A DNA stretch of 64,000 bases from Arcobacteraceae bacterium (GTDB lineage: Bacteria; Campylobacterota; Campylobacteria; Campylobacterales; Arcobacteraceae), in contig OY759974.1 of the NCBI GenBank assembly GCA_963662945.1, positions 448,001 to 512,000 of the forward strand, written 5' to 3'. How positions within the stretch are numbered: position 1 is the stretch's first letter; each line of letters opens with the position of its first letter. This document shows positions 1 through 64,000 of this stretch, one piece after another. Both the position numbers and the translations under genes were made by a program. The notes under the pieces are model-generated. The model saw nothing but the letters and a program-made list of their open reading frames with translations, was not told where the DNA came from and did not search any database.

Positions 1-2120
1 ATAGCAGCATCATGAGTCTGTGATGCTATCATAGCATTTTGTTGTGTTTGTTGATCAAGAGAGTTTACAGCATCATTAATCTGTTCAATTCCTGTAAGTT
101 GTTCTTTAGAAGCCATCTCTACATCTTTGATTAAATCTATTGTTTTAGAAATACTTTCATTCAATGCTGTATAACCACTTATCATCTCATCTGCTATTTT
201 CTTTCCATCATTTGCTTTACCTGTTGCTTTTTGAACTAGAGCTTTAATCTCATTTGCAGCATCCGCAGATCTACTAGCCAAGTTTCTTACCTCTTGTGCA
301 ACTACTGCAAATCCTTTTCCAGCTTCACCAGCAGTTGCAGCTTCAACTGCGGCATTAAGAGATAAAATATTTGTTTGAAATGCTATTTGGTCAATTACAG
401 TAATAGCATCATTAATAGCATTTACTTCTTCATCTATCTCATTCATAGCTTGTGTAGTTTGGTTTGCTAAAGCTTCCCCTTTTGAAGCTGATTGAGTTAC
501 ATCTGATGCTAAATTAGACATTTGGATAATATTGCTTGTATTATTTGAAATATTACCTGTAATCTCTTCTAAAGCTGCTGCTGTTTCTTCTAGTGCTGCT
601 GCTGCTTCATTTGAATTTATGTTTAATTGATTTACATTTTTAAGTAAAATTTTTGAATTATTATTTAATTGTAATCCACTTTGTTTGTTCTCTAATAATA
701 TTTGATTTATTATATCCGCTAAATTATTTAAACCTTTAGATACTCCACCTATATCATTTTCTATCCTATCTCTAAAGTCAAGTTGTGCATAACTTTCAAG
801 AACTCTATATATTTTATTTATATCTTCTGCTATATTATTAGAGGTAATTTCTAGCATATCATTAAATATCACTTTTAATTCATCTAAAGATTTATTTTGA
901 GTAACTTTTTCTATCCTTTGATGTAGTCTTCCCTCTTTTACTTCATGAACTATTTTTTTTACATCATCTATTAGTTTTACATCTTGTTCTAAAAGAGTTT
1001 TTGTTTTAATAATATTCGTATTTACAACTTGTGCCATTTTTCCTATTTCATCTTGGGAAGTTATCTCGATAAGATGACTTTCATTTGTTTCTTTATTAAG
1101 ATACGCAAAGAAGTTTAATAATCCTGTTTGAAAATTTAAAAGTGGAGCAATAATAGCTTTTTTAAAGAATATAGATATTGTCAATACTATAAATATAACC
1201 AATAACACAATTATCATCAATGCTAAATCAATAATAGATTTTGAACTTTCAAAAGCTATATTTGCCTTATTTATAGGTATTCCAAGTAAAGCAATACCAA
1301 GCTTTTTATTTTGAAAATCAATGATATCTATATAACTATAAAGATATTTATCTGTTGTAACAAATTTTTCTTTAAAAAGTTGGTCTAGATTAATATCATT
1401 TGCATCTTTTAAAAACTTTTCATCTATATTTACTTGAGAAGTGATGTAGTTTTTATATTTTATGTGTTTTGCTTTTGTAGTCATTAACTTAACATTAGAA
1501 ACTACCTTTTCGTCCATTAAAAGTAAAAACTTATTTCCCTCTTTATTAAAAGAATCAACAACTGGGTCTAATACTTGAATAAAATCCAGAGAACCTAAAT
1601 GTTCATTATTACTTACAATAGGAACAGTTGCAAATAAAGTAAGACCTATTTTACCTACTTCAAAAGTATTTACTGCTTTTTGTGTCGCATTTACCTGTAC
1701 AACACTATGTCTAAATTTACTTAAATCATCGCCAAACTTTTCAGGTTTTCTTGAACGTAAGAAAGAATGATTATCATTGGTATGAATATGAATATTTGCT
1801 TTTTTAAAAGTTGTAAAGTCACTCATATTTTTAATCAAATCTTTTAATGCTTCTAAAGCTAACGCTCTGTTGTTTTCTTTAAGTGCTGTTTTTATTGCAT
1901 AGTTATTTGCAATACTTACTGCACTTGTTATACCAATCTCTTTTCTTGCTTGCAATCTAAATTCTGCTTCTGTTTGTAATTCTTCTGCAAGATTGTTATA
2001 AATCTCTTTTTTTCCTTGATTAAAATAGTAATTCAATCCTAGAAAACTTAGTAATAATGATAGTATTGCAATACTACTTATCACTAACGTTAACTTTTTG
2101 CCCAAAGATAAATTGTTCAT
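1..2120 (-). CDS. Methyl-accepting chemotaxis protein with Cache-type periplasmic domain; 3' end runs off the window
   Basis: Not in ORF track. ATG at 2120 with [29 protein letters not shown] (TM); signalling motif [37 protein letters not shown] at about 270-390. Confidence 0.92.
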
Positions 2121-2351
2121 ATTTACTCTCCAATAATAGTTCTATATATAAGCAATTATAATATCTTAATGTAACTTGAAAATAACTGATTAATTTCATA
2201 TTTTTTAATAATTATTATTTTTCTTCTTACTCACTGTCTTCTTATAAAATCTAGACTATATTAAGACGAGAGTTGTTTATAAAGTTCATTTTGAAAAGTA
2301 GAATAATAAGATTTACTCATAAAATAATAAAATATATCTATTATTGAATTC

Positions 2352-2720
2352 CTAGATTAATCCTAGCTCTTCACTTATATCTTTTATGAGTTTACTAAAT
2401 GGCTTTTTAGATAAATCTTCATTTTCATCTATTATCATAAATCTATCAATAGTTTCTAAGGTTCCATTTTGGAACCTTAAAGATTCATCCAAACTTGAGG
2501 TTCCGAATTAGAACCTCAAGTTATCATATTCATTTTGAGTAAGTTGAAATCTAAAATTTTCAGGAAATCTTTCAGTATTTCTTTTTACTGCCTTATTTAA
2601 ATTTTTCGTTTCTACCTGATAAAGGTCTGCCAAATCTTTATCAAGCATAACTTGTAGACCTCTTATAGTATAAATCTTATTTTGAATAGTTTCTTTTGAT
2701 ATATCTGTTATTTTATCCAT
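2352..2720 (-). pseudogene. ORF6N (KilA-N-like) DNA-binding protein remnant with in-frame nonsense codon
   Basis: IYTIRGLQVMLDKDLADLYQVETKNLNKAVKRN..RFPENFRFQLT is the ORF6N motif; TAA at 2508-2510 interrupts LRF*FGTS and the frame continues to TAG at 2352. Confidence 0.75.
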
Positions 2721-2868
2721 CTAAGATACCTTATATTTTTGTTTATAGTATCACAAAAATATACTTCTATTAAAAAATATTGCATTTTGTCATATTAGTT
2801 TTAAAATTCTATCTACAATATTTTACCATACAAATGTCACATCCATTGTCACAAAAATAAAAAAATGT

Positions 2869-2902
2869 AAAAAAAAAGCAGGCAAATATTTGCCTACTTT
2901 TT
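2869..2902 (-). terminator. Rho-independent terminator after SIR2-like gene
   Basis: Minus strand AGTAGGCAAA-TA-TTTGCCTGCT followed by T-run. Confidence 0.8.
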
Positions 2903-2925
2903 ATATGAAAAGATTTAAGAAGTTT

Positions 2926-3759
2926 TTATAAAGATTTTAAAAAACTATTTGTATCCTCTTTTACTAACTCTAAGTTATGTGTAGTTATAAACTTATCCTC
3001 TTTTTTACTATGTTCCTCTTTGTTTGATACAACTATCCCTGTATCAAGTCCTAGAGTTATCTCATTTGCTACCATTCTATAAGTATCTCGGCTGAAATCT
3101 ATCCCTAAAAACAGATATGATTTACCTTGTTTGTACCCTTTTAAAAATGGTGGTATCGCATATCCACCCATAGCTTCCGTTAACCAGTCAACAAAGTCAG
3201 CATCACTAACGATAAAATCCATATCAGGAACAGTTGAACCCATAGGTTTAAAAAGGATTGGGATAGAATCGTTTAATTCATCTTTTTCTATTTTGTTGTA
3301 TGTTTTTGTTGGTAAGTCGTATTTGTATACGATAAATCTATCATATCCACCCATAACTCTTGAAACACCAGTTACCATAAAATGCTCTACATCTTCATAT
3401 ACTTTACAACCACTATCATCAAGATTTGTATCTATCATATATTTTGGTTTAATTTCTTTTAAAAATTGGTATACATAAGGAAGGTCATACTGTTTCGAAC
3501 TGTAGATATGATTTGTCATTTGTATGATAAACTCTCTACCTTTTCGTTGCTCCAAACTCATAGCAGCTCTTGTGTACTCATACATAAGTCTTGCACTCAT
3601 AGCTCGACCATTGTTAAGTGCAAGTACCATACTATCACTATCAAATGGAAGTTGTACACCATCAGTAGATTTTACACCTTCAAATACACCCATACCTAAA
3701 AATGGAACGAGTTCACCACTTATTATTTTTTCTTTTATATTATCCATTATACTTCCCAT
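2926..3759 (-). CDS. SIR2-like (SIR2_2 family) protein, nif-associated
   Basis: LVPFLGMG, IDTNLDD, LFKPMGS, FIVSDADFVDWL, YLFLG motifs; sigma54 promoter upstream; start may be Met5 (3747). Confidence 0.8.
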   Translation of the reverse strand: MGSIMDNIKEKIISGELVPFLGMGVFEGVKSTDGVQLPFDSDSMVLALNNGRAMSARLMYEYTRAAMSLEQRKGREFIIQMTNHIYSSKQYDLPYVYQFLKEIKPKYMIDTNLDDSGCKVYEDVEHFMVTGVSRVMGGYDRFIVYKYDLPTKTYNKIEKDELNDSIPILFKPMGSTVPDMDFIVSDADFVDWLTEAMGGYAIPPFLKGYKQGKSYLFLGIDFSRDTYRMVANEITLGLDTGIVVSNKEEHSKKEDKFITTHNLELVKEDTNSFLKSL

Positions 3760-3784
3760 TTATTATTTTATATACTAGAGGTAT

Positions 3785-3800
3785 TGCATAAGCCATTCCA
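3785..3800 (-). promoter_or_regulatory. sigma54 -24/-12 promoter for SIR2-like gene
   Basis: TGGAATGGCTTATGCA (GG-N10-GC). Confidence 0.8.
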
Positions 3801-3861
3801 CTTATAAATAATACTTATAAAATAAAAAAAGTAGTTTTTTACTTTATGAGATAATTAAGGT

Positions 3862-4401
3862 TTAGCCGTGGCAGCCTACACCTGTATATGTTACATATGC
3901 TTTATTAAGTTCTACTTGTAATCTATCTAAATCAAACTCTTTTTCTAAATTTGATGGCATATCCAAAAAGAAAACTGCTCCATCTTTTGAAATTAAAAAC
4001 AATGCTTTTGTAAGTTTATCTTCCATACTACCACTTACTATTTTTGTTCCATACATATTTCCAAATTCATCTTCACTATCAAAGACCATCTCAAACTTTT
4101 TTAATCTATTTTTAAATACAGTAGTATTTTCTAACTTTTCATTGAAAATAAAATAACATTGAATTGGAACTTGTATATTACTCATAAACTGATCTATTTT
4201 TAAAATCTCTTTACTAAAGTTATCACTTGCATCAGGAAAAGAGATAAACAAACTCATAGCTCCATCACTATGACTTCTTTTAATCTCTTTTTTTTCTCCA
4301 TTAACATCAGAAACTTCAAAGTTTTCAGCCATATACCCTATATCGATAAAATCTTCGCACAGTTCGTATTCTTCACCTTTGAATGTAACATTAGATTCCA
4401 T
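3862..4401 (-). CDS. Thiol peroxidase (Tpx)-like redoxin lacking the peroxidatic Cys
   Basis: VTFKG..IGYMAENF, FGNMYGTKI.SG.MEDKLTKALFLISKDG resemble Tpx; FPDASDNF replaces the PSxDTxxC motif; overlaps nifA stop. Confidence 0.65.
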   Translation of the reverse strand: MESNVTFKGEEYELCEDFIDIGYMAENFEVSDVNGEKKEIKRSHSDGAMSLFISFPDASDNFSKEILKIDQFMSNIQVPIQCYFIFNEKLENTTVFKNRLKKFEMVFDSEDEFGNMYGTKIVSGSMEDKLTKALFLISKDGAVFFLDMPSNLEKEFDLDRLQVELNKAYVTYTGVGCHG

Positions 4402-5911
4402 ATTTTTTTACCTTATAGCCTATTTGTCGTACTGTAATTCCTAACATATCTGCTGCACGTGATTGATTATTATCACACTCTTTCAATGCTTTCATAATCG
4501 CTTCACGTTCTAGTTCATCAAGAGTTTTATTTTCCATTGGAATTGTTTTATACTCTTCAATCAGTTTTTCATTTTTCAATGCAGGAAGAAGTAAAAGCAT
4601 ATCAGCAGCACTAATGCCATCTTCATCCCCCATCAATACAATTCTTTCAATTGTATTCTCCATCTCTCTTACATTTCCAGGCCAAGGATATCCCATAAGT
4701 TTATCCATAGCTTCATCTGTGATTTTCACCACTTTTTTATGATTTTTCATACTTCTTTCAAGAAAGAAATTTACAAGAAGTTTGATATCTTCACCTCTTT
4801 TTCGTAGAGGTGGTAAATCTATTGGAATAACATTCAATCTGTAGTATAAATCCTCTCTAAACTCACCATCTTTTACCATTTGTTCAAGATTTCTATTGGT
4901 TGCTGCTACTAATCTTACATTTACTTTGATTGTTTTACTTCCACCAACTCTCTCAAACTCTCTTTCTTGTAAAACTCTTAAAAGTTTCACTTGCGCACTT
5001 GCACTAATGTCACCTATTTCATCTAAAAATAAAGTTCCTTTATCTGCTAGTTCAAATCTACCTTTTCTTGTCTCTTTTGCATCTGTAAATGCACCTTTTT
5101 CATGTCCAAAAAGTTCACTTTCTAATAAACTGTCAGTGATAGCTGCACAGTTTAACTTCACGAACGGCTCTTCAGCTCTACGACTTCTTTTGTGAATTGC
5201 TGCTGCAACTAGTTCTTTCCCAGTTCCAGTTTCTCCGCGTACAAGTACTGTCACGTCACTTTGTGCAATTCTTTCAACAACTTTGTAGACATCTTTCATC
5301 TTTTTACTCTCACCAATTATGTCACCAAAATTATGCACTTTTGAATCCCACTCCATTTTATAATACTGTTTAAGATCTTTTAATTTCTCTTTTTCATCCT
5401 CTAGAACAAAATGAGAATACATACTTTGAGCAAATAATGAACTAATGATTGACAATATTCTAACAGTATCATCAAATCCCATTTTTGTAGATTTCGTCAG
5501 ATTTGTTGCTAACACACCAATTGTTTCATGTTCTACAATCATAGGAACTGCAATATAAGAAATAGTATCACTACTTCTGTTACCTGATTTATTTAAAAAC
5601 AATATATCATTGTGCACATTCTCAATAACAACTGGCTCCATACTTTTTGCAGCTAAACCAGTAGCACCTTCACCAATTCTATATTCTGAAATGATTTTTT
5701 GATGTTTGTTAAAATTGATTGATGCGAAGATATTTAAAATATCATCTTCTCTTTTATATATAACACAATTTTCTAAATCTAGATTTTTCTTCAACACCAT
5801 AAGGCATTTTTCCAAAGATTGAACAATTTGTCCACGAGAATCAGCTATAATTGTAGCAATCTCTTGTAAAACATTAAGTTCTATTTGTATCAAACTATCT
5901 TCATTATTCAT
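4391..5911 (-). CDS. nifA: Nif-specific sigma54 activator NifA (GAF-AAA+-HTH)
   Basis: N-terminal GAF, GETGTGKE, ESELFGHEKGAFTDA, WPGNVRE, C-terminal NQSRAADMLGITVRQIGYK; nif context. Confidence 0.9.
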   Translation of the reverse strand: MNNEDSLIQIELNVLQEIATIIADSRGQIVQSLEKCLMVLKKNLDLENCVIYKREDDILNIFASINFNKHQKIISEYRIGEGATGLAAKSMEPVVIENVHNDILFLNKSGNRSSDTISYIAVPMIVEHETIGVLATNLTKSTKMGFDDTVRILSIISSLFAQSMYSHFVLEDEKEKLKDLKQYYKMEWDSKVHNFGDIIGESKKMKDVYKVVERIAQSDVTVLVRGETGTGKELVAAAIHKRSRRAEEPFVKLNCAAITDSLLESELFGHEKGAFTDAKETRKGRFELADKGTLFLDEIGDISASAQVKLLRVLQEREFERVGGSKTIKVNVRLVAATNRNLEQMVKDGEFREDLYYRLNVIPIDLPPLRKRGEDIKLLVNFFLERSMKNHKKVVKITDEAMDKLMGYPWPGNVREMENTIERIVLMGDEDGISAADMLLLLPALKNEKLIEEYKTIPMENKTLDELEREAIMKALKECDNNQSRAADMLGITVRQIGYKVKKYGI

Positions 5912-5943
5912 TATTCATCCAATCTATATAATATATTTTGAAT

Positions 5944-5952
5944 ATTATATCA
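5944..5952 (-). promoter_or_regulatory. Extended -10 sigma70 promoter for nifA
   Basis: TGATATAAT about 33 nt upstream of the ATG. Confidence 0.55.
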
Positions 5953-5995
5953 TTGTATATAAATAATTTATACATGCTATATGTATAAATTATAA

Positions 5996-6205
5996 TCAAT
6001 CTGCAAGTTTTTTACAAACTTCCTCTTTTGGCAAATTTTTAGGACCAGGTTGTATCCACCAAGTTTCACCATTACTTAATTCAACTTCTCCACCCCAATT
6101 ATCATCATCGCTAAACTCTATTGTTTCAATAGTTTCTTCCATATCTTTTTTAGCTATATAAAAATAAATCTCTCCATCTGCTTCTCTTAACATTACTTTT
6201 GCCAT
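5996..6205 (-). CDS. nifT: NifT/FixU protein
   Basis: MAKVMLR..YIAKKDMEE..WGGEVELSNG..LP. Confidence 0.92.
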   Translation of the reverse strand: MAKVMLREADGEIYFYIAKKDMEETIETIEFSDDDNWGGEVELSNGETWWIQPGPKNLPKEEVCKKLAD

Positions 6206-6233
6206 AAATTATCCTTTGTATTTGTAAACTATA

Positions 6234-6249
6234 TGCAATATTTGTTCCT
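6234..6249 (-). promoter_or_regulatory. sigma54 promoter for nifT, overlapping the upstream TAG stop
   Basis: AGGAACAAATATTGCA (GG-N10-GC). Confidence 0.75.
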
Positions 6250-7897
6250 AATTATTATTAGCAATCATTCTTCGCAAATATCCAAGTAAATTATTCTTTT
6301 GAAGCCATACTTTATAAAAACCTCTTTTAAGTTCATTAACTAAAATGCTATGTTTATATTCATCATTGATATCAGGATAATCATCTCTATGATGTGCTCC
6401 TCGACTCTCTTTTCTTTTTCTTGCACTTAGTACAACTGTTTCTGCAACTTCCAATGCATTTTGTAGTTCTAAAATAGAGATAAGTTCCACATTGTTACTT
6501 CTCCCTTTATCTATACAATGTAAAGTTCCAGCTTCTCTTCGTAAATATTTCAAATAATCCAATGCTTTAAAAAGTGTTTTTTGAGTTCTGCTTATTCCTG
6601 CTAACTCAAACATAGTTTTACCAACAGATATTCTCATAGAGTTAAAGTTCTTTGTTGTATCTTGATCAAAGATATAATCAACTTTTTGTTGGTCTCTTAC
6701 TACAATATTGTAATCTATTGGTAAAAAATCTTTTTTTATACTGTATTTTAAAGCATTTTTTCCTGCTAATTCCCCAAAAACAGCACCCTCTAAAAGTGAG
6801 TTTCCGCCCAGTCTATTTGCTCCATGTACTCCATTTACTGCACATTCACCACAAACAAATAAACCTTTTATAGTAGTTTTTGTCATATTTGCTTCTATAC
6901 CACCCATAGTATAATGTGCAACAGGTTTTACAGGCAATAATTCTGTTCTAACATCAACACCAGCTTGCATCAAAGCTGCTTTTTGAAGACTTGGCAATTT
7001 TGTTTCTATATGCTCTGCACTTAAATGTCTTAAATCTATAAAAACTGATTTTCCCTCATTAATTTCTTTTGAGATGGCACGACTTACAACATCTCTGGTG
7101 TCAAGTTCATTTACAAATCTTTCCCCCTCACTATTAACAAGATAACCACCCTCACCACGTGCTGCTTCACTTACAAGATAACTTGTTTTTATAAAACCTG
7201 TTGGATGGAATTGAACAAATTCCATATCTTTTAAAGCCAATCCAGCTCGCAAAGCAACTGAAAGCATGTCTCCTGTGTAGTCTTGGGCATTTGTACTAAA
7301 ACCTCTATAAAGTCCTGCATAACCGCCACCTGCAAGTACCACAGACTTTGCAGGATAAACCATAACTGAAGAATCAAACCGTCTTAATACAACAATTCCA
7401 CTTACTTTATTGTGCATTTTAGTAATATTCATTACAAAATTATTTACTAAAAACTCTACACCCATAATTTTGGCTTTTTTTATAAGAGCTTGTGTTATTG
7501 CGGAACCTGTTTTATCACCCACATAACAAGTTCTCTTACTACTTCCACCACCAAAACTTCGCTGTGCAATTTTTCCTTCTTCATCTCTATCAAACTCTAC
7601 ACCATAATCTGAAAGTTTTGAAATAATTAAAGGGGCTTGTTCACACATATATGTTACTGCTTTTTTATCAGCCAAACCAGAAGAACCTTTTAAAGTATCA
7701 TCTATATGTTTTGCAATACCTTCTTTATCACTCTTATCTAAGACACCGTTTATTCCACCACTGGCCAAACTACTATTAGATTTAAAAAGATTTCCTTTTG
7801 TTACAATAGCAACTTTTACAGTAGGATCACTTTTTGCTTCAATTGCAGCCATTAAACCAGCAATACCTGCGCCTACAACAATAACATCATATATCAT
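6248..7897 (-). CDS. SdhA/FrdA/NadB-family FAD-dependent oxidoreductase (orphan flavoprotein)
   Basis: GAGIAG, SNSSLASGG, QFHPT, EAARGEG, HYTMGG, HGANRLGGNSL, ESRGAH. Confidence 0.85.
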   Translation of the reverse strand: MIYDVIVVGAGIAGLMAAIEAKSDPTVKVAIVTKGNLFKSNSSLASGGINGVLDKSDKEGIAKHIDDTLKGSSGLADKKAVTYMCEQAPLIISKLSDYGVEFDRDEEGKIAQRSFGGGSSKRTCYVGDKTGSAITQALIKKAKIMGVEFLVNNFVMNITKMHNKVSGIVVLRRFDSSVMVYPAKSVVLAGGGYAGLYRGFSTNAQDYTGDMLSVALRAGLALKDMEFVQFHPTGFIKTSYLVSEAARGEGGYLVNSEGERFVNELDTRDVVSRAISKEINEGKSVFIDLRHLSAEHIETKLPSLQKAALMQAGVDVRTELLPVKPVAHYTMGGIEANMTKTTIKGLFVCGECAVNGVHGANRLGGNSLLEGAVFGELAGKNALKYSIKKDFLPIDYNIVVRDQQKVDYIFDQDTTKNFNSMRISVGKTMFELAGISRTQKTLFKALDYLKYLRREAGTLHCIDKGRSNNVELISILELQNALEVAETVVLSARKRKESRGAHHRDDYPDINDEYKHSILVNELKRGFYKVWLQKNNLLGYLRRMIANNN

Positions 7898-7900
7898 ACA

Positions 7901-9013
7901 TTATAACCTGTAAAGTAAATCATATTTACTTTTTGGTACTGCTTTTACTTTTGAAATCTCACAATTGTGTTTAATATTTACAGGCACCCTACTTCCAAAA
8001 AGTCCACTTACTATTCCAGGAGTTGAACGAACAAATTGCAATGCTAATTGAATATCACTTTTTAAAGTCATACTATTATCAAGAATAACACCTGTTTCTG
8101 CTGTGAAAGATTTTTTGAAAAGATTCATTTGCAATAAACTTGAACTACTTATAACCCCTAAACCTAATCTATATGCCGCTTGTAAAATCGTACATTTCTC
8201 ACCATTTACTTTTTGTGTTGGTGTTGTGTATGCTGTTGTTTTCCCCATATTAAAAGGTGTTTGAATATATTTAAATCGATGATTTTCACCACCAGCTTTT
8301 TTTGCACATTCAACTAATTTTTCTATCTCTATAGTTTCGTTAATTTCTGACATAAAACCATTCCAAACAGCAACTCCATAACATTTAAAAAGTCCTTCAT
8401 CTGCTAATTTTTCAAATCTTTTAAATATTTTTTCTATTTGTTTATAAAAGTTTTTTTCTCCAAGTTTTAAAATCTGCATCTCTGGATTATGAAGGTAATA
8501 AATATCTAAACTTTCAACTCCAAGATTTTCTAAACTTCTTCTACAAGACCATTCTAAATAATCAGGTGTCATACAATGTTGGTCTAACTCTATATCGTCT
8601 TTTGTTGCAAGTTTTTTATCTATGATGTTTTCTTCTATCCATGTATAAGGATTTTCTGGAAAAGGATAATCTAGTTGGATAAATCCACCTTTAGAACAAA
8701 TTATAAGCTCTTCCCTTTTTACTGCATCTTCAGCATATAATTCTACTAAAGCTTCCCCTATCTCTCTTTCACTCTGTCCATATCTATAGTTACTCGCAGT
8801 ATCTATTAGATTTATACCATTTTTTACAGCTTCTTTAACAGCTGCTATATAATGAAATACATAATTTTCTTCTTTATATGGTTCTTTATTAAATGTACCT
8901 AAACCTAATTTTGAAAATATTAATCCGTTACTTTGTGTAAAAAAGTCTTTATAATGAGAAAACTTCTTGGCAAACTCTAATGTATCTGTTGGTGTTGCTA
9001 CTTTCAGACTCAT
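7901..9013 (-). CDS. Aldo/keto reductase family protein
   Basis: SKLGLGT, GINLIDTASNY, SERxIG, CSKGG, SLENLGVESLDIYYLHNP. Confidence 0.88.
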   Translation of the reverse strand: MSLKVATPTDTLEFAKKFSHYKDFFTQSNGLIFSKLGLGTFNKEPYKEENYVFHYIAAVKEAVKNGINLIDTASNYRYGQSEREIGEALVELYAEDAVKREELIICSKGGFIQLDYPFPENPYTWIEENIIDKKLATKDDIELDQHCMTPDYLEWSCRRSLENLGVESLDIYYLHNPEMQILKLGEKNFYKQIEKIFKRFEKLADEGLFKCYGVAVWNGFMSEINETIEIEKLVECAKKAGGENHRFKYIQTPFNMGKTTAYTTPTQKVNGEKCTILQAAYRLGLGVISSSSLLQMNLFKKSFTAETGVILDNSMTLKSDIQLALQFVRSTPGIVSGLFGSRVPVNIKHNCEISKVKAVPKSKYDLLYRL

Positions 9014-9108
9014 TATTTCTTTGCCATTTTTGCGTAAGTTTTATTTGTATAAATTACTATTGCCACTGTATAAGATATAAGTATAAGTGGTAGTATATAA
9101 GTTTCCAT
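9013..9108 (-). CDS. 31-aa putative single-pass membrane peptide (not in ORF track)
   Basis: METYILPLILISYTVAIVIYTNKTYAKMAKK; AAAGGA RBS; TAATG stop/start overlap with the AKR gene; sigma54 promoter just upstream. Confidence 0.7.
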   Translation of the reverse strand: METYILPLILISYTVAIVIYTNKTYAKMAKK

Positions 9109-9148
9109 AATATATTTCCTTTAGGATTTAATCAATTGCTTACAATTA

Positions 9149-9164
9149 TGCAAGTACCATTCCA
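9149..9164 (-). promoter_or_regulatory. sigma54 promoter for sORF-AKR-flavoprotein operon
   Basis: TGGAATGGTACTTGCA (GG-N10-GC). Confidence 0.82.
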
Positions 9165-9169
9165 TAAAT

Positions 9170-9970
9170 TTAATACGATTTTAACTTCGCTATCTCCTCA
9201 TTACTAAACCCTGCTTTTATCCTAGCTTCTACATTTATATGCTTATTTTTTTTAAAAGAGTTTGGATAAATTTCATTGACAATTTTGAAATAGTCACAAC
9301 TAAAATTTTCTTTTTTGTCACAACCATATTTATACCAAAAATCACCTTTTTTTACATGACTAACCTCTTCTTCAAGAATAACTTCTAAAGCTGTTACTAT
9401 CGCTTGGGTATTTGGAAAATTTTTTAATTTGTTGATAATCATCATATTTGCATCTAAACCATTTGCTTCCATATATCTAGGAATAAGTGCCATTCGAGGA
9501 ATAAGCTCTAATGTTTTCATGGAAGCATCAAATAATCCTTGATGAACATCATAATCTCCATATTTTTTTCCATATTGTTTAAGTAGTTTTTCAATCATTA
9601 TAAAATGTCGTATCTCATCATCTGCTACTTCCATCCAGTCTTTATAAAACTCATAAGGCATCTTTTGAAATCTATAACACGCATCAAGTGCTAAATCAAT
9701 TGCACTATACTCAATATGAGCTACTGCATGTAAAAGATTTATAATCCCCTCTTTTGTATCAAGTCTTTCCCTTTTTGGTACTGCACTTGTGTGGACAATA
9801 TTACAAATATTTTTATAAGAGGGTTCACTAAAAACTTCAATTGTTTCAAGAGGTGTAAAATCAACTTTTTGATTCAAAAATTCTTCGTATAATAACTGAA
9901 ACTTATAAAACTTTTCTATAGGATTTGTCGATAACAAGGTATCTTTTACATTTAAAAAATAATTATTCAT
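9170..9970 (-). CDS. DUF455 ferritin-like protein
   Basis: LLHAVAHIEYSAIDLALD, DEIRHF, EANGLD, EEVSHV..G.FWY. Confidence 0.88.
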   Translation of the reverse strand: MNNYFLNVKDTLLSTNPIEKFYKFQLLYEEFLNQKVDFTPLETIEVFSEPSYKNICNIVHTSAVPKRERLDTKEGIINLLHAVAHIEYSAIDLALDACYRFQKMPYEFYKDWMEVADDEIRHFIMIEKLLKQYGKKYGDYDVHQGLFDASMKTLELIPRMALIPRYMEANGLDANMMIINKLKNFPNTQAIVTALEVILEEEVSHVKKGDFWYKYGCDKKENFSCDYFKIVNEIYPNSFKKNKHINVEARIKAGFSNEEIAKLKSY

Positions 9971-10052
9971 AATGATATTATATAATAATTTTATTAATTC
10001 TTTCAGTCATTTTATGCTATTGTATGCAAAATAAAAAATAAGGATTATCATT

Positions 10053-10415
10053 ATGTATTTAGTGGTAGATGATTCACGTATGGCACGTAAAATGGCTGTG
10101 AAAAACTTAACATTAGTTGTGGGAGAAACAGCCAAGATAATTGAAGCACAAGATGGTCAAGAGGCTGTAGAGCTTTATAAGACTTATAAACCGACAATTT
10201 GTTTTATGGATTTAACTATGCCAATTATGGATGGTTTTGAAGCTATTAAAGAGATATGTAAGTTTGATCCAGATGCAAAAATCATTGTAATCAGTGCAGA
10301 TATACAAGAGCTTTCTATGAAGAAAGCAAAAGATAACGGTGCCATTGGATTTATAAAAAAACCTATTAGTCAAGATAATTTAAAAAGTATGTTAACAACA
10401 TTGGGATTGGTATAA
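10053..10415 (+). CDS. Single-domain CheY-like response regulator
   Basis: LVVDDS, FMDLTMPIMDG, ISAD, FIKKP. Confidence 0.9.
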   Translation: MYLVVDDSRMARKMAVKNLTLVVGETAKIIEAQDGQEAVELYKTYKPTICFMDLTMPIMDGFEAIKEICKFDPDAKIIVISADIQELSMKKAKDNGAIGFIKKPISQDNLKSMLTTLGLV

Positions 10416-11033
10416 ATGGAAAATATAATTGAATTAAATGAAGATGAAAAAGATTGTTTACAAGAATTAATGAATATCTCTTATGGTGCAGCAACAGCTG
10501 CAATTTCCGAAATAATAGGAAAATTTGCCACATTAAGTATCCCAAATATTGATACTATCTCATCAAAAGATTTAGTTGCACATCTTAATCAAAAACTATT
10601 AAGTAAAAATAAATATTATGTTGCAAATCAACTGATTAATGGCTATCTTGCTGGTGAAAATATTTTTATTATTGATGAAGTTTCGAGCATTAATTTAGCA
10701 CGTGAATTTGATTTAGATGAAGATGAAATAAATGAAAATGAGATCAAAGATATAATCCTTGAAATTACAAATATTCTTTCTTCAGCAACTTCAGGAAAAC
10801 TGGCAAGCTTAGTAGATACAAGTATCTCTTTTAGTGCCCCACACATCACTAAAATAAACTCAATTGATGAATTTGACAAAAGATTTGAGGGGGAATATAG
10901 TCATGTGATTATTATCTCTACTGAATTAAATTTTAAAGAACAAAATATAAAAGGTGAATTGATGATACTTACAAAAAGAGAATCATCAATTTTTCTAAAA
11001 AAAGCACTTGATAATGCTTTAGATAATCTCTAA
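10416..11033 (+). CDS. CheC-like phosphatase
   Basis: Two D.L.E..NI motifs (DCLQELMNI, DIILEITNI). Confidence 0.85.
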   Translation: MENIIELNEDEKDCLQELMNISYGAATAAISEIIGKFATLSIPNIDTISSKDLVAHLNQKLLSKNKYYVANQLINGYLAGENIFIIDEVSSINLAREFDLDEDEINENEIKDIILEITNILSSATSGKLASLVDTSISFSAPHITKINSIDEFDKRFEGEYSHVIIISTELNFKEQNIKGELMILTKRESSIFLKKALDNALDNL

Positions 11034-11047
11034 ATTAGGAATTTATA

Positions 11048-11977
11048 ATGCAAATAGATAACAATATAATTTTTAATACTGTTAATAATGGAATTATTAT
11101 TCTTGATGAAGATTTAAATGTAAAAGCTTGGAATAAGTGGCTTGAAATTTTTACTAAAGTGAAAGAAAAAGATATTATTGGAAAAAGTCTTTGTCAATAT
11201 TTTCCTTATATCAATGAAAAAAAACTCAGAAGAAAAGCAAAAACTGTTTTAGTAACAAAAAATCCTTCTTTTTTAAGTCTTAATACAAATAGATATCTTA
11301 TAAATATCCCTGTTAGTAATGTTACAAATACTGTTTTTGAATCTATGCAACAAGATATTACAATACTTCCTTATGATTTAGAGAAAAAATACATTTGTAT
11401 CTATATTTATGACAATACTTTAATGTGTGAGATTAACCAAAAACTTGAACGGGCAAATGAAGAACTTATTGATATGTCTCATAGAGACCCTTTAACACAG
11501 ATTTTTAATAGAAGATATTTTTCAGAACAATCAAAAAAAATCAAATCATTCTCACAAAGAAACAATAATATCCCATTTAGTATTATAACTTTAGATATTG
11601 ATAAATTCAAAAAAATCAATGATACCTATGGACACTTAGTTGGAGATGAAGTTATCATAAAAGTTGCCCACATTATTGAGGAAGAGGTAAGAACAAGTGA
11701 TATTGTTGCAAGATTTGGTGGGGAAGAATTTGTTATGTTACTCCAAGACTGTGACCTTGACAATGCTTATAAAGTAGCTGAAAAAGTACGACAAGATATA
11801 GAAAAAGCATCTATACCAGTACATATTGATACCGACGTAAAATTTACCGTTAGTATTGGTGTTGCTCAATTTAGTGAAGCAGATAATAATAATATAGAAC
11901 TCACTCTTTCACGAGCTGATGAAGCACTTTATAAAGCAAAAAATATTGGAAGAAATAAAACTGTAGTATCATACTAA
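11048..11977 (+). CDS. PAS-GGDEF diguanylate cyclase
   Basis: N-terminal PAS; DIDKFKKINDTYGH, RTSD I-site, GGEEF. Confidence 0.9.
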   Translation: MQIDNNIIFNTVNNGIIILDEDLNVKAWNKWLEIFTKVKEKDIIGKSLCQYFPYINEKKLRRKAKTVLVTKNPSFLSLNTNRYLINIPVSNVTNTVFESMQQDITILPYDLEKKYICIYIYDNTLMCEINQKLERANEELIDMSHRDPLTQIFNRRYFSEQSKKIKSFSQRNNNIPFSIITLDIDKFKKINDTYGHLVGDEVIIKVAHIIEEEVRTSDIVARFGGEEFVMLLQDCDLDNAYKVAEKVRQDIEKASIPVHIDTDVKFTVSIGVAQFSEADNNNIELTLSRADEALYKAKNIGRNKTVVSY

Positions 11978-12817
11978 CAGTTTCATTCTAGTTCCAATAT
12001 TTGCCATCCCACACGTATATACTTTACTTGTAACAATGCCATCAATTCCAGTGGCGGCAAACTCTTTTGCATTATTAATATCAATACCTCCAGAAGCTAA
12101 AACTTTAACAGATTGAAATTTTTTATTTTTATACTCAATAATTTTTTCTAAGGTTTCAACAGTTACTTTGTCCATTTGTAATACATCTGCACCATGCATC
12201 ATAACTCTTATTGCATCTTCTAAATTATCTGATTCTACTACTATCTTTTTTTCTGGTACTTTTCGTTTTAAATTATAAATATTTTCATAAAATTCTTGAT
12301 TAGAGTTATAAACTATTCTATGATTCTCAAAAAACACTATTGTTTCACCAAGATTTAATCTATGTGGCATTCCCCCGCCAGTAAGAATTGATTTTATACA
12401 AAACTTTTTTGCAAAAGGAAAAGTTTTTCGTGTAGTTAATAACTCACAATGTTGGTTTGTTTTTTTCATCTCTTTTTTCATATTATAAGTATATGTTGTC
12501 ATTTTACAACTATACTCAAGTAAAACTTGTGCTGGTCTCCATGCTTTATGTACATTGTTATAATCCCCACTAAACTTCAATAAAGTCTCACCTTCTTTTG
12601 CTTTTTGTTTAGAAGAGATATAAAAATCTACATCACAACCCAATAATTTTACTATTCTACAAGCTTCTTCCATACAAGATACAATAACATTTTCTCTCGT
12701 AACGATTTCCAAACTTACATATTTATCTTGAATATCTTGTAAATGTGTGGTTAAATCTAGATATGGAATATCTTCATTTATATATTGTTCTAATTCATAA
12801 TCACTAAAATGTACCAA
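11969..12817 (-). CDS. modD: ModD (NadC/QAPRTase-like) protein
   Basis: EDIPYLDLTT, TTRKTFP, HRLNLGET, GADVLQMDK; mod context. Confidence 0.88.
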   Translation of the reverse strand: MVHFSDYELEQYINEDIPYLDLTTHLQDIQDKYVSLEIVTRENVIVSCMEEACRIVKLLGCDVDFYISSKQKAKEGETLLKFSGDYNNVHKAWRPAQVLLEYSCKMTTYTYNMKKEMKKTNQHCELLTTRKTFPFAKKFCIKSILTGGGMPHRLNLGETIVFFENHRIVYNSNQEFYENIYNLKRKVPEKKIVVESDNLEDAIRVMMHGADVLQMDKVTVETLEKIIEYKNKKFQSVKVLASGGIDINNAKEFAATGIDGIVTSKVYTCGMANIGTRMKLLV

Positions 12818-12846
12818 AAAATTTTCCTTTTTATTTTCATTGTTGC

Positions 12847-12878
12847 TTGGTTTATTTCATTAAAATGAAATAAACCAA
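12847..12878. other. Perfect 14-bp-stem hairpin between TOBE gene and modD
   Basis: TTGGTTTATTTCAT-TAAA-ATGAAATAAACCAA. Confidence 0.6.
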
Positions 12879-12884
12879 AATGTC

Positions 12885-13298
12885 TTAAGCAATTAATATA
12901 ACACTTGAAGCTTTAAAGATTGCATAAACCGTATCACCTTTTGCAATTAATAAATCTTCAACTGACTCATTTGTCACTATAGCACATATAATACTATCTC
13001 CTACTGCCAGCTTCACTTCACTATTAACTGCACCTTTAATTACTTCTGTAACTACACCTTTGAGATTATTTCTTGCCGTTGCTTTTAATACAGATTTACT
13101 TAAAATAATTGAAGACGCTTTTACAATAGTACCCACAGTATCCCCAATACTCAAACCTAAAGCTTCTTTACCTTCATTTGTCACTGTAGCACAAATATGT
13201 ACCGCATCTGAAACTTCAACTTTAACTTCAGTCATAACTGCACCATTGATAAACTCAACAATTTTACCACTTAATTGATTTCTAGCACTTGTTTTCAT
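12885..13298 (-). CDS. Di-TOBE molybdate-binding protein (ModG/Mop-like)
   Basis: Two SARN/TARN..G..KASS repeats. Confidence 0.9.
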   Translation of the reverse strand: MKTSARNQLSGKIVEFINGAVMTEVKVEVSDAVHICATVTNEGKEALGLSIGDTVGTIVKASSIILSKSVLKATARNNLKGVVTEVIKGAVNSEVKLAVGDSIICAIVTNESVEDLLIAKGDTVYAIFKASSVILIA

Positions 13299-13363
13299 TG
13301 AAAACTCCTTATATTAAAATTAAATCCTTTAGCATTTCCGCTAAAAGACTTAAATTTAATATA

Positions 13364-14041
13364 CTAAATAACTTTCTCTTTTTTTTGTAAAATACTTAAA
13401 CTTATAAAAAATATTAAAGATGTCACAACTAAAATACCACTTAAAATCATTGCCAAGTCATACTCTCCATCAAAAACAGCATTATAAATTGCCAAAGATA
13501 CCGTATCTGTTTTTCCTACAATATTTCCACCTAACATTAAAGTAATTCCAACTTCACCTAATGCCCTAGCAGTTGCAATCAATAAAGCAACTACAAGAGA
13601 ATTTTTTATTGTTGGCAAAACAATGAAAAGAAATGTCTTTACTTCACTTTTTCCACTGATAAACGAAGCTTCTTTTATCTGCTTTGGAAACTGTTCTATA
13701 CTTGATTGCAATGGTTTTACCATCAGTGGTAATCCAGCAACAAATCCAGCTATGACAATCCCTGTGAAACTAAATATTAGACTAATGTCAAACTTTTGGA
13801 GAAATGCCCCTAATGCTCCATCTCTTCCCAAAAGCAAAAGGAGAAAAAAGCCCACGGCAATCGGTGGAAAAATTAGAGGCATAGTAACTATGGTATCTAG
13901 TAACCATTTAAACTTTAAATTCTCTTTTGAGAGTAAATAAGCCAAAGGAACACCCAATACTATAAACAAAATAGCACTTACACTAATAGTTTTAACACTT
14001 AATAAAAGCGGTTGTGTTATGAGTGCAAGTTCTATATTCAT
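13364..14041 (-). CDS. modB: Molybdate ABC permease (second copy)
   Basis: MPLIFPPIAVGF, ARALGEVGITLMLGGNI.GKT. Confidence 0.85.
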   Translation of the reverse strand: MNIELALITQPLLLSVKTISVSAILFIVLGVPLAYLLSKENLKFKWLLDTIVTMPLIFPPIAVGFFLLLLLGRDGALGAFLQKFDISLIFSFTGIVIAGFVAGLPLMVKPLQSSIEQFPKQIKEASFISGKSEVKTFLFIVLPTIKNSLVVALLIATARALGEVGITLMLGGNIVGKTDTVSLAIYNAVFDGEYDLAMILSGILVVTSLIFFISLSILQKKEKVI

Positions 14042-14748
14042 TACAAACCATACTTTCTAAATATATCTTTTGAGGTTTGTGTTGCTAAAAATTCTACAAA
14101 TTTTTCACACTCTTTTGTATTACAGCTAGCCAGTTTTCCAGTAACTATCTCAATAGGCGAATAGTATTGTTGCGGTACTTCTATATATCCACCTATTTTA
14201 GCTTTGTTTGCCAAAGTAGCAGTAAGATTTACTATACCTGCATCTACTTCATTTGTAATCACGTAAGTCATAGATTGAGGTACTGTTGCAACTACATACA
14301 ATTTCTCTTTTACACTATCATACAATTTTGCATTTTTTAGAAATTGCTCACCAGCTATACCATAAATAGCTTTTTTTGGCTGAGGCATAGATATTTTTCC
14401 TATTGTATCTTTTGTTAAATCTCCAATTGAAGTTATGCTTTTTCCTTTTGGGTATGCAACTACAACTTTTCCTGTACCTAAATATAAATACTCTTTAAAA
14501 TCTAACTTACTTTTTTTTGATAAAAAGTTTTTATCCCCAACAATTACAGCAATATCAGTTTCTTTTGCTTGAGTAGTTATTTGTTTCATATTTCCAAAAA
14601 AAGCATCAATCTTGTCACCATTTTTTTCATACTCTTTTATCACATCCATCAAAGGTTTTTTATACCCAGCACCAGCTGCTACTTTTAAATTTGCTCCGTT
14701 TACAACTACACCTAAAGCTATCACACTTAATACTATTTTTTTTAACAT
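14041..14748 (-). CDS. modA: Molybdate-binding protein ModA-like (second, divergent copy)
   Basis: Signal peptide; PKKAIYGIA, EVDAGIVN, FRKYG; ModE box upstream. Confidence 0.75.
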   Translation of the reverse strand: MLKKIVLSVIALGVVVNGANLKVAAGAGYKKPLMDVIKEYEKNGDKIDAFFGNMKQITTQAKETDIAVIVGDKNFLSKKSKLDFKEYLYLGTGKVVVAYPKGKSITSIGDLTKDTIGKISMPQPKKAIYGIAGEQFLKNAKLYDSVKEKLYVVATVPQSMTYVITNEVDAGIVNLTATLANKAKIGGYIEVPQQYYSPIEIVTGKLASCNTKECEKFVEFLATQTSKDIFRKYGL

Positions 14749-14752
14749 TTTC

Positions 14753-14780
14753 TTCCTTATATAATAAACTATACAACGAT
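14753..14780 (-). promoter_or_regulatory. ModE operator overlapping the RBS of second modA
   Basis: TTCCTTATATA-ATAAAC-TATACAACGAT versus consensus ATCGNTATATA-N6-TATATANCGAT. Confidence 0.75.
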
Positions 14781-14792
14781 AGTCAAATTTTT

Positions 14793-15659
14793 TTAAATTT
14801 TTTTTATAAGCGGTGTAAATGCTTTAGTACTTACAATAACACTTTGCCCCATCTTTAAAGTTGTTACTTCTTCATTGCTTACAACAACTTCAACTAATTG
14901 TTGACCAATAGATACAATAGCAATATTAATTACATCTACTTTTATAATATCTAATAACTCTCCTTCAAAAGAAAATTTTTGACTCCCACTAGTTTTAAGT
15001 AAAACATCTTTTGGTAATCCATCATTAATAATTTCACCATAATTTAAAACCACAACTCTAGAAGCTAATCTATAAATTTCACTTGGATCATGACTTACCA
15101 TAATAGTAGTAGTATTAAATTCTTTATGAAGTGTTAATATCTCATTTTGTAATTTTGTTCTCATAGTAGGATCAAGAGCAGAAAGTGGTTCATCCATTAG
15201 AAGTAACTTAGGTCTATTCATCATTGCTCGACATAAGCTTACACGCTGTTTTTGACCACCACTTAATGTGTTTGGCATTCTATGTTGTAATTCTATAAGT
15301 TCTGTCATATTCAAAAGTTTCTGTGCTAATTCTTTATCTTTTTGGACAAAAAGTAAATTATCTATGACACTCATATTTGGAAATAAAGCATAATCCTGAA
15401 ATACAAACCCTATTTTTCTTTTTTGAGCTGCTATTGTGTATGATTCATTTTGCCAAATTTCATCGCCAACTTGAATGATTCCATTTGATTTTTCAAGCCC
15501 TGCCAAGATTCGTAAAAGTGTTGTTTTCCCACTTCCACTTTGTCCAGCAAGAGCTACAAAATCACCTTTTTTTATATCTAAATTGACATTTAAATCCATT
15601 TGTCCATTTGCACCATGTAATTTTTTATTAATATTTATATGAATCATTATTATTTCCAA
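14793..15659 (-). CDS. modC: Molybdate ABC ATPase
   Basis: GQSGSGKT, FQDYALFP, LSGGQ, LLMDEP; start may be Met5 (15647). Confidence 0.88.
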   Translation of the reverse strand: MEIIMIHININKKLHGANGQMDLNVNLDIKKGDFVALAGQSGSGKTTLLRILAGLEKSNGIIQVGDEIWQNESYTIAAQKRKIGFVFQDYALFPNMSVIDNLLFVQKDKELAQKLLNMTELIELQHRMPNTLSGGQKQRVSLCRAMMNRPKLLLMDEPLSALDPTMRTKLQNEILTLHKEFNTTTIMVSHDPSEIYRLASRVVVLNYGEIINDGLPKDVLLKTSGSQKFSFEGELLDIIKVDVINIAIVSIGQQLVEVVVSNEEVTTLKMGQSVIVSTKAFTPLIKKI

Positions 15660-15671
15660 TCTCTTATAATT

Positions 15672-16214
15672 TTATGCAAATTCAACATTGCAAGCAAATA
15701 CTCTTTTATAAAGTTTTAATTTTTTTGTAAGTGGTAACCATTTTATAAGTAGTGTTGCTAAGGCTTCCCATAAAGAAACCCAACCTGCAACCAACATCCC
15801 TTCTGATACTATTTTGATGAAAAAATTCTCACTACCTCCTGTAAGCAGTGCACATGCAGTAAAAAATAATCCTATTACTATGAAGATAAAACTATTCTTT
15901 ATCTGCTCTCTCATCTTTTTTTTCTCTAAATCTTGTAAATATGAGAAATAATGTTTAATACTATTTCTTACTTTTTCTTGAAGTCCCTTATCTACTTTTT
16001 CTTCAATATAAAATTTAATATAAAAAGATTCTTTTCCTATTTCATTGACACTTTCTATTATATATTCTACAAGTTCTTGATCCAAATCTTTTTTTGAAAA
16101 AGATGATTTTTTATCAAACTCATTATATAAATCTTCAACTTTTACCGCTGATACTTTAATGATAACCTCTCCATTATCACTTATATCATATCGTTCTAGA
16201 ATCTTTTTTTTCAT
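15672..16214 (-). CDS. Hypothetical protein with two C-terminal TM helices, inside the mod operon
   Basis: 180-aa ORF; EGMLVAGWVSLWE; tight spacing with modB and modC. Confidence 0.7.
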   Translation of the reverse strand: MKKKILERYDISDNGEVIIKVSAVKVEDLYNEFDKKSSFSKKDLDQELVEYIIESVNEIGKESFYIKFYIEEKVDKGLQEKVRNSIKHYFSYLQDLEKKKMREQIKNSFIFIVIGLFFTACALLTGGSENFFIKIVSEGMLVAGWVSLWEALATLLIKWLPLTKKLKLYKRVFACNVEFA

Positions 16215-16217
16215 AAC

Positions 16218-16910
16218 TTATATCCCAGAGTTTTTATTTACTTTGCCATTAAATATATAAACACTTAACAACACTAAGAAACTAATCACTACCATAATTG
16301 CACTATAAATATGTGCCATTTTATAATCCATAATCTCAACAAATTCATAAATAGCAACTGATGCTACTTTTGTTTCATTAGGAATACTTCCACCAACCAT
16401 TAATACAACTCCAAACTCTCCAACTGTATGAGCAAAAGTAACAATAATTGCTGTCATTAAAGCTGGTTTTATATTTGGTATTGCAACTTTAATTATAGTT
16501 TCTACTTTTCCTTTTCCACTTATATAACTAGCTTCTAGCATATTTTTATTGATAGACTCAAAACCACTTTGAAGGGGTTGAACCATAAATGGTAAACTAT
16601 AAAAACAACTAGCAACAATAAGACCTGTAAAGTTAAAAACTAATTTCACTCCAAATACATCTTCAAAAAACATCCCTATAGGAGAGTTATGGGATAATGC
16701 AACGAGAATATAAAATCCCAATACAGAAGGAGGTAATACAATTGGCAAAGCTGTTAATGCTTCTAAAAATGGTTTTGCTTTTGAAGTAGTTTGAGATAAA
16801 TACCAACTCAGAGGAATACTAATAAAAAATAATATTGCAGTAGTAATCCCAGCCAATTTAAAAGATAATAAAAAAGGCTCAAATTCTATAGTTTGTAATA
16901 ATTCAATCAT
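16218..16910 (-). CDS. modB: Molybdate ABC permease
   Basis: [38 protein letters not shown]. Confidence 0.92.
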
Positions 16911-17304
16911 TTATAATTTCCCCAATTGAGAGTTCACTTGCTTTTATCAATGCAGTAATTTTATCACCTACTTTCAAATCCATTTTTAATGAAGAGTTTA
17001 AAGTAATGATTGACTCCAAAGTAGTATCAACAAATGAAAGTTTCACACTACTTAAAAGTTGCCCATTTTCTATTGAAACAATAGTTGTATCAAGTTTATT
17101 AGAATAGCTCACTTCTCCACTAAAATTTTTTGCAATTGCTATGTGAGATGGTTTAATAAGTAATTTTACAACCGTACCAACTTGTATTTCATCACTCAAA
17201 CCTAAACTCATCATTGATAAAGTTTGACCTTTTAGGTCAAACTTCACAATATGCAAATTATCACAATTATTAATTTGAGATACAGTTGCAATTAAACTAC
17301 TCAT
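16903..17304 (-). CDS. TOBE-domain protein
   Basis: [28 protein letters not shown]. Confidence 0.85.
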
Positions 17305-18056
17305 GGTACTAAATATCCATATTTTTTGAATATTGCTTTTGCTTTATCCCCTAAGATAAAATCATAAAAAGCTTTTGCTTCACTATTATCTTGAGCATTT
17401 TTAAGTATTACAATACCTTGATTAATTGGTGTATATAATTTTGGATCAACATCTGACCAATTAATACCCTCTTTATATTGAGCCATTTTAGGACTATATA
17501 ATGAAGACTTTGCAATAAATCCAATATCAGCAGCTGTTACAGCATATGATACTGTTTGAGAAATTGACTCTGCATATACAAATTTTCCTTCTACTTTATC
17601 ATAAACATTTGCATTCTTCATAGCTTCTACAGCTGCTTTTCCATAAGGTGCAGTTTTTGGATTTGCAACAGCAATTTTTGCTATATCTGCACTTTCAACT
17701 AAATGAATACCTTTTGAAAAATCTTGTTTTTTACTACTTAAATATGCAAGACTACCTTGAGCATAAACAATTGGCTTCGTTATAGCAATTCCATCACTAT
17801 ATAAAGCTTTTGGGTATTTCATATTTGCAGCCATAAATAATTGATATGGTGCACCATTTTTTATCTGAGCAGTTAACTTTCCACTACTTCCAAGTGTAAC
17901 TTGTACTTGTGTATCTGGATTTGTTTTATTAAACTCAGCTTTTAATTCATCAATAGCATAACTAACATTTGCAGCAACTGCAATATTTAATGTTCCTGCA
18001 TATAAAGAACCAACAAATAATAAACTTCCTAAAACTATTTTCTTTAACATTTTCAT
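17301..18056 (-). CDS. modA: Molybdate-binding periplasmic protein
   Basis: AVAANV, GSSGKLTAQIKNGAP, ANPKTAPYG. Confidence 0.93.
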   Translation of the reverse strand: MKMLKKIVLGSLLFVGSLYAGTLNIAVAANVSYAIDELKAEFNKTNPDTQVQVTLGSSGKLTAQIKNGAPYQLFMAANMKYPKALYSDGIAITKPIVYAQGSLAYLSSKKQDFSKGIHLVESADIAKIAVANPKTAPYGKAAVEAMKNANVYDKVEGKFVYAESISQTVSYAVTAADIGFIAKSSLYSPKMAQYKEGINWSDVDPKLYTPINQGIVILKNAQDNSEAKAFYDFILGDKAKAIFKKYGYLVP

Positions 18057-18060
18057 CCCT

Positions 18061-18843
18061 TTATTTTCCTATCATCACATCAGATGATTTTATAATAGCA
18101 CTTACACTATCACCAATTTGTAAATCTAAATTTCCTGTAGCATTTTTGGTAATAACAGATGCAATTTTATCCCCATTACCTATATCTACTAAAACTTCAC
18201 TGTTAATCTCACCTAAGTTTATATCAGTAATCTTACCTTGAAATTTATTTCTTGCACTTATATTGAGACTTAAATCAGTTGTTAAAAGAACTGAACTTGA
18301 TTTGAAAATAGCTACAACTTCATCTTTAAGCTGTAAATTTAAATTTTCTATTGCACCATTTGTAATAACACTTACTAATGTATATCCACTTTTTAATTTT
18401 ACATATACAGAAGAATTTACTTTTCCTTGCTCAATGTGTTCGACTGTTCCTTGTATCTGATTTCTTGCACTTATTTGCATTGAAAACCTTTCTAGAGATT
18501 TAAGGGCTCCTGTGTTAAAATCTGTCATCTTTGTCAATTGTGATAAAAACTTTTCATGTTCTTTTTGAAGAGTCGAATATGTTTTAATTAAGTTTTTACC
18601 ATAAGGTGTCACTTTTGCACCACCACCTCCAACACCACCTGTAGATTTCTCTACAACGGTTGTTGGACAAAGGTTGTTTATGGCATCGATAGCATCCCAT
18701 GCAGCTTTATAGCTCATGGGTACCTTTTTTGCAGCTTTACTAATAGAACCAGCCTCTTCTATATAACTTATGAGTTTGATTCTTTTTTCTAGTAGTAATG
18801 GTGTATCGCTATTAAATATTGTTAAAGATGATGAAAATTCCAC
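18061..18843 (-). CDS. modE: Molybdate-responsive regulator ModE (HTH + 2 TOBE), GTG start
   Basis: GSISKAAK..MSYKAAWDAI, GGVGGGGA, two ISARN repeats. Confidence 0.93.
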   Translation of the reverse strand: MEFSSSLTIFNSDTPLLLEKRIKLISYIEEAGSISKAAKKVPMSYKAAWDAIDAINNLCPTTVVEKSTGGVGGGGAKVTPYGKNLIKTYSTLQKEHEKFLSQLTKMTDFNTGALKSLERFSMQISARNQIQGTVEHIEQGKVNSSVYVKLKSGYTLVSVITNGAIENLNLQLKDEVVAIFKSSSVLLTTDLSLNISARNKFQGKITDINLGEINSEVLVDIGNGDKIASVITKNATGNLDLQIGDSVSAIIKSSDVMIGK

Positions 18844-18849
18844 ATTGAG

Positions 18850-18877
18850 TTCCTTATATAAACTGGTACATAACGAT
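18850..18877 (-). promoter_or_regulatory. ModE operator overlapping the modE RBS
   Basis: TTCCTTATATA-AACTGG-TACATAACGAT. Confidence 0.72.
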
Positions 18878-18913
18878 TTTTAAAAAAAATTCGCTATTCC
18901 CAACAAAAATATT

Positions 18914-18941
18914 ATCGTTATATAACTTAATATACAATGAA
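18914..18941 (-). promoter_or_regulatory. Second ModE operator upstream of modE
   Basis: ATCGTTATATA-ACTTAA-TATACAATGAA. Confidence 0.78.
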
Positions 18942-18946
18942 TATCT

Positions 18947-18978
18947 AAAAAAAACTAGAAGAAGTATCTTCTAGTTTT
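18947..18978 (-). terminator. Terminator of the nifHDK operon
   Basis: AAAACTAGAAGA-N4-TCTTCTAGTTTT plus T-run on minus strand. Confidence 0.82.
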
Positions 18979-19008
18979 AATCTGTAAATTTCGAAATTAC
19001 TATTGAAA

Positions 19009-20556
19009 TTATCTCACACAATCAAAGAAATAATCTGTTTTAGCTATATCTTTTGTTTCTTCATCTAATTGATCAAGAACAGAGTTTGTAATCCATGTTA
19101 ATAGATTTAAAGCACCTTTATAACCACTCATAGAGTATCTATGTAAGTGATGTCTATCAAAAATTGGGAAACCAATTCTGATTAAAGGTATTTTTGTATC
19201 TCTGTATAATTCTTTACCGTAAACATTTCCGATTAAGAAATCTACAGGCTCTGTAAATAATAATGATCTTAAATGCCATAAATCTTTACCAGCCCAGATT
19301 TGACAATCACTTGCCCAATCAGATTTGTCAATGATTGCTTGCATATCTGCTTCCCAACCTTTTCTTGGAGCATTGTGACATAATACGTGAGTTGGAATAC
19401 CACCCATTTCAACGATAAATGAAACAAGACCTAATAAGAAATCTGGATCACCATAGATTGCAAACTTTTTACCATGCATATATGGGTAAGAATCTTGCAT
19501 TGCATCTACTAATTGTGCTCTTTGAACTTTAAGAGCTTCAGGAACTTCTTTTCCTGTTAATTCAGCTAATTTCATTACAAACTCATCTGTACCAGCAAGT
19601 CCTATTGGATTACAAGTTTCGTATCCTTGTTTCCATTTATTTTTAATAGTCTTAGCAGTTTGAACTGTAGAATATTTTTGTAAAGAGATAGTTGCTTTAG
19701 CATTAATAGCTGTTTTAGCATCTTCCATTGAAGTACCACCAGCATATAGTGAATATCCACCAGCTCCAGTATTCCATTGCTCTTCGTGGTCACCTAACAT
19801 TACAATTTTGTCAGAGAACATTTTTGAAATTTCTTTAACTTCAGCTAATGATCCTAAGTATGGTTCAAAACCTGGAATAATGTTAATTCTTTCTTCATCT
19901 TTAACACTTGCTTCTTTACCGATACTTAATTGCTCAAGCATAGATTTCATCATATTATCATAACCTGTAATATGTGATCCAACAAATGATGGTGTATGAG
20001 CATAAGTTATTGGTAAATTATCTAATTCACCCTCAGCTTCATCTTTAGCACCGATAATAAATGCACCTAAGTCATCCCCGATAACTTCTGCCATACAAGT
20101 TGTAGATACAGCTATGTGTTCTGGTTTGTACATTGCATTACAGTTTCTTAAACCATCTTTCATATTTGCTAATCCACCGAAAACCGCTGCAGATTCAGAC
20201 ATAGAGTCAGAAACACATGGTGTTGGTTCTTTAAAGTGTCTTGTAAAGTATGATCTGAAGTATGCAACACATCCATGAGAACCATGTACATAAGGCATAG
20301 TATTTTCAAATCCAAGAGCAGCCATAATAGCACCTAATGGTTGACAAGCTTTAGCAGGGTTAACTGTAATAGCTTCTCTTGCTAGGTTTTTTTCTCTGTA
20401 ATCCCAAGATTTAGTCCACTCAGCAACTTCTTCAACTTTAGCAGGATTAACTGCACCCATTGAACCTTCGAATTGTTTTTTCGCTGCAAGAGAAGTTTGG
20501 TATTCTTCTTTTAAAAACAGCTTTTGTCCGTTTACTATATTATTTACATCTTGCAT
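19009..20556 (-). CDS. nifK: Nitrogenase MoFe protein beta chain
   Basis: NPAKACQPLGA, HGSHGCVAYFR, TTCMAEVIGDD, C-terminal FDCVR. Confidence 0.98.
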   Translation of the reverse strand: MQDVNNIVNGQKLFLKEEYQTSLAAKKQFEGSMGAVNPAKVEEVAEWTKSWDYREKNLAREAITVNPAKACQPLGAIMAALGFENTMPYVHGSHGCVAYFRSYFTRHFKEPTPCVSDSMSESAAVFGGLANMKDGLRNCNAMYKPEHIAVSTTCMAEVIGDDLGAFIIGAKDEAEGELDNLPITYAHTPSFVGSHITGYDNMMKSMLEQLSIGKEASVKDEERINIIPGFEPYLGSLAEVKEISKMFSDKIVMLGDHEEQWNTGAGGYSLYAGGTSMEDAKTAINAKATISLQKYSTVQTAKTIKNKWKQGYETCNPIGLAGTDEFVMKLAELTGKEVPEALKVQRAQLVDAMQDSYPYMHGKKFAIYGDPDFLLGLVSFIVEMGGIPTHVLCHNAPRKGWEADMQAIIDKSDWASDCQIWAGKDLWHLRSLLFTEPVDFLIGNVYGKELYRDTKIPLIRIGFPIFDRHHLHRYSMSGYKGALNLLTWITNSVLDQLDEETKDIAKTDYFFDCVR

Positions 20557-20557
20557 A

Positions 20558-22024
20558 TTAAGCTCCTACCTCTTCTTTTTCCCATGGTGCTTTTGTATGA
20601 CTCCAAACTGGTGAGTTCATAGCTAAGTCCATATCTTTTGCGAATACTGCGAATGCATCATAACCATGGTATGGTCCAGAGTAATCCCATGAGTGCATTT
20701 GTCTAAATGGTAATCCCATTTTTTGGAATACATATTTCTCTTTAACTCCAGATGCAACTAAATCTGGTTTTAATTTTTGAACAAATTTTTCTAATTCGTA
20801 TTCATTAACATCATCATAGATTAATGTTGATCTTTCTAAATCTTCTTTTGTTCTTTTGTAATCATCACCGTGAGCAAATTCGTAACCTGTTCCGATAACT
20901 TCCATACCTAAATCTTCGTAAGCTCCAATAACGTGTCTTGGTCTTAATCCACCAACGTATAGCATTACTTTTTTACCTTCTAATTTAGGTCTGTATTTAG
21001 CAATAACTTCATCAGTCATTTTTGTATATTTAGCTATTACAGCTTCTGCTTTTTCTTGAACTTCTGGTCCAAAGAACTCAGCAATTTTTCTTAAAGACTC
21101 AGTAGTTTTACTTGGTCCAAAGAAGTTGTACTCCATCCAAGGTATACCAAACTCTTGTTCCATATGTCTTGAAATGTAGTTCATAGATCTATAACAGTGT
21201 AATAAGTTAAGTTTTGCTTTTGGTGCGATAGCCATCTCTTTATATGTAGCATCTCCTGACCATTGTGCAATAACTCTTAATCCCATCTCTTCTAATAATA
21301 TTCTTGAAGCCCAAGCATCTCCACCGATGTTGTAATCTCCAATGATAGCTACGTCAAAATCTGTAGATTCAAAATTTTGTCTGTGTGAAGCATCTGGCAT
21401 AACTTCATCTCTAATCATATCGTTAGCGATATGGTGACCTAAAGATTGAGAAACCCCTCTAAAACCTTCACATGAAACTGCGATTGTTGGTTTATTAGAT
21501 TCTTTTTTATGTACTTTTGCAACAGCTTGAATATCATCCCCGATAAGACCGATTGGACACTCAGATTGAATTGATATACCATTATTTAATGGGAATAACT
21601 CATCAATTTCTGTTAAAGCTTTTTTAAGTTTTGTATCTCCACCGAATACAATATCTTTTTCAGAAAAATCTGTTGTAAAGTTCATTGTTACGAATGTATC
21701 AACACCTGTTGTACCAATGTAGTAGTTTCTTCTACCAGCTCTTGAATATTGTCCACAACCTACTGGTCCGTGAGAAATATGGATCATATCTTTAATTGGT
21801 CCCCATACAACACCCTTAGAACCTGCGTACGCACAACCTCTTTGAGACATTACACCTGGAACAGTTTGTTTATTACTTCTTGTTTTATCACAAGCACCTT
21901 TTACACCCTCTGGGCTATCAACACCTAAGTGCTTTGCTCTGTTTTTTGCAGCTTTTGCAGGGTAAACAGACAGTACCTCTTCGATAGCTTCTTTTTGTAA
22001 AGCTTCTAATTCTTCGTTTGCCAT
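20558..22024 (-). CDS. nifD: Nitrogenase MoFe protein alpha chain
   Basis: [46 protein letters not shown]. Confidence 0.98.
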
Positions 22025-22051
22025 AACTTTCCTTTCTTATTTTGAAAGAGG

Positions 22052-22090
22052 AATTAAGAGAACTAAACTCTTAACTCTTAACTCTTAATT
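22052..22090. repeat. Heptamer tandem repeat (ACTCTTA x3) plus an inverted copy
   Basis: ACTCTTA at 22067, 22074, 22081; AATTAAGAG at 22052 complements CTCTTAATT at 22082. Confidence 0.7.
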
Positions 22091-22101
22091 TTTTAACTTA
22101 A

Positions 22102-22461
22102 TTACGCTACTTTAACTCTGTAAAGATTCATATCATCTAATTTTTTACATAAATCTTTTGTAGCTTCTCCATCAACTGATTTAGAGATTTCTGAAATTTG
22201 GTATTTATTTGTGTAATAAATCATTTTGAAATCATCTTTTGCAGCAACTTCAGAATTTGTGTAGTAATCTACAAACGCTGTGTGAGCAAATGTTCCTGCT
22301 GGAACTTCTATAGTTTCTAATTGAACACCTTCTCTTGTTTCACTTGTTAATGTAACAGTTTTACCTGCTGCATCAGTACCTTCTTCTACTTTAGCTATAA
22401 CTTTATCAAAAGCTACATCGTTCCCTTCACTTGCTGGAAAATGATAACCACATACAAACAT
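22102..22461 (-). CDS. Hypothetical 119-aa protein between nifH and nifD
   Basis: AGGAG RBS; same orientation as nifHDK; not P-II-like. Confidence 0.85.
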   Translation of the reverse strand: MFVCGYHFPASEGNDVAFDKVIAKVEEGTDAAGKTVTLTSETREGVQLETIEVPAGTFAHTAFVDYYTNSEVAAKDDFKMIYYTNKYQISEISKSVDGEATKDLCKKLDDMNLYRVKVA

Positions 22462-22564
22462 AATTTTCTCCTGTTGTTTAATTTTTATTTTGTTTATTTT
22501 AATTTTTTTATTTTATACTTGAGGAGTTAACCTCAAGATTTGAAACCTGAAATCTTAATAAATA

Positions 22565-23572
<1,008 letters not shown>

Positions 23573-23776
23573 TTATCTAGTTGCCTTATTTAAGGGCCTT
23601 ATAAGTATTTAAGATAAAAATTATCTTATTTGTTAATTTAAAATTGTTGTTATTTTGTAAGAACATTTTTGGAATTTTTCCATTTACAAAAATGTTTTTG
23701 TAAAATTTATAACTATTTACAAAAAGTAGTTATTAATGTAGAATAGGCAACATTAAATAACTTCTAAAGGGAAATA

Positions 23777-25189
23777 ATGAAAACTCAACTCAAAATGTCT
23801 AACTTACTTAGTATGAAAGTTAGAATATATCTCTATATTTTTTCTTTATCAACTTTACTCTTTTCTCAGAACTATTGTATTAACGTATGTCCTTTTATTG
23901 ATAGTATTACTAATAGTGAACTTGTGTTTAATCTTTTTATAATATTTTTGATACATATTATTGTAAGAGAAATTTTGTATAAAGTATTTAATACCCCATT
24001 TAAAAATTTAACTTTACCTAGACATGCTTATTATTTATCTATTATCTCATGGATGATTGCTGGTATAGCTGCTTTTATATTACATTTTTTTAAATATCCT
24101 ACATTTCCAATAGGAAGTCATATCAAACTTCTTAGCAGTTATTGGATACTTGGTGCTGCAATTTTATCACAGCTTGAATATATATTATTCGAAAAAAGAT
24201 TTAAAGAGATTGCTACGAATGTTGATATTTCTAAATATAATGAAAATATTTCGAAAAGAATAGTTGAGAGCTTTATTATTCTTACTGTTGCCCCAGCAAT
24301 AACTATTTTTTTAATACTAGCTCGATACTATCACGATAATGTTTTTAATAACTCTCATATTATTCAAGAGATAGGTTATGTTATAGCACTATTTGTCATA
24401 ACTGCTATTGCATCATCCCTCCTATTTTCAAAAATGTTAAAAAAAGATACAAAAATGATATTAAAAAATATTAAGAGTATTCAAAATGGTAATTATCAAA
24501 TCAATATTGATATTACAAGAGCTGATGAACTTGGAGAGATATCAAATGCAATAGAACATATGGCTACAAAAATTGATTCTTTAAATCAAGAGATTGTTAG
24601 CACCCAAATGGAAGTTGTAAATAAAATGGGTGAGATAGCTGAAACAAGAAGTAAAGAGACAGGAAATCATGTTAAAAGGGTTGCTCTTTATACAGAAGTT
24701 TTAGCTTTGAAATATGGTATGAGTGAAAAGGAAGCTGAAATTCTAAAACAAGCAAGTCCTATGCACGATATTGGCAAAGTTGGAATTCCTGATAATATTT
24801 TAAATAAAACAGGTCGTCATACTATTGAAGAGTTTGAGATTATGAAAACACATGCACAAATTGGTTATGATATATTAAAGAGTTCTGATCGTCCTATATT
24901 AAAAGCTGCTGCAATAGTTGCTTATGAACATCATGAAAAATGGGATGGAACTGGTTATCCAAGAGGACTAAAAGAGGAAAATATTCATATTTATGGTCGT
25001 ATAACGGCTGTTGCAGATGTATATGATGCACTTGGTAGTGATAGATGTTATAAAAAAGCGTGGGATGAGGGAAAAATTTTAGAATTGTTTCAAGAACAAA
25101 AAGGGAAACATTTTGACCCTACTATTATTGAAATATTTTTTGAAAATATAGATACCTTTAGAAAAATACGAGATAGTTTAAAAGATTAA
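23777..25189 (+). CDS. Membrane-bound HAMP + HD-GYP phosphodiesterase
   Basis: About 6 TM segments, RADELGEI (HAMP), HDIGK, HHEKWDGTGYP. Confidence 0.9.
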   Translation: MKTQLKMSNLLSMKVRIYLYIFSLSTLLFSQNYCINVCPFIDSITNSELVFNLFIIFLIHIIVREILYKVFNTPFKNLTLPRHAYYLSIISWMIAGIAAFILHFFKYPTFPIGSHIKLLSSYWILGAAILSQLEYILFEKRFKEIATNVDISKYNENISKRIVESFIILTVAPAITIFLILARYYHDNVFNNSHIIQEIGYVIALFVITAIASSLLFSKMLKKDTKMILKNIKSIQNGNYQINIDITRADELGEISNAIEHMATKIDSLNQEIVSTQMEVVNKMGEIAETRSKETGNHVKRVALYTEVLALKYGMSEKEAEILKQASPMHDIGKVGIPDNILNKTGRHTIEEFEIMKTHAQIGYDILKSSDRPILKAAAIVAYEHHEKWDGTGYPRGLKEENIHIYGRITAVADVYDALGSDRCYKKAWDEGKILELFQEQKGKHFDPTIIEIFFENIDTFRKIRDSLKD

Positions 25190-25200
25190 AACTAAATAAA

Positions 25201-25232
25201 AAAACTCCCCAAGGATAACCTTGAGGAGTTTT
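25201..25232. terminator. Bidirectional terminator between HD-GYP gene and glnK
   Basis: AAAACTCCCCAAGG-ATAA-CCTTGAGGAGTTTT. Confidence 0.78.
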
Positions 25233-25282
25233 AGAGTTGAGTAAAACTTTAGTTTTAATTCATAGAGTATTAGTATAAAATA

Positions 25283-25633
<351 letters not shown>

Positions 25634-25636
25634 CTA

Positions 25637-26851
25637 TTATGCTTTTTTGAATTCTGGGTAACATTCAAGACCTGTCTCATGAATATCTAAACCATTGATT
25701 TCTGTCTCTTCATCTACTCTTAATCCAACGATCATATCTAGTATTTTCCAGATTATGAATGAAACGATAAATACGAATGCTCCAATTACTACTACACCTT
25801 TAAGTTGTGCCATAAATGTTGCACTTTCTGTAAATAATCCTACTGCTAATGTTCCCCAGATACCTGCTACTAAGTGAACTGATAATGCACCAACTGGATC
25901 ATCTATTCTTAGTTTATCAAAGAAAGGAACTGCTACTACTACTATTAAAGCACCTACTGCACCTACACCGAATGCGTACATCATACCTGCATCTGGAGCT
26001 GCTGTTACAGAAACTAGACCTGCTAATGCACCATTTAATACCATTGTTAAATCAACTTTTTTATAAAGTATTTGAGTTAAGATTGCTGCTACTATTGAAC
26101 CTGTTGCTGCTGCCATATTTGTATTTGCAACTACCATAGCAATACCAGTAATATCATCTTTAGAACCTAATGCTAATTGAGAACCACCATTAAATCCGAA
26201 CCATCCCATCCATAGAATGAATGTACCTAAAGTTGCCAGAGTAAGGTTTGAACCTGGAATTGGTTTTACTTTACCATCTGCTGTATATTTACCTTTTCTT
26301 GCACCAATGATTAGAACACCTGCTAAAGCTGCCCAACCACCAACACTGTGAACGATTGTAGAACCAGCGAAGTCAGAGAATCCTGCTAATATACCACCAA
26401 GTTCTGATCCACCCCATGTCCAGTGACCTTGTAGAGGATAAATTACACCACTTAAAAGAACAACGAAGATTAGGAATGGCCATAATTTCATTCTTTCTGC
26501 TACTGATCCACTAATTACTGAAGCAGCTGTTGCTACGAACATTACTTGGAAGAAGAAATCTGATGCTTTTGGGTATGTTGCATCTGCTGCATTTGCCATA
26601 TCTACTACTGATAAGCTTCCCATAAATGCTCCACCTTCTCCATACATTAGGTCATAACCTATGAAGTAGTACATTATACAACTAATTGAGAACAATGCTA
26701 AATTCTTTGTTAAGATTGTTGCATTATTTTTTGATCTTGTAAGACCTGCCTCTAACATCGCGAATCCTGCTGCCATCCACATAACTAGTATACCTGAAAT
26801 AACGAACAAGAATCCATCTAAGATAAACTTGACATCATTGAAATTTTCCAT
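25637..26851 (-). CDS. amtB: Ammonium transporter
   Basis: DFAGSTIVHSVGG, WFGFNGGS, DDPVGALSVH. Confidence 0.95.
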   Translation of the reverse strand: MENFNDVKFILDGFLFVISGILVMWMAAGFAMLEAGLTRSKNNATILTKNLALFSISCIMYYFIGYDLMYGEGGAFMGSLSVVDMANAADATYPKASDFFFQVMFVATAASVISGSVAERMKLWPFLIFVVLLSGVIYPLQGHWTWGGSELGGILAGFSDFAGSTIVHSVGGWAALAGVLIIGARKGKYTADGKVKPIPGSNLTLATLGTFILWMGWFGFNGGSQLALGSKDDITGIAMVVANTNMAAATGSIVAAILTQILYKKVDLTMVLNGALAGLVSVTAAPDAGMMYAFGVGAVGALIVVVAVPFFDKLRIDDPVGALSVHLVAGIWGTLAVGLFTESATFMAQLKGVVVIGAFVFIVSFIIWKILDMIVGLRVDEETEINGLDIHETGLECYPEFKKA

Positions 26852-26936
26852 CTTGGAACTCCTTTTATTTTAATACCATTTTTGATATTTGTAAATAAAT
26901 TATTACATATTTTTTTTATTATTTTTTCATATATTG

Positions 26937-26953
26937 TGTATATATTTTATACA
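26937..26953. promoter_or_regulatory. 17-bp palindromic operator upstream of amtB
   Basis: TGTATA-TATTT-TATACA; same motif upstream of glnA. Confidence 0.6.
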
Positions 26954-26974
26954 TTACGCATAAATTTTTATTAT

Positions 26975-27007
26975 AAAAAAAGGGTGATAGGAAAACCTAT
27001 CACCCTT
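26975..27007 (-). terminator. glnA terminator
   Basis: AAGGGTGATAGG-N4-CCTATCACCCTT plus T-run. Confidence 0.88.
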
Positions 27008-27033
27008 CCAAATAGTTTTTAACTATTTAATTA

Positions 27034-28461
27034 TTAACAAGAATAAGTACTAATAAACTCAAACGCAGTTGGTCTAGCTTCATCTGGCCAAACTTGTGTT
27101 TCAAATTTATATCCTTGGTAAGTATCTATAAATTCTTTTGTAAATACAGGTTGTAAGAATTCATTATCTCTAATTAAAGCTTCTAAAGAACCTCTTAATG
27201 TATGTGGCATTTGAGGAATACCTTTCTCTCTAATCTCATCTAAACTTAATTCAAATAAATCTTCATCCATTGGTCCTACTGGTACATCTTTATTTTTAAT
27301 ACCATCAAGTCCAGCCATCATCATAGCTGCAAATGCTAAATATGGACAAGCTGTTGAATCTGGGAATCTCATCTCAATTCTTGTTGCTTTTTCACCAGCT
27401 CCATAAGGGATTCTACAAGATGCAGATCTATTTTGTGAAGAGTATGTAAGAATTGAAGGTGCTTCAAATCCTGGGATTAATCTTTTGTATGAGTTTGTTG
27501 ATGGATTTGTAAATGCAGCAACTGCTCTTGCGTGTTTAAAAATTCCACCTACATAGTTTAATGCCATCTCTGAAAGATTTCCGTATCCACCTTCTTTGTA
27601 GAATAAGTTTTTACCATCTTTCCATAATGATTGGTGTACGTGCATACCATTTCCATTATCACCATAAAGTGGTTTTGGCATAAATGTACAAGTTTTACCA
27701 TTTAAGTGTGCAACCATTTTACATACATATTTGTATTTTTGTACATTATCTGCAGCTCCAATGATATCTGAGAATACTACTCCAATTTCACCTTGTGCTT
27801 GTGCAACTTCGTGGTGTCCAAGAACAACTTCTAAACCAACCTCTTCAAGAACTTGCATCATCTCTGCTCTTAAATCTACCATAGAATCTGTTGGTTGTAC
27901 TGGGAAGTATCCACCTTTTGTTCTTGGTCTATGTCCCATATTTCCACCATCGATTTCATATGAATCAGCCCATAAACCTTCAGAAGAGTCAACTTTGTAT
28001 CCAGCTTCGTTAATATTATCAATAAACTGAACATCATCAAAAATAAAGAATTCATTTTCTGGACCAAAATATGCTGCATCAGCTATACCTAAATCTTCTG
28101 CATATTTTAATGCTTTTTTAGCAATACTTCTTGGACATTTTTCATACATTTGTCCTTTATAAATATCATATACATCACAGAATAAGATAACTGTACTATC
28201 TGCTGTAAATGGATCTAAAAATGCTGTAGCAACATCTGGTTTTAATAACATATCTGATTTATTAATTGGTTGCCATGCATCTACAGAACTTCCATCAAAT
28301 GGCATACCATTTGTTAAGTTATCTTTATTTACTGCGCTATACATATAAGTTAAATGATGCCAAGCACCTTTAATATCTGTAAATCTTAAATCTACAAATT
28401 TAACCTCATTCTCATCACAAAACTTAAAAAACTCTTCTACATTGTTTACAAATTTTCCCAT
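27034..28461 (-). CDS. glnA: Glutamine synthetase type I
   Basis: [47 protein letters not shown]. Confidence 0.97.
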
Positions 28462-28536
28462 TTGTTCTCTCCCTTTTTTTCTTGTTAATTTAACGCGATT
28501 ATGATGACATAAAATACAATAAAATAAAAGTGTTTT

Positions 28537-28557
28537 ATTGTATATATATTATACAAT
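28537..28557. promoter_or_regulatory. Palindromic operator upstream of glnA
   Basis: ATTGTATA-TATAT-TATACAAT. Confidence 0.6.
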
Positions 28558-28564
28558 ATCACTT

Positions 28565-29149
28565 TTATTTATTTTTTTCTATAACTTTATCTATTAAACC
28601 ATATTGAAGTGCTTCTTCTGCACTCATAAAATTATCTCTTTCAGTATCTTTTTCTACTGTTTTAATATCTTGTCCTGTTTGTTCTGATAATAAATGATTT
28701 AACAACTCTTTTATTCTTAATATCTCTTTTGCTTGAATAGCTATATCTGTAGCTTGACCTTGCGCTCCACCTAATGGTTGGTGTATCATAATTCTACTAT
28801 GTGGTAAAGAATATCTTTTCCCTTTTGTTCCTGAACTTAATAAAAAAGCACCCATTGAAGCTGCTTGTCCTATACAAATAGTACAAATATCTGGTTTGAT
28901 ATAATTCATAGTATCAAAGATTGACATACCACTTGTAATAACTCCACCAGGAGAGTTAATGTAAAGGTAAATATCTTTTTCTGGATCTTCTGCTTCTAAA
29001 AATAGTAACTGTGCAACTATTGTTGATGCTACAGCATCATTTACTTCACCACTTAACATAATAATTCTATCTTTTAAAAGACGAGAGTAAATATCGTAAC
29101 TTCTCTCCCCTCTTCCACTTTGCTCAACCACATAAGGTATATAACTCAT
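28565..29149 (-). CDS. clpP: Clp protease proteolytic subunit; start MSYIPY at 29149
   Basis: [42 protein letters not shown]. Confidence 0.95.
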
Positions 29150-29182
29150 ATTAATCCTTTTTGACAATTTGATCTAATTTCT

Positions 29183-30163
29183 TTAAACCGGTAAAACCCT
29201 AATATTTTCATCCACTTTTTGTTTCAATGTAGACTCAATAGCATACAATGTTCCTGTACTTCCTGTTGAACAAGATGAACATGCTCCTAGATATCTTATA
29301 TAGATATCATAGTATGGTGTATTTTCTTTAATATCAATAATTTCCATATCTCCACCATCCATTACTAACATTGGTCTAATATATTCTTCTATAATTGCAT
29401 CTACTGCTTTGATTCTTTGAACTATTGTCATTTTATCAAATGAGTTTTCACCACTTTGTGTTGTATCTGCTGCTGCACTTAATTTCTCTTGTTCCATTGA
29501 TGCTTTTACTTCTGCTAAGATATCTACTAGATATACATCTTTTGCTTCATGTCCACCTGGGCGGATACATGATTTACAGTAACTTCCTGCTGTTGTTTTC
29601 TCAATAATCTCTTCTACTGTTTGAAGGTTATTTTCTCTTATTGCATCTACGATATCTTTTCTTGTTTTTCTTGCACATTCACAAACGATATCTTGGTTTT
29701 CTATTTCACTTCGCTCAACTCCTTTGTATTGTGCTGCTGCTTCAAGGATTACATCGTATGCCATTACTGAACAATGCATCTTTTGAGGTGGAACTGCTGG
29801 AGTATTTGGTTCATCTCTTAAAAATGCTTCCACTTCTGTATTTGTAATATGGATTGCATCATCTACTTTTCTACCGATACATAGTTCTGCCATAGCATCA
29901 CTTGAAGCAATAGCTGTACCACAACCGAAGCTTCTAAATTTTGAATCAAGGATTGTATCTGTTTTTTCATCTACCAACCAGTAAAGTCTTACTGCATCAC
30001 CACAAGACTCTGCACCAAAGTCTGCAACAATTAATCTTGCACCTACTTTATCTGCATCTTCTTGAGTAAATTCACCAAGTGCTCTTGGGTTATTCATTCT
30101 ATCTTGTACTTTTCTACTATATTGTTCCCAAACGTTTCCTGTAACTAATTCATCTCTTGCCAT
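29183..30163 (-). CDS. nifU: Three-domain Fe-S scaffold NifU
   Basis: SCGDAV, FGCGTAIA, KMHCS, VCEC..YCKSC, GACSSC. Confidence 0.93.
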   Translation of the reverse strand: MARDELVTGNVWEQYSRKVQDRMNNPRALGEFTQEDADKVGARLIVADFGAESCGDAVRLYWLVDEKTDTILDSKFRSFGCGTAIASSDAMAELCIGRKVDDAIHITNTEVEAFLRDEPNTPAVPPQKMHCSVMAYDVILEAAAQYKGVERSEIENQDIVCECARKTRKDIVDAIRENNLQTVEEIIEKTTAGSYCKSCIRPGGHEAKDVYLVDILAEVKASMEQEKLSAAADTTQSGENSFDKMTIVQRIKAVDAIIEEYIRPMLVMDGGDMEIIDIKENTPYYDIYIRYLGACSSCSTGSTGTLYAIESTLKQKVDENIRVLPV

Positions 30164-30197
30164 AATATTTTTCCTTTATAATTTATTCTCTATTGTA

Positions 30198-31391
30198 TTA
30201 ATCGTGTAAGTGTACACTAAAAGCTTGTTGTTTTGCATACGTCATAGATATATTTCTAAGACGAACTACAGTTGACTTCACTTTCTCAATAACATAATCT
30301 ATCTCTTCTTCTGTTGTAAATTTACTCAATGCAAACATTACTGTTGCATTTGCTATCTCTGTTTTTTCACCTAATGCTTCAACTACTGCACTTGATTCTA
30401 AATCTTCACTTGAACAGCTTGAACCTGTTGAGATATAGATACCATGTTGATTCATATCCCAAAGCATCGCTTCCCCTTCAACACCTCTAAAAGAGATTGC
30501 TACAAGGTTTTTGAGTCTTTTTACTCTTGGTACATAAGATTTTGTATCTGGTATTTTTAGAAGTTCATCTTCTAGTTTATTTCTCAATTTTTGTGTTGTA
30601 TGATCCATAAAAGAGAGGTTTATATTTGCTAGTTCTACAGCTTTTGCCATTGCTGCAACACCGTTATTATAAAGAGACCCACCTCTTTTTCCACCCATTA
30701 CATTTTTTGCACCATGGATAAGTGTTGTATATGGCGCTCCTGCTTTTATATACATTAAACCTACACCTTTTGGTCCATGGAATTTATGTGCTGAACAGGT
30801 AAAGTAATCTACACCTAAGTCTCTTACATCTACTTTCATTTTCCCCATTGCTTGGGCACCATCACTATGGAAGTATACGTTATGTTTTTTTGCAATTTCA
30901 CTTATTTTTTTAATATCTTGCACTGCACCTGTTTCATTTGAAGCCATAAGAACAGAGATTAAACATGTTTGAGGAGTAATTGCTTTTTCTAGTTCATCTA
31001 ATTTAACAAGACCATTTACATCTGTTCCTACGTAAGTAACTGCCATACCCATATCTTTACAGAATTTCAGTGGAGATTTTATACTTGAGTGTTCTGCCAC
31101 TGTTGAAATGATATGATTTCTACTATCACCTTTTAGGAAGTTATGCAAAAATGTTTTTATTACTGCGTTATTCCCTTCTGTTGTTGAAGAGGTGATGATA
31201 ATATCATCTGCATCATCTGCACCTATTCCTTCATACAATGTATCATAGGCATCATTTAACAATTTTCTTGCTTCTATACCTTTATTATAGATTACATTTA
31301 TATTTCCGAACTTCTCTATACTCTCACAGTAAACCTTCTGTACTTTTGGGTCTATTGGGGTTGTTGAGTTATTATCTAAGTATACTTCCAT
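30198..31391 (-). CDS. nifS: Cysteine desulfurase NifS
   Basis: YLDNNSTT, SAHKFHGPKG, STGSSCSS. Confidence 0.92.
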   Translation of the reverse strand: MEVYLDNNSTTPIDPKVQKVYCESIEKFGNINVIYNKGIEARKLLNDAYDTLYEGIGADDADDIIITSSTTEGNNAVIKTFLHNFLKGDSRNHIISTVAEHSSIKSPLKFCKDMGMAVTYVGTDVNGLVKLDELEKAITPQTCLISVLMASNETGAVQDIKKISEIAKKHNVYFHSDGAQAMGKMKVDVRDLGVDYFTCSAHKFHGPKGVGLMYIKAGAPYTTLIHGAKNVMGGKRGGSLYNNGVAAMAKAVELANINLSFMDHTTQKLRNKLEDELLKIPDTKSYVPRVKRLKNLVAISFRGVEGEAMLWDMNQHGIYISTGSSCSSEDLESSAVVEALGEKTEIANATVMFALSKFTTEEEIDYVIEKVKSTVVRLRNISMTYAKQQAFSVHLHD

Positions 31392-31416
31392 TATATTATT
31401 TTCCTTTTTTATTATA

Positions 31417-31758
31417 TTAATTTTGTTCTGAAACTTTACACGTGAAACAATTTATCTGATCTTTACAATCCTCACACGCAGGAGCAATTTCACCAATACT
31501 ATCGTATATAAATTTTTTCCATAATTTGTCTTGTGGTTTCAAATCAAACAAAACTGGAAAATGTTCTTTCATAAATTTACCCATCTCTAGCCTGCTTTTA
31601 AAACCCAAATCTTGATAAAGATGATTTTCCATTAATGAAGTTTTCGCAACATGTACTGAGATAATATCTCTTGCTCTATCATTTTTTGCATATTCTTGTA
31701 AAAAGGATATCACCTTTTGTTCTAATATTTTTAACGGCGTTTCACTTTTTATACTCAT
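31417..31758 (-). CDS. nifQ: Short NifQ protein
   Basis: NHLYQDLG..SR.EM..FM..HFP.L..K.WKKF.Y..APACEDC. Confidence 0.85.
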   Translation of the reverse strand: MSIKSETPLKILEQKVISFLQEYAKNDRARDIISVHVAKTSLMENHLYQDLGFKSRLEMGKFMKEHFPVLFDLKPQDKLWKKFIYDSIGEIAPACEDCKDQINCFTCKVSEQN

Positions 31759-32975
31759 AATGTCATCTCCATCATTTTACCATTTACAATTTCACCAAAT
31801 TCTACCCCAAATTCAAAACAATCCATTAGTTCTTCTTTTGTTGGAATAAGTTTGATTTTTTTAGGTTCTAAGGGAACTCGAAATTTTAAATTTTTTAATC
31901 GTCCTTGCATCATATCTACAGCTTCGCCACTCCACCCATACGAGCCAAAACAACCACCAAATTTTCCTTTTTTCTCTAATAACATCATACAGCTAAGTAG
32001 ATCCCAAACAGGCTTTGGAACATCCCCATTAATTGTTGGACTTCCTATAATAATACCTGTACTCTCTTCTAAAATTGTAAGCATATTTTGTTCATCAAGT
32101 GCAGTTAAATCATAAATATTTGCTATTAAATTATCATTTGATTCAATACCATCATAAATACTTTCTGCCATATCTTTTGTATTTTTATAACTTGTTACAT
32201 AAAAAATTGAAACAACTTTTTTACCATGTCGTAAATCTTCTTTATTACTCCATTTTGCATACTTATCTATGTATTTTTGAGGATCATTTCGCATAATTGG
32301 ACCATGAAGATTACAAATCATATCAATTTTACATTTTTCATACAATCGTAAAGCATTTAAAACATCTGTTTTAAATGGTCGCATAATATGGTCATAATAG
32401 TATTTAAATGCATAGTCAAAATCTCCCACTAAATCATCAAATAACCTATCATCAAAATAATGGCTTCCAAAAACATCACCACTAAATAATATCTCATCTT
32501 CTACTAAATAACTACTCATAGTTTCAGGCCAATGAAGATTTGGTGTACTTAAAAACTTTAATGTTTTATTTCCAATTTTAAGTTCTTTATTTGTCCAAAC
32601 ATTTTCAAGATTCATATCATCTGTTTTAGCAATTGATTTTAACATAGGACGAGCCATAGGAGAGATAAATACTTTAGCATTGTTTGTTCGTTTAACTAGT
32701 TCAGGTAAAGCACCACTGTGATCTGGTTCTAAGTGGTGCATCACAATATATTTTATATCTTCATATTTACAAACAGATTCTATTTTTTTGAAAAACTCAT
32801 CTTGAAACTCTAACTTAACAGTATCAAAGATTACAATACCATCTGTTGTTTTAAGCAAATAAGAATTATAAGTAGTACCATTTGCCGTTTTCATAATAAT
32901 GTCAAATGTTCGAATATCTGGGTCACTGACCCCAATATAAAAAAGGTCTTTTTTTATTTGTATTGCTTGTTTCAT
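31755..32975 (-). CDS. fprA: Flavodiiron protein (FprA/A-type flavoprotein)
   Basis: GTTYNSYL, HLEPDHSG, LHWPE, GSPTIN, FGSYGWSGEA. Confidence 0.92.
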   Translation of the reverse strand: MKQAIQIKKDLFYIGVSDPDIRTFDIIMKTANGTTYNSYLLKTTDGIVIFDTVKLEFQDEFFKKIESVCKYEDIKYIVMHHLEPDHSGALPELVKRTNNAKVFISPMARPMLKSIAKTDDMNLENVWTNKELKIGNKTLKFLSTPNLHWPETMSSYLVEDEILFSGDVFGSHYFDDRLFDDLVGDFDYAFKYYYDHIMRPFKTDVLNALRLYEKCKIDMICNLHGPIMRNDPQKYIDKYAKWSNKEDLRHGKKVVSIFYVTSYKNTKDMAESIYDGIESNDNLIANIYDLTALDEQNMLTILEESTGIIIGSPTINGDVPKPVWDLLSCMMLLEKKGKFGGCFGSYGWSGEAVDMMQGRLKNLKFRVPLEPKKIKLIPTKEELMDCFEFGVEFGEIVNGKMMEMTL

Positions 32976-32986
32976 AGTTATCTTTA

Positions 32987-33002
32987 TGCAATAACTATTC
33001 CT
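32987..33002 (-). promoter_or_regulatory. sigma54 promoter for fprA-nifQ-nifS-nifU-clpP
   Basis: AGGAATAGTTATTGCA (GG-N10-GC), overlaps hemD stop. Confidence 0.75.
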
Positions 33003-33900
33003 ATTTTAGCTCAAGAGCCTTTTTTACACAAGATTCTAAAGAAGTGTTATCAGAAATAACTGGTTTTATATACTCTGGAAAGAATTTTGCAGTGGTATGT
33101 CCTATACTTATAGCTGTAAAAGTTTCATCCCAAGTTACATTTTTAAGAAAACACTCTATTGTCGATGGAGAAGAAAAAATAATAGTAGAGTGTTTAGGGA
33201 GTTTTATCTTTTTCTTATACTCTTTACACACAGTTTCATATACAACTAAATTATCACATTGTATTTTATTTTGTTGTAAAATATCTACAAGATTAGAAAC
33301 TATTTTAGCACCACCAACATACAATGCTTTTTTCCCTTTTAGTTCTTTAATTATCTCTTTTGCAAATTCATCTCCATGATGTTCATGACCAACTAACTGT
33401 AACTTTCCGCCTAATGACTTCACTACTTTTGCAGTTTGAGGAGCTATTGCATAAGATGGTATTTTCTTCCAAGTATCATCCATATTGTTTAAAGCTTTTA
33501 TTGCATTTTTAGAAGTAAAAATAAGTGCATCATATCCTGCTAAGTTAATATTTTGTTTTTTATATTTAATATCAATTACTGGGATACTTTTTGTATGTTT
33601 TATATTTTTTTCACTTAAAATATATATTTTTTTATTACTATTTTTTATCCCTTTAAAAATATTTTTTATTCGTTGTTTAAGTCTTATTAAAAATCTATCT
33701 TCATAAGATATCACTATATCTTTATTTTCATCTATAAAAAAATCAATATCATTTTTTGATAAGGTATAGGTAATCTTAATAAGTTCTTCGTAGGCATTCT
33801 CTTTTGGTGCATTCGTATCCACAAAAAGGGTATTTGAAGGTAGGTCATATTCATAGTACAATAAATTTAAAGGTTCTAATAATTTTTTAATTTTGTCCAT
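33001..33900 (-). CDS. hemD: Uroporphyrinogen-III synthase with N-terminal extension; likely start MDKIKK at 33900
   Basis: YDALIFTSKNA, AIAPQTA, VVYET, IFSSPST, SIGHTTA. Confidence 0.82.
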   Translation of the reverse strand: MDKIKKLLEPLNLLYYEYDLPSNTLFVDTNAPKENAYEELIKITYTLSKNDIDFFIDENKDIVISYEDRFLIRLKQRIKNIFKGIKNSNKKIYILSEKNIKHTKSIPVIDIKYKKQNINLAGYDALIFTSKNAIKALNNMDDTWKKIPSYAIAPQTAKVVKSLGGKLQLVGHEHHGDEFAKEIIKELKGKKALYVGGAKIVSNLVDILQQNKIQCDNLVVYETVCKEYKKKIKLPKHSTIIFSSPSTIECFLKNVTWDETFTAISIGHTTAKFFPEYIKPVISDNTSLESCVKKALELK

Positions 33901-33963
33901 TTTAAAGTTCCAGATTATTTTATTTGGATATATTACTACAATAGTAATAAGGATAAAGTAAAA

Positions 33964-34650
33964 ATGAAATTTAATACACTTCATCATGGAAAACTTATAA
34001 AAAGATATAAAAGATTTTTAGCAGACATAGAGCTTGACAATCATGAAATTATAACAGCACACGTGCCAAATAGTGGAGCAATGACCTCTACAATAGAAAC
34101 TAACTGTGACGTTTGGGTAAGTTTTCATGATAATCCCAAAAGGAAACTAAAATACACCCTAGAACTTACAAAATTGTATAATCAATATATTTGTACAAAC
34201 ACTAATGTAGCAAATAAACTAGCCATAGAAGCTATACAAAATGGTACAATTAAAGAATTGCAAAATTATTCAACTTTGAAACCTGAACAAAAATATGGAC
34301 AAAATAGTCGTATCGATATCTTACTTGAGAATGAAAATAAAAAATGTTATGTAGAGGTAAAAAGTGTAACATTAAAAATTGATAACTATTTAGCATTTCC
34401 TGATTCTGTTACATCAAGAGGAGAAAAACATCTTAATGAATTACTTCAAATGGTAAAAGATGGGCATAGAGCAGTTATGCTTTATATTATCCAAAGAACA
34501 GATGATTTACCTTTTAGAATAGCAAATGAGATTGATAAAAAATATTATGAAAGTTTTTTAGAGGTTACAGAACAAGGAGTGGAAGTATTAGTTTATCAAT
34601 CAACTATATCTCAACAAGAAATTGTTATAAATCAAAAAATAGAATTTTAA
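33964..34650 (+). CDS. sfsA: DNA/RNA nuclease SfsA
   Basis: KRYKRFLAD, HVPNSGAM, SRID, YVEVKSVT, FPDSVTSRGEKHL. Confidence 0.93.
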   Translation: MKFNTLHHGKLIKRYKRFLADIELDNHEIITAHVPNSGAMTSTIETNCDVWVSFHDNPKRKLKYTLELTKLYNQYICTNTNVANKLAIEAIQNGTIKELQNYSTLKPEQKYGQNSRIDILLENENKKCYVEVKSVTLKIDNYLAFPDSVTSRGEKHLNELLQMVKDGHRAVMLYIIQRTDDLPFRIANEIDKKYYESFLEVTEQGVEVLVYQSTISQQEIVINQKIEF

Positions 34651-35819
34651 CTTCTATTTTTTTCTCCATAAATTTTAATTGTATCTCTACCACTTCCTTT
34701 AGCTTCATATAGAGCTAAATCTGCTAATTTAAATGCAGTTAAAAAGTTTTTTGATTTAGCTGGTTCCGTATTAATTCCTATAGATACTGTAATATGAATA
34801 TAATCTTCACTGTTTATAAACATTTTATGCTCTTTTATATTTTGAAATATTCTTTTTATTACATTAAGTGCGATATCTGTTTTTTCAGATTTTGTCTTAA
34901 TCAAAATTACAAATTCTTCTCCACCATAGCGAATAACAAAATCCTCTTCAACCCTAATTGTATGAAGTAATACATTTCCTACTTCACGAAGTACAATATC
35001 TCCAATATCATGTCCATAAGTATCATTAACATTTTTAAAATAATCAATATCAAGTGCAGCAATAATAAATTCATCTAATTCAATTGTATCTTGAATTTCA
35101 TGAAGATAGTTTCTATTATATGTATTTGTTAACTTATCTACATATGATGATTTTTTCATCTTTCTATATTTGATAAACTGCATTGCAACAATACAAAAAA
35201 AGATAAATATTATAGTTAAAATAAAAAACAATCCACTTTTCATCATTGTAATAATTTGATTTATCTTTTCTAATTTATCAACAGAAAAATCTATGACTAA
35301 TACTAATGTTACTTCGTCTTGATAAAGAATTGGAACTAAATAACTTAATGATAACTTTCGTATTAACGTATGTTTAATTACAACTGGCTCTTTTGTTTTA
35401 TAAAGTTCAAACCATTGATTACTCGTAATATCAAATTTTTGATTTATCATCGCTTTTTCTTCACTAGGAGAACCATCTACTAAAAATCGAAAAGTATTTT
35501 TTTTATCTTTATACAGTAAATAAGTATATTTTATATTAGGTGTTAGAAGATTTTTTAGTTGTATCTCCAAATTTTGCTGTAATTGTGTATTCTTTTTTAT
35601 ATCTTCTATATAATTTGTACTATCTTTTAAAATCAATTTAATATGTTCTGCTTTATTTTGTGTTATATGCATTACATCTGTAGTCGCTATTTTAAACATC
35701 TCATCTTCAATATTTTTTTCATACTCTAAAATAATATATAACAAAAATATCAGGAAAGGAACTATAATAAACATTATACTCACAAAAAAATAAGTATTTT
35801 TAAAAATTGATTTAGTCAT
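34647..35819 (-). CDS. Membrane sensor diguanylate cyclase (2 TM, periplasmic domain, GGDEF)
   Basis: DIDYFKNVNDTYGH, RYGGEEF. Confidence 0.9.
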   Translation of the reverse strand: MTKSIFKNTYFFVSIMFIIVPFLIFLLYIILEYEKNIEDEMFKIATTDVMHITQNKAEHIKLILKDSTNYIEDIKKNTQLQQNLEIQLKNLLTPNIKYTYLLYKDKKNTFRFLVDGSPSEEKAMINQKFDITSNQWFELYKTKEPVVIKHTLIRKLSLSYLVPILYQDEVTLVLVIDFSVDKLEKINQIITMMKSGLFFILTIIFIFFCIVAMQFIKYRKMKKSSYVDKLTNTYNRNYLHEIQDTIELDEFIIAALDIDYFKNVNDTYGHDIGDIVLREVGNVLLHTIRVEEDFVIRYGGEEFVILIKTKSEKTDIALNVIKRIFQNIKEHKMFINSEDYIHITVSIGINTEPAKSKNFLTAFKLADLALYEAKGSGRDTIKIYGEKNRS

Positions 35820-36282
35820 TTATATCTTCTATATATTTTGAATATTCTTTAGATAATTGTACGTGGTTCTCTTCTAATCGTTGTTTAATAAATACTATAT
35901 TTGGTCTACTTTTGCTCCAAAAAAATGCTCCATAATATTGCTTATTTACCATAAGCCTTCTATAGTTATTTGTAAAAAAGAGTTTACCTAATTTTTTACA
36001 CTCATTACTTACTAAGCCTTTATTATCAAAAATAAAATTTGCTTCTTTACAATCATCTGTAAGAGTAAAAAATTGAGAATATATCTCTTTTTCTTGTACT
36101 GAAATTTCAGGAATATATAATATTACTTTTTCTTTAAGAGAAGATGTTGCGATTTTTGAAATTATCTTTGCTTCGAATTCTATCTCCTTATCATATGTAT
36201 TAACTAAAAAAACATGTTGTTCACTAAAAGAAAAAGAAATAACTGTTAGTAATAAAATTAGTATTTTCATTAAAACACCCAC
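35812..36282 (-). CDS. Exported hypothetical protein, possibly YfiR/HmsC-like
   Basis: Signal peptide, two Cys, GAFFWSKSRPNIVF; overlaps both neighbours; start may be 36270. Confidence 0.6.
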   Translation of the reverse strand: MGVLMKILILLLTVISFSFSEQHVFLVNTYDKEIEFEAKIISKIATSSLKEKVILYIPEISVQEKEIYSQFFTLTDDCKEANFIFDNKGLVSNECKKLGKLFFTNNYRRLMVNKQYYGAFFWSKSRPNIVFIKQRLEENHVQLSKEYSKYIEDIND

Positions 36283-38198
36283 TTCATACTAAGAGTTACT
36301 TCTCTTTGATAATCTTCTAAAGCAAAAGGAGTTCCCGTAAATAATCCCTCTTTATAAAGTGATTTTGTAGATTTATCAAGAAGATTTTCCCCTTTAAGAC
36401 TTATTGATTGATGTTTTGAAAGATGATAGGTAAATCCTAGATTAAGGTTATAACTATCTTTTACATTAACTGTAGTAAATCTATATGCATTTTTATATAT
36501 TAATGAAGTGAAATAATCAAGTTTATCATATTCACCTGTAAACTTAATATAACCACCTTTATTTGAATTATTTAAAGTTTCACTGAGTTTTGTTGTAAAA
36601 TAATTTAACTCTAATTTATGATTTAATGAAAGCTCATAGGTATAATCAAAAATCCAATTTTTTGTTTTAATTGTATGATCATTAATATTTGTAAAGCCAA
36701 CTGGAGTATAATAAATAAAATTTTCAATCTTAACATCATTATACAAAATACTTAATCGAGATTTTTCATCTGCATATACACCTTCAATAGTGTAATATTT
36801 ATATTCTTGATTTTTAAGATTAAGTCTATTTGGATTTGTAATATCTGAATAATCAATATTATAAAATGATGGTGCTAAAGATGTCTTAGTAACAAAGCTT
36901 TTTAATCCAAAATGTTCTAAAGGGCTATAAATAGCTCCTATTCTATAATGTTCTGTATTAAAATCTTCTAACCCACCATTTCTCTTATATTTATCTACTT
37001 TGGCATTTCCTATTACTAACAAATCATCATGAAGTTTATAATCATCTTGGATAAATAAAGAACTAATAGTTTCTGTATCAAATCCATTAAAAGCTCCAAT
37101 TTCAGTAGTAGTATTAAGAAAATTGACTGTCGTATTTTGTTTTGTTTTATATTTTTTATTTTGAATAGAAGTTCCAATAAGAAAGTTATTACCTCTAATT
37201 GAAAAACTTTTTGATAATAATCCACTATATTTTTTAAATTGAGTATTTTGATAATATTCTTTTGGAATTGTCGTACCTAAACTAGCCATATTCAATGCAG
37301 GTATTATCTCTAACCCAGCACTATTTCGTTCTTCATATTGTAGTTCATTAAAATCATAAGATAAATTTAATTTTAATGATTTATCATCTAAAAAATAGCT
37401 TGTTATATCAAAAAAATAATTTTTTGATTTTATCTTACCATCATCAGGAACTACATCTAAAGCAAATCCTGTATAATTATCTTTTTCTAAATCAGTATAT
37501 CCAAAATTAACACTTGAACTTTCTTTTTGCCCATTAAAATAAAAATAATTCCTACTAGAATTATTATGTAATTGTTGTGTTTTATAATTTTGTTTTTCAT
37601 GTACCTTGCTATTATTAAAATAAGCAAGATATGACCAACCATTGCTTAAAACATCTGCATGACTTATACTTTTAGAATTTGTCCCATGAGAAGCAATAGT
37701 TCCAACTATTTGTGACCCATTCTCTTTTAAAGGGTTTTTTGTATACACTCGTATAAAAAATATCCCTGCATCACTTCCTAATGCAAAAGAACTATTTCCT
37801 CTATATACTTCTATATAATCTACAAAATCTAAAGGAAGATTTATCCATGAGAAAGAGGGAGATTGCATATAGATTGAACTAACTTCATGATCATTGATAA
37901 ACAATCGAAAAAATCCACTTACATCTGTTTTACTTCCAGAGAGAGAAAGATTTGAAACACCTAATTTATTAGTATTAAAATTATTTATTGGAAATTCTTT
38001 TAAAATATCAGAAAGTGTAGTATATTGCATACGTTTTAATTCTTCCTGAGAATAAATAGTCACATTTCCCAATTTTTCATCGACAGTTTTAAGGGATTTT
38101 TTAGTACTTGATTCATACTCTTGAAGTAAAGTATCTATATTTTGAGCATACATAAAATTTATACATATAAAAAAAATAAATAAGATATACTTATACAT
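36270..38198 (-). CDS. TonB-dependent receptor-like outer membrane protein
   Basis: Signal peptide, plug motif VDYIEVYRG, GENLLD, terminal KWVF. Confidence 0.85.
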   Translation of the reverse strand: MYKYILFIFFICINFMYAQNIDTLLQEYESSTKKSLKTVDEKLGNVTIYSQEELKRMQYTTLSDILKEFPINNFNTNKLGVSNLSLSGSKTDVSGFFRLFINDHEVSSIYMQSPSFSWINLPLDFVDYIEVYRGNSSFALGSDAGIFFIRVYTKNPLKENGSQIVGTIASHGTNSKSISHADVLSNGWSYLAYFNNSKVHEKQNYKTQQLHNNSSRNYFYFNGQKESSSVNFGYTDLEKDNYTGFALDVVPDDGKIKSKNYFFDITSYFLDDKSLKLNLSYDFNELQYEERNSAGLEIIPALNMASLGTTIPKEYYQNTQFKKYSGLLSKSFSIRGNNFLIGTSIQNKKYKTKQNTTVNFLNTTTEIGAFNGFDTETISSLFIQDDYKLHDDLLVIGNAKVDKYKRNGGLEDFNTEHYRIGAIYSPLEHFGLKSFVTKTSLAPSFYNIDYSDITNPNRLNLKNQEYKYYTIEGVYADEKSRLSILYNDVKIENFIYYTPVGFTNINDHTIKTKNWIFDYTYELSLNHKLELNYFTTKLSETLNNSNKGGYIKFTGEYDKLDYFTSLIYKNAYRFTTVNVKDSYNLNLGFTYHLSKHQSISLKGENLLDKSTKSLYKEGLFTGTPFALEDYQREVTLSMKWVF

Positions 38199-38251
38199 AA
38201 ATTACTCCACTAAATTTTGCTTATTCTAGTGAAATAATCATTAAAAGATGG

Positions 38252-38626
38252 TTATTGATTTTGATTTTTTAAAAGTATTCTTTTGAGCCAAAGTGGTGCA
38301 TTTCCTTGCATCATTTTTTGTAATGATTGTATCACATCTTCTATTCTTTCAGCTTCATGAGATGACTTCATTGGATAGATACCACACTTTTGTACCATAT
38401 TGGCAGCTTTTGGTCCTATTTGAGATACATAAACGATGTCGCTATCTTCTAAACAATTGATTTTATATTCTAATTTATCCACCTCATCATCAAACTTTAG
38501 TGAAGAATCAACTTCATTAATAAGTTCATAATCATCTTCAGAAACTTCATAAATATAAAACATCTCACACCAACCAAAATGTTGGTTTACATGAACATTA
38601 TCTTTTGATGCAAATGCTATTTTCAT
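38252..38626 (-). CDS. nifX: NifX FeMo-co carrier
   Basis: MKIAFAS.D..HVNQHFG, IGPKAA, APLWLKR. Confidence 0.9.
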   Translation of the reverse strand: MKIAFASKDNVHVNQHFGWCEMFYIYEVSEDDYELINEVDSSLKFDDEVDKLEYKINCLEDSDIVYVSQIGPKAANMVQKCGIYPMKSSHEAERIEDVIQSLQKMMQGNAPLWLKRILLKNQNQ

Positions 38627-38641
38627 AAATTTGTCCTAGTG

Positions 38642-39613
38642 TTAGATAATATATATCTGTATATTCTCATCAATGATTTGAGAAAGTGTATTTTTAATCA
38701 TATCATAAGTACTTGTAGCACCCAAGCTACACCCAGCACAGGCACCTTGATATGCAAGTCTTATTTGAATCTCTGGTTCATTAATATAATCTAAAATCAT
38801 CATATCTCCACCATCTTTTACTAAAATTGGTCGAATATAACGGTCAAGTGCATCTGCTATAAGTTCATATTGCTCTTCATATGATTTTGCTCTAAATACT
38901 TGATTAAGTTCACATGTTTTATTTGGTAATTTATCAACACCACCCATTTGAGCTACTGCCATTGGATGACCAGATAGTGCTGCATTTAACATGGCATTAA
39001 AACCTTCTCTTACTCTATCTTCATTTGTTCTATCTTTTAAAAGAAGAAGCCCTAATCTAAAATTTGCACCTTGATGATTTTTTTTCACTGCAATTCTAAA
39101 ATAATCTATTGCTTTTTCTTCATCCTCTTCTACACCAATTTTTGATTGATACATAAGTGCCAAATTATATGTTGCAGAGTCATTTTCATAAACTGCACCT
39201 TTTTCAAACCACTCTCGAGCTTTGTCAAAGTCTTTTTCTACACCCTCACCTTTTAAGTACATCAAACCAATATTTGCCATTGCTTGGTCATTTTTGAGTT
39301 CTGCTTCTTTTTCCCAAATACTTAATGCTGTTGCAAAATCTTTTGCTCTATATGCTTTTAATGCTTCTCTATGTTCCATAAATCTAATTCCTTCTTTTGG
39401 ATTTGGGATCTCTTTCCCTAACTCTAATTGTTTTTTTATATGCTTTTCTAAATACTCAGTAGCTATCTCTATCGCTTCGTAATAATCTTCACTAGAACCT
39501 TTTATATCAAAGTCAGTATAAACTGCCAAATAAGCATCACCAACCTCATGTTCCCCTGGATAAACTTCAACTGGATAATCCAAACTCATATAGTATTCTA
39601 AATTTTTTTCCAT
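38642..39613 (-). CDS. HicB-like / Sel1-repeat / NifU-C (Nfu) fusion protein
   Basis: YYMSLDYPV..GKEIPNP; Sel1 repeats MYLKGEGVEKD, MYQSKIGVEED; IRPILVKDGGD..YQGACAGC. Confidence 0.8.
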   Translation of the reverse strand: MEKNLEYYMSLDYPVEVYPGEHEVGDAYLAVYTDFDIKGSSEDYYEAIEIATEYLEKHIKKQLELGKEIPNPKEGIRFMEHREALKAYRAKDFATALSIWEKEAELKNDQAMANIGLMYLKGEGVEKDFDKAREWFEKGAVYENDSATYNLALMYQSKIGVEEDEEKAIDYFRIAVKKNHQGANFRLGLLLLKDRTNEDRVREGFNAMLNAALSGHPMAVAQMGGVDKLPNKTCELNQVFRAKSYEEQYELIADALDRYIRPILVKDGGDMMILDYINEPEIQIRLAYQGACAGCSLGATSTYDMIKNTLSQIIDENIQIYII

Positions 39614-39913
39614 CTAGCAACACTCCAACTCAACTTGATCTAGAACTTCTGTACCTTTTTGGAAATCAAACTCTTCAAATAAATCATGGATATAAAACAC
39701 ATTTGCACATACTAAATACAAAGTATCTTTTTCTTCCCCTTTACTCCAAACTTCTCGATAATTTTCTGGTATTTTATCCATAAAATTAACCCATAAACCA
39801 TTTTTCGATTCTGGTTTTGATTCAAAAAGTTCATTCATAGCATCAAGAACCAATGCAGCATTTTCATAACAATCTATATTGTTAAATGTAACATATCTAT
39901 CTTTTACTTCCAT
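39614..39913 (-). CDS. cowN: Nitrogenase CO-protection protein CowN
   Basis: DRYVTF.NIDC, LYLVCANV.YI.DLFE, terminal ELECC. Confidence 0.88.
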   Translation of the reverse strand: MEVKDRYVTFNNIDCYENAALVLDAMNELFESKPESKNGLWVNFMDKIPENYREVWSKGEEKDTLYLVCANVFYIHDLFEEFDFQKGTEVLDQVELECC

Positions 39914-39916
39914 AAT

Positions 39917-40309
39917 TTACTTATTATCCTCACAACCACAACTACAAGTTTCACCCTCACCAGGATTGAGTAGGTTTTTATAATTGTCATTTGTAAGTTT
40001 TACTAGTTTGTTATTATTAAAATTATTACATATATCTTCTATTGAATAAGTATTATAATCAGCAGTGTAAACATCCATACCATTTTTATCAAATGATTTA
40101 TAAACACCTTCACCCATATAATAAAATATAGTAGAATCTACACCTTTTGTTTTTAAGAAATCACCACTTTTAGGTCCTTCCCCTTGAACATCATTTGTTA
40201 TGATTTCATACTTACCTGTATGGGTATCTAGTAGTGCAAAATATGGAACTCTTCCATAAAGTTTTGAAATAGTTGTTGATTCTTTTGTATCGATTGGAAT
40301 TGCTAACAT
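39917..40309 (-). CDS. NifB/NifX-family protein
   Basis: LAIPID..ISKLYGRVPYFAL, MGEGVY..F...G..VY. Confidence 0.8.
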   Translation of the reverse strand: MLAIPIDTKESTTISKLYGRVPYFALLDTHTGKYEIITNDVQGEGPKSGDFLKTKGVDSTIFYYMGEGVYKSFDKNGMDVYTADYNTYSIEDICNNFNNNKLVKLTNDNYKNLLNPGEGETCSCGCEDNK

Positions 40310-40345
40310 TATAAATCCTTTTCTACATTTATATGCTAGTATATT

Positions 40346-40361
40346 TGCATAATCTATTCCC
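40346..40361 (-). promoter_or_regulatory. sigma54 promoter for the cowN/nifX operon, overlapping the upstream gene's 3' end
   Basis: GGGAATAGATTATGCA (GG-N10-GC). Confidence 0.75.
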
Positions 40362-41226
40362 TAAATATTGTTTTATCTCGTCCTGTCAATTTTGCTTTGT
40401 ATAATAACTTATCTGCCTCTTTTAATAAATCATCAATTGTTAGAAAAGTATCATTGTATTGTGCAATTCCACTACTAATAGTAAAATTTACTTTTTTTGA
40501 TTCTACATCTAAAGTATCTGCTTTTATATTATTTCTTATAACTTCAAGAAGTTCAAAAAGTATTGCTTTACTTTCAAAATTACAAACAATTGCAAACTCT
40601 TCACCACCAAGTCGTCCAAATATACTCTGTGATGGAAGCATACTTTGAATCATCTTAGCTATTCTTTTTATCACAATATCCCCAATATGATGTCCATAAG
40701 TATCATTAATACTTTTAAAATTATCAATATCAATCATCACAGCAAATAGATCTTTTTGTTGAAATTCAAATCTTTCTTGTGCTAATTCAAAAAACTTTCT
40801 ACGATTTAAAATACCTGTCATAGTATCATGAGAAGATATATATTCAAGATTTTTTATCATACTTTGTAACTCTAATTGAGTTTTTACTCTAGCCATTAAT
40901 TCTTTAGGTTTAAATGGTTTAGAAACATAATCACTCCCACCAACTTCATAAGCTTTTTCAATACTATCTTCATCTGTTTTTGCAGTAATAAATATTATAG
41001 GAATTGCTTGAGTTTGAGGATTTTGTTTTAATTGTCTACACACTTCATATCCATCTATATTGGGCATCATAATATCAAGAAGTATTAGATTTGGTACCTC
41101 TTCATTTGCTATTTCTATAGCATTTTTTCCATCTAAAGCAACTATAACATCATACTTGTCCCCAAGTAATTCTACTAATATTTTTATATTTATTTTTGTA
41201 TCATCAATAACCAATATGGTTTCCAC
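40354..41226 (-). CDS. REC-GGDEF response regulator diguanylate cyclase
   Basis: ILVIDD, LLDIMMP, KPF; DIDNFK, RLGGEEF; no RxxD I-site. Confidence 0.92.
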   Translation of the reverse strand: METILVIDDTKINIKILVELLGDKYDVIVALDGKNAIEIANEEVPNLILLDIMMPNIDGYEVCRQLKQNPQTQAIPIIFITAKTDEDSIEKAYEVGGSDYVSKPFKPKELMARVKTQLELQSMIKNLEYISSHDTMTGILNRRKFFELAQERFEFQQKDLFAVMIDIDNFKSINDTYGHHIGDIVIKRIAKMIQSMLPSQSIFGRLGGEEFAIVCNFESKAILFELLEVIRNNIKADTLDVESKKVNFTISSGIAQYNDTFLTIDDLLKEADKLLYKAKLTGRDKTIFRE

Positions 41227-41235
41227 AATTTTCCT

Positions 41236-44151
41236 TTATATGAGTGCAAGAAGTTCTAAAGCCTTTTGAAAATCAAATTTTTCTGTACATTGCTTTATGT
41301 GATTAAAATTTATTTGTTCCTTTTTTGAAAGCTTATATTGATTTAGTTCCTCTAGTACCTTTTCAATATTTTTAGGTCTTTTAGAATGTAAAGTCTCTTC
41401 AAGTTTTTTACACAACTCTTTTTTCTTTTCACTTGTTAAGATCTCTTTTGGGTTCATAGATGACTCGTTTTGAAAACTCAACTGTTCTAATTCCTCAATT
41501 ACTTTATTCGTTTCTTTATAAAGTTTATCAATTAAACTTGAATCATTTTTATTTTCAACTTCTTGTATAATTTTATTAAGATTAATAGCCCCTATATTAG
41601 CGCTTAATCCCTTCATAGTATGTAAAACTCTTTTTTTCTCTTCATCTTCTAAATTATCTATAGTAAAACTTTTATAATCTTGATAAAAAGTATTTAATAC
41701 TTTCAGATATAACTCTTTATTATTGGCTAAATGTTTTAATCCATTTATTGTATCTATATATTTAAAATTCGGTAATTTTATTAGCTCTTGATTTTCTACA
41801 ATTTTATCTAGAGAAAGATATTTTCTTAATGTTGTATATAGTTTTTTTACTTCAATTGGTTTATTTAAGTGTTCTTGCATCCCTGCAGCTTTTGTTGCTT
41901 CGATATCCTCTTTCATCGCATTAGCAGTTAATGCAATAATAGGTATATTTTTATTAATCTTTTTTATATGTTTAGTTGCTTCATATCCATCCATTATTGG
42001 CATCTGAATATCCATAAGGATCAATTGATATTTATTTTTATTTTTTTGAAATATCTCTAAAGCTTCTTTCCCATTTGATGCTATATCTATTGTTATTTCG
42101 CTTTGCTCTAACAGCCCTACAACTATCTCTTGATTCATTTTATTATCTTCAACTAATAATATATGCTTTCCACTAAAAGGAATAGTTTGCACTTCTCTTT
42201 TTATAACTGTTTTATTTAAATCTTCAATATTAAAATCTTTAATAAATATATCACTTAAAATATCATTTAATAAAGAGGGATTCACAGGCTTTTGCAAAAA
42301 TAATTTTATACCAACTTCTCTTGCTAATTGGACTATTGATTCTTGTCTAAAGCTACTAACCATTATTACAGTTGGAGGCTTTTTGCCCTTATACTGTTCA
42401 TTGATAATTCTTGTTGTTTCTATACCATCAAGTTCAGGCATATTCCAATCCATAAGTATAAGATCATAATCGATATTACCTTTTTTCAGATGTTCTATCG
42501 CTTCATTTCCACTTTTTACACCATATACTTTGATATTAAACATACCCAAAATATTTTCAAGAACTTCATGCCAAGTTTCATTGTCATCTACAACTAATAC
42601 TTTTTTATCAGGAAAAATATTATATTTTTTTGTTTCATTTTTTTCTTCTAATTCAATTTCAAATATGAAAGAACTTCCAACTCCATATTCACTCTCAATC
42701 CATATTTTACCATTCATCAACTCTACAAGCTGTTTTGATATGGTTAGACCTAAACCCGTACCTCCATATTTTCTTGTAGTACTTCCATCTGCTTGTGAAA
42801 AAGACTCAAATAGTTTTGATTGTTGCTCTTGGGTTAAACCAATTCCTGTATCTTTTACCTCAAATTTATATCTGTTTCGAGATGCTTTTGAAATATATAA
42901 ACCAACTTCACCCTCTTGTGTAAATTTTACTGCATTAGCTAAAAGATTTGTAAGAATTTGTGAAAGTCGTAAATTGTCCCCATAAAACTTTTTACCTATA
43001 CTTGTATCATAACTCACAATAAGTTCAAGATTTTTTTCGTGAAGTTTAAACTCTATGATATTAACTACATTTTCTATAGTTTTAAAAAGATCAAAATCAA
43101 CCTTATCAATAGAGAGTTTTCCAGCCTCAATTTTAGAAAAATCTAATATATCATTAATAATAGAGAGAAGTGTTTTTGCACTATGATCTATCTTTTGTAT
43201 ATAATTTTTTTGTCTCTCATTAAGGTCTGTTTGCAGTGCCAGATGAGACATACCAATAATACCATTCATAGGTGTTCGTATCTCATGAGACATATTTGCT
43301 AAAAATTCTGATTTTGATTTTGTAGACTCTTCTGCTTTAACTTTAGCGATTTCAAGCTCTTTGGTTCTATTTTCAACCTTCTTTTCTAAACTTTCATTAA
43401 GATCTTTTAATTGAGAATATGAATGATTGAGTTTTTTAGTCATATTTGAAAATGTTTTTGCTAAAATTCCAACTTCACCTTTTGTAGTTATATTATCCAA
43501 TTCCTCTTTAATATTATTTTTTCCCTCTGAGACCCTTTGTGCAATATCTGTTAAAAGTATAATTGGTCGAATAAGTCTTTGAGCAAATATATAACCTAAA
43601 AATGAGAAAAATAAAGCTATAGAAAGTGCTGTAATAAGTGATGTTTTAATATTAGTGTATATTTTCTTTTCAATATCTTGCTGCGCTTTATCTACTTCAA
43701 TATTCAATTTTGTTAAAGGATAAACAATACTCAATGTACCCCATTTTTGAAATAATTGAATAGGTGTAGAGATAACAATATCGTTATTCAGCTCTTTAAT
43801 AGTAACTTTATCGACGGACATTTTGTAAATACGCCCTTCAAATATTTGAACTGTATTATCAACATTATTTAACACTATACCATCTATCTCATCTCTACTT
43901 ATTAAGTTTTTAAATATTGTGTTTATATGAGATAAATTTAATGAAGCAATATCATTTTCAATCTCTTTTTTATAATACTCTATTGTCTGATTTGCATTAA
44001 ATTTTAAATTTGATTTCATTAAAGAGATTCTTTTATCAAGTTCATTATTCATTATCTCAATTTGCTCATTAATATTTTTAACAGTAAATATTACTGTGAT
44101 TGAAATTACTATTATTAATATATTTGAAATTAATTTACTCTTTAAACTCAC
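41236..44151 (-). CDS. Hybrid histidine kinase (2 TM, HAMP, HisKA, HATPase, 2 REC, Hpt)
   Basis: [51 protein letters not shown]. Confidence 0.93.
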
Positions 44152-45020
44152 TCTAATACCTTATTAACAAGAGATAATCCATTTTTATTATACTTTAAAT
44201 TTAACTTGTCTGCTATTTTCTTATTAAAAATCACATTTGTACCCATTGGCATTTGAATAGGTGTAAATTCTTTCTTTTGCTCATATTGATTTATCATTGA
44301 AGCTATTTGTCGACCTATTGTAGGATTATCTGCTGATATTATTAATGTTGCATCATATTTTAAAAATAATTCATGATATGCAAAGAGAGGCTTTTTTGCC
44401 ATTGTAACTTTTTCAAAAAGTGATAAAACTTTTTTTTCATCTTTTAATAATAATGGATCAGCAATTAAAATTAAACCATCACTCTCTTGAATTTTATCAA
44501 TATCTATCTCATTATCTTCAGTCATCTCTTCACCTATTATTTTTATACCTATTAATAAGGCATTTTGTTTGAAGTTTTCATAGAGTTCTTTTGTATAAGA
44601 GCTATAAACAATAGTTAACTTTTTAGTATCTGGAAAAAGTGATTTAATAATAGTTAAATTCATACCCGCATGAAGTTCATTGGAAACACCAAATCTATTT
44701 TTTATCAAATCTAATCTTTTATAGTTTACAATCGAACTAAAAAATAATGTTTTTTCAGGGATATACATATCTACATATTTGTATGCTTTTGTTCCTATTG
44801 CATAAACAATATCAGGATACTCATCATATAAATACTCTTTAATTTGTTTATTTGTCATTTTAGAAATATCCAAAGATTTATAATCACCTATAAAATTTTC
44901 TTTAAATGATCTCTCTACACTTGAATATTTTTCGATATTATTATTTGAGTTCAATACTAAAATCTTCTCAGCAAATAAAAAGGAGATGGTAAAAAGGGAT
45001 ATTGTAATTAAAAACTTCAT
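44148..45020 (-). CDS. Periplasmic ABC-substrate-binding-like protein
   Basis: Signal peptide; [34 protein letters not shown] resemble the ABC_sub_bind family. Confidence 0.7.
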
Positions 45021-45784
45021 TTTACACCCCCTAGAATTTTATTATAGTCATTTTTTGTTAGTATAACGATATCATCAATACCTAACAAATTTAATATCTT
45101 TTTACCATATAAATCTGAATTCATAGACTTAAATAAATTAATACATTCCTTACTATATTGATTTTTTAATTTTGAAGCTATAAGCATTCTAAAATTAGGT
45201 TTTGATTCTTTATAAATAATCATTTGCTTTGCTAAAAAGCCATTTACATTTTTTAATAACTCAAAGCTATCTTTTGATACTAAAGCAAACTTGCTTAATC
45301 CAAATCCAACAGACATTAAAGCATCAATCTCTTTTGGTACATTTAAAATATTTAAATTATTATTTTCTATAAGTGTATCGATAAGTTTTCTTGAATAATC
45401 TTGAGAGTACGTTGTAGTGATGGTTCCATCAAATTGTAAACCCTTTTTACCTACAATTATTTTAGTATCTGTCATACTCTCTCTTTTTAAAGCAACGAGC
45501 TTTGCTTCTAAGTCATATTTTTTAGCAATTTGTTTATAGTGCCAGCTTGAGAGAATAACAATAATATCTTGATTTTTTAAAAACTGCTCAAAGATCTCTT
45601 TTTTGTTAAAAGGTTGAAAATCATAGTCTCCATATTGACTTAAATATTGCTCAAAAGTAACTTTTAATGACTTAAAATCATTTACATTTGCTTCTGTTGT
45701 ATAAAAATATATTTTTTTAGGCTCAGCAAAGAGAGTATTTGACAATAAGAAGATAAGGAATATTAAATATTTTATTTTAACCAT
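45017..45784 (-). CDS. Periplasmic solute-binding-like protein (PhnD-like, tentative)
   Basis: Signal peptide; KEIDALMSVGFG..ALV, M....GKKILNLLGID. Confidence 0.55.
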   Translation of the reverse strand: MVKIKYLIFLIFLLSNTLFAEPKKIYFYTTEANVNDFKSLKVTFEQYLSQYGDYDFQPFNKKEIFEQFLKNQDIIVILSSWHYKQIAKKYDLEAKLVALKRESMTDTKIIVGKKGLQFDGTITTTYSQDYSRKLIDTLIENNNLNILNVPKEIDALMSVGFGLSKFALVSKDSFELLKNVNGFLAKQMIIYKESKPNFRMLIASKLKNQYSKECINLFKSMNSDLYGKKILNLLGIDDIVILTKNDYNKILGGVK

Positions 45785-46998
45785 GGTTGGGTATATTTAT
45801 CCTCTCCACCTAGTGAACTATTCATTATTTCCCAATTTGCAATAAGTCCAGGGCAATTTTTAACATTTTTAGGTGCATCGATAGCTACTACATAGAGATT
45901 AATTGTTTCAACTTCAGGGTCATTAAATAATTCTTGTAATTGTGTAACATCACAAATTTTTATTTCAGGTTTTGAAGAAGCCTCTTTTTTATAAATCACT
46001 TCTGGCAAATAACAAATTGAATCAGGTCCCATTATGTATGGTTTTTCTATCTCATTACTTTGCGTATCTATAATAATATTAGCATAAATATTTTCATTTG
46101 CAGTATATGCTTTAAAAGAACTATTTTTGTAAAGATTTAATCCTTCTATTGTTAATATCCCGATATCTTCACCATGAATTGGTTTGGAATCTATTTTAGT
46201 TAATGTCCCATAAAAAATATCTTTTGTAAATCTTTTCTCTTTACTGTCATTATTCATATAACTAATGATTTTTGTTAAGCGAGTTTCAGTTGTCTTCTGT
46301 GTTTCTATAATAATTCCAATATTATAAGAATCTGTTAATGTATCTTTTACTACATACTCATTTTTAAGATTTTCTTTCTTCGTTGGATATAATGAAAAAC
46401 CACCACTATTTTTAAATGCACTTGAAGTAAACATCTCTCCAAAACACTCTTGAACATGATCTAAACTTTCAAGATTATAAGAGGAAAAATAAGGAACTTC
46501 ATTTCCACTTGCAATAAAATTTGGATAAAATTTACAGTTATAACCAGCAAAAAGTGTTAAAGGTAAAGTTGGTGTTGCTCTACCTGAGGGATCTGCATCT
46601 ATTACTTTTAAGGTTTTTCCTTTATTTTTTGCTAATTTACAAGCAATAATAGGTAAAACAGAGTTTACTGTTCCAACCTCCATAGGGAGAATATATTTAA
46701 ACTCATCAAAATCTTTCTCATTGCAGCTACACCAGTGTTCTATTATTTCAATTACATTTAATATTGACTTGTTAAGTTCTGCTGGATGAAATGAAGCACT
46801 AGGTAAACCCATTCCTGAAGTTGGTACTATCCAATCGGCATTTTCAATACTATCAAAAGATACAACTTCAACAAAGTCATCTACAGTGAAATTTGCATCG
46901 ATACAACTTTGCCCAAGTGCTAAAGGTCCCCCTCCTCCAGAGGCTAAAAAACAAGCTCCATTGAGTATATATTCAAGTTCTTTTTTACCTACTGTCAT
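45772..46998 (-). CDS. DUF917 family protein
   Basis: LEYILNGACFLASGGGG, GMGLPS, PMEVGTVNS, VIDADPSGRATP.L, MGPDSIC; no signal peptide. Confidence 0.8.
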   Translation of the reverse strand: MTVGKKELEYILNGACFLASGGGGPLALGQSCIDANFTVDDFVEVVSFDSIENADWIVPTSGMGLPSASFHPAELNKSILNVIEIIEHWCSCNEKDFDEFKYILPMEVGTVNSVLPIIACKLAKNKGKTLKVIDADPSGRATPTLPLTLFAGYNCKFYPNFIASGNEVPYFSSYNLESLDHVQECFGEMFTSSAFKNSGGFSLYPTKKENLKNEYVVKDTLTDSYNIGIIIETQKTTETRLTKIISYMNNDSKEKRFTKDIFYGTLTKIDSKPIHGEDIGILTIEGLNLYKNSSFKAYTANENIYANIIIDTQSNEIEKPYIMGPDSICYLPEVIYKKEASSKPEIKICDVTQLQELFNDPEVETINLYVVAIDAPKNVKNCPGLIANWEIMNSSLGGEDKYTQPWLK

Positions 46999-47014
46999 CT
47001 TTTCTCCTTATTTT

Positions 47015-48955
47015 TTAGAATGTATATTTAAGCTCAAACATAAAGTTTCTGCCATCTTTTTCATAATCATCAACAGTAAATCCAACTCGAGAGGGGTCAT
47101 ATGCTTCTTTATCAAAAAGATTATTTATGGTTGCTTTTAATTCAAGATTTTTATAGAAATTTTTTAATTGCATTGAAACATTTACCAAAGCATAACCTGC
47201 TACATCAGCTCTACTATCTCCTGATATTCTTTTCATTTTACCTCTTAGTTCAATATGATTATTAATATTTAAAAACTTATTAATTTTATAGTTGAAAAAT
47301 ATATTCCCTTTATGTTTTGCAATATCTGCCAAATCTGTATTGTTGATTTTATCTTTAGCTTTTTGATAGGTATAATTTGCCATAAGATATGATCCTCTAG
47401 TTAAATCATACTTAGTCTCAATTTCAATACCCTCAGAAGAAGTTTCACCTTGATTTATATAAATAGTTCCACTTTGAATAATTAAGTTATCAAAATCATT
47501 ATTAAAATAGGTTATTTTAGAGTTTAGATTAGCTATTGAACTATTTTCATAAGACAATTCATAAGTTTTAACCTTTTCAGGTGTCAGATTGGTGTTTCCT
47601 TGTATTACTGCTGAAGCATTATATGATTCTGCAAAAGTTGGCGTTCTAAACCCTTCTCCATAGATCGCTTTTAATATATTATTGTTATTAATTTGCCAAC
47701 TTAATCCACCTCTTGGTGCAGTATTGGAACCAAAATCACTATAATTATCATGTCTTATTCCAACTGTTAATCTTATATTATTACTTAAGTCATAAATATT
47801 ATTAGTATAGAGTGCCCACATATTTCTATTTACATTAGGAGCAAAAGTATTTGAAGTGTTAGATAAATTGACAGAGTTTACAATTGTTTCAACATCATAC
47901 TGTTTATGTTTTTCATATGTCGCACCTAAGATAGAAGTCAATTTTGTATTTACTTTATATGTTAAGAGTGATTCTATACCATTTTTTTCATTTGTAAGAG
48001 AGTTTCTCATTTTTAAATCAGCAGGCACAGTTAAAAGGTGCCAATAGTTATTAAACTTGTATTTATCAAAATATAATCTTGTAGATAGATTTAATTTTTC
48101 TGTTATTTGTTTATTATTGCCTGTTTCAATGAATAGGTAATCTAATTTTGGATCATTCTCTACTGCAATCTCTCCTAAAGGTCCAAAATGCTCCCCATCA
48201 TCTCTATTTAAATACATAGACTTCAAATAAAAATCTTTATAATCAATTTTTATATTAGCTGTTAATTGCTTTAAATATGGATTATTAGTAGCACTTTTAT
48301 TTGCTCTATCTTGTTTAATATAAACCTTATTTCCATCAGTATCTTTTACATTTATATTTGCAACTAAAGATAACTCATCAAATTGTTTACCATATAATAA
48401 ATTTATCTCTTTTGTATTATATGAACCTATTTTACTATTTACAATTACTCCATTGATATCTGCGGCATCTTTTGTAATTATATTTATCAACGCTGTAAAT
48501 GCATTTGCTCCATATAAAGCAGATGCTGGTCCTTTGACTATTTCTACTCTTTTTATATTATCTAATGAGATTTTGTCTAAGATTGGAGCAGCACCTCCAT
48601 TTAATAATAAAGCATCTATAGAATGACCATCAATCATAAATAATACTTGTTTTGAAGTAAAGTCTTTAATTCCCCTTACTTCGATTTCATTGAAAAATAT
48701 ATTCCCTTGTGTCACACTAATACCTGGAACTGTATTTAATAATTCTGATATATTTTTTACACCTGACACCTCTATCATCTCTTCATCAATAACATTCACA
48801 GAAGCAGATGTTTTTTTAATATTTTCTTTTACCCTTGAAGCAGAAACAACAAATGTTTCCTCTTCTAACCATTGCATCTCATCTTGCAAAGTTGTTTCAA
48901 AAGGATTAGCAAATAGTAGAGTAGGTAAAAATATATATAACAGTTTTTTTATCAT
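47015..48955 (-). CDS. TonB-dependent receptor
   Basis: Signal peptide; VVSASR, RVEIVKGPASALYGANA..INIITK, NNLFD, terminal KYTF. Confidence 0.92.
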   Translation of the reverse strand: MIKKLLYIFLPTLLFANPFETTLQDEMQWLEEETFVVSASRVKENIKKTSASVNVIDEEMIEVSGVKNISELLNTVPGISVTQGNIFFNEIEVRGIKDFTSKQVLFMIDGHSIDALLLNGGAAPILDKISLDNIKRVEIVKGPASALYGANAFTALINIITKDAADINGVIVNSKIGSYNTKEINLLYGKQFDELSLVANINVKDTDGNKVYIKQDRANKSATNNPYLKQLTANIKIDYKDFYLKSMYLNRDDGEHFGPLGEIAVENDPKLDYLFIETGNNKQITEKLNLSTRLYFDKYKFNNYWHLLTVPADLKMRNSLTNEKNGIESLLTYKVNTKLTSILGATYEKHKQYDVETIVNSVNLSNTSNTFAPNVNRNMWALYTNNIYDLSNNIRLTVGIRHDNYSDFGSNTAPRGGLSWQINNNNILKAIYGEGFRTPTFAESYNASAVIQGNTNLTPEKVKTYELSYENSSIANLNSKITYFNNDFDNLIIQSGTIYINQGETSSEGIEIETKYDLTRGSYLMANYTYQKAKDKINNTDLADIAKHKGNIFFNYKINKFLNINNHIELRGKMKRISGDSRADVAGYALVNVSMQLKNFYKNLELKATINNLFDKEAYDPSRVGFTVDDYEKDGRNFMFELKYTF

Positions 48956-49149
48956 AAAATTTCCAATAATAATCTTTTTCGATTTAGTATGGTATCACAA
49001 ACAAGTTTTAAAATACTAATCAAACTTTAATCCAATAACTTTAAACACTCTCTAGTTTCATTAAAATTACATTTTAAACTATACTTTTTTAGCAAATTAA
49101 ACCATAACAAATTAGCCTTATAAAGCTCATATATCCTTTAAATATACAA

Positions 49150-49165
49150 CGGAATATCTTATGCA
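49150..49165 (+). promoter_or_regulatory. sigma54 promoter of nifE
   Basis: CGGAATATCTTATGCA (GG-N10-GC). Confidence 0.8.
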
Positions 49166-49199
49166 TACTTATTATTAATACTACTAGCGGAGTACAAAG

Positions 49200-50552
49200 A
49201 TGATGGTAAACAAAAAACAAATCAGAGAACTTCTGAACGAATCAGCCTGTTCCCACAATGAGAAAAAAAAATCAAGCTGTGACAAACCAAAGCCAGGTGC
49301 TACAAGTGGTGGTTGTGCTTTTGAAGGTGCACAAATAGCCCTATTTCCTTATGCGGATGCAGCTCATTTAGTACATGCCCCAGCAACCTGTCAAGGAGCA
49401 AGTTGGGAAACAAGAGCCACGCCAACTAGTTGGGAAGGTGAAAATAATACTCCACTTGGATACTGTACCGATGTAACAACAAATGATGTTATCTTTGGTG
49501 GAGATCAAAAACTTGAAGATAGTATCAGTTATATTTGTGAAGTAAAAAAACCAAAAGCAGTATTTGTCTATGAAACTTGTGTAACAGCTATGATTGGCGA
49601 TGATATGGATAATGTTGCCAAAAGAATGGAAGAGAAATATAATATTCCAATTGTAGTAGTTCATGCACCAGGATTTGTAGGGAGTAAAAACTTAGGAAGC
49701 CGTTTAGGTGGAGAAGCTGTTTTACATCAACTAATAGGAACAAGAGAGCCAGAAGAGATACATCCATTTGGAATTAACTTAATCGGTGAATACAATGTAA
49801 CAGGCGATATGTGGCAATACACCCCTATCTTAGAAAAAATAGGGATAAAAGTTGTTTCAACTCTAGCTGGTGATGGAAGAATTGAAAATATCCAAATGGC
49901 ACATAGAGCAAAACTTAATGTAATCGTATGTGCAAAATCACTTGTAACATTAGTACGAAAAATGGAAGAGAAATACGGTATTCCACATATCTCTGTTTCT
50001 TTTTATGGTAAACGTGATACTACAAATGCCATCATGTCTATAGTCAATGCTTTTGGAGATGAAACATTGACAAAAAAAGCACTTGAAATTATAAAAGAGG
50101 AAGAGGAAGCTTTAGAACAAAGACTTCTTCCTTATAGAAAAATATTAGCTGGAAAAAAAGCTATTCTTAATACTGGTGGAAATAAATCTTGGTCAATAGC
50201 ATCAGCACTACAAGATATAGGAATCGAAGTGGTTGCTACAAGTATTAGAAAATCGACTTTAGAAGATATAGAGATTGCAAAAAAATATGTTCCAATCTTA
50301 ATGAAAGTTCCAGCAAATGAACAAGCTGCACTTATAGATGAACACAAAGTTGATATACTTCTAGCAGGTGGAAGAAGTTTATATACAGCTATCAAGAAAA
50401 AAGTGGCTTTCGTGGATGTAAATCAAGAGAAAAAAGTAAGCTATGGTGCGTATGGTGGCCTAGAAAACTTAGCTATAGATGTGTGTGCTGCCGTATTAAA
50501 TCCAGTATTTAAAACAGTAGGAGAACCAGCTCCATGGGATGAGAGCTGTTAA
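49200..50552 (+). CDS. nifE: FeMo-co scaffold subunit NifE
   Basis: PGATSGGCAFEGAQ, YETCVTAMIGDD, GSKNLGSR, TGGNKSWS, PAPW. Confidence 0.95.
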   Translation: MMVNKKQIRELLNESACSHNEKKKSSCDKPKPGATSGGCAFEGAQIALFPYADAAHLVHAPATCQGASWETRATPTSWEGENNTPLGYCTDVTTNDVIFGGDQKLEDSISYICEVKKPKAVFVYETCVTAMIGDDMDNVAKRMEEKYNIPIVVVHAPGFVGSKNLGSRLGGEAVLHQLIGTREPEEIHPFGINLIGEYNVTGDMWQYTPILEKIGIKVVSTLAGDGRIENIQMAHRAKLNVIVCAKSLVTLVRKMEEKYGIPHISVSFYGKRDTTNAIMSIVNAFGDETLTKKALEIIKEEEEALEQRLLPYRKILAGKKAILNTGGNKSWSIASALQDIGIEVVATSIRKSTLEDIEIAKKYVPILMKVPANEQAALIDEHKVDILLAGGRSLYTAIKKKVAFVDVNQEKKVSYGAYGGLENLAIDVCAAVLNPVFKTVGEPAPWDESC

Positions 50553-50553
50553 G

Positions 50554-50580
50554 AAAAAGACAATAGTTTGTCTTTTTTCT
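50554..50580 (+). terminator. Hairpin/terminator right after nifE
   Basis: AAAAAGACAA-TAGT-TTGTCTTTTT. Confidence 0.6.
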
Positions 50581-50684
50581 CAAAGAGAGTGCAAGCACAA
50601 GAAGCTCGGAACTGGAACGGTCATAACGAAGTGAAGCCGTGGAAGATAGCGAATAATTTATTCTTCCTATGATATACTCATTGC

Positions 50685-52100
50685 ATGAAAATATTATTAA
50701 CAGGTGCAAACGGATATATTGGAAGAAGAGTTAAAAATATACTCAAAACCAATCCAAATATCAAACTAAAACTTTTTGTTAGAAATAAACAATCACTATC
50801 GCAAGAGATACTACAAACTTGTGAAGTAATAGAGGGTGATACCTTTAATCTTGATGCTTTAAAAGAAGCACTTAAAGATGTAGATGTAGCATACTATTTC
50901 ATACATTCATTAAATAATGAAAACTATAAAGAACTAGATAAAATATCCGCACAAAACTTTATCCAAACAGCAGAACAATGTGGTGTAAAAAGAGTTATTT
51001 ATCTAGGTGGGCTTGGTGTAAAAGATGAAAATACAAGTGAACATCTTTTAAGTAGACTTGAAACTGGAGAGGTTTTAAGTTCCTCATCAAAAGTGCAAAC
51101 TATTTGGATAAGAGCTGGAGTGATTATAGGTTCTGGAAGTGCTAGTTTTGAGATTATTAGAAATTTAGTTGAGAAACTTCCTGTGATGATAACCCCAAAA
51201 TGGGTAGATACTTATGCACAGCCAATAGCTGTAGATGATGTTATAAACTATCTCATCGCAGCTATAACACTTGAATATGACAAAAATGTAATAGTAGATA
51301 TAGGTACTACAAAAATGAAATACAAAGACCTTATGCTACAAACAGCGGTTGCCTTAGGTTTAAAGAGGTATTTGATTCCTGTCCCTTTTATGAGTATCAA
51401 TATCTCTTCTTATTGGTTAAATCTTTTCACACCTGTCCCATTTACTGTTGCTAAAGCATTAATTGAGGGATTGAAATCAGAAGTTACAATGCAAAATGAC
51501 AATGCAAAAAAATACTTTCCACAAATAACACCTCTTAATTATATTCAAGCTGTTAAAAAAGCTGTTGCAGAGATAGAACAAAATCAAGTGGTAAGTAGAT
51601 GGAGTGATGCCGATGGAAGTAGTTGGGATAAGACACATAGAAAACAGATACATGATGCTATTTTTGTAGATAGAGTTGAGGCTGATATTAGTTCTTATGA
51701 TAAAGCAAAAGTATTTCATGCTGTTAAATCAATAGGTGGAAAAAATGGCTGGTTTGATTATAGCTATTTATGGAGAATACGGGGTTTTATTGATAAACTT
51801 ATTGGTGGAGTTGGATTGAGTCGTGGACGAAGAGATACTTGCGATATCAGACTTGGTGAATGTTTAGATTTTTGGAGAGTAGAAGATATAAAAGAGAATG
51901 AAAGGCTCCTACTCTTTGCACAGATGAAACTACCAGGGGAAGCGTGGCTTGAATTTAAAATTCAAGATAATAAACTTATCCAATCTGCATACTTCTATCC
52001 TCGAGGTATTTGGGGAAGAGTATATTGGTATAGTATGATTCCTATGCACTATTTTATTTTTAAAAATATGATAAAAGGTATTTTAAAAAATAGTGAATAA
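50685..52100 (+). CDS. SDR/NAD(P)-binding epimerase family with C-terminal DUF2867 (YbjT-like)
   Basis: TGANGYIG, GSGSASFE, IGGKNGW, LDFWRVE, AQMKLPGEAWLEF. Confidence 0.88.
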   Translation: MKILLTGANGYIGRRVKNILKTNPNIKLKLFVRNKQSLSQEILQTCEVIEGDTFNLDALKEALKDVDVAYYFIHSLNNENYKELDKISAQNFIQTAEQCGVKRVIYLGGLGVKDENTSEHLLSRLETGEVLSSSSKVQTIWIRAGVIIGSGSASFEIIRNLVEKLPVMITPKWVDTYAQPIAVDDVINYLIAAITLEYDKNVIVDIGTTKMKYKDLMLQTAVALGLKRYLIPVPFMSINISSYWLNLFTPVPFTVAKALIEGLKSEVTMQNDNAKKYFPQITPLNYIQAVKKAVAEIEQNQVVSRWSDADGSSWDKTHRKQIHDAIFVDRVEADISSYDKAKVFHAVKSIGGKNGWFDYSYLWRIRGFIDKLIGGVGLSRGRRDTCDIRLGECLDFWRVEDIKENERLLLFAQMKLPGEAWLEFKIQDNKLIQSAYFYPRGIWGRVYWYSMIPMHYFIFKNMIKGILKNSE

Positions 52101-52151
52101 GCTTATTATGATAAAATGTTTTACTAATAAATCTTCCATAAATGAGGTCAA

Positions 52152-54365
52152 ATGATTCGCTACAAGTACAAAATAAAAGGTGTTGTTCAAGGTGTTGGAT
52201 TTCGCCCTTTTATTTATAAACTAGCAAACCAATTTAACCTTACAGGAAATGTCTCTAATGATAGTGATGGTGTAAATTTAGAACTGCAAGGGTATGCAAA
52301 AGATATAGAACTTTTTGATGAAGAGTTTTTAAATTCCCTTCCACCACTAGCCCACATTGATAGTTTTGAAAAACACCCAATTTGTATAGAAAATGAAAGC
52401 ACTTTTGAAATCATTCAAACAAATAATTCAAATCTGAAAACAACACTTATTTCCCCTGATATAAAAGTATGTAATGATTGTCTTAAAGATATAAAAAACA
52501 AAGAGAAATATCACAACTATTTCAATACAAACTGTACAAACTGTGGCCCTAGATATAGTATCATCAAAACATTACCTTATGATAGAATTAATACTTCAAT
52601 GTCTGACTTTACCCTTTGTACAAGTTGTAAAAAAGAGTATGAAAACCCACAAAATAGACGCTATCATGCACAACCAATTTCATGCAAAGAGTGTGGTCCA
52701 CAATTAACACTAACTATCAAAAATAAAGTTGTAAATAATAAAGAAAATGAGATATTTTCAAAAACAGCTAACTTAATTCAAGAGGGAAAAATAGGTGCTA
52801 TAAAAGGAATGGGTGGATTTCATATAGTTTCTGATGCTACAAATGATGATGTAGTACAACGCTTAAGAACTTACAAAAATCGTCCTGCAAAACCTTTTGC
52901 TATCATGTGTAAAGATTTGGAGCAAATTCAAGCTATTGGAAAAGTAAATGCTATAGAAAAACAACTTCTTCTCTCAAAAGAGGCTCCAATAGTTGTACTT
53001 GATAAACTTCAAAACTCCAATATAAGTGATTTAATTGCACCACAGATTAAGAAAATTGGGTGTTTTTTACCCTATACACCTATACATTATCTTCTTTTTG
53101 AACATCTTAATACTCCTATAGTTGCTACAAGTGCAAATATGGGTGGGGAACCTATCATCATATCAAAAAAGGAGATTGAACTAAAGTTACCTTTTATTGA
53201 TTTTATTGTTGATTTTAATCGTGATATCATCAATGCAATTGATGATAGTGTGGTACAAGTTATAGAAAACAAAGTACAAACATTGCGATTAGCAAGAGGA
53301 TATGTGCCAAAAGTTACGAAACTGCCTTTTAAAATTGAGAAAAAGATACTATGTGTTGGAGCAAATAACAAAAGCACTATCACTATAGCCTTTGAAGATA
53401 CAATTATCACTTCACCTCATATTGGAGATTTGGATAATATTAAAGCTTTTGAATATTTTGAAAGAACTATTGAAACTTTTAAAAGGTTTTATGACTTTAA
53501 CCCTGATATTATAGTACACGATTTACACCCAAGTTATGAGACAACAAAATGGGCAAAACAACAAAATATAGAACTAGTTGAAGTACAACATCACTTAGCC
53601 CATATCTATAGTGTAAAAGCTGAACACAACTTACAAAAAAAAGAGTATATAGGCTTCAGTTTTGATGGAACAGGTTATGGTCTTGATGAGACACTTTGGG
53701 GTGGGGAAGTTTTTATAAATGATAAAAGAATGTATCACTTCAAACCTATGAAACTTTTAGGTGGTGAAAAAGCGATAAAAGAGCCTAGAAGAGTTGCCCT
53801 TGCTTTATTGTTTGAGAAATACACTTTAGAAGAGATTATGAAGTTTGATTTAGCACTTACAAAATCATTTTCACAAATAGAACTTTCACTTTTATATCAA
53901 AGCTACCAAAAAAACATCAATAGTTTTGATACAACTTCTGTTGGAAGATTATTTGATGCTGTTGCATCATTTTGTGACCTTTCCCAAGTTTTATCTTATG
54001 AGGGAGAGAGTGGACTTTTACTTGAATCTTATTATGATGAAACTATCACGACAACTTTTAAGTGGAATATCACAGATGATATTATAGATATAAAAATAGT
54101 TGATTTTATTCTCAATAATGATTTTGATGAAAAACTTTTATCATCTATGCTAATTAATACTTTATCAACTATTATTATAGAACTCTCAATCAAACATAGT
54201 TTTGATGTGATACTCTCTGGTGGAGTATTTCAAAATAAAACACTTCTCCAAAAAGTTCTAATAGATTTAAAGATAAATGATAAAAAATACTATATAAATG
54301 AAAAAATTCCACCAAATGATGGTGGTGTTAGTTTAGGTCAAATTTATTATATTTTTAATTCTTAA
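52152..54365 (+). CDS. hypF: Hydrogenase maturation carbamoyltransferase
   Basis: GVVQGVGFRPF, CTNCGPRYSI, HDLHP, QHHLAH, PPNDGGVSLGQ. Confidence 0.96.
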   Translation: MIRYKYKIKGVVQGVGFRPFIYKLANQFNLTGNVSNDSDGVNLELQGYAKDIELFDEEFLNSLPPLAHIDSFEKHPICIENESTFEIIQTNNSNLKTTLISPDIKVCNDCLKDIKNKEKYHNYFNTNCTNCGPRYSIIKTLPYDRINTSMSDFTLCTSCKKEYENPQNRRYHAQPISCKECGPQLTLTIKNKVVNNKENEIFSKTANLIQEGKIGAIKGMGGFHIVSDATNDDVVQRLRTYKNRPAKPFAIMCKDLEQIQAIGKVNAIEKQLLLSKEAPIVVLDKLQNSNISDLIAPQIKKIGCFLPYTPIHYLLFEHLNTPIVATSANMGGEPIIISKKEIELKLPFIDFIVDFNRDIINAIDDSVVQVIENKVQTLRLARGYVPKVTKLPFKIEKKILCVGANNKSTITIAFEDTIITSPHIGDLDNIKAFEYFERTIETFKRFYDFNPDIIVHDLHPSYETTKWAKQQNIELVEVQHHLAHIYSVKAEHNLQKKEYIGFSFDGTGYGLDETLWGGEVFINDKRMYHFKPMKLLGGEKAIKEPRRVALALLFEKYTLEEIMKFDLALTKSFSQIELSLLYQSYQKNINSFDTTSVGRLFDAVASFCDLSQVLSYEGESGLLLESYYDETITTTFKWNITDDIIDIKIVDFILNNDFDEKLLSSMLINTLSTIIIELSIKHSFDVILSGGVFQNKTLLQKVLIDLKINDKKYYINEKIPPNDGGVSLGQIYYIFNS

Positions 54366-54492
54366 AAAGATTTTTATCATCAAAGAATTAAAAATATAGT
54401 ATAAAAATTACTTTTTTTATAATAAATTTTTATATTATTTTAAGTTTATATTAATTGGAAATATATATAATCTTATCAAATCTTAAAAAGGG

Positions 54493-56094
54493 ATGCAAAT
54501 GTTTAATTTTGGGAAGACAGAAGAAGAAAAAGGACGATTAAGTGCAATGGAAGAAAACTTTGCAATCATATCGTTTGAACCAAATGGAACTATATTACAT
54601 GCAAATGAAAATTTTTTAAATGCATTAGGATATAAACTAAATGAAGTAGTTGGAAATCACCATAGAATGTTTTGTGATAAAACATATACAAATTCTAAAG
54701 CATATATTGATTTTTGGAATGATTTAGCCAGTGGAAAATCTCAAATTGATGAGTTTGAAAGAATTAGAAAAGATGGAACTTCTATTTGGATTCAAGCTTC
54801 TTATACTCCTGTTAAAAATGGTCATGGAAAAGTAACGCGTGTAGTCAAATTTGCCCAAGACATTACCGAATCAAAAAAAGTAATAGATGCTGTTAAAAAA
54901 GCTATAGATTTAGCAAAAACAGGGATTATGAAACAAACTATCAAAGAAACAACAACAAATGAGGGGATAGAAGAGCTTAAAAATGGTGTTAATGAGTTAT
55001 TCGAGGTTGTAGCTACTAAAGTAAATGGTGACCTTAATAAAGTTACAAATATTATAACTGCATCACAAAATCTTAACTTCACAACAAGAATAGATGGAGA
55101 GTTGGGTGATGTAGCAAAAGGATTAAATGAACTTTCTGATATTATTAATCAAATGCTTATAGAAAATAAAGCAAACGGACTAACACTAGATAATAGTAGT
55201 GATATATTACTTAAAAATGTAGATATCCTAAACCAAAACTCAAATGAAGCAGCAGCAGCTTTAGAAGAAACAGCAGCAGCCCTAGAAGAGATAACAGGAA
55301 ATATCTCAAACAATACCAATAACATTATCCAAATGGCACAATTAGCTTCAAACGTTACAGAGTCTGCTTCAAGAGGTGAAGCTCTAGCAAATGAAACAAC
55401 TCAAGCTATGAATGAGATAGATAAAGAAGTAAATGCAATCAATGAAGCAATTACAGTTATTGATCAAATTGCATTCCAAACAAATATTTTAAGTTTAAAT
55501 GCAGCAGTAGAAGCTGCAACTGCTGGTGAAGCTGGAAAAGGATTTGCAGTTGTTGCTCAAGAGGTAAGAAACTTAGCATCTCGTTCAGCAGATGCAGCAA
55601 ATGAGATTAAAGCACTAGTACAAAATGCAACTACTAAAGCTAATAATGGAAAAAAAATCTCTGATGAAATGATAAGTGGATATACAGCACTTAATGAAAA
55701 CATCACTAAAACAATAGATTTAATAAAAGATGTTGAGATGGCAAGTAAAGAACAATTAACTGGAATTGAGCAAATTAATGATGCAGTTAATCACTTAGAC
55801 CAACAAACACAACAAAATGCAATGATAGCTTCTCAAACACATGATGTGGCAGTAGATACTGATATGATAGCAAAACTAGTAGTAAGTGATGCAAATGCAA
55901 AAGAGTTTATAGGAAAAAATGATGTAAAAGCTAAAACTATGGATAAACATCAAACAGCTACTCCAAGTAGCTCACCAAAACCTCAAACTTCAAAACAAGA
56001 TATACCCAAACCTGTATCTCAATCTAAACCATCAAAACAAATAGAACCTATTAAAGCTTCTAAAAGTGACGATGATGAATGGGCAAGCTTTTAG
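54493..56094 (+). CDS. Soluble PAS-domain methyl-accepting chemotaxis protein
   Basis: PAS ([21 protein letters not shown]); MCP motif; terminal EWASF pentapeptide; no TM. Confidence 0.92.
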
Positions 56095-56170
56095 GCTTGC
56101 CTATACCATTAGAAATAAGGCCCTGAAGGGGCAAAAATCCTTAAAATAATACAACGTTGTAAAGATATAA

Positions 56171-57391
56171 CTAAATCCCTATAGGCTCATTTGCTTCCAT
56201 TTTACATTCATTGTTTTTATTACATTCAATATTTGCATCTAGATAAAAAACTCTATCTGTATCTACTTTTAATTGCTCAAAGTAACCTCTTCCTTCAATA
56301 GCTCTAGTTCCTGTTCCACAAAACAATATCACTTCACCCTCTTTTGGGATAGCTTCTACAAATTGTGGTGCTTTTTTATCTCCAACATAAATATTGATTG
56401 CACCTGGTATTGTACCTGATTTAAAATCTGCACTTGAACGAACATCTACAAGAGTAACTGATTTTGGAAGTTGTTTATAATTTTTTATAAACCATTCACC
56501 GTCAACTGTACCTGTATCACTCCCAAGCATTAGGTTACCACTTTTGCTCATTTTAGGTTTTTTATCTACTTTTTTTGTTTGAGAAGTTTTAGAAGAACTT
56601 CCAGTAACTGGATTGCCAACATCTTTCCATTCAGGAAAACCAGCTGCATAAACTTTCACTTTTGTATACCCAAGTGCCACAAGTTTTTTTGCTACATTGT
56701 GTGATTTGTTACAAGCATAACCACCACAATATGTTACGATTGTTGCATGTTTATCAACAGGCATAAGATGTGCATATTTTTCAAATTGTGTATCTGGTAC
56801 ATTAATACTTCCAATAATAGTACTACCAAAAAATTTAGGCCAAGGTCTTGCATCTATAAATAACGCATCTTTCTTTTCAAATATTGCTTTGGCTACATTG
56901 GTATCTACTTCAACATAATTTTTTGCATTCCATTGTGGCATACCTGCAATATAAACTTTTACATTTTTGTGACCTTTTTTCAAAAGTTCAACAGCAACTA
57001 TTGGAGATTTTACACATTTATATCCACCACAATAAACTATTATCTCTTTTGATTTGTCAACTTTTCCCAATACACCCTCATACATTTTATCAAAACTTGT
57101 ATCGGGTAACGCAAGTGCACTTGGAATATGTGATGCTTGATATTTTTTCAATGGTCTTGAATCAATTATTATTGCTTTAGCACCATTTCGTGTACCTTCC
57201 CCAACTGCATTTAAAACATAATTATAATCTACAATTTCTAGCTTATTATCTTGTATTATCTTTTTAACAGAAACTGCTGCTTGTATATCAAATCGCTTTT
57301 GCTCAACACTTGATAAAGCAAATCCATTAGAACTTAATCCTAAAAACACAAATATAACTAGTGAGACTAATTTATTATTTATTTTTTTCAT
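56171..57391 (-). CDS. Exported triple-rhodanese-domain protein
   Basis: Signal peptide; three domains with YCGGYKC, YCGGYAC, FCGTGTR. Confidence 0.88.
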   Translation of the reverse strand: MKKINNKLVSLVIFVFLGLSSNGFALSSVEQKRFDIQAAVSVKKIIQDNKLEIVDYNYVLNAVGEGTRNGAKAIIIDSRPLKKYQASHIPSALALPDTSFDKMYEGVLGKVDKSKEIIVYCGGYKCVKSPIVAVELLKKGHKNVKVYIAGMPQWNAKNYVEVDTNVAKAIFEKKDALFIDARPWPKFFGSTIIGSINVPDTQFEKYAHLMPVDKHATIVTYCGGYACNKSHNVAKKLVALGYTKVKVYAAGFPEWKDVGNPVTGSSSKTSQTKKVDKKPKMSKSGNLMLGSDTGTVDGEWFIKNYKQLPKSVTLVDVRSSADFKSGTIPGAINIYVGDKKAPQFVEAIPKEGEVILFCGTGTRAIEGRGYFEQLKVDTDRVFYLDANIECNKNNECKMEANEPIGI

Positions 57392-57522
57392 GACTTCTCC
57401 TTAAAATAAAATTATCACTAAAAAAAGTAACCTATAAGTTACAACCATTTTATCTTCCTCTTATATGAATTGTATCATACTTTTATTAAAGATGAATTAT
57501 CATTCATAACAAAGGAGAAAAA

Positions 57523-58923
57523 ATGGAACAGTTAGTCAAAGAACAAATACAACAGCTACAAAGTTTGAATCGTAGAGATGCCTTGAAACAATTAAGTGTT
57601 TTAGGAGTAACTCCTTATTTGCTTTCTCAAGAAGTACAAGCTTCTGATACTCCACAAAAAACAAATGCTAGAATTGTAATAGTTGGTGGTGGAGCTGCCG
57701 GTATTACTGTTGCAGCAAGATTAACTCGTGCCTTAGATAATCCTAAAATAACTATTATTGAACCAAGTTCTAGACATGTATACCAAGCAGGTCATACTTT
57801 AGTAGGTGGTGGAATTATCAATGCTTCTAAAATCACAAGAACAACAGCAGAGTTTATTCCTGATGGGGTCAAATGGATTCAAGCAAAAGCTACAAATATA
57901 GACCCCGAATCCAATAAAGTTGAAGTTGAAAATGGGCAAGTGTTAGAATATGACTATCTTGTTGTATGTCCAGGTTTACAATATGATTGGAGTAGAATAG
58001 AAGGTTTAAACCCAGAACAAATAGGTGAAAATGGTATCAATACAATCTATACTCTTGAAGGTGCAGAAAAAACATGGAAAAACCTTCAATCATTTGCAAA
58101 AAATGGTGGAGAAGCAATCTTCACACATCCTGATACCCCTATAAAATGTGGTGGTGCTCCTAAAAAGATTTTATATCTTATGGATGACTATATGAGAAAA
58201 GAAGGGACAAGGAAAAAAGCAAAACTAACATACAATTCAAATAGTGGGAAACTTTTTACTATTCCTATTTTTGCAGATGCAATTAAAAAACATTGGGAAG
58301 AAAGAGATATTCATTATAATCTTAAACATAATCTAGTCAAAGTTGATATGGATAAAAAAATTGCCACTTTTAAAACTCAAGTGAAAACAAAAGGAGCTTG
58401 GGATCCTGATCTTGAAGAATTTGGAGAAATTATTGAAGATAAATATACTACAAGAGAGTATGATTTTTTACATGTTCCACCTCCAATGAGTGCTCCTGAT
58501 TTTATAAAAAGCACCCCTCTTCCTTGGGACAAAGGAGACGCAGGAAAACTAGGATTAATCAATGTTGATAAGTATACATTACAACACGTAAAATATAAAA
58601 ATGTATTCTCTTTAGGAGATGTTATAGGTACTCCTTATGGAAGAACTGGTGGAACTGTTAGAAAACAAGCGCCTGTTGTAGTAAAAAATATGTTAGATGT
58701 TATGGCTGGACGTGAGCCAAGTGCAAAATTCAGTGGATACACTGTTTGTCCTATTGTAACCAGATATGGAAAAGTTATGTTAGCTGAATTTGACTATACA
58801 GGAAATCCAGCACCAACTATTCCAGGAATTGATGTAGCAGAAGAACGATGGATGTGGTGGATTATGAAAGTTTACATCCTCGAGCCTATGTATTTTTATG
58901 GAATGCTAAGAGGAAGAGCATAA
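57523..58923 (+). CDS. sqr: Sulfide:quinone oxidoreductase-like flavoprotein with Tat-like leader
   Basis: NRRDALK, GGGAAG, KCGGAPKK, GYTVCP, LAEFDY. Confidence 0.8.
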   Translation: MEQLVKEQIQQLQSLNRRDALKQLSVLGVTPYLLSQEVQASDTPQKTNARIVIVGGGAAGITVAARLTRALDNPKITIIEPSSRHVYQAGHTLVGGGIINASKITRTTAEFIPDGVKWIQAKATNIDPESNKVEVENGQVLEYDYLVVCPGLQYDWSRIEGLNPEQIGENGINTIYTLEGAEKTWKNLQSFAKNGGEAIFTHPDTPIKCGGAPKKILYLMDDYMRKEGTRKKAKLTYNSNSGKLFTIPIFADAIKKHWEERDIHYNLKHNLVKVDMDKKIATFKTQVKTKGAWDPDLEEFGEIIEDKYTTREYDFLHVPPPMSAPDFIKSTPLPWDKGDAGKLGLINVDKYTLQHVKYKNVFSLGDVIGTPYGRTGGTVRKQAPVVVKNMLDVMAGREPSAKFSGYTVCPIVTRYGKVMLAEFDYTGNPAPTIPGIDVAEERWMWWIMKVYILEPMYFYGMLRGRA

Positions 58924-58930
58924 CTTATAC

Positions 58931-58963
58931 AAAGCATATTTTGTATAGTACAAAATATGCTTT
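58931..58963. terminator. Bidirectional terminator between sqr and metY
   Basis: AAAGCATATTTTGTA-TAG-TACAAAATATGCTTT. Confidence 0.8.
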
Positions 58964-58973
58964 ACTTTTTATG

Positions 58974-60239
58974 TTATGCTTCCAAAGCTATTCTTAAATC
59001 TTCTATTAAATCATCAGCATTTTCAAGCCCTATACTTAATCTAATAAGTCCTTGTGAAATACCAATTTTGGCTTGTTCTTCTAAAGGTATTTGTTGGTGT
59101 GTTGTTGATGATGGATGAGTAATAATAGATTTTGAGTCACCAATATTTACCACTATTGAAAACAGTTTTGTATTATCAAGTATCTTCCAAGCTGTTTCTT
59201 TATTGGCAACTTCAAAACTTAATAATCCACTACATAATCCATCTTTAAAATAGTGTTTTGACAAACTATTATATTTATTCGTTTCTAATCCTGGATAATT
59301 TAGATTTGAAACTTTTGGATGTGATTCTAAAAATTTTGCTACTTTTAGAGTATTGTGACTATGTTTTTCAATTCGTAAACTCAATGTTTCTAAACTTTGT
59401 ATCAAAGACCACGAATTAAATGGCGATGGAGTTGCTCCAATATCTCGTAAAAGAGAAAGTCTAATTCGTAAATTAAATGGTGGAAATGGCAAATCTGTAT
59501 ACACTAAACCATGATAACTCTCATCAGGTGTAAAAAAGTGTGAGTATCTTGGATTGTCTTTAAAAAACTCCAATAAACCATCTCTATCTATAATCGCACC
59601 ACCCAGTGCTAAACCTTGACCAGAGATATACTTACTACAACTATGGACTACAATGTCTGTTCCATGTGCAATTGGATTTACTAAATATGGAGTTGCAACT
59701 GTATTATCACAAATAGAGATAATCCCATGTTTTTTTGCAACTGCACTAATAGCTTCTATATCTGCTACAGCAATTTGTGGGTTTGAGAGTGACTCAAAAA
59801 ATATCGCTTTTGTTTTATCATCTACAAGTGGTTCTATAGTTGATGGATCATCGAGATTAAAAACTCTCGCTTCTAAACCAAACCTTTTTAAAGTATGTTT
59901 AAAAAGTGTTACACTTCCCCCATAAATTTTATCTGAGATAATAATATTATCCCCTGCTTCTATTAAATTTGAAACAGCATAAAATATAGCTGCTTGACCA
60001 CTAGATGTTGCTAATGCACTAGCACCACCTTCAAGTTCAGCTAATCTAGCTTCTAAAATAGCTGTTGTAGGATTTGTCAATCTTGTATAGATGTTTCCTA
60101 AATCTTGCAGAGTAAATCTGTCTGATGCTTGTTTTGCACTATCAAATGCAAATGCCGTTGTTTGATAAATTGGTACAGCAGTTGTACCTTGTGTATCTTT
60201 TTCATATCCATGATGGATTGCTATTGTTTCTTTATTCAT
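58974..60239 (-). CDS. metY: O-acetylhomoserine sulfhydrylase
   Basis: VPIYQTT, IYTRLTNPT, HSCSKYISG, NIGDSKS..HP.STTH. Confidence 0.9.
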   Translation of the reverse strand: MNKETIAIHHGYEKDTQGTTAVPIYQTTAFAFDSAKQASDRFTLQDLGNIYTRLTNPTTAILEARLAELEGGASALATSSGQAAIFYAVSNLIEAGDNIIISDKIYGGSVTLFKHTLKRFGLEARVFNLDDPSTIEPLVDDKTKAIFFESLSNPQIAVADIEAISAVAKKHGIISICDNTVATPYLVNPIAHGTDIVVHSCSKYISGQGLALGGAIIDRDGLLEFFKDNPRYSHFFTPDESYHGLVYTDLPFPPFNLRIRLSLLRDIGATPSPFNSWSLIQSLETLSLRIEKHSHNTLKVAKFLESHPKVSNLNYPGLETNKYNSLSKHYFKDGLCSGLLSFEVANKETAWKILDNTKLFSIVVNIGDSKSIITHPSSTTHQQIPLEEQAKIGISQGLIRLSIGLENADDLIEDLRIALEA

Positions 60240-60356
60240 TATTTGTCCTTTTATTATATTCTTTTTTGTATTTTTGATTTTTTAAACTTTTGTCAAATCT
60301 TTTGGGATATACAACCAAAGCTTATAATAAAATTCAAATAACTTTCAAACTTTATT

Positions 60357-60419
60357 TTAAGTTGCATACCCCTTACGCATGGCGATGCTTCGCATTAGTA
60401 ATAAATTATTGTATTGCAT
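60357..60419 (-). CDS. 20-aa upstream ORF between cysK and metY (not in ORF track)
   Basis: MQYNNLLLMRSIAMRKGYAT with AAAGGA RBS. Confidence 0.45.
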   Translation of the reverse strand: MQYNNLLLMRSIAMRKGYAT

Positions 60420-60439
60420 TTTTTTCCTTTTAATTACTC

Positions 60440-61360
60440 TTAATTATACAAAGAGGCACTTAAGTATCTCTCACCTGTATCACAAAGGATGGTTACTATA
60501 ATTTTCCCTTTATTTTCAGCTCTCTTTGCTACTTGTGTTGCTGCCCATACATTTGCACCAGCAGAAATACCCACTAGTAACCCCTCATTTTTCGCTAATT
60601 GCCGTGATGTTTCATAGGCATCTTCATCATCAACTTTTATTACCTCATCAAATATTTTCGTATTTAATACCTCAGGAATAAATCCAGCTCCTATACCTTG
60701 TATTTTATGTGGTCCTGCTTGTTCTCCTGATATAACAGCTGAACTTAAAGGTTCTACTGCAATAATCTTAGCATTTCGATTATGTTCTTTTACAACTTCT
60801 GAAATTCCAGTCAAAGTCCCACCAGTTCCAACAGCAGCTACAATAATATCTACTTTTCCATCTGTATCTTTTAATATTTCTAATGCTGTGGTCTCTCTAT
60901 GCATTTGAGGATTTGCAGGATTATTAAACTGTTGTGGCATAAAACTATTTTTTATCTCTTTTACTAACTCTTCTGCTCTTAAAATAGCACCACTCATACC
61001 TTTAGATGCCTCTGTTAAATCTATATTAGCACCCAATGCTTTTAAAAGTTGTCGTCTTTCCAAGCTCATAGACTCAGGCATTGTAAGAGTAAGTTGTAAT
61101 CCTTTGGCAGCACATACCATAGCTAAACCAATACCTGTATTTCCACTTGTTGGTTCTATAATTACCGTATCTTTATTAATTTTACCCTCAGCTATTGCTG
61201 TTTCAATCATTGCTAGGGCTATTCTATCTTTTACAGAACTACTTGGATTCATAAATTCACATTTACCTAAAATTTCGGCACCTGTTTCATTTGAAAATTT
61301 ATTTATTTTTACAAGAGGTGTATTTCCTACTAACTCAGTTACATTTTGTGCTATATTCAT
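60440..61360 (-). CDS. cysK: Cysteine synthase A
   Basis: NPSSSVKDRIA, EPTSGNTG, GTGGT, GPHKIQGIGAG, DTGERYLS. Confidence 0.95.
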   Translation of the reverse strand: MNIAQNVTELVGNTPLVKINKFSNETGAEILGKCEFMNPSSSVKDRIALAMIETAIAEGKINKDTVIIEPTSGNTGIGLAMVCAAKGLQLTLTMPESMSLERRQLLKALGANIDLTEASKGMSGAILRAEELVKEIKNSFMPQQFNNPANPQMHRETTALEILKDTDGKVDIIVAAVGTGGTLTGISEVVKEHNRNAKIIAVEPLSSAVISGEQAGPHKIQGIGAGFIPEVLNTKIFDEVIKVDDEDAYETSRQLAKNEGLLVGISAGANVWAATQVAKRAENKGKIIVTILCDTGERYLSASLYN

Positions 61361-61370
61361 TTACTTATCC

Positions 61371-61784
61371 TTATATGTAATATACTAAATTAGAAGTGTC
61401 TTTTTCTAAAAATTCTTCTAATTCTGTTATTGTAATTTTAAAAATTTTTTCCACTTTTTTTTGAGTATCTTCCCAAAATGGTTGTAAAATATTTTTTTCT
61501 GTGTTATCATCTGTTTGTGCAAAACAACACTCCAAAGATTGTAATACATCAAATACTGTTATTATATTTGGATCTTGTGCTAGTTTGTAACCACCGTTTG
61601 CACCTCTTATACTAGTAACAAGCCCCGCTTTTTTTAATACCACTAAAATTTGTTCAAGATAATTTTGAGGAATTCCTCCTCTTAAAGCAATCTCTTTAGT
61701 TTGTAATAATTCACCATCTTTTTGTTTTGATAAGACAAGAACTGCTGTTAAACCATATTCACCTTTAGTAGATATAATCGCCAT
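61371..61784 (-). CDS. Rrf2-family regulator (CymR-like); start MAIIST at 61784
   Basis: STKGEYGL, YLEQIL..LKKAGLV.S.RGANGGY.LA; heads cysK-metY. Confidence 0.88.
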   Translation of the reverse strand: MAIISTKGEYGLTAVLVLSKQKDGELLQTKEIALRGGIPQNYLEQILVVLKKAGLVTSIRGANGGYKLAQDPNIITVFDVLQSLECCFAQTDDNTEKNILQPFWEDTQKKVEKIFKITITELEEFLEKDTSNLVYYI

Positions 61785-61814
61785 TATGAACTCCCTTTTC
61801 AAACTAATTACGAA

Positions 61815-61890
61815 ATAATATCAAATTTTTTATTTAATGTCAAGTAAATCTATCAAGTTACTTGACATTAAAAAATTTATTTGTTACTAT
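61815..61890. promoter_or_regulatory. Back-to-back sigma70 promoters joined by a perfect 15-bp inverted repeat
   Basis: Plus: TTGACA(61862)-17-TACTAT; minus: TTGACA(61843)-17-TATTAT; both with TGn; IR 61833-61872. Confidence 0.85.
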
Positions 61891-61921
61891 TCCGTTATAT
61901 TATAAAGAAAAAAGGATAAAT

Positions 61922-63001
61922 ATGTTTAATTTAGCAAATTATGAAATTTATGAAATAATCAATATTTTAGGCTTATTACTAGGAATTACCTTTGGTATGG
62001 TGGCTCAGAAAAATCAATTTTGTTTTAGTGGTTCAATCAAAGATTATATTTTAACAAATAGTACAAGAAGAGCTTCGTCTATTATTATGGCGATGATTGT
62101 TGCAATAAGCTCAACCTATCTAATTTCATTATATTTTGAAATAGATTTAACACAAACAAATTATTTTAGAGAAAATATTAACTATTTTTCAATTATATTA
62201 GGTGGCATATTATTTGGAATAGGAATGATGATTGCTGATGGATGTAGTAGTAGACATTTAATCAAGTTTTCACAAGGTGATTCCAACTCACTTGTAACAG
62301 TTATATTTATAGGAATATTTGCTTATGCAACCACAAAAGGTGTATTTCATAGTTTCATTTCTCAAATTACTAATAATCAAACTTTAATAAATATGTCATC
62401 ATATATTGAAAACATACAACTAAATATCTATATTGTAATTATACCTTTACTCATAGTATTATGGATTTTAACAAAAAGCTTTAAAAGAATTGTATCTCTA
62501 AAAGATGGTTTTATAATTGGATTACTTATCCCAGTTGGTTGGTATGTAACAGGGGTTATTGGTATTAATGAACTTGATAGACAAATCAGCTTAACTAGTA
62601 TGACTTTTGTATATCCTACAGCTAAAACTCTAGAATTTTTTACATATTATGAAGTGAATGAACTTTCATTTACTATAAGTATTATTATAGGAGTTATTTT
62701 GGGAGGATTTTTTATGTCAAAAATTAATAAAAAATTCTCATTTGGTTGTACTTCCAATATTAAGACGAGTAAATTAAAAAATAGTATGATAGGTGGTGCT
62801 TTAATGGGTATTGGTGGAGTTATGGCGATAGGTTGTACGGTGGGACAAGGTCTTACAGGATTATCAACATTAGCATTTGCATCAATATTGGCTATATCTT
62901 CAATAATGCTTTCAGGATATATTACAGCTATTTATCTTAATAAAAAAGAGCAACTTCCTATGTGTTTTGTTTTTGATTGGGAAGATAAAGACTTAAAATA
63001 A
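61922..63001 (+). CDS. YeeE/YedE sulfur-compound (thiosulfate) transporter; likely start 61922
   Basis: QFCFSG, GMMIADGC, GVMAIGCTVGQG; AAAGGA RBS. Confidence 0.88.
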   Translation: MFNLANYEIYEIINILGLLLGITFGMVAQKNQFCFSGSIKDYILTNSTRRASSIIMAMIVAISSTYLISLYFEIDLTQTNYFRENINYFSIILGGILFGIGMMIADGCSSRHLIKFSQGDSNSLVTVIFIGIFAYATTKGVFHSFISQITNNQTLINMSSYIENIQLNIYIVIIPLLIVLWILTKSFKRIVSLKDGFIIGLLIPVGWYVTGVIGINELDRQISLTSMTFVYPTAKTLEFFTYYEVNELSFTISIIIGVILGGFFMSKINKKFSFGCTSNIKTSKLKNSMIGGALMGIGGVMAIGCTVGQGLTGLSTLAFASILAISSIMLSGYITAIYLNKKEQLPMCFVFDWEDKDLK

Positions 63002-63021
63002 CAAGAAAGATATTATCTAAA

Positions 63022-63675
63022 CTAAAATTCAGATAATATCTTTAGTTGTTCCTCTTTTGTATAATTAAATTTAAACTCACACTCTTTTAAGTAGTGAAAA
63101 AAATTCGCATCATTTATTCCCTTATATTTTAAAATATAGTTTTCAAAAAAATTCCAAAATTTAATAATTGTATTATCAAGTTGTTTTGTTTTTGCAATCT
63201 TATTAAACATCATAAAACGTGAAAACTCTTTAAAATAAACCTCTTCTAAATTATCACTTTGAAACTGTTGCTTATATCTATTAAGATTTGGCATAAGAAG
63301 ATTATAAACTTTATTTTCATCATAACAAAAAGTTAAAAAATTTTGTGCCTCAAAAATATTTTCTTTTATTTTCTTTTTAGTTTTTGGTAAATACACATAC
63401 TCATCATATTCTTTTGTTTCAAATTTTTCATACTGTTCTTCTAAATAAGAGATCAGATATTCTCTATAAGAAACAAATTTTTTTTGCACTGTTTTATAGT
63501 TCATTTGTAAACTTTTTGCTGTTTCATTAATATTTTTATTATTACAAAAATATTCACAAATTTTTTGCTCTTGTAAAATTTTATTTGTACTAAATTTTCT
63601 TTTACATTTTGAACATTTTTCCTGACCAGTTTTTAACTTATAGGTAACGCTATGATTACAATATGGACATCTCAT
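63022..63675 (-). CDS. IS1595-like transposase homologue with degenerate catalytic motifs
   Basis: Zn ribbon CPYC..CSKCKRKF; FW......KYKGI....F..YLKECEFKFN. Confidence 0.7.
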   Translation of the reverse strand: MRCPYCNHSVTYKLKTGQEKCSKCKRKFSTNKILQEQKICEYFCNNKNINETAKSLQMNYKTVQKKFVSYREYLISYLEEQYEKFETKEYDEYVYLPKTKKKIKENIFEAQNFLTFCYDENKVYNLLMPNLNRYKQQFQSDNLEEVYFKEFSRFMMFNKIAKTKQLDNTIIKFWNFFENYILKYKGINDANFFHYLKECEFKFNYTKEEQLKILSEF

Positions 63676-63797
63676 ACGCTATTGTATCATAATTAGTACC
63701 AAAAATACATAAGAAATGATTTTTTTTATATTGCTTTTAAATATTTTAGTCAAAATATGAATGTTAATTCACAAAGTAAAAATTATGAGGAGTGAGT

Positions 63798-64000
63798 ATG
63801 AAAATTTTGGCGTTAATGTTAGTGTTGTCTAGCTTAGTTTTTGGGCATACAAATATGCTTGAACATGGTGGTTTTATGAGTGGCTTTATGCATCCTATTA
63901 GTGGGCTTGATCATATTCTTGCTATGCTTGGTGTTGGTATGGTTGCATTTTATGCTACACAAAAAGGGTTTTTAACTCTTGTTGCTTTTATAGGTGCTAT
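63798..64000 (+). CDS. HupE/UreJ nickel transporter; 3' end runs off the window
   Basis: Not in ORF track. MKILALMLVLSSLVFGH..GFMSGFMHPISGLDHILAMLGVG; GAGGAG RBS. Confidence 0.9.
   Translation, partial: MKILALMLVLSSLVFGHTNMLEHGGFMSGFMHPISGLDHILAMLGVGMVAFYATQKGFLTLVAFIGA

Follow-up and report, generated by a model that had tools for sequence, protein, structure and literature searches.

A HicB-derived domain and Sel1 repeats fused to an Nfu domain in a nif operon of Campylobacterota

Why should an Fe-S carrier domain encoded among nitrogen fixation genes be preceded by what looks like the toxin-binding domain of an antitoxin? The question is raised by a single gene in the window (the whole stretch of Arcobacteraceae DNA that was analysed, 64,000 nt), located at 38642..39613 on the minus strand with its stop codon at 38642-38644. 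An initial annotation had read its product as a HicB-like N-terminus followed by about three Sel1 repeats and an Nfu CxxC domain, and had offered two explanations: an antitoxin fold reused as a docking module on an Fe-S carrier, or a link between nitrogenase maturation and a HicA-type RNase. The ORF list has one frame of 323 amino acids with an ATG start at these coordinates, and both the three-domain reading and the placement in a nif cluster are confirmed. We conclude that the gene product is a predicted Fe-S carrier fused to a HicB-derived front end, and that the fusion is real and conserved.

Domain organisation and conservation of the fusion

The protein begins with a HicB N-terminal-like domain (aa 1-74; 39392..39613, minus strand) made up of a short helix, three strands and a long helix. 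It continues as a Sel1-like repeat solenoid (aa 75-222; 38948..39391, minus strand) of approximately four helix pairs, two to three of which score as Sel1, and ends with an Nfu (NifU C-terminal) domain (aa 243-323; 38645..38887, minus strand) that is recognised by the Pfam NifU family and by a partial alignment to TIGR02000. The Sel1 assignment is secure: Pfam PF08238 gives an E-value of 9.2e-17 and 61.3 bits against a cut-off of 30.7, with two stretches passing, and in the full-length AlphaFold2 model the helix pairs span about aa 75 to 222. Foldseek finds 41 PDB matches to this model at E≤0.001, the best of which are Sel1-repeat proteins (6ur7_A, E 3.4e-8 over about 144 aligned columns). Since Pfam and the predicted structure agree, a count of about three repeats is a fair description.

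The C-terminal assignment is likewise confirmed. Pfam NifU (PF01106) matches aa 252-319 at E 2.2e-13 and 50.6 bits (cut-off 27), and the CxxC motif, read from the codons as C292-A-G-C295 (38729..38740, minus strand), provides the predicted cluster ligands. Both cysteines, C292 and C295, are present in every one of the 52 aligned family members, and the motif is also unchanged in all ten sequences of a set that includes distant members. The loop around it (aa 292-299) is modelled with low confidence in the full-length prediction, which would plausibly fit a loop that holds a cluster.

A search with the full-length protein gave 378 matches at E≤0.001; the 120 listed all combine NifU with Sel1, share 62-95% identity with the query and are mostly full length at 322-323 aa. 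In the ESM Atlas the whole protein finds only the family's own Campylobacterota clusters, annotated as Sel1 plus NifU. We located the fusion gene in 38 loci of Arcobacteraceae and Campylobacterales genomes; the ten target genes that were read among these are intact (321-323 codons), and the first 80 residues align in a gap-free register in 30 of 30 sequences. Across 12 close pairs the N-domain has dN/dS values of 0.00-0.26, similar to those of the other two domains: purifying selection acts on all three. A more distant subfamily of about 298 aa in Sulfurimonas and Thiomicrolovo is 38-44% identical to a distant family member (P0131) and 30-34% identical to the window protein; it keeps the strands and the helix of the N-domain, and is missing the first helix as well as the stretch that follows the long one. 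In principle the fusion might have been an artefact in which the source genome alone reads through two or three distinct genes; nothing was seen in favour of this. The 120 relatives, the 38 loci, the uninterrupted register, the intact reading frames and the low dN/dS rule this out, and we attach practically no weight to it.

Operon setting

The immediate neighbours are cowN and nifX in the window, and in all 38 loci they are nif genes. The conserved operon order is nifX-like, cowN or ferredoxin, target gene, nifX, and the operon adjoins nifE and nifQ. The block opens with a gene for a NifX-like protein of 130 aa with a Nitro_FeMo-Co domain and a Cys-rich tail (39917..40309, minus strand; Pfam PF02579, E 3.6e-10), which is found upstream of the target in 36 of the 38 loci. 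Next in the window comes cowN (39614..39913, minus strand; CowN Pfam E 2.7e-26, NCBIfam N2Fix_CO_CowN E 2.4e-20), directly upstream of the target, with its TAG stop abutting the target ATG and a GGAG located 9 nt before that ATG. Directly downstream, after a gap of 15 nt, lies nifX (38252..38626, minus strand), for which TIGR02663 gives E 5e-31 and 107.6 bits, slightly under the cut-off of 112. This gene follows the target directly in 30 of 38 loci and after an insertion in four, while in the other four the contig ends first; in 22 loci the target stop and the nifX start overlap as ATGA.

Such close linkage invites a different assignment, in which the protein serves nitrogenase or its assembly intermediates chiefly as a scaffold or chaperone of the Sel1 type, and the Nfu domain is a redox or cluster sensor rather than a donor. 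Sel1 repeats are protein-binding solenoids, and the middle region of the window protein matches repeat proteins structurally. The translational coupling with nifX in 22 loci, the NifX-like gene upstream in nearly all loci and the cowN gene that abuts the start codon in the window and in seven loci also speak for it; a scaffold could be directed at the NifX-family carriers, at NifEN or at CowN-assisted protection of the MoFe protein. On the other hand, the slot before the target holds cowN in only seven of the 38 loci, and in nine it holds instead a ferredoxin gene (named from two Cys motifs in its translation). Neither the CxxC nor the motif around it varies, as one would expect of a working carrier, and we know of no sensing role for Nfu domains. 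We therefore regard the scaffold assignment as quite improbable and keep to that of an Fe-S carrier.

Two features of the window qualify the carrier assignment. A true nifU-nifS pair is located at 29183-31391 (nifU at 29183-30163), so a second Nfu carrier could be redundant in a window that already encodes full NifU and NifS. The nearness of the gene to its proposed clients is only partial, because nifB and nifN are not in the 64,000-nt window. A scan for sigma-54 sites (consensus TGGCAC-N5-TTGCW, with up to two mismatches) gave 29 matches against 21.2 expected by chance, none of them just upstream of the operon; one match with two mismatches falls inside the target gene at 39147-39162.

Origin of the N-terminal domain

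Pfam alone does not place the N-terminus. HicB_lk_antitox (PF15919), the family that the proposed Pfam check brings up, matches the window protein weakly at E 0.11 and 13.1 bits, which is under the cut-off of 27; none of 30 family N-termini reaches that cut-off, although 22 of the 30 match at E≤1 (best 0.036). There is no Pfam match to PF05534 (HicB) or RHH in the window protein. When aa 1-80 were scanned separately, Ribosomal_S30AE (0.029), HicB_lk_antitox (0.11) and Phos_pyr_kin (0.25) all appeared below threshold, and such matches by themselves decide nothing. PF15970.12 stands on a precomputed Pfam list of about 25 family members and was not seen in our own scans of P0086, P0096 and P0098 (E≤1), P0131 (E≤0.01), and P0161 and P0164 (E≤0.5); we give this label no weight.

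Profile searches are more informative. A profile built from the 30 family N-termini and searched against a representative library of 1.84 billion proteins gave 23 matches at E≤0.001, nine of which are the HicB-Sel1-Nfu family itself or fragments of it. Five more, 78-159 aa in length, are HicB-like proteins that stand alone (E 1.4e-5 to 5.6e-4); three of the five reach a Pfam HicB cut-off, and three of their clusters carry HicB as the source name. The remaining nine are long repeat proteins aligned over the helix region only (the one inspected is a TPR protein), so the profile is partly compositionally promiscuous. At the level of genomes, aa 1-72/74 are matched at 33-41% identity in eight loci from Cohnella, Paenibacillus, Peptococcaceae and Anaerolineae, which were retrieved by seeding the search with an exact match to residues 1-8. 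All four proteins scanned from these loci are HicB by Pfam (PF05534 and PF15919), and an intact hicA lies directly upstream in six of the eight, while in a seventh hicA looks disrupted. BLASTP of the N-domain against these HicB proteins gives 37% identity over 75 aa and hhalign of the family N-domain against canonical HicB proteins a probability of 99.0%, comparisons in which the E-values are inflated because the loci were selected by the exact eight-residue seed. The canonical HicB set is in turn linked to solved HicB structures at E 1.6e-7; with the family profile, the HicB protein 5yrz ranks first among PDB sequences at only E 0.068.

The predicted structure points the same way. The AlphaFold2 model of aa 1-80 has a pLDDT of 88.6, and its top Foldseek matches (6g1c, 2dsy, 6g1n and 6g26) are HicB N-domains; the first 14 rows comprise eight HicB-named chains, three of TTHA0281, one antitoxin (3k6q), one 2yzt and one RF2. 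The best E-value is 0.048 at a probability of about 1.0, and no match lies at E≤0.001. With the library profile, hhalign and the structure search all matching HicB, and Pfam sub-threshold, we conclude that aa 1-74 are a homologue of the N-terminal domain by which HicB antitoxins (6g1c/6g26, 5yrz, 6hpb, 4p78) bind HicA, as had been suggested. The likeness extends to a shared start, M-E/K-K-N/D-L-E-Y-Y, and to the I-P-x-P segment after the long helix.

In other respects the window protein differs from those antitoxins. It has no RHH or HTH DNA-binding domain, the residues after aa 74 being Sel1 repeats and Nfu; it has no adjacent hicA; and it is located in a conserved chromosomal nif context. 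None of the 41 small ORFs of the window matches HicA_toxin at E≤0.1, and a local HicA HMM, which was built from six sequences and is of limited sensitivity, finds nothing in the window, nor up to about 8 kb from the gene in the 38 loci (L001-L038). To the extent of these searches the statement that the window has no hicA is upheld, and we see no sign that the fusion protein still belongs to a toxin-antitoxin pair. A reused antitoxin fold, as first proposed, fits this picture: the protein has lost the DNA-binding domain, lacks a neighbouring hicA, keeps its nif synteny and is under purifying selection; the docking role attached to that proposal we infer.

The domain could nevertheless have remained a binder of the antitoxin type, one that sequesters a HicA-type RNase, or a protein with the dsRNA-binding fold, encoded elsewhere, and so ties toxin activity to Fe-S or nitrogenase status. 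The strong purifying selection on the domain and the fact that its closest standalone relatives come from true hicAB pairs are in keeping with this. The domain is, moreover, homologous to the HicB region that blocks the HicA active site, as described in the available part of PMC6159526. Against it stand the empty HicA searches in the window and its related loci, the loss of the autoregulatory DNA-binding domain and the nif synteny seen in every locus. Toxin-antitoxin pairs are normally adjacent. We judge continued service as an antitoxin-type binder to be very improbable, and hold out just as little prospect that the HicB head captures a HicA-type RNase or a dsRNA-binding-fold protein or RNA; the link to a HicA-type RNase that had been proposed finds no support in the window or, up to 8 kb from the gene, in the 38 loci. 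If it were true, RNA cleavage or translation control in Campylobacterota would be directly coupled, through the captured partner, to the supply of Fe-S clusters and the assembly of the nitrogenase cofactor, and a toxin-antitoxin part would be wired into a core metabolic maturation pathway.

A probable nif-dedicated carrier and its likely clients

We suggest that the protein is probably a nif-dedicated Nfu-type Fe-S carrier of Campylobacterota equipped with a partner-recognition module of HicB-derived and Sel1 parts. Cluster binding, carrier function, adaptor role and client identity we infer from the domains and the neighbours. The NifU C-terminal domain, NfuA and stand-alone Nfu proteins hold a cluster between subunits and pass it to apo-proteins. 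By analogy, a [4Fe-4S] (or [2Fe-2S]) cluster, bound by the CxxC of the Nfu domain, would bridge two subunits and would then be handed on to apo-proteins. The N-terminal two thirds would not be an antitoxin; they would comprise the toxin-binding alpha/beta domain of an ancestral HicB that has lost its DNA-binding domain, fused to the Sel1 solenoid. These two parts together most likely make up the partner- or client-recognition module of the carrier, a predicted arrangement that would parallel NfuA, in which a degenerate A-type domain does the targeting to clients. As the operon also holds two NifX-family cofactor carriers, lies next to nifE and nifQ and often has a ferredoxin gene beside the target, the likely clients are FeMo-cofactor assembly proteins or electron donors, with NifB, NifEN and ferredoxin as candidates.

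The HicB-derived domain might instead serve mainly in self-association, forming a dimer or tetramer that brings two Nfu domains together around a common bridging cluster, with the Sel1 solenoid alone recognising partners. Among PDB sequences it is the HicB protein 5yrz that the family profile matches best, and TTHA0281 (2dsy), a close structural match, was deposited with four chains, both of which are compatible with such a role. The model of aa 1-80, however, is without the fourth strand after the long helix, and in the account of S. pneumoniae HicB, as far as its available part goes, beta4 belongs to the dimer interface. The two segments missing from the Sulfurimonas-type subfamily also count against it, and stand-alone Nfu proteins dimerise without such a module according to the accessible portion of PMC8593673. 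A complex prediction with two copies of aa 1-80 gave a score of 0.00 and a mark of 0.42, and the controls were not folded; this result counts on neither side. We consider self-association as the main role to be unlikely, if less so than the other alternatives, and continue to favour a recognition module.

Several known systems resemble the protein in part. In the available part of PMC8593673, NfuA of E. coli and A. vinelandii is described as an Nfu CxxC domain with an N-terminal part that does not bind a cluster and directs the protein to its clients. The window protein is likewise in two parts, a C-terminal Nfu CxxC domain (the predicted carrier) and an N-terminal part, but it lacks the A-type domain, has the HicB-derived domain and Sel1 repeats instead, and is encoded in a nif operon and not as a housekeeping gene. 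The NfuA models TIGR03341 and NF008392 score only 21.8 and 14.9 bits against cut-offs of 269.35 and 268, with only aa 250-316 aligning. In some sources, family members are labelled "Fe-S cluster biogenesis protein NfuA". With NifU the protein shares the Nfu domain family (PF01106) and the nif context, but it is without the IscU-like N-terminal and central [2Fe-2S] domains; TIGR02000 accordingly gives 31.1 bits against 273.3, aligning only aa 243-320 to model positions 215-287 of 290. TTHA0281 (HicB-like / UPF0150) has the HicB N-domain fold, also without a DNA-binding domain, and is the second-best structural match of the N-domain model (2dsy, E 0.062, TM 0.62), but it is a single-domain protein with no assigned role, whereas the window protein carries this domain as the first of three. 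Many Sel1-like repeat proteins are secreted and Cys-rich. The middle region resembles those such as HcpC, LpnE and Oxalobacter SLR in sequence and predicted structure, but the window solenoid is fused to an Fe-S carrier domain and its N-terminus is a folded HicB-like domain.

Public names of the relatives are mostly "NifU family protein", "TPR repeat protein" or even "beta-lactamase", and HicB is mentioned in only one source name among those examined. Title and abstract searches (HicB with NifU; Sel1 with NifU; Arcobacter nif) found no paper on a HicB-Sel1-Nfu architecture, and "Sel1" and "NifU" each occur zero times in the available part of a preprint on HicA contexts.

Nfu-type carriers gain client specificity from an extra domain, NfuA being the textbook case. 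The window protein would achieve client specificity by another route, in which the toxin-binding fold of an antitoxin and a Sel1 solenoid have become fixed in the nitrogenase cofactor-assembly operon of this lineage. Confirmation would make the family a clear example of exaptation, with a domain from a toxin-antitoxin system put to housekeeping use in metallocluster traffic. It would also supply a candidate accessory factor for the Arcobacter-type diazotrophs, in which the accessory nif genes have received little study, and a way into the routing of [4Fe-4S] units to NifB, NifEN or ferredoxins.

A conserved three-part fusion

The gene at 38642..39613 (minus strand) is a single open reading frame with an ATG start, encoding 323 residues. 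The Sel1 repeats and Nfu domain ascribed to its product by the initial annotation both exceed their Pfam cut-offs (Sel1: E 9.2e-17, 61.3 bits, cut-off 30.7; NifU C-terminal domain, residues 252-319: E 2.2e-13, 50.6 bits, cut-off 27). The protein is neither a full NifU nor NfuA, as the NCBIfam models align with the last 70-80 residues only and score far under their cut-offs. Its CxxC motif, read from the sequence as C292-A-G-C295 (codons 38729-38740, minus strand), is invariant in the family (52 of 52 aligned members, and 10 of 10 in a set including distant members). The full-length AlphaFold2 model, built from an alignment of 52 sequences, is confident (pLDDT 88.6, pTM 0.73) and comprises a small alpha/beta domain (residues 1-64), helix pairs (about 75-222) and an alpha/beta Nfu domain, with the CxxC loop the sole low-confidence stretch. 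Searched against the PDB, this model is closest to Sel1-repeat proteins (6ur7_A, E 3.4e-8), and 41 matches fall at E<=0.001.

The fusion is real and conserved, and a private read-through of two genes can be set aside: a homologue occurs at 38 loci in Arcobacteraceae/Campylobacterales genomes, and the frame is intact in all 10 of these that were read through. A word-indexed protein search returned 378 proteins at E<=0.001, and the 120 listed show 62-95% identity, have 322-323 residues in nearly every case and carry NifU and Sel1 without exception. When P0131, a distant member, was the query, 83 proteins were found at E<=1e-20. Among them is a Sulfurimonas/Thiomicrolovo subfamily of about 298-300 residues (38-44% identity to P0131, 30-34% to the window protein). 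In the alignment it retains the three strands and the long helix but has neither the first helix nor the stretch that follows the long one. By the Nei-Gojobori method, 12 close pairs give per-domain dN/dS values of 0.00-0.26 (HicB-like part), 0.02-0.14 (Sel1 part; 11 of the 12 pairs, dS being saturated in one) and 0.00-0.23 (Nfu part). Precomputed Pfam lists of about 25 members include PF15970.12, which is absent from fresh Pfam scans of six.

Homology of the N-terminus to HicB

A Pfam check of the N-terminus did retrieve HicB_lk_antitox, but only below threshold: residues 1-80 score 13.1 bits (E 0.11) where the cut-off is 27, and 22 of 30 family N-termini match at E<=1 with none at the cut-off. 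Of eight distant members, six match the same model, again below threshold. Searched as a profile against all 1.84 billion representative proteins, the 30 N-termini gave 23 matches at E<=0.001. Nine of these, among them P0128 and P0131, two full-length but distant members, belong to the family or are fragments of it. Another five, of 78-159 residues, are standalone proteins (E 1.4e-5 to 5.6e-4): three score high enough for a Pfam HicB cut-off, one matches below threshold and one not at all; the clusters of three of the five bear the name HicB in their sources, including WP_013275266.1 (Thermosediminibacter oceani). The other nine are long proteins (547-1570 residues) matched in 4-8 stretches each, in the helix region only; the one inspected, P0130, is a TPR-repeat protein, and we treat all nine as probable repeat-driven noise.

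The genome scan, seeded with the exact first eight residues, located eight loci outside the family, in Cohnella, Paenibacillus, a Peptococcaceae MAG and Anaerolineae MAGs, which align with residues 1-72/74 only (33-41% identity). Their products are HicB proteins of 115-146 residues, and in all four that were scanned PF05534 and PF15919 both score at or above cut-off. An intact hicA lies directly upstream of hicB at six of the eight loci; at one it is apparently disrupted and at one there is none. Because of the seed, the BLASTP values between the protein and these HicB proteins (37% identity, E 8e-12 and 1e-9) and the outcome of the hhalign comparison between the family and 14 aligned HicB sequences (probability 99.0%, 73 columns) are inflated by selection. 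The 14-sequence alignment reaches solved HicB structures (6u0i and 6hpb, E 1.6e-7; 6g1n, E 7.8e-7); the family profile searched against PDB sequences finds HicB 5yrz only at E 0.068.

The AlphaFold2 model of residues 1-80, built from a family-only alignment, is also confident (pLDDT 88.6) and consists of a short helix, three strands and a long helix. With this model, the PDB structure search gave no match at E<=0.001; the top match is the N-domain of Burkholderia pseudomallei HicB (6g1c: E 0.048, probability 1.00, TM 0.59), followed by TTHA0281 and then by more HicB chains. The best 14 rows comprise eight chains named HicB, three of TTHA0281, the 3k6q antitoxin, 2yzt and RF2. The library profile search, genome scan and structure search thus agree with the HicB-like N-terminus first proposed, and in combination they establish homology between residues 1-74 and the domain through which HicB binds HicA. 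They do not establish that the protein belongs to the HicB antitoxin family. PMC6159526 assigns DNA binding by HicB to its C-terminal domain, and neither Pfam nor the full-length model reveals anything similar to a ribbon-helix-helix or helix-turn-helix after residue 74.

The window was described as free of hicA, and this holds: none of 41 small ORFs outside the large genes matches HicA_toxin at E<=0.1, four more small ORFs outside that set being PII, nifX, cowN and the NifX-like gene. A local HicA HMM of limited sensitivity, built from six hicA genes of the non-family loci, has no match in the window; over 5,993 ORFs (the window and all 47 loci) it matches at the seven known hicA loci only.

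The nif neighbourhood

The window lies within a nif region of a low-GC (29.6%) genome of the Arcobacteraceae type and contains nifHDK, nifS, nifU, nifQ, nifT, nifA and nifE, together with mod genes, glnA, amt and PII. The nif context is borne out. Immediately upstream of the fusion gene is cowN, whose TAG stop abuts the ATG of the fusion, with GGAG 9 nt before that ATG; nifX follows 15 nt after the fusion. A 130-residue NifX-like gene precedes cowN (39917-40309, minus strand), and its product has a Cys-rich tail (…GETCSCGCEDNK) beyond the Nitro_FeMo-Co domain. Between this operon and nifE, a hybrid histidine kinase (971 aa), a response-regulator diguanylate cyclase and a binding protein are encoded (40354-45020, minus strand). 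In the stretch 49200-52100 (plus strand), no nifN follows nifE; the next ORF (50685-52100, 471 aa, plus strand) has a weak N-terminal epimerase-type match as its sole hit, and a search of the window with the NifN-like ORF of locus L011 finds only nifK (27%) and nifE. Nor was nifB seen in the window.

Elsewhere in the window are an ORF6N-domain fragment (2511-2720, minus strand, E 7.8e-24), a NifT/FixU gene (5999-6208, minus strand, E 6e-17) and a short NifQ-like gene (31417-31758, minus strand) covering only positions 54-158 of a 159-position profile. The true start codon of nifH probably lies downstream of the GTG that opens its ORF (22565-23539, minus strand), since 24 residues come before the point at which the TIGR01287 model begins. 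A rhodanese-repeat protein and a sulfide:quinone reductase-like protein (56171-58923) match NCBIfam selenoprotein-subtype models well under their cut-offs.

Of the 38 loci, 36 have the NifX-like gene upstream (of the remaining two, one lacks it and one lacks upstream sequence), and in most nifE is divergent just beyond it. Directly downstream stands nifX in 30, its ATG overlapping the gene end as ATGA in 22; in four it lies beyond an insertion of 1.6-6.5 kb (L003, 8973-13959; L006, L007 and L008) holding unrelated ORFs of up to 1283 aa, and in four the contig ends first. In L028, nifX has TAA at codon 7 (8969-8989), a serine codon in L027, so that it is either a pseudogene or affected by an assembly error in that MAG. 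The slot between the NifX-like gene and the fusion holds cowN in seven loci and, in nine (L011, L012, L014, L023, L026, L028-L031), about 400 bp upstream of the fusion, a gene of about 128 residues with two CxxCxxCxxxCP-type motifs, which from its translation we read as a putative 2x[4Fe-4S] ferredoxin. A flavodiiron-like gene follows nifX in 22 loci (L011-L020, L022-L032, L036, L037), and nifQ lies farther on at related loci.

A proposed nif-dedicated carrier

According to the review PMC8593673, the Nfu domain binds a [4Fe-4S] cluster and passes it on, and the A-type domain of NfuA binds no cluster and directs the carrier to apo-proteins. By analogy, we propose that the fusion is most likely a nif-dedicated Nfu carrier. 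Its partners in FeMo-cofactor assembly would be recognised through the HicB-derived head together with the Sel1 solenoid; candidate partners are NifB, NifEN, a ferredoxin or the NifX-type carriers whose genes flank the fusion. As a variant of this carrier reading, the head might mainly drive self-association; the N-domains of two Streptococcus pneumoniae HicB chains also dimerise (PMC6159526).

Nfu carriers with an accessory targeting domain are already known from NfuA; what is new is the HicB-derived and Sel1 accessory module and the fixed place in a nif operon. A literature search at the level of listings and of passages of one preprint found no paper on the architecture. In public records, family members mostly go by 'NifU family protein', 'TPR repeat protein' or 'beta-lactamase'. 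The JGI name of one member, P0217, is 'Fe-S cluster biogenesis protein NfuA/predicted RNase H-like HicB family nuclease', so automatic annotation had noticed the HicB/Nfu combination at least once. Exaptation of a HicB domain on an Fe-S carrier would be a neat and testable case.

Follow-up and report, generated by a model that had tools for sequence, protein, structure and literature searches.

A candidate trans-envelope sensor operon with a swappable enzyme slot in an Arcobacteraceae bacterium

What is a cytoplasmic DUF917 protein doing in an operon whose other genes suggest signalling across the envelope? The question is posed by a 64,000-nt stretch of an Arcobacteraceae genome (GCA_963662945.1, OY759974.1:448001-512000; the window), in which ORF calls place six co-oriented minus-strand genes between positions 40354 and 48955: a TonB-dependent receptor (TBDR), a DUF917 protein, two exported binding proteins (SBPs; here P255 and SBP290), a hybrid histidine kinase and a REC-GGDEF protein. 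The junctions from TBDR to REC-GGDEF measure +16, -13, -4, -4 and +9 nt, in agreement with the original prediction of overlaps or gaps under 20 nt. That prediction also saw no ABC permease or ATPase within the operon, and indeed the nearest ABC genes are a mod-like set at 14793-18056. The arrangement is more than chance, because it recurs in dozens of independent loci. A 7.85-kb block (41255-49102), whose limits are about 150 nt ahead of the TBDR start and the 3' end of the kinase gene, is conserved at ~91% nucleotide identity in blastn comparison with the two closest relatives, L008 (genome G013) and the metagenome contig L098. The REC-GGDEF gene lies outside this block, which comprises five genes from TBDR to kinase. 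The co-directional run itself goes past the sixth gene: seven further minus-strand genes, spaced by 44, 3, 0, 15, 53, -13 and -8 nt, extend it to 34647, and a scan of 34000-50000 found no terminator-like site on the minus strand.

The TBDR (47015-48955, minus strand, 646 aa) consists of a Plug domain followed by a 22-strand-type barrel (PF07715 Plug, 86 bits; PF00593, 156.5 bits). A likely signal peptide and a TonB-box-like motif, ETFVVSAS, were recognized by eye, and the hydropathy scan flagged no N-terminal segment. Among its Pfam matches there are only Plug and barrel and no STN (N-terminal signalling) domain, and the protein scores under every NCBIfam equivalog cut-off. Its orthologues, at 39-86% identity, head the related operons.

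The two binding proteins belong to different families. P255 (45017-45784, minus strand, 255 aa) has no Pfam match itself; 30 of 35 aligned relatives match PF12974 (Phosphonate-bd), and on these matches we class it as an exported PhnD-like SBP. One search returned 118 P255 relatives. Five other strong PF12974 proteins are encoded in the genome. SBP290 (44148-45020, minus strand, 290 aa), an exported PF04392 protein (ABC_sub_bind, 49.3 bits; PDB matches 3lkv at 2.3e-5 and 3lft at 0.014), overlaps P255 by 4 nt and is the product of the only PF04392 gene in the genome. The hydropathy scan places an N-terminal hydrophobic segment in each. From COG2984/COG4120 operons we take a PF02653-type permease to be the partner of PF04392 proteins. 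Because no PF02653 permease scores above cut-off anywhere in the 99.99%-complete genome, P255 and SBP290 look like orphan SBPs.

Modelling the binding proteins together yields a predicted heterodimer. The P255-SBP290 complex has an ipSAE of 0.88 in three runs, against 0.00 for the best control; among solved complexes 58 of 80 come up to the mark applied to this score, among mismatched pairs two of 110, a calibration that holds roughly, as the alignments were self-made. The runs share at least 95% of contacts, with partner pLDDT of at least 89. The predicted interface joins P255 residues 147-164, an invariant motif, to SBP290 residues 231-241 and 256-262, and these segments hold most of the invariant columns of both SBP families. 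One could still regard both SBPs as ordinary transport proteins for an ABC importer encoded elsewhere, with the kinase sensing something else and DUF917 metabolizing the imported substrate. Both families were first defined from ABC transporters, and the genome does have BPD_transp_1 permeases (at the mod locus, for example) besides the five additional PF12974 proteins. We consider this explanation very improbable, given the missing PF02653-type permease, the 4-nt overlap of the SBP pair with the kinase gene, the lack of any permease among Pfam-scanned neighbors, and the kinases and TBDRs that accompany the pair across 160 loci in seven-query scans, which are themselves blind to permeases.

The kinase (41236-44151, minus strand, 971 aa) overlaps SBP290 by 4 nt and is ordered as a TM segment, a periplasmic stretch of ~140 aa, a second TM segment, then HAMP, HisKA, HATPase, REC, REC and Hpt; the hydropathy scan puts its hydrophobic segments at residues 1-19 and 168-186. 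Its best NCBIfam likenesses are BarA, TorS and LuxQ, each below the equivalog cut-off (LuxQ, 371.8 against 1200; TorS, 430.4 against 676.5). In related loci, too, the SBP pair is followed by a kinase with HAMP near residue 190. Nine nt past the kinase begins the REC-GGDEF gene (40354-41226, minus strand, 290 aa; PF00072, 103 bits; PF00990, 131.5 bits), which encodes a PleD-like response regulator/diguanylate cyclase carrying a GGEEF motif. This protein is likely the end of the phosphorelay in this genome, in a proposed partnership with the kinase. The same succession of kinase and REC-GGDEF occurs in L027, L029, L037, L039, L010, L115 and L117; its absence downstream of the kinase in both closest relatives counts against the reading proposed below.

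These components suggest a path for a signal. A small ligand would cross the outer membrane through the TBDR and be captured in the periplasm by the P255/SBP290 heterodimer, itself a predicted pairing. The loaded pair would then dock on the ~140-residue periplasmic stretch of the kinase, and a His-Asp-His phosphorelay ending on the adjacent REC-GGDEF protein would raise c-di-GMP. That the receptor and binding proteins feed a kinase-to-c-di-GMP output was already part of the original prediction, and it fits the domain architecture, the orphan SBPs, their predicted pairing and the precedent of PahS/PahP/PahK discussed below.

How far does this sensing core extend? The combination of PhnD-like SBP, PF04392 SBP, TBDR and sensor kinase recurs across at least seven phyla, with carriers in Campylobacterota, Thermodesulfobacteriota, Brocadiaceae, Methylococcales, Acidobacteria, Gemmatimonadota, SAR324 and Moduliflexota. 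Our genome loci are the best 80 of 171 P255 relatives, 24 of them Campylobacterota-like and 56 other, and all counts are floors, many contigs being short. Within this best-80 set P255 is followed by SBP290 in 23/24 Campylobacterota-like and 51/56 other loci, a TBDR is present in 20/24 and 36/56, and a kinase, REC or GGDEF gene in 22/24 and 35/56, respectively. On metagenome contigs the SBP pair is adjacent in 19 of 23 Campylobacterota-like loci and 46 of 57 others. Judged from sequence, the four-part core is a module of old origin and wide distribution that has so far gone undescribed. Small Methylococcales genomes hold clusters of a TBDR (686-698 aa), a PF04392-family SBP (317-334 aa) and a kinase (~1480 aa) that lack P255.

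DUF917 is distributed differently from the core. In these operons its place is always behind the TBDR gene and ahead of the first SBP gene; the modules that carry it are confined to Campylobacterota. The search for DUF917 beside a TBDR and kinase, recommended at the outset, found the arrangement to be recurrent: among the Campylobacterota-like genome loci of the best-80 set this slot holds DUF917 in 15 of 24, a cyclodipeptide synthase (CDPS) in four and nothing in five, and 13 of 23 Campylobacterota-like metagenome loci have DUF917. Elsewhere DUF917 appears in none of 56 genome loci and none of 57 metagenome loci. A slot enzyme of either kind is missing from all 113 loci outside Campylobacterota as well as from the five of 24 inside, which we count against an enzyme that supplies the sensor's ligand. 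Since most modules have no slot enzyme, the sensor evidently works without one and may respond to an external compound. The original prediction had named absence of DUF917 from orthologous operons, as a one-off insertion, as what would speak against it. The absence is found, throughout the loci outside Campylobacterota and in 9/24 of the Campylobacterota-like ones, but the one-off insertion is refuted by the 15 genome and 13 metagenome loci with DUF917, whose copies form a single clade. Our comparisons thus indicate that DUF917 is not part of the sensing core and is a Campylobacterota addition, captured once into a fixed slot.

The alternative occupant is well defined. The slot CDPS proteins score 84.9-97.4 bits against PF16715 (cut-off 27), and their best PDB match is a cyclo(Leu-Leu) synthase at 3.9e-15. 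They fill the slot in L029 and L034-L036 and adjoin the module in L037 and L219. The slot states intermingle on the SBP tree, where 12 changes are needed against a minimum of four, and the sister pairs L026/L038 (SH-aLRT 98), L024/L030 (100) and L029/L039 (90) are unlike in slot content. Co-occurrence of the two enzymes is rare: no CDPS is found in the six DUF917-bearing genomes of the window's genus, no DUF917 in the four genomes with CDPS in the slot, and in the single genome that has both, DUF917 is split into two ORFs. Sampling of 301 Sulfurimonadaceae genomes found the module in 14. Eight of these 14 have DUF917, in each case about 1 kb upstream of P255 on the same contig, and five have CDPS, whose six genes all adjoin module genes; neither enzyme occurs in the 287 genomes that lack the module. 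These restriction counts overstate the statistical weight, because the genomes are related and not independent. Moreover, four of the five genomes with CDPS were sampled because module searches had led to them.

Are both enzymes then mere passengers, unconnected in function with the sensor, at a TBDR-P255 junction that tolerates insertions and is served by a good promoter? Such an explanation would account for slots that stand empty in every module beyond Campylobacterota and in several within, for the frequent changes of content on the SBP tree, and for the one split DUF917 copy. Against it stand the restriction of both enzymes, in the 301 genomes, to module carriers and to positions beside the module or on the P255 contig; the persistence of the DUF917 clade through deep divergence with 20 invariant columns across its alignment; the 13-nt overlap between the DUF917 stop and the P255 start; the occurrence of related DUF917 clades beside GGDEF genes in another class; and a second CDPS in G333, which once more has a TBDR on one side and a homologue of SBP290 on the other. 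We therefore judge the passenger explanation improbable.

What the slot enzyme does is harder to decide. The window DUF917, an S-Me-THD-like protein (45772-46998, minus strand, 408 aa), matches PF06032 at 85.6 bits and PF20906 at 53.4 bits (cut-offs 27). A profile search retrieves PDB 2o3i at E 6.7e-64, and the AF2 model (pLDDT 93.4) superimposes on that structure with Z 45 and an rmsd of 2.3 Å over 358 residues. Its assignment to the cytoplasm accords with the hydropathy scan, which found no hydrophobic segment. All 24 operon copies fall in a single clade (SH-aLRT 100) with three deep subclades, the window protein being of subtype A. DUF917 proteins were expected to accompany hydantoinases and NCS1 transporters, and in a Gammaproteobacteria sample six of ten loci do adjoin hydantoinase-A-like genes, one of them with NCS1; the proteins concerned are short forms. 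The window genome has neither Hydantoinase_A nor NCS1 genes, and the operon clade belongs to the non-hydantoinase part of the DUF917 tree (SH-aLRT 91 and 96). To this part belong also the three of ten gammaproteobacterial loci that are directly flanked by PAS-GGDEF-EAL or PAS-GGDEF genes.

The biochemical labels attached to the family are hydrolytic or desulfurizing only (the Pfam name S-Me-THD; NCBIfam NF058529, thiohydantoin desulfurase, against which the window protein scores 21.9 bits with a cut-off of 440) and so favor a degrading role over a producing one. A preprint (10.1101/2023.09.25.559410) terms DUF917 proteins probable hydantoinases. DUF917 might accordingly be a cytoplasmic ring-opening or desulfurizing hydrolase that destroys the sensed heterocycle, for signal quenching and reset or for nitrogen harvest, with the sensing core unchanged and the CDPS operons a separate innovation at the same insertion point. 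The hydantoinase-linked short forms and the nitrogen-stress surroundings in the window genome and G013 (nifE, nifHDK, glnA, amtB, PII) lend this some weight. The tree position apart from those forms, the genome's lack of NCS1 and a hydantoinase partner, the absence of an inner-membrane importer in or near the operon and the lack of conservation of the nif surroundings in other loci weigh the other way, and a near-exclusive swap with a pure synthase in one slot is easier to explain by equal jobs. Consumption by DUF917 is in our estimation unlikely, though well short of negligible.

A CDPS is not known to yield anything but a cyclodipeptide. Since the two families swap in one position, we read the slot enzyme, DUF917 or CDPS, as producer or last-step converter of the operon's ligand; for DUF917 the producing direction is conjectural. 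The ligand would be a small heterocycle containing a cyclic amide, akin to a diketopiperazine or hydantoin, its side chain probably aromatic or hydrophobic. Two published observations touch on this chemistry: cyclodipeptide-oxidase clusters without CDPS are reported to be enriched in DUF917 genes (10.1101/2023.09.25.559410), and the ligands of PF04392 proteins of solved structure are L-Trp, L-Tyr and L-Phe (PMC10443332). Taken as a whole, the locus is tentatively interpreted as a trans-envelope, SBP-dependent two-component sensor with c-di-GMP output whose slot enzyme makes, or performs the last conversion of, its own ligand, a proposal to which we give slightly less than an even chance. The swappable slot is a hint that the sensed signal is of the cell's own making, and if so the operon would be a self-signal, autoinducer-like circuit. 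Several observations run counter to this: neither an exporter nor an inner-membrane importer is encoded in the operon, which leaves a cytoplasmic product no evident way out and a periplasmic ligand no evident way in; its output includes no transcription factor, so that no autoinduction loop is evident; a UvrD-like gene separates the CDPS from the operon in L037; and in the second G333 locus the CDPS is on the opposite strand. The original proposal that DUF917 makes or destroys the signal is therefore strengthened, by the CDPS in the same slot, the module restriction and the GGDEF neighbors, through evidence that is indirect and falls short of proof.

The genomic surroundings of the window invite one more explanation. 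The block abuts nifE, among mod, nifHDK, nifX, cowN and nifU genes, and lies beside nifE in G013 as well. The module could then be a sensor for metal chelates (metallophores), linked to the metal needs of nitrogenase, in which the TBDR imports an Fe, Mo or V chelator complex and the slot enzyme helps to build the chelator. TBDRs are classic metallophore gates, and the slot CDPS proteins are closest to cyclo(Leu-Leu) synthases. Pulcherriminic acid, an iron chelator, derives from cyclo(Leu-Leu) and is a precedent for a CDPS-derived chelator. We think a metallophore sensor quite improbable: there is no tailoring oxidase or P450 among the Pfam-scanned neighbors and no inner-membrane metal importer, and nif linkage is seen in the window genome (G000) and G013 only, other loci adjoining SelO, SOD, helicase or hydrogenase genes. 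The PF04392 ligands known so far, moreover, are the aromatic amino acids named above (PMC10443332).

Comparison with known systems brings out which features are shared and which are peculiar to this operon. For the slot enzyme, the full-length DUF917 homologue CV_3147 of Chromobacterium violaceum (PDB 2o3i) has the same fold, but it is uncharacterised and only ~20% identical to the window protein. Cyclodipeptide synthases (AlbC, YvmC and the cLL synthases; PF16715) have family members in the DUF917 slot of related operons, yet they share no homology with DUF917 and are absent from the window genome; oxidases and P450s, which commonly accompany a CDPS, do not appear near the slot CDPS genes among Pfam-scanned neighbors. 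For the sensor, transducers of the FecA/FecR/FecI type likewise begin with an outer-membrane TonB-dependent protein that starts a signal across the envelope, but they depend on a TBDR with an N-terminal signalling domain, together with an anti-sigma factor and an ECF sigma factor, whereas the relay partners here would be SBPs and a kinase. LuxP/LuxQ and TorT/TorS resemble the proposed relay in that a periplasmic binding protein sits on a hybrid kinase, at its sensor domain, and a multi-step phosphorelay follows; they differ in their single SBP of another family, in having no TBDR and in their outputs, LuxU/LuxO or TorR. In AioX/AioS/AioR arsenite sensing, a PF12974 PhnD-like periplasmic SBP signals to a membrane histidine kinase; this system has no TBDR, second SBP or enzyme slot, and it senses an oxyanion and acts through a transcription factor (PMC8050422).

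The original prediction knew of no characterised system with this layout, and in that respect it must be corrected. A report on Cycloclasticus sp. P1 describes a TBDR gene followed by genes for a periplasmic SBP and a histidine kinase (PahS/PahP/PahK/PahR), in which PahP hands TBDR-captured ligand to PahK and the pathway is linked to c-di-GMP (PMC10570129). Because the Pah SBP both accepts its ligand from the TBDR and docks with the kinase, signalling there is independent of transport. The same account gives a single SBP (318 aa) where the window has a PhnD-like and PF04392 pair, a kinase said to have no periplasmic sensor domain where ours has ~140 periplasmic residues, a GacA-type regulator encoded elsewhere, no enzyme slot, and PAHs as ligands (PMC10570129). 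PahK, at 771 aa, also differs from the ~1480-aa kinases of the Methylococcales clusters without P255. By analogy, then, PahS/PahP/PahK is the nearest counterpart in function and provides a characterised TBDR-SBP-kinase precedent for the relay proposed here.

The six genes of the operon all lie on the minus strand, at exactly the positions and with the families that the original prediction had given. The first encodes a TonB-dependent receptor (TBDR; 47015-48955), whose only Pfam matches are Plug (PF07715, 86 bits against a gathering cut-off of 23.9), the barrel (PF00593, 156.5 bits against 27) and OMP_b-brl_3. It is followed by a DUF917/S-Me-THD-like protein (45772-46998; PF06032 at 85.6 and PF20906 at 53.4 bits, cut-offs 27), the exported 255-residue protein P255 (45017-45784), which has no Pfam match of its own, and SBP290, a substrate-binding protein (SBP) of the PF04392 ABC_sub_bind family (44148-45020; 49.3 bits against a gathering cut-off of 25.9, with PDB entry 3lkv at 2.3e-5). 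The last two genes encode a hybrid kinase with the Pfam order HAMP-HisKA-HATPase-REC-REC-Hpt (41236-44151) and a REC-GGDEF protein whose translation contains GGEEF (40354-41226; Pfam 103 and 131.5 bits). The junctions measure, in order, +16, -13, -4, -4 and +9 nt. The DNA is AT-rich around the operon (GC 0.24-0.35) and belongs to a single-contig genome of 2.50 Mb; the stretch is present in six DNA runs from two studies.

We read the locus as a TBDR-gated, SBP-pair-dependent kinase sensor that would end in c-di-GMP synthesis. N-terminal hydrophobic segments occur in P255 and SBP290, the TBDR N-terminus resembles a signal peptide, and a hydropathy scan places two hydrophobic segments in the kinase, enclosing a periplasmic stretch of ~140 residues, and none in DUF917. 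The kinase has the domains of a hybrid-histidine-kinase phosphorelay, with a weak Hpt match (21.8 bits, cut-off 24.6), and the REC-GGDEF protein has those of a PleD-like cyclase, with a PleD equivalog score of 259.6 that lies below 474. The receptor is not built as a FecA-type transducer: its Plug begins at residue 46, right behind the likely signal peptide, Pfam gives it no STN domain, and the 34-52 kb region showed neither a sigma nor an anti-sigma gene.

Both middle proteins are binding-protein-like, as had been predicted, because 30 of 35 aligned P255 relatives match PF12974 (Phosphonate-bd; best E 9.9e-10) and SBP290 belongs to PF04392. P255 itself gives no PF12974 match at E <= 0.01, a genome-wide PF12974 scan also misses it, and its profile finds no match among PDB sequences at E <= 0.1. 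Five further PhnD-like genes of the same genome match PF12974 strongly (E 1e-33 to 4e-49) and lie at 1.98-2.31 Mb. SBP290 is the only PF04392 protein in the whole genome. The operon encodes no ABC permease or ATPase, a point on which the prediction also held, and thus no cognate ABC importer. PF02653-type permeases, which we take to be the usual partners of PF04392 SBPs, are absent from the genome above the cut-off of 26.8 (best match 14.7 bits). Judged by this gene content, P255 and SBP290 look like signalling rather than transport proteins, and a plain transport role, which their families by themselves would allow, is one of the weaker alternatives.

In complex predictions with mature P255 (residues 21-255, alignment A2) and mature SBP290 (residues 18-290, alignment A3), the pair reached an ipSAE of 0.88 in three runs, against 0.00 for the best of three controls. 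Among solved complexes 58 of 80 reach that mark, and among mismatched pairs 2 of 110; these counts hold only roughly here because our own alignments were used. At least 95% of contacts are common to the runs, and the partner pLDDT is at least 89. The predicted interface is formed by residues 147-164 of P255 and residues 231-241 and 256-262 of SBP290, stretches that contain most of the invariant or nearly invariant columns of both SBP families. The modelling suggests that P255 and SBP290 probably form a heterodimer; we know of no solved complex between the PhnD-like and PF04392 families.

The sensing core is a widespread module. A search of genome contigs with the P255 alignment returned 171 relatives, and the best 80 (24 Campylobacterota-like and 56 other loci) were kept and annotated with local profiles. 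Among these best 80 of 171, an SBP290 homologue directly follows P255 in 23 of the 24 Campylobacterota-like and 51 of the 56 other loci; a TBDR lies within the locus in 20/24 and 36/56, and a kinase, REC or GGDEF gene in 22/24 and 35/56, all of these counts being floors because many contigs are short. The SBP pair is also adjacent in 19 of 23 Campylobacterota-like and 46 of 57 other loci on metagenome contigs, some of which repeat genome loci (L106 corresponds to L024, and the DUF917 of L109 is identical to that of L026). Record titles place the module in Campylobacterota, Thermodesulfobacteriota, Brocadiaceae, Methylococcales, Thiomargarita, Acidobacteria, Gemmatimonadota, SAR324 and Moduliflexota, and the outputs differ among loci: REC-GGDEF, REC-GGDEF-EAL, REC-GAF-SpoIIE, GAF-cyclase and sigma-54 activators are all found. 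Sulfur oxidisers, sulfate reducers, anammox bacteria, methanotrophs and Acidobacteria host an apparently undescribed envelope sensor composed of a TBDR, a predicted PhnD-like/PF04392 heterodimer and a kinase.

In the window's genome the six genes are embedded in a nitrogen-fixation region. Upstream, nifE is divergent (49200-50552, plus strand); the same-strand downstream genes are nifX-like, cowN, Sel1-NifU and nifX, and farther out lie nifHDK, mod-like ABC genes, glnA, amtB, PII, nifU, nifS and nifQ. The genes after nifE on the plus strand (49200-52100) are an NAD-binding/DUF2867 gene and then hypF; nifN does not follow, and neither nifN nor nifB was seen among the scanned ORFs of the window. 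This setting might point to metallophore sensing tied to nitrogen fixation. The block shared with the two closest relatives extends, at ~91% DNA identity, from 49102 to 41255, that is, from the TBDR to the kinase only, and the REC-GGDEF and downstream nif genes fall outside it. The nifE neighbour is present in one of these relatives, genome G013, and not in the other, metagenome contig L098. In L098 the TBDR is preceded (185-1087) by the 3' portion of a different hybrid kinase gene, with 72% DNA identity to the operon kinase, so the block occurs in differing contexts. We rate metallophore sensing as a weaker alternative.

The co-directional run continues seven genes beyond the operon, to 34647, and a scan found no minus-strand terminator-like site (one was found, on the plus strand), which leaves the transcription unit undefined. 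A sigma-70 scan returned 99 promoter-like sites against 114 expected, and the promoter and terminator scans together do not delimit the unit. With the consensus TGG-N8-TTGCW, a sigma-54 scan returned 13 matches against 3.8 expected; none falls in the TBDR-nifE spacer, and the sole match within the operon region (40591-40606) is the coding sequence of GGEEFA. Downstream of nifX, at 34647-38198 on the minus strand, is a second TBDR-linked c-di-GMP module. Its TBDR (36270-38198) matches Plug only; next come an exported protein of 156 aa without any Pfam match (35812-36282) and a GGDEF protein with two TM segments (34647-35819), the genes overlapping by 13 and 8 nt. Thus, two TBDR-to-c-di-GMP sets flank the nifX-cowN genes. 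A third c-di-GMP gene of the nif region (23777-25189, plus strand), between nifH and PII/amtB, encodes a MASE10 and HD-GYP-type (HD_5) protein, likely a c-di-GMP phosphodiesterase.

Within Campylobacterota, DUF917 always lies between the TBDR and P255, a position that we call the slot. It is present in 15 of the 24 Campylobacterota-like genome loci and in none of the 56 others (best 80 of 171), in 13 of 23 and none of 57 metagenome loci, respectively, and in none of five whole genomes of other phyla that bear the module. Besides the window's own genome, 6 of 60 relatives searched carry it, all six from the window's own genus, and the order TBDR-DUF917-P255-SBP290-kinase recurs in all five complete ones among these congeners. 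Four of the 24 genome loci (L029, L034, L035 and L036) have a cyclodipeptide synthase (CDPS) of ~240 aa in the slot, with PF16715 at 84.9-97.4 bits (cut-off 27) and a cyclo(Leu-Leu) synthase as best PDB match (3.9e-15). In five of the 24 the slot is empty; in two such loci, L024 and L028, a distance of 14-23 nt separates the TBDR stop and the beginning of P255.

The slot states are interleaved on a maximum-likelihood tree of concatenated P255 and SBP290, where 12 changes are needed against a minimum of 4. Sister loci with different slots include L026 (DUF917 subtype B) and L038 (subtype A) at SH-aLRT 98, L024 (empty) and L030 (subtype B) at 100, and L029 (CDPS) and L039 (subtype B) at 90. In the DUF917 tree all 24 operon copies belong to a single clade (SH-aLRT 100), which divides deeply into the subclades A, B and C; these three supersede the two types obtained by sorting on identity. 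Identity between subclades is only ~30%, compared with 57-67% for the flanking SBPs within the genus. There was thus one capture, after which the gene diverged strongly and underwent in-place exchange, loss or replacement. Twenty columns are invariant over the whole DUF917 alignment, including the GGGG loop, E107, R140, N301-E302 and D326, which suggests that the operon DUF917 remains functional. Co-variation of the TBDR with DUF917 subtype, considered as "pherotype" evidence, was dropped, since TBDR identity to the window (39-43% for subtype A loci in Sulfuricurvum, 54-57% for subtype C loci) does not track subtype. At one locus (L037, 6883-7988) the two pieces of a split slot DUF917 occupy separate ORFs, of 217 and 151 aa, that overlap at an ATGA junction, the result of either a frameshift or a MAG assembly error.

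Within Sulfurimonadaceae, both slot enzymes were found only in genomes with the module. P255 modules occur in 14 of 301 Sulfurimonadaceae genomes, a sample that four of the five CDPS genomes entered via P255 finds, which biases this frequency and not the conditional pattern. DUF917 (PF06032) is found in 8 of the 301, all within the 14 and each ~1 kb upstream on the P255 contig, and CDPS in five (six genes), again all within the 14. Four of the six CDPS genes occupy the slot. In the L037 genome, the one with the split DUF917, the fifth is found 2.3 kb downstream, beyond a UvrD-like gene; the sixth, in genome G333, has a second TBDR on one side and an SBP290 homologue on the other and is encoded on the opposite strand. 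The latter locus (L219, G333:C55, 4126-7824) is a reduced second module, with the TBDR and the SBP290 homologue on the plus strand and neither P255 nor an adjoining kinase. None of the 287 module-less Sulfurimonadaceae genomes has either enzyme, related genomes not being independent in these counts. No CDPS occurs in the window's genome or in its five congeners with DUF917, and no DUF917 in the four slot-CDPS genomes.

The operon DUF917 is a full-length homologue of PDB entry 2o3i (CV_3147; profile E 6.7e-64, Z 45), with an AF2 model at pLDDT 93.4. CV_3147 has no assigned function, and in a wide search with Foldseek and VIA-align it was the only informative hit, the next best having Z 4.9 and nothing usable on DUF917 chemistry. 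The thiohydantoin desulfurase model (NCBIfam NF058529) gives 21.9 bits against a cut-off of 440, over residues 5-69 only, and a hydantoinase-linked context is missing, with no PF01968 and no PF02133 in the whole genome. The expectation that DUF917 genes usually accompany hydantoinases and NCS1 transporters was borne out among Gammaproteobacteria, where the DUF917 alignment matched 15 of 400 genomes (one further genome not scored). Ten of the best loci were inspected, leaving out a 1.8-kb contig and weaker matches; six have a hydantoinase-A-like neighbour, one of them also an NCS1 permease. Three others, with proteins of 392-406 aa among the five best-scoring, have no hydantoinase and are directly flanked by GGDEF genes (PAS-PAS-GGDEF-EAL in L194 and L195, near-copies of one arrangement, and PAS-GGDEF in L197), and one has neither context. 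In a separate locus (L189, G519:C3:235052-235816) the open frame is 992 aa long and contains an N-terminal DUF917 match (profile positions 4-274), which may mean a fusion protein. On the DUF917 tree the GGDEF-linked and operon clades lie together in the part without hydantoinase links (supports 91 and 96), outside which the hydantoinase-linked forms branch. For a large family that has hardly any biochemistry, this provides a concrete, testable setting, in the form of a clade that is found only inside the sensor operon, is interchangeable in position with CDPS and is related to PAS-GGDEF-adjacent clades.

We suggest that the slot enzyme may supply or convert the ligand of the sensor. CDPS makes only cyclodipeptide, and the two enzymes replace each other near-exclusively in one slot and, within Sulfurimonadaceae, are missing where the module is missing; this positional argument for ligand supply is the strongest. 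Co-location and slot alternation with CDPS link enzyme to receptor, and synthesis of the ligand is putative. Against ligand supply stand the hydrolytic labels of the DUF917 family, which would fit the main rival, in which DUF917 degrades the signal; alternation with a synthase favours supply. Most modules have no slot enzyme, which also speaks against supply and is what one might expect of a passenger gene, an explanation that we consider weaker in view of the invariant columns and the restriction to module genomes. Ligand supply must also contend with the lack of an encoded exporter or importer, with an output that is not transcriptional, and with a REC-GGDEF gene that is not conserved with the block. 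As for chemistry, one study describes the three PF04392 proteins with solved structures, whose ligands are L-Trp, L-Tyr and L-Phe (PMC10443332), and a preprint reports DUF917 genes, called uncharacterised probable hydantoinases, as enriched in cyclodipeptide-oxidase clusters that have no CDPS (10.1101/2023.09.25.559410). This preference for aromatic amino acids and this link to cyclodipeptide oxidases may place the ligand in the same chemical neighbourhood as the cyclodipeptides.

Taken to its full extent, ligand supply would make the operon a self-signalling circuit of a previously unseen kind in sulfur-oxidising Campylobacterota. A cytoplasmic enzyme would make a small cyclic-amide signal (a cyclodipeptide from CDPS, a related heterocycle from DUF917), which would be taken up again via the dedicated TBDR. 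The signal would then be read by an SBP heterodimer, drawn from two unrelated families and docked on a kinase controlling c-di-GMP. The operon DUF917 clade would be a new class of signal synthase able to replace CDPS, and its three deep subtypes, shuffled among close operons, would be signal "dialects" like pherotypes. That all of this holds together is, in our estimate, rather unlikely. If the slot enzyme does make the ligand, the system would be a cyclodipeptide-type self-signal with a receptor identified from genomic context, and a rare case of TonB-dependent uptake for signalling, not nutrition; the CDPS-bearing operons offer a direct route to the ligand class.

The original prediction knew of no characterised system with this layout. 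In this it was mistaken, as its core logic is that of the Pah system of Cycloclasticus sp. P1, in which PahS (a TBDR, 687 aa), PahP (a periplasmic SBP, 318 aa) and PahK (a kinase, 771 aa) are encoded together, and PahP receives PAHs from PahS and then docks on PahK (PMC10570129). That paper gives no Pfam family or template for PahP. The operon shares with the Pah system a gene layout in which a histidine kinase is encoded together with a TBDR and a periplasmic SBP. The predicted interpretation is thus borne out in part: its flow from receptor and binding proteins to kinase has a published analogue, and the signal role assigned to DUF917 is plausible but unproven. A Pah-like layout is also seen in conserved clusters of Methylococcales (L251-L257, genomes of 1.8-2.5 Mb), with a TBDR of 686-698 aa, a PF04392-family SBP of 317-334 aa, a kinase/GGDEF protein of ~1480 aa and no P255 partner. 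For the other binding-protein family, AioX, an SBP of PF12974, is described as signalling to the kinase AioS (PMC8050422). A two-SBP module, DUF917 in a signalling operon and CDPS beside a TBDR and kinase were not found described in a literature coverage that excluded subscription journals and supplements. Two-component sensing through SBPs has in this locus a new variant, with two features that we did not find in print: the predicted pairing of SBPs from two unrelated families, and the enzyme slot that DUF917 and CDPS share.
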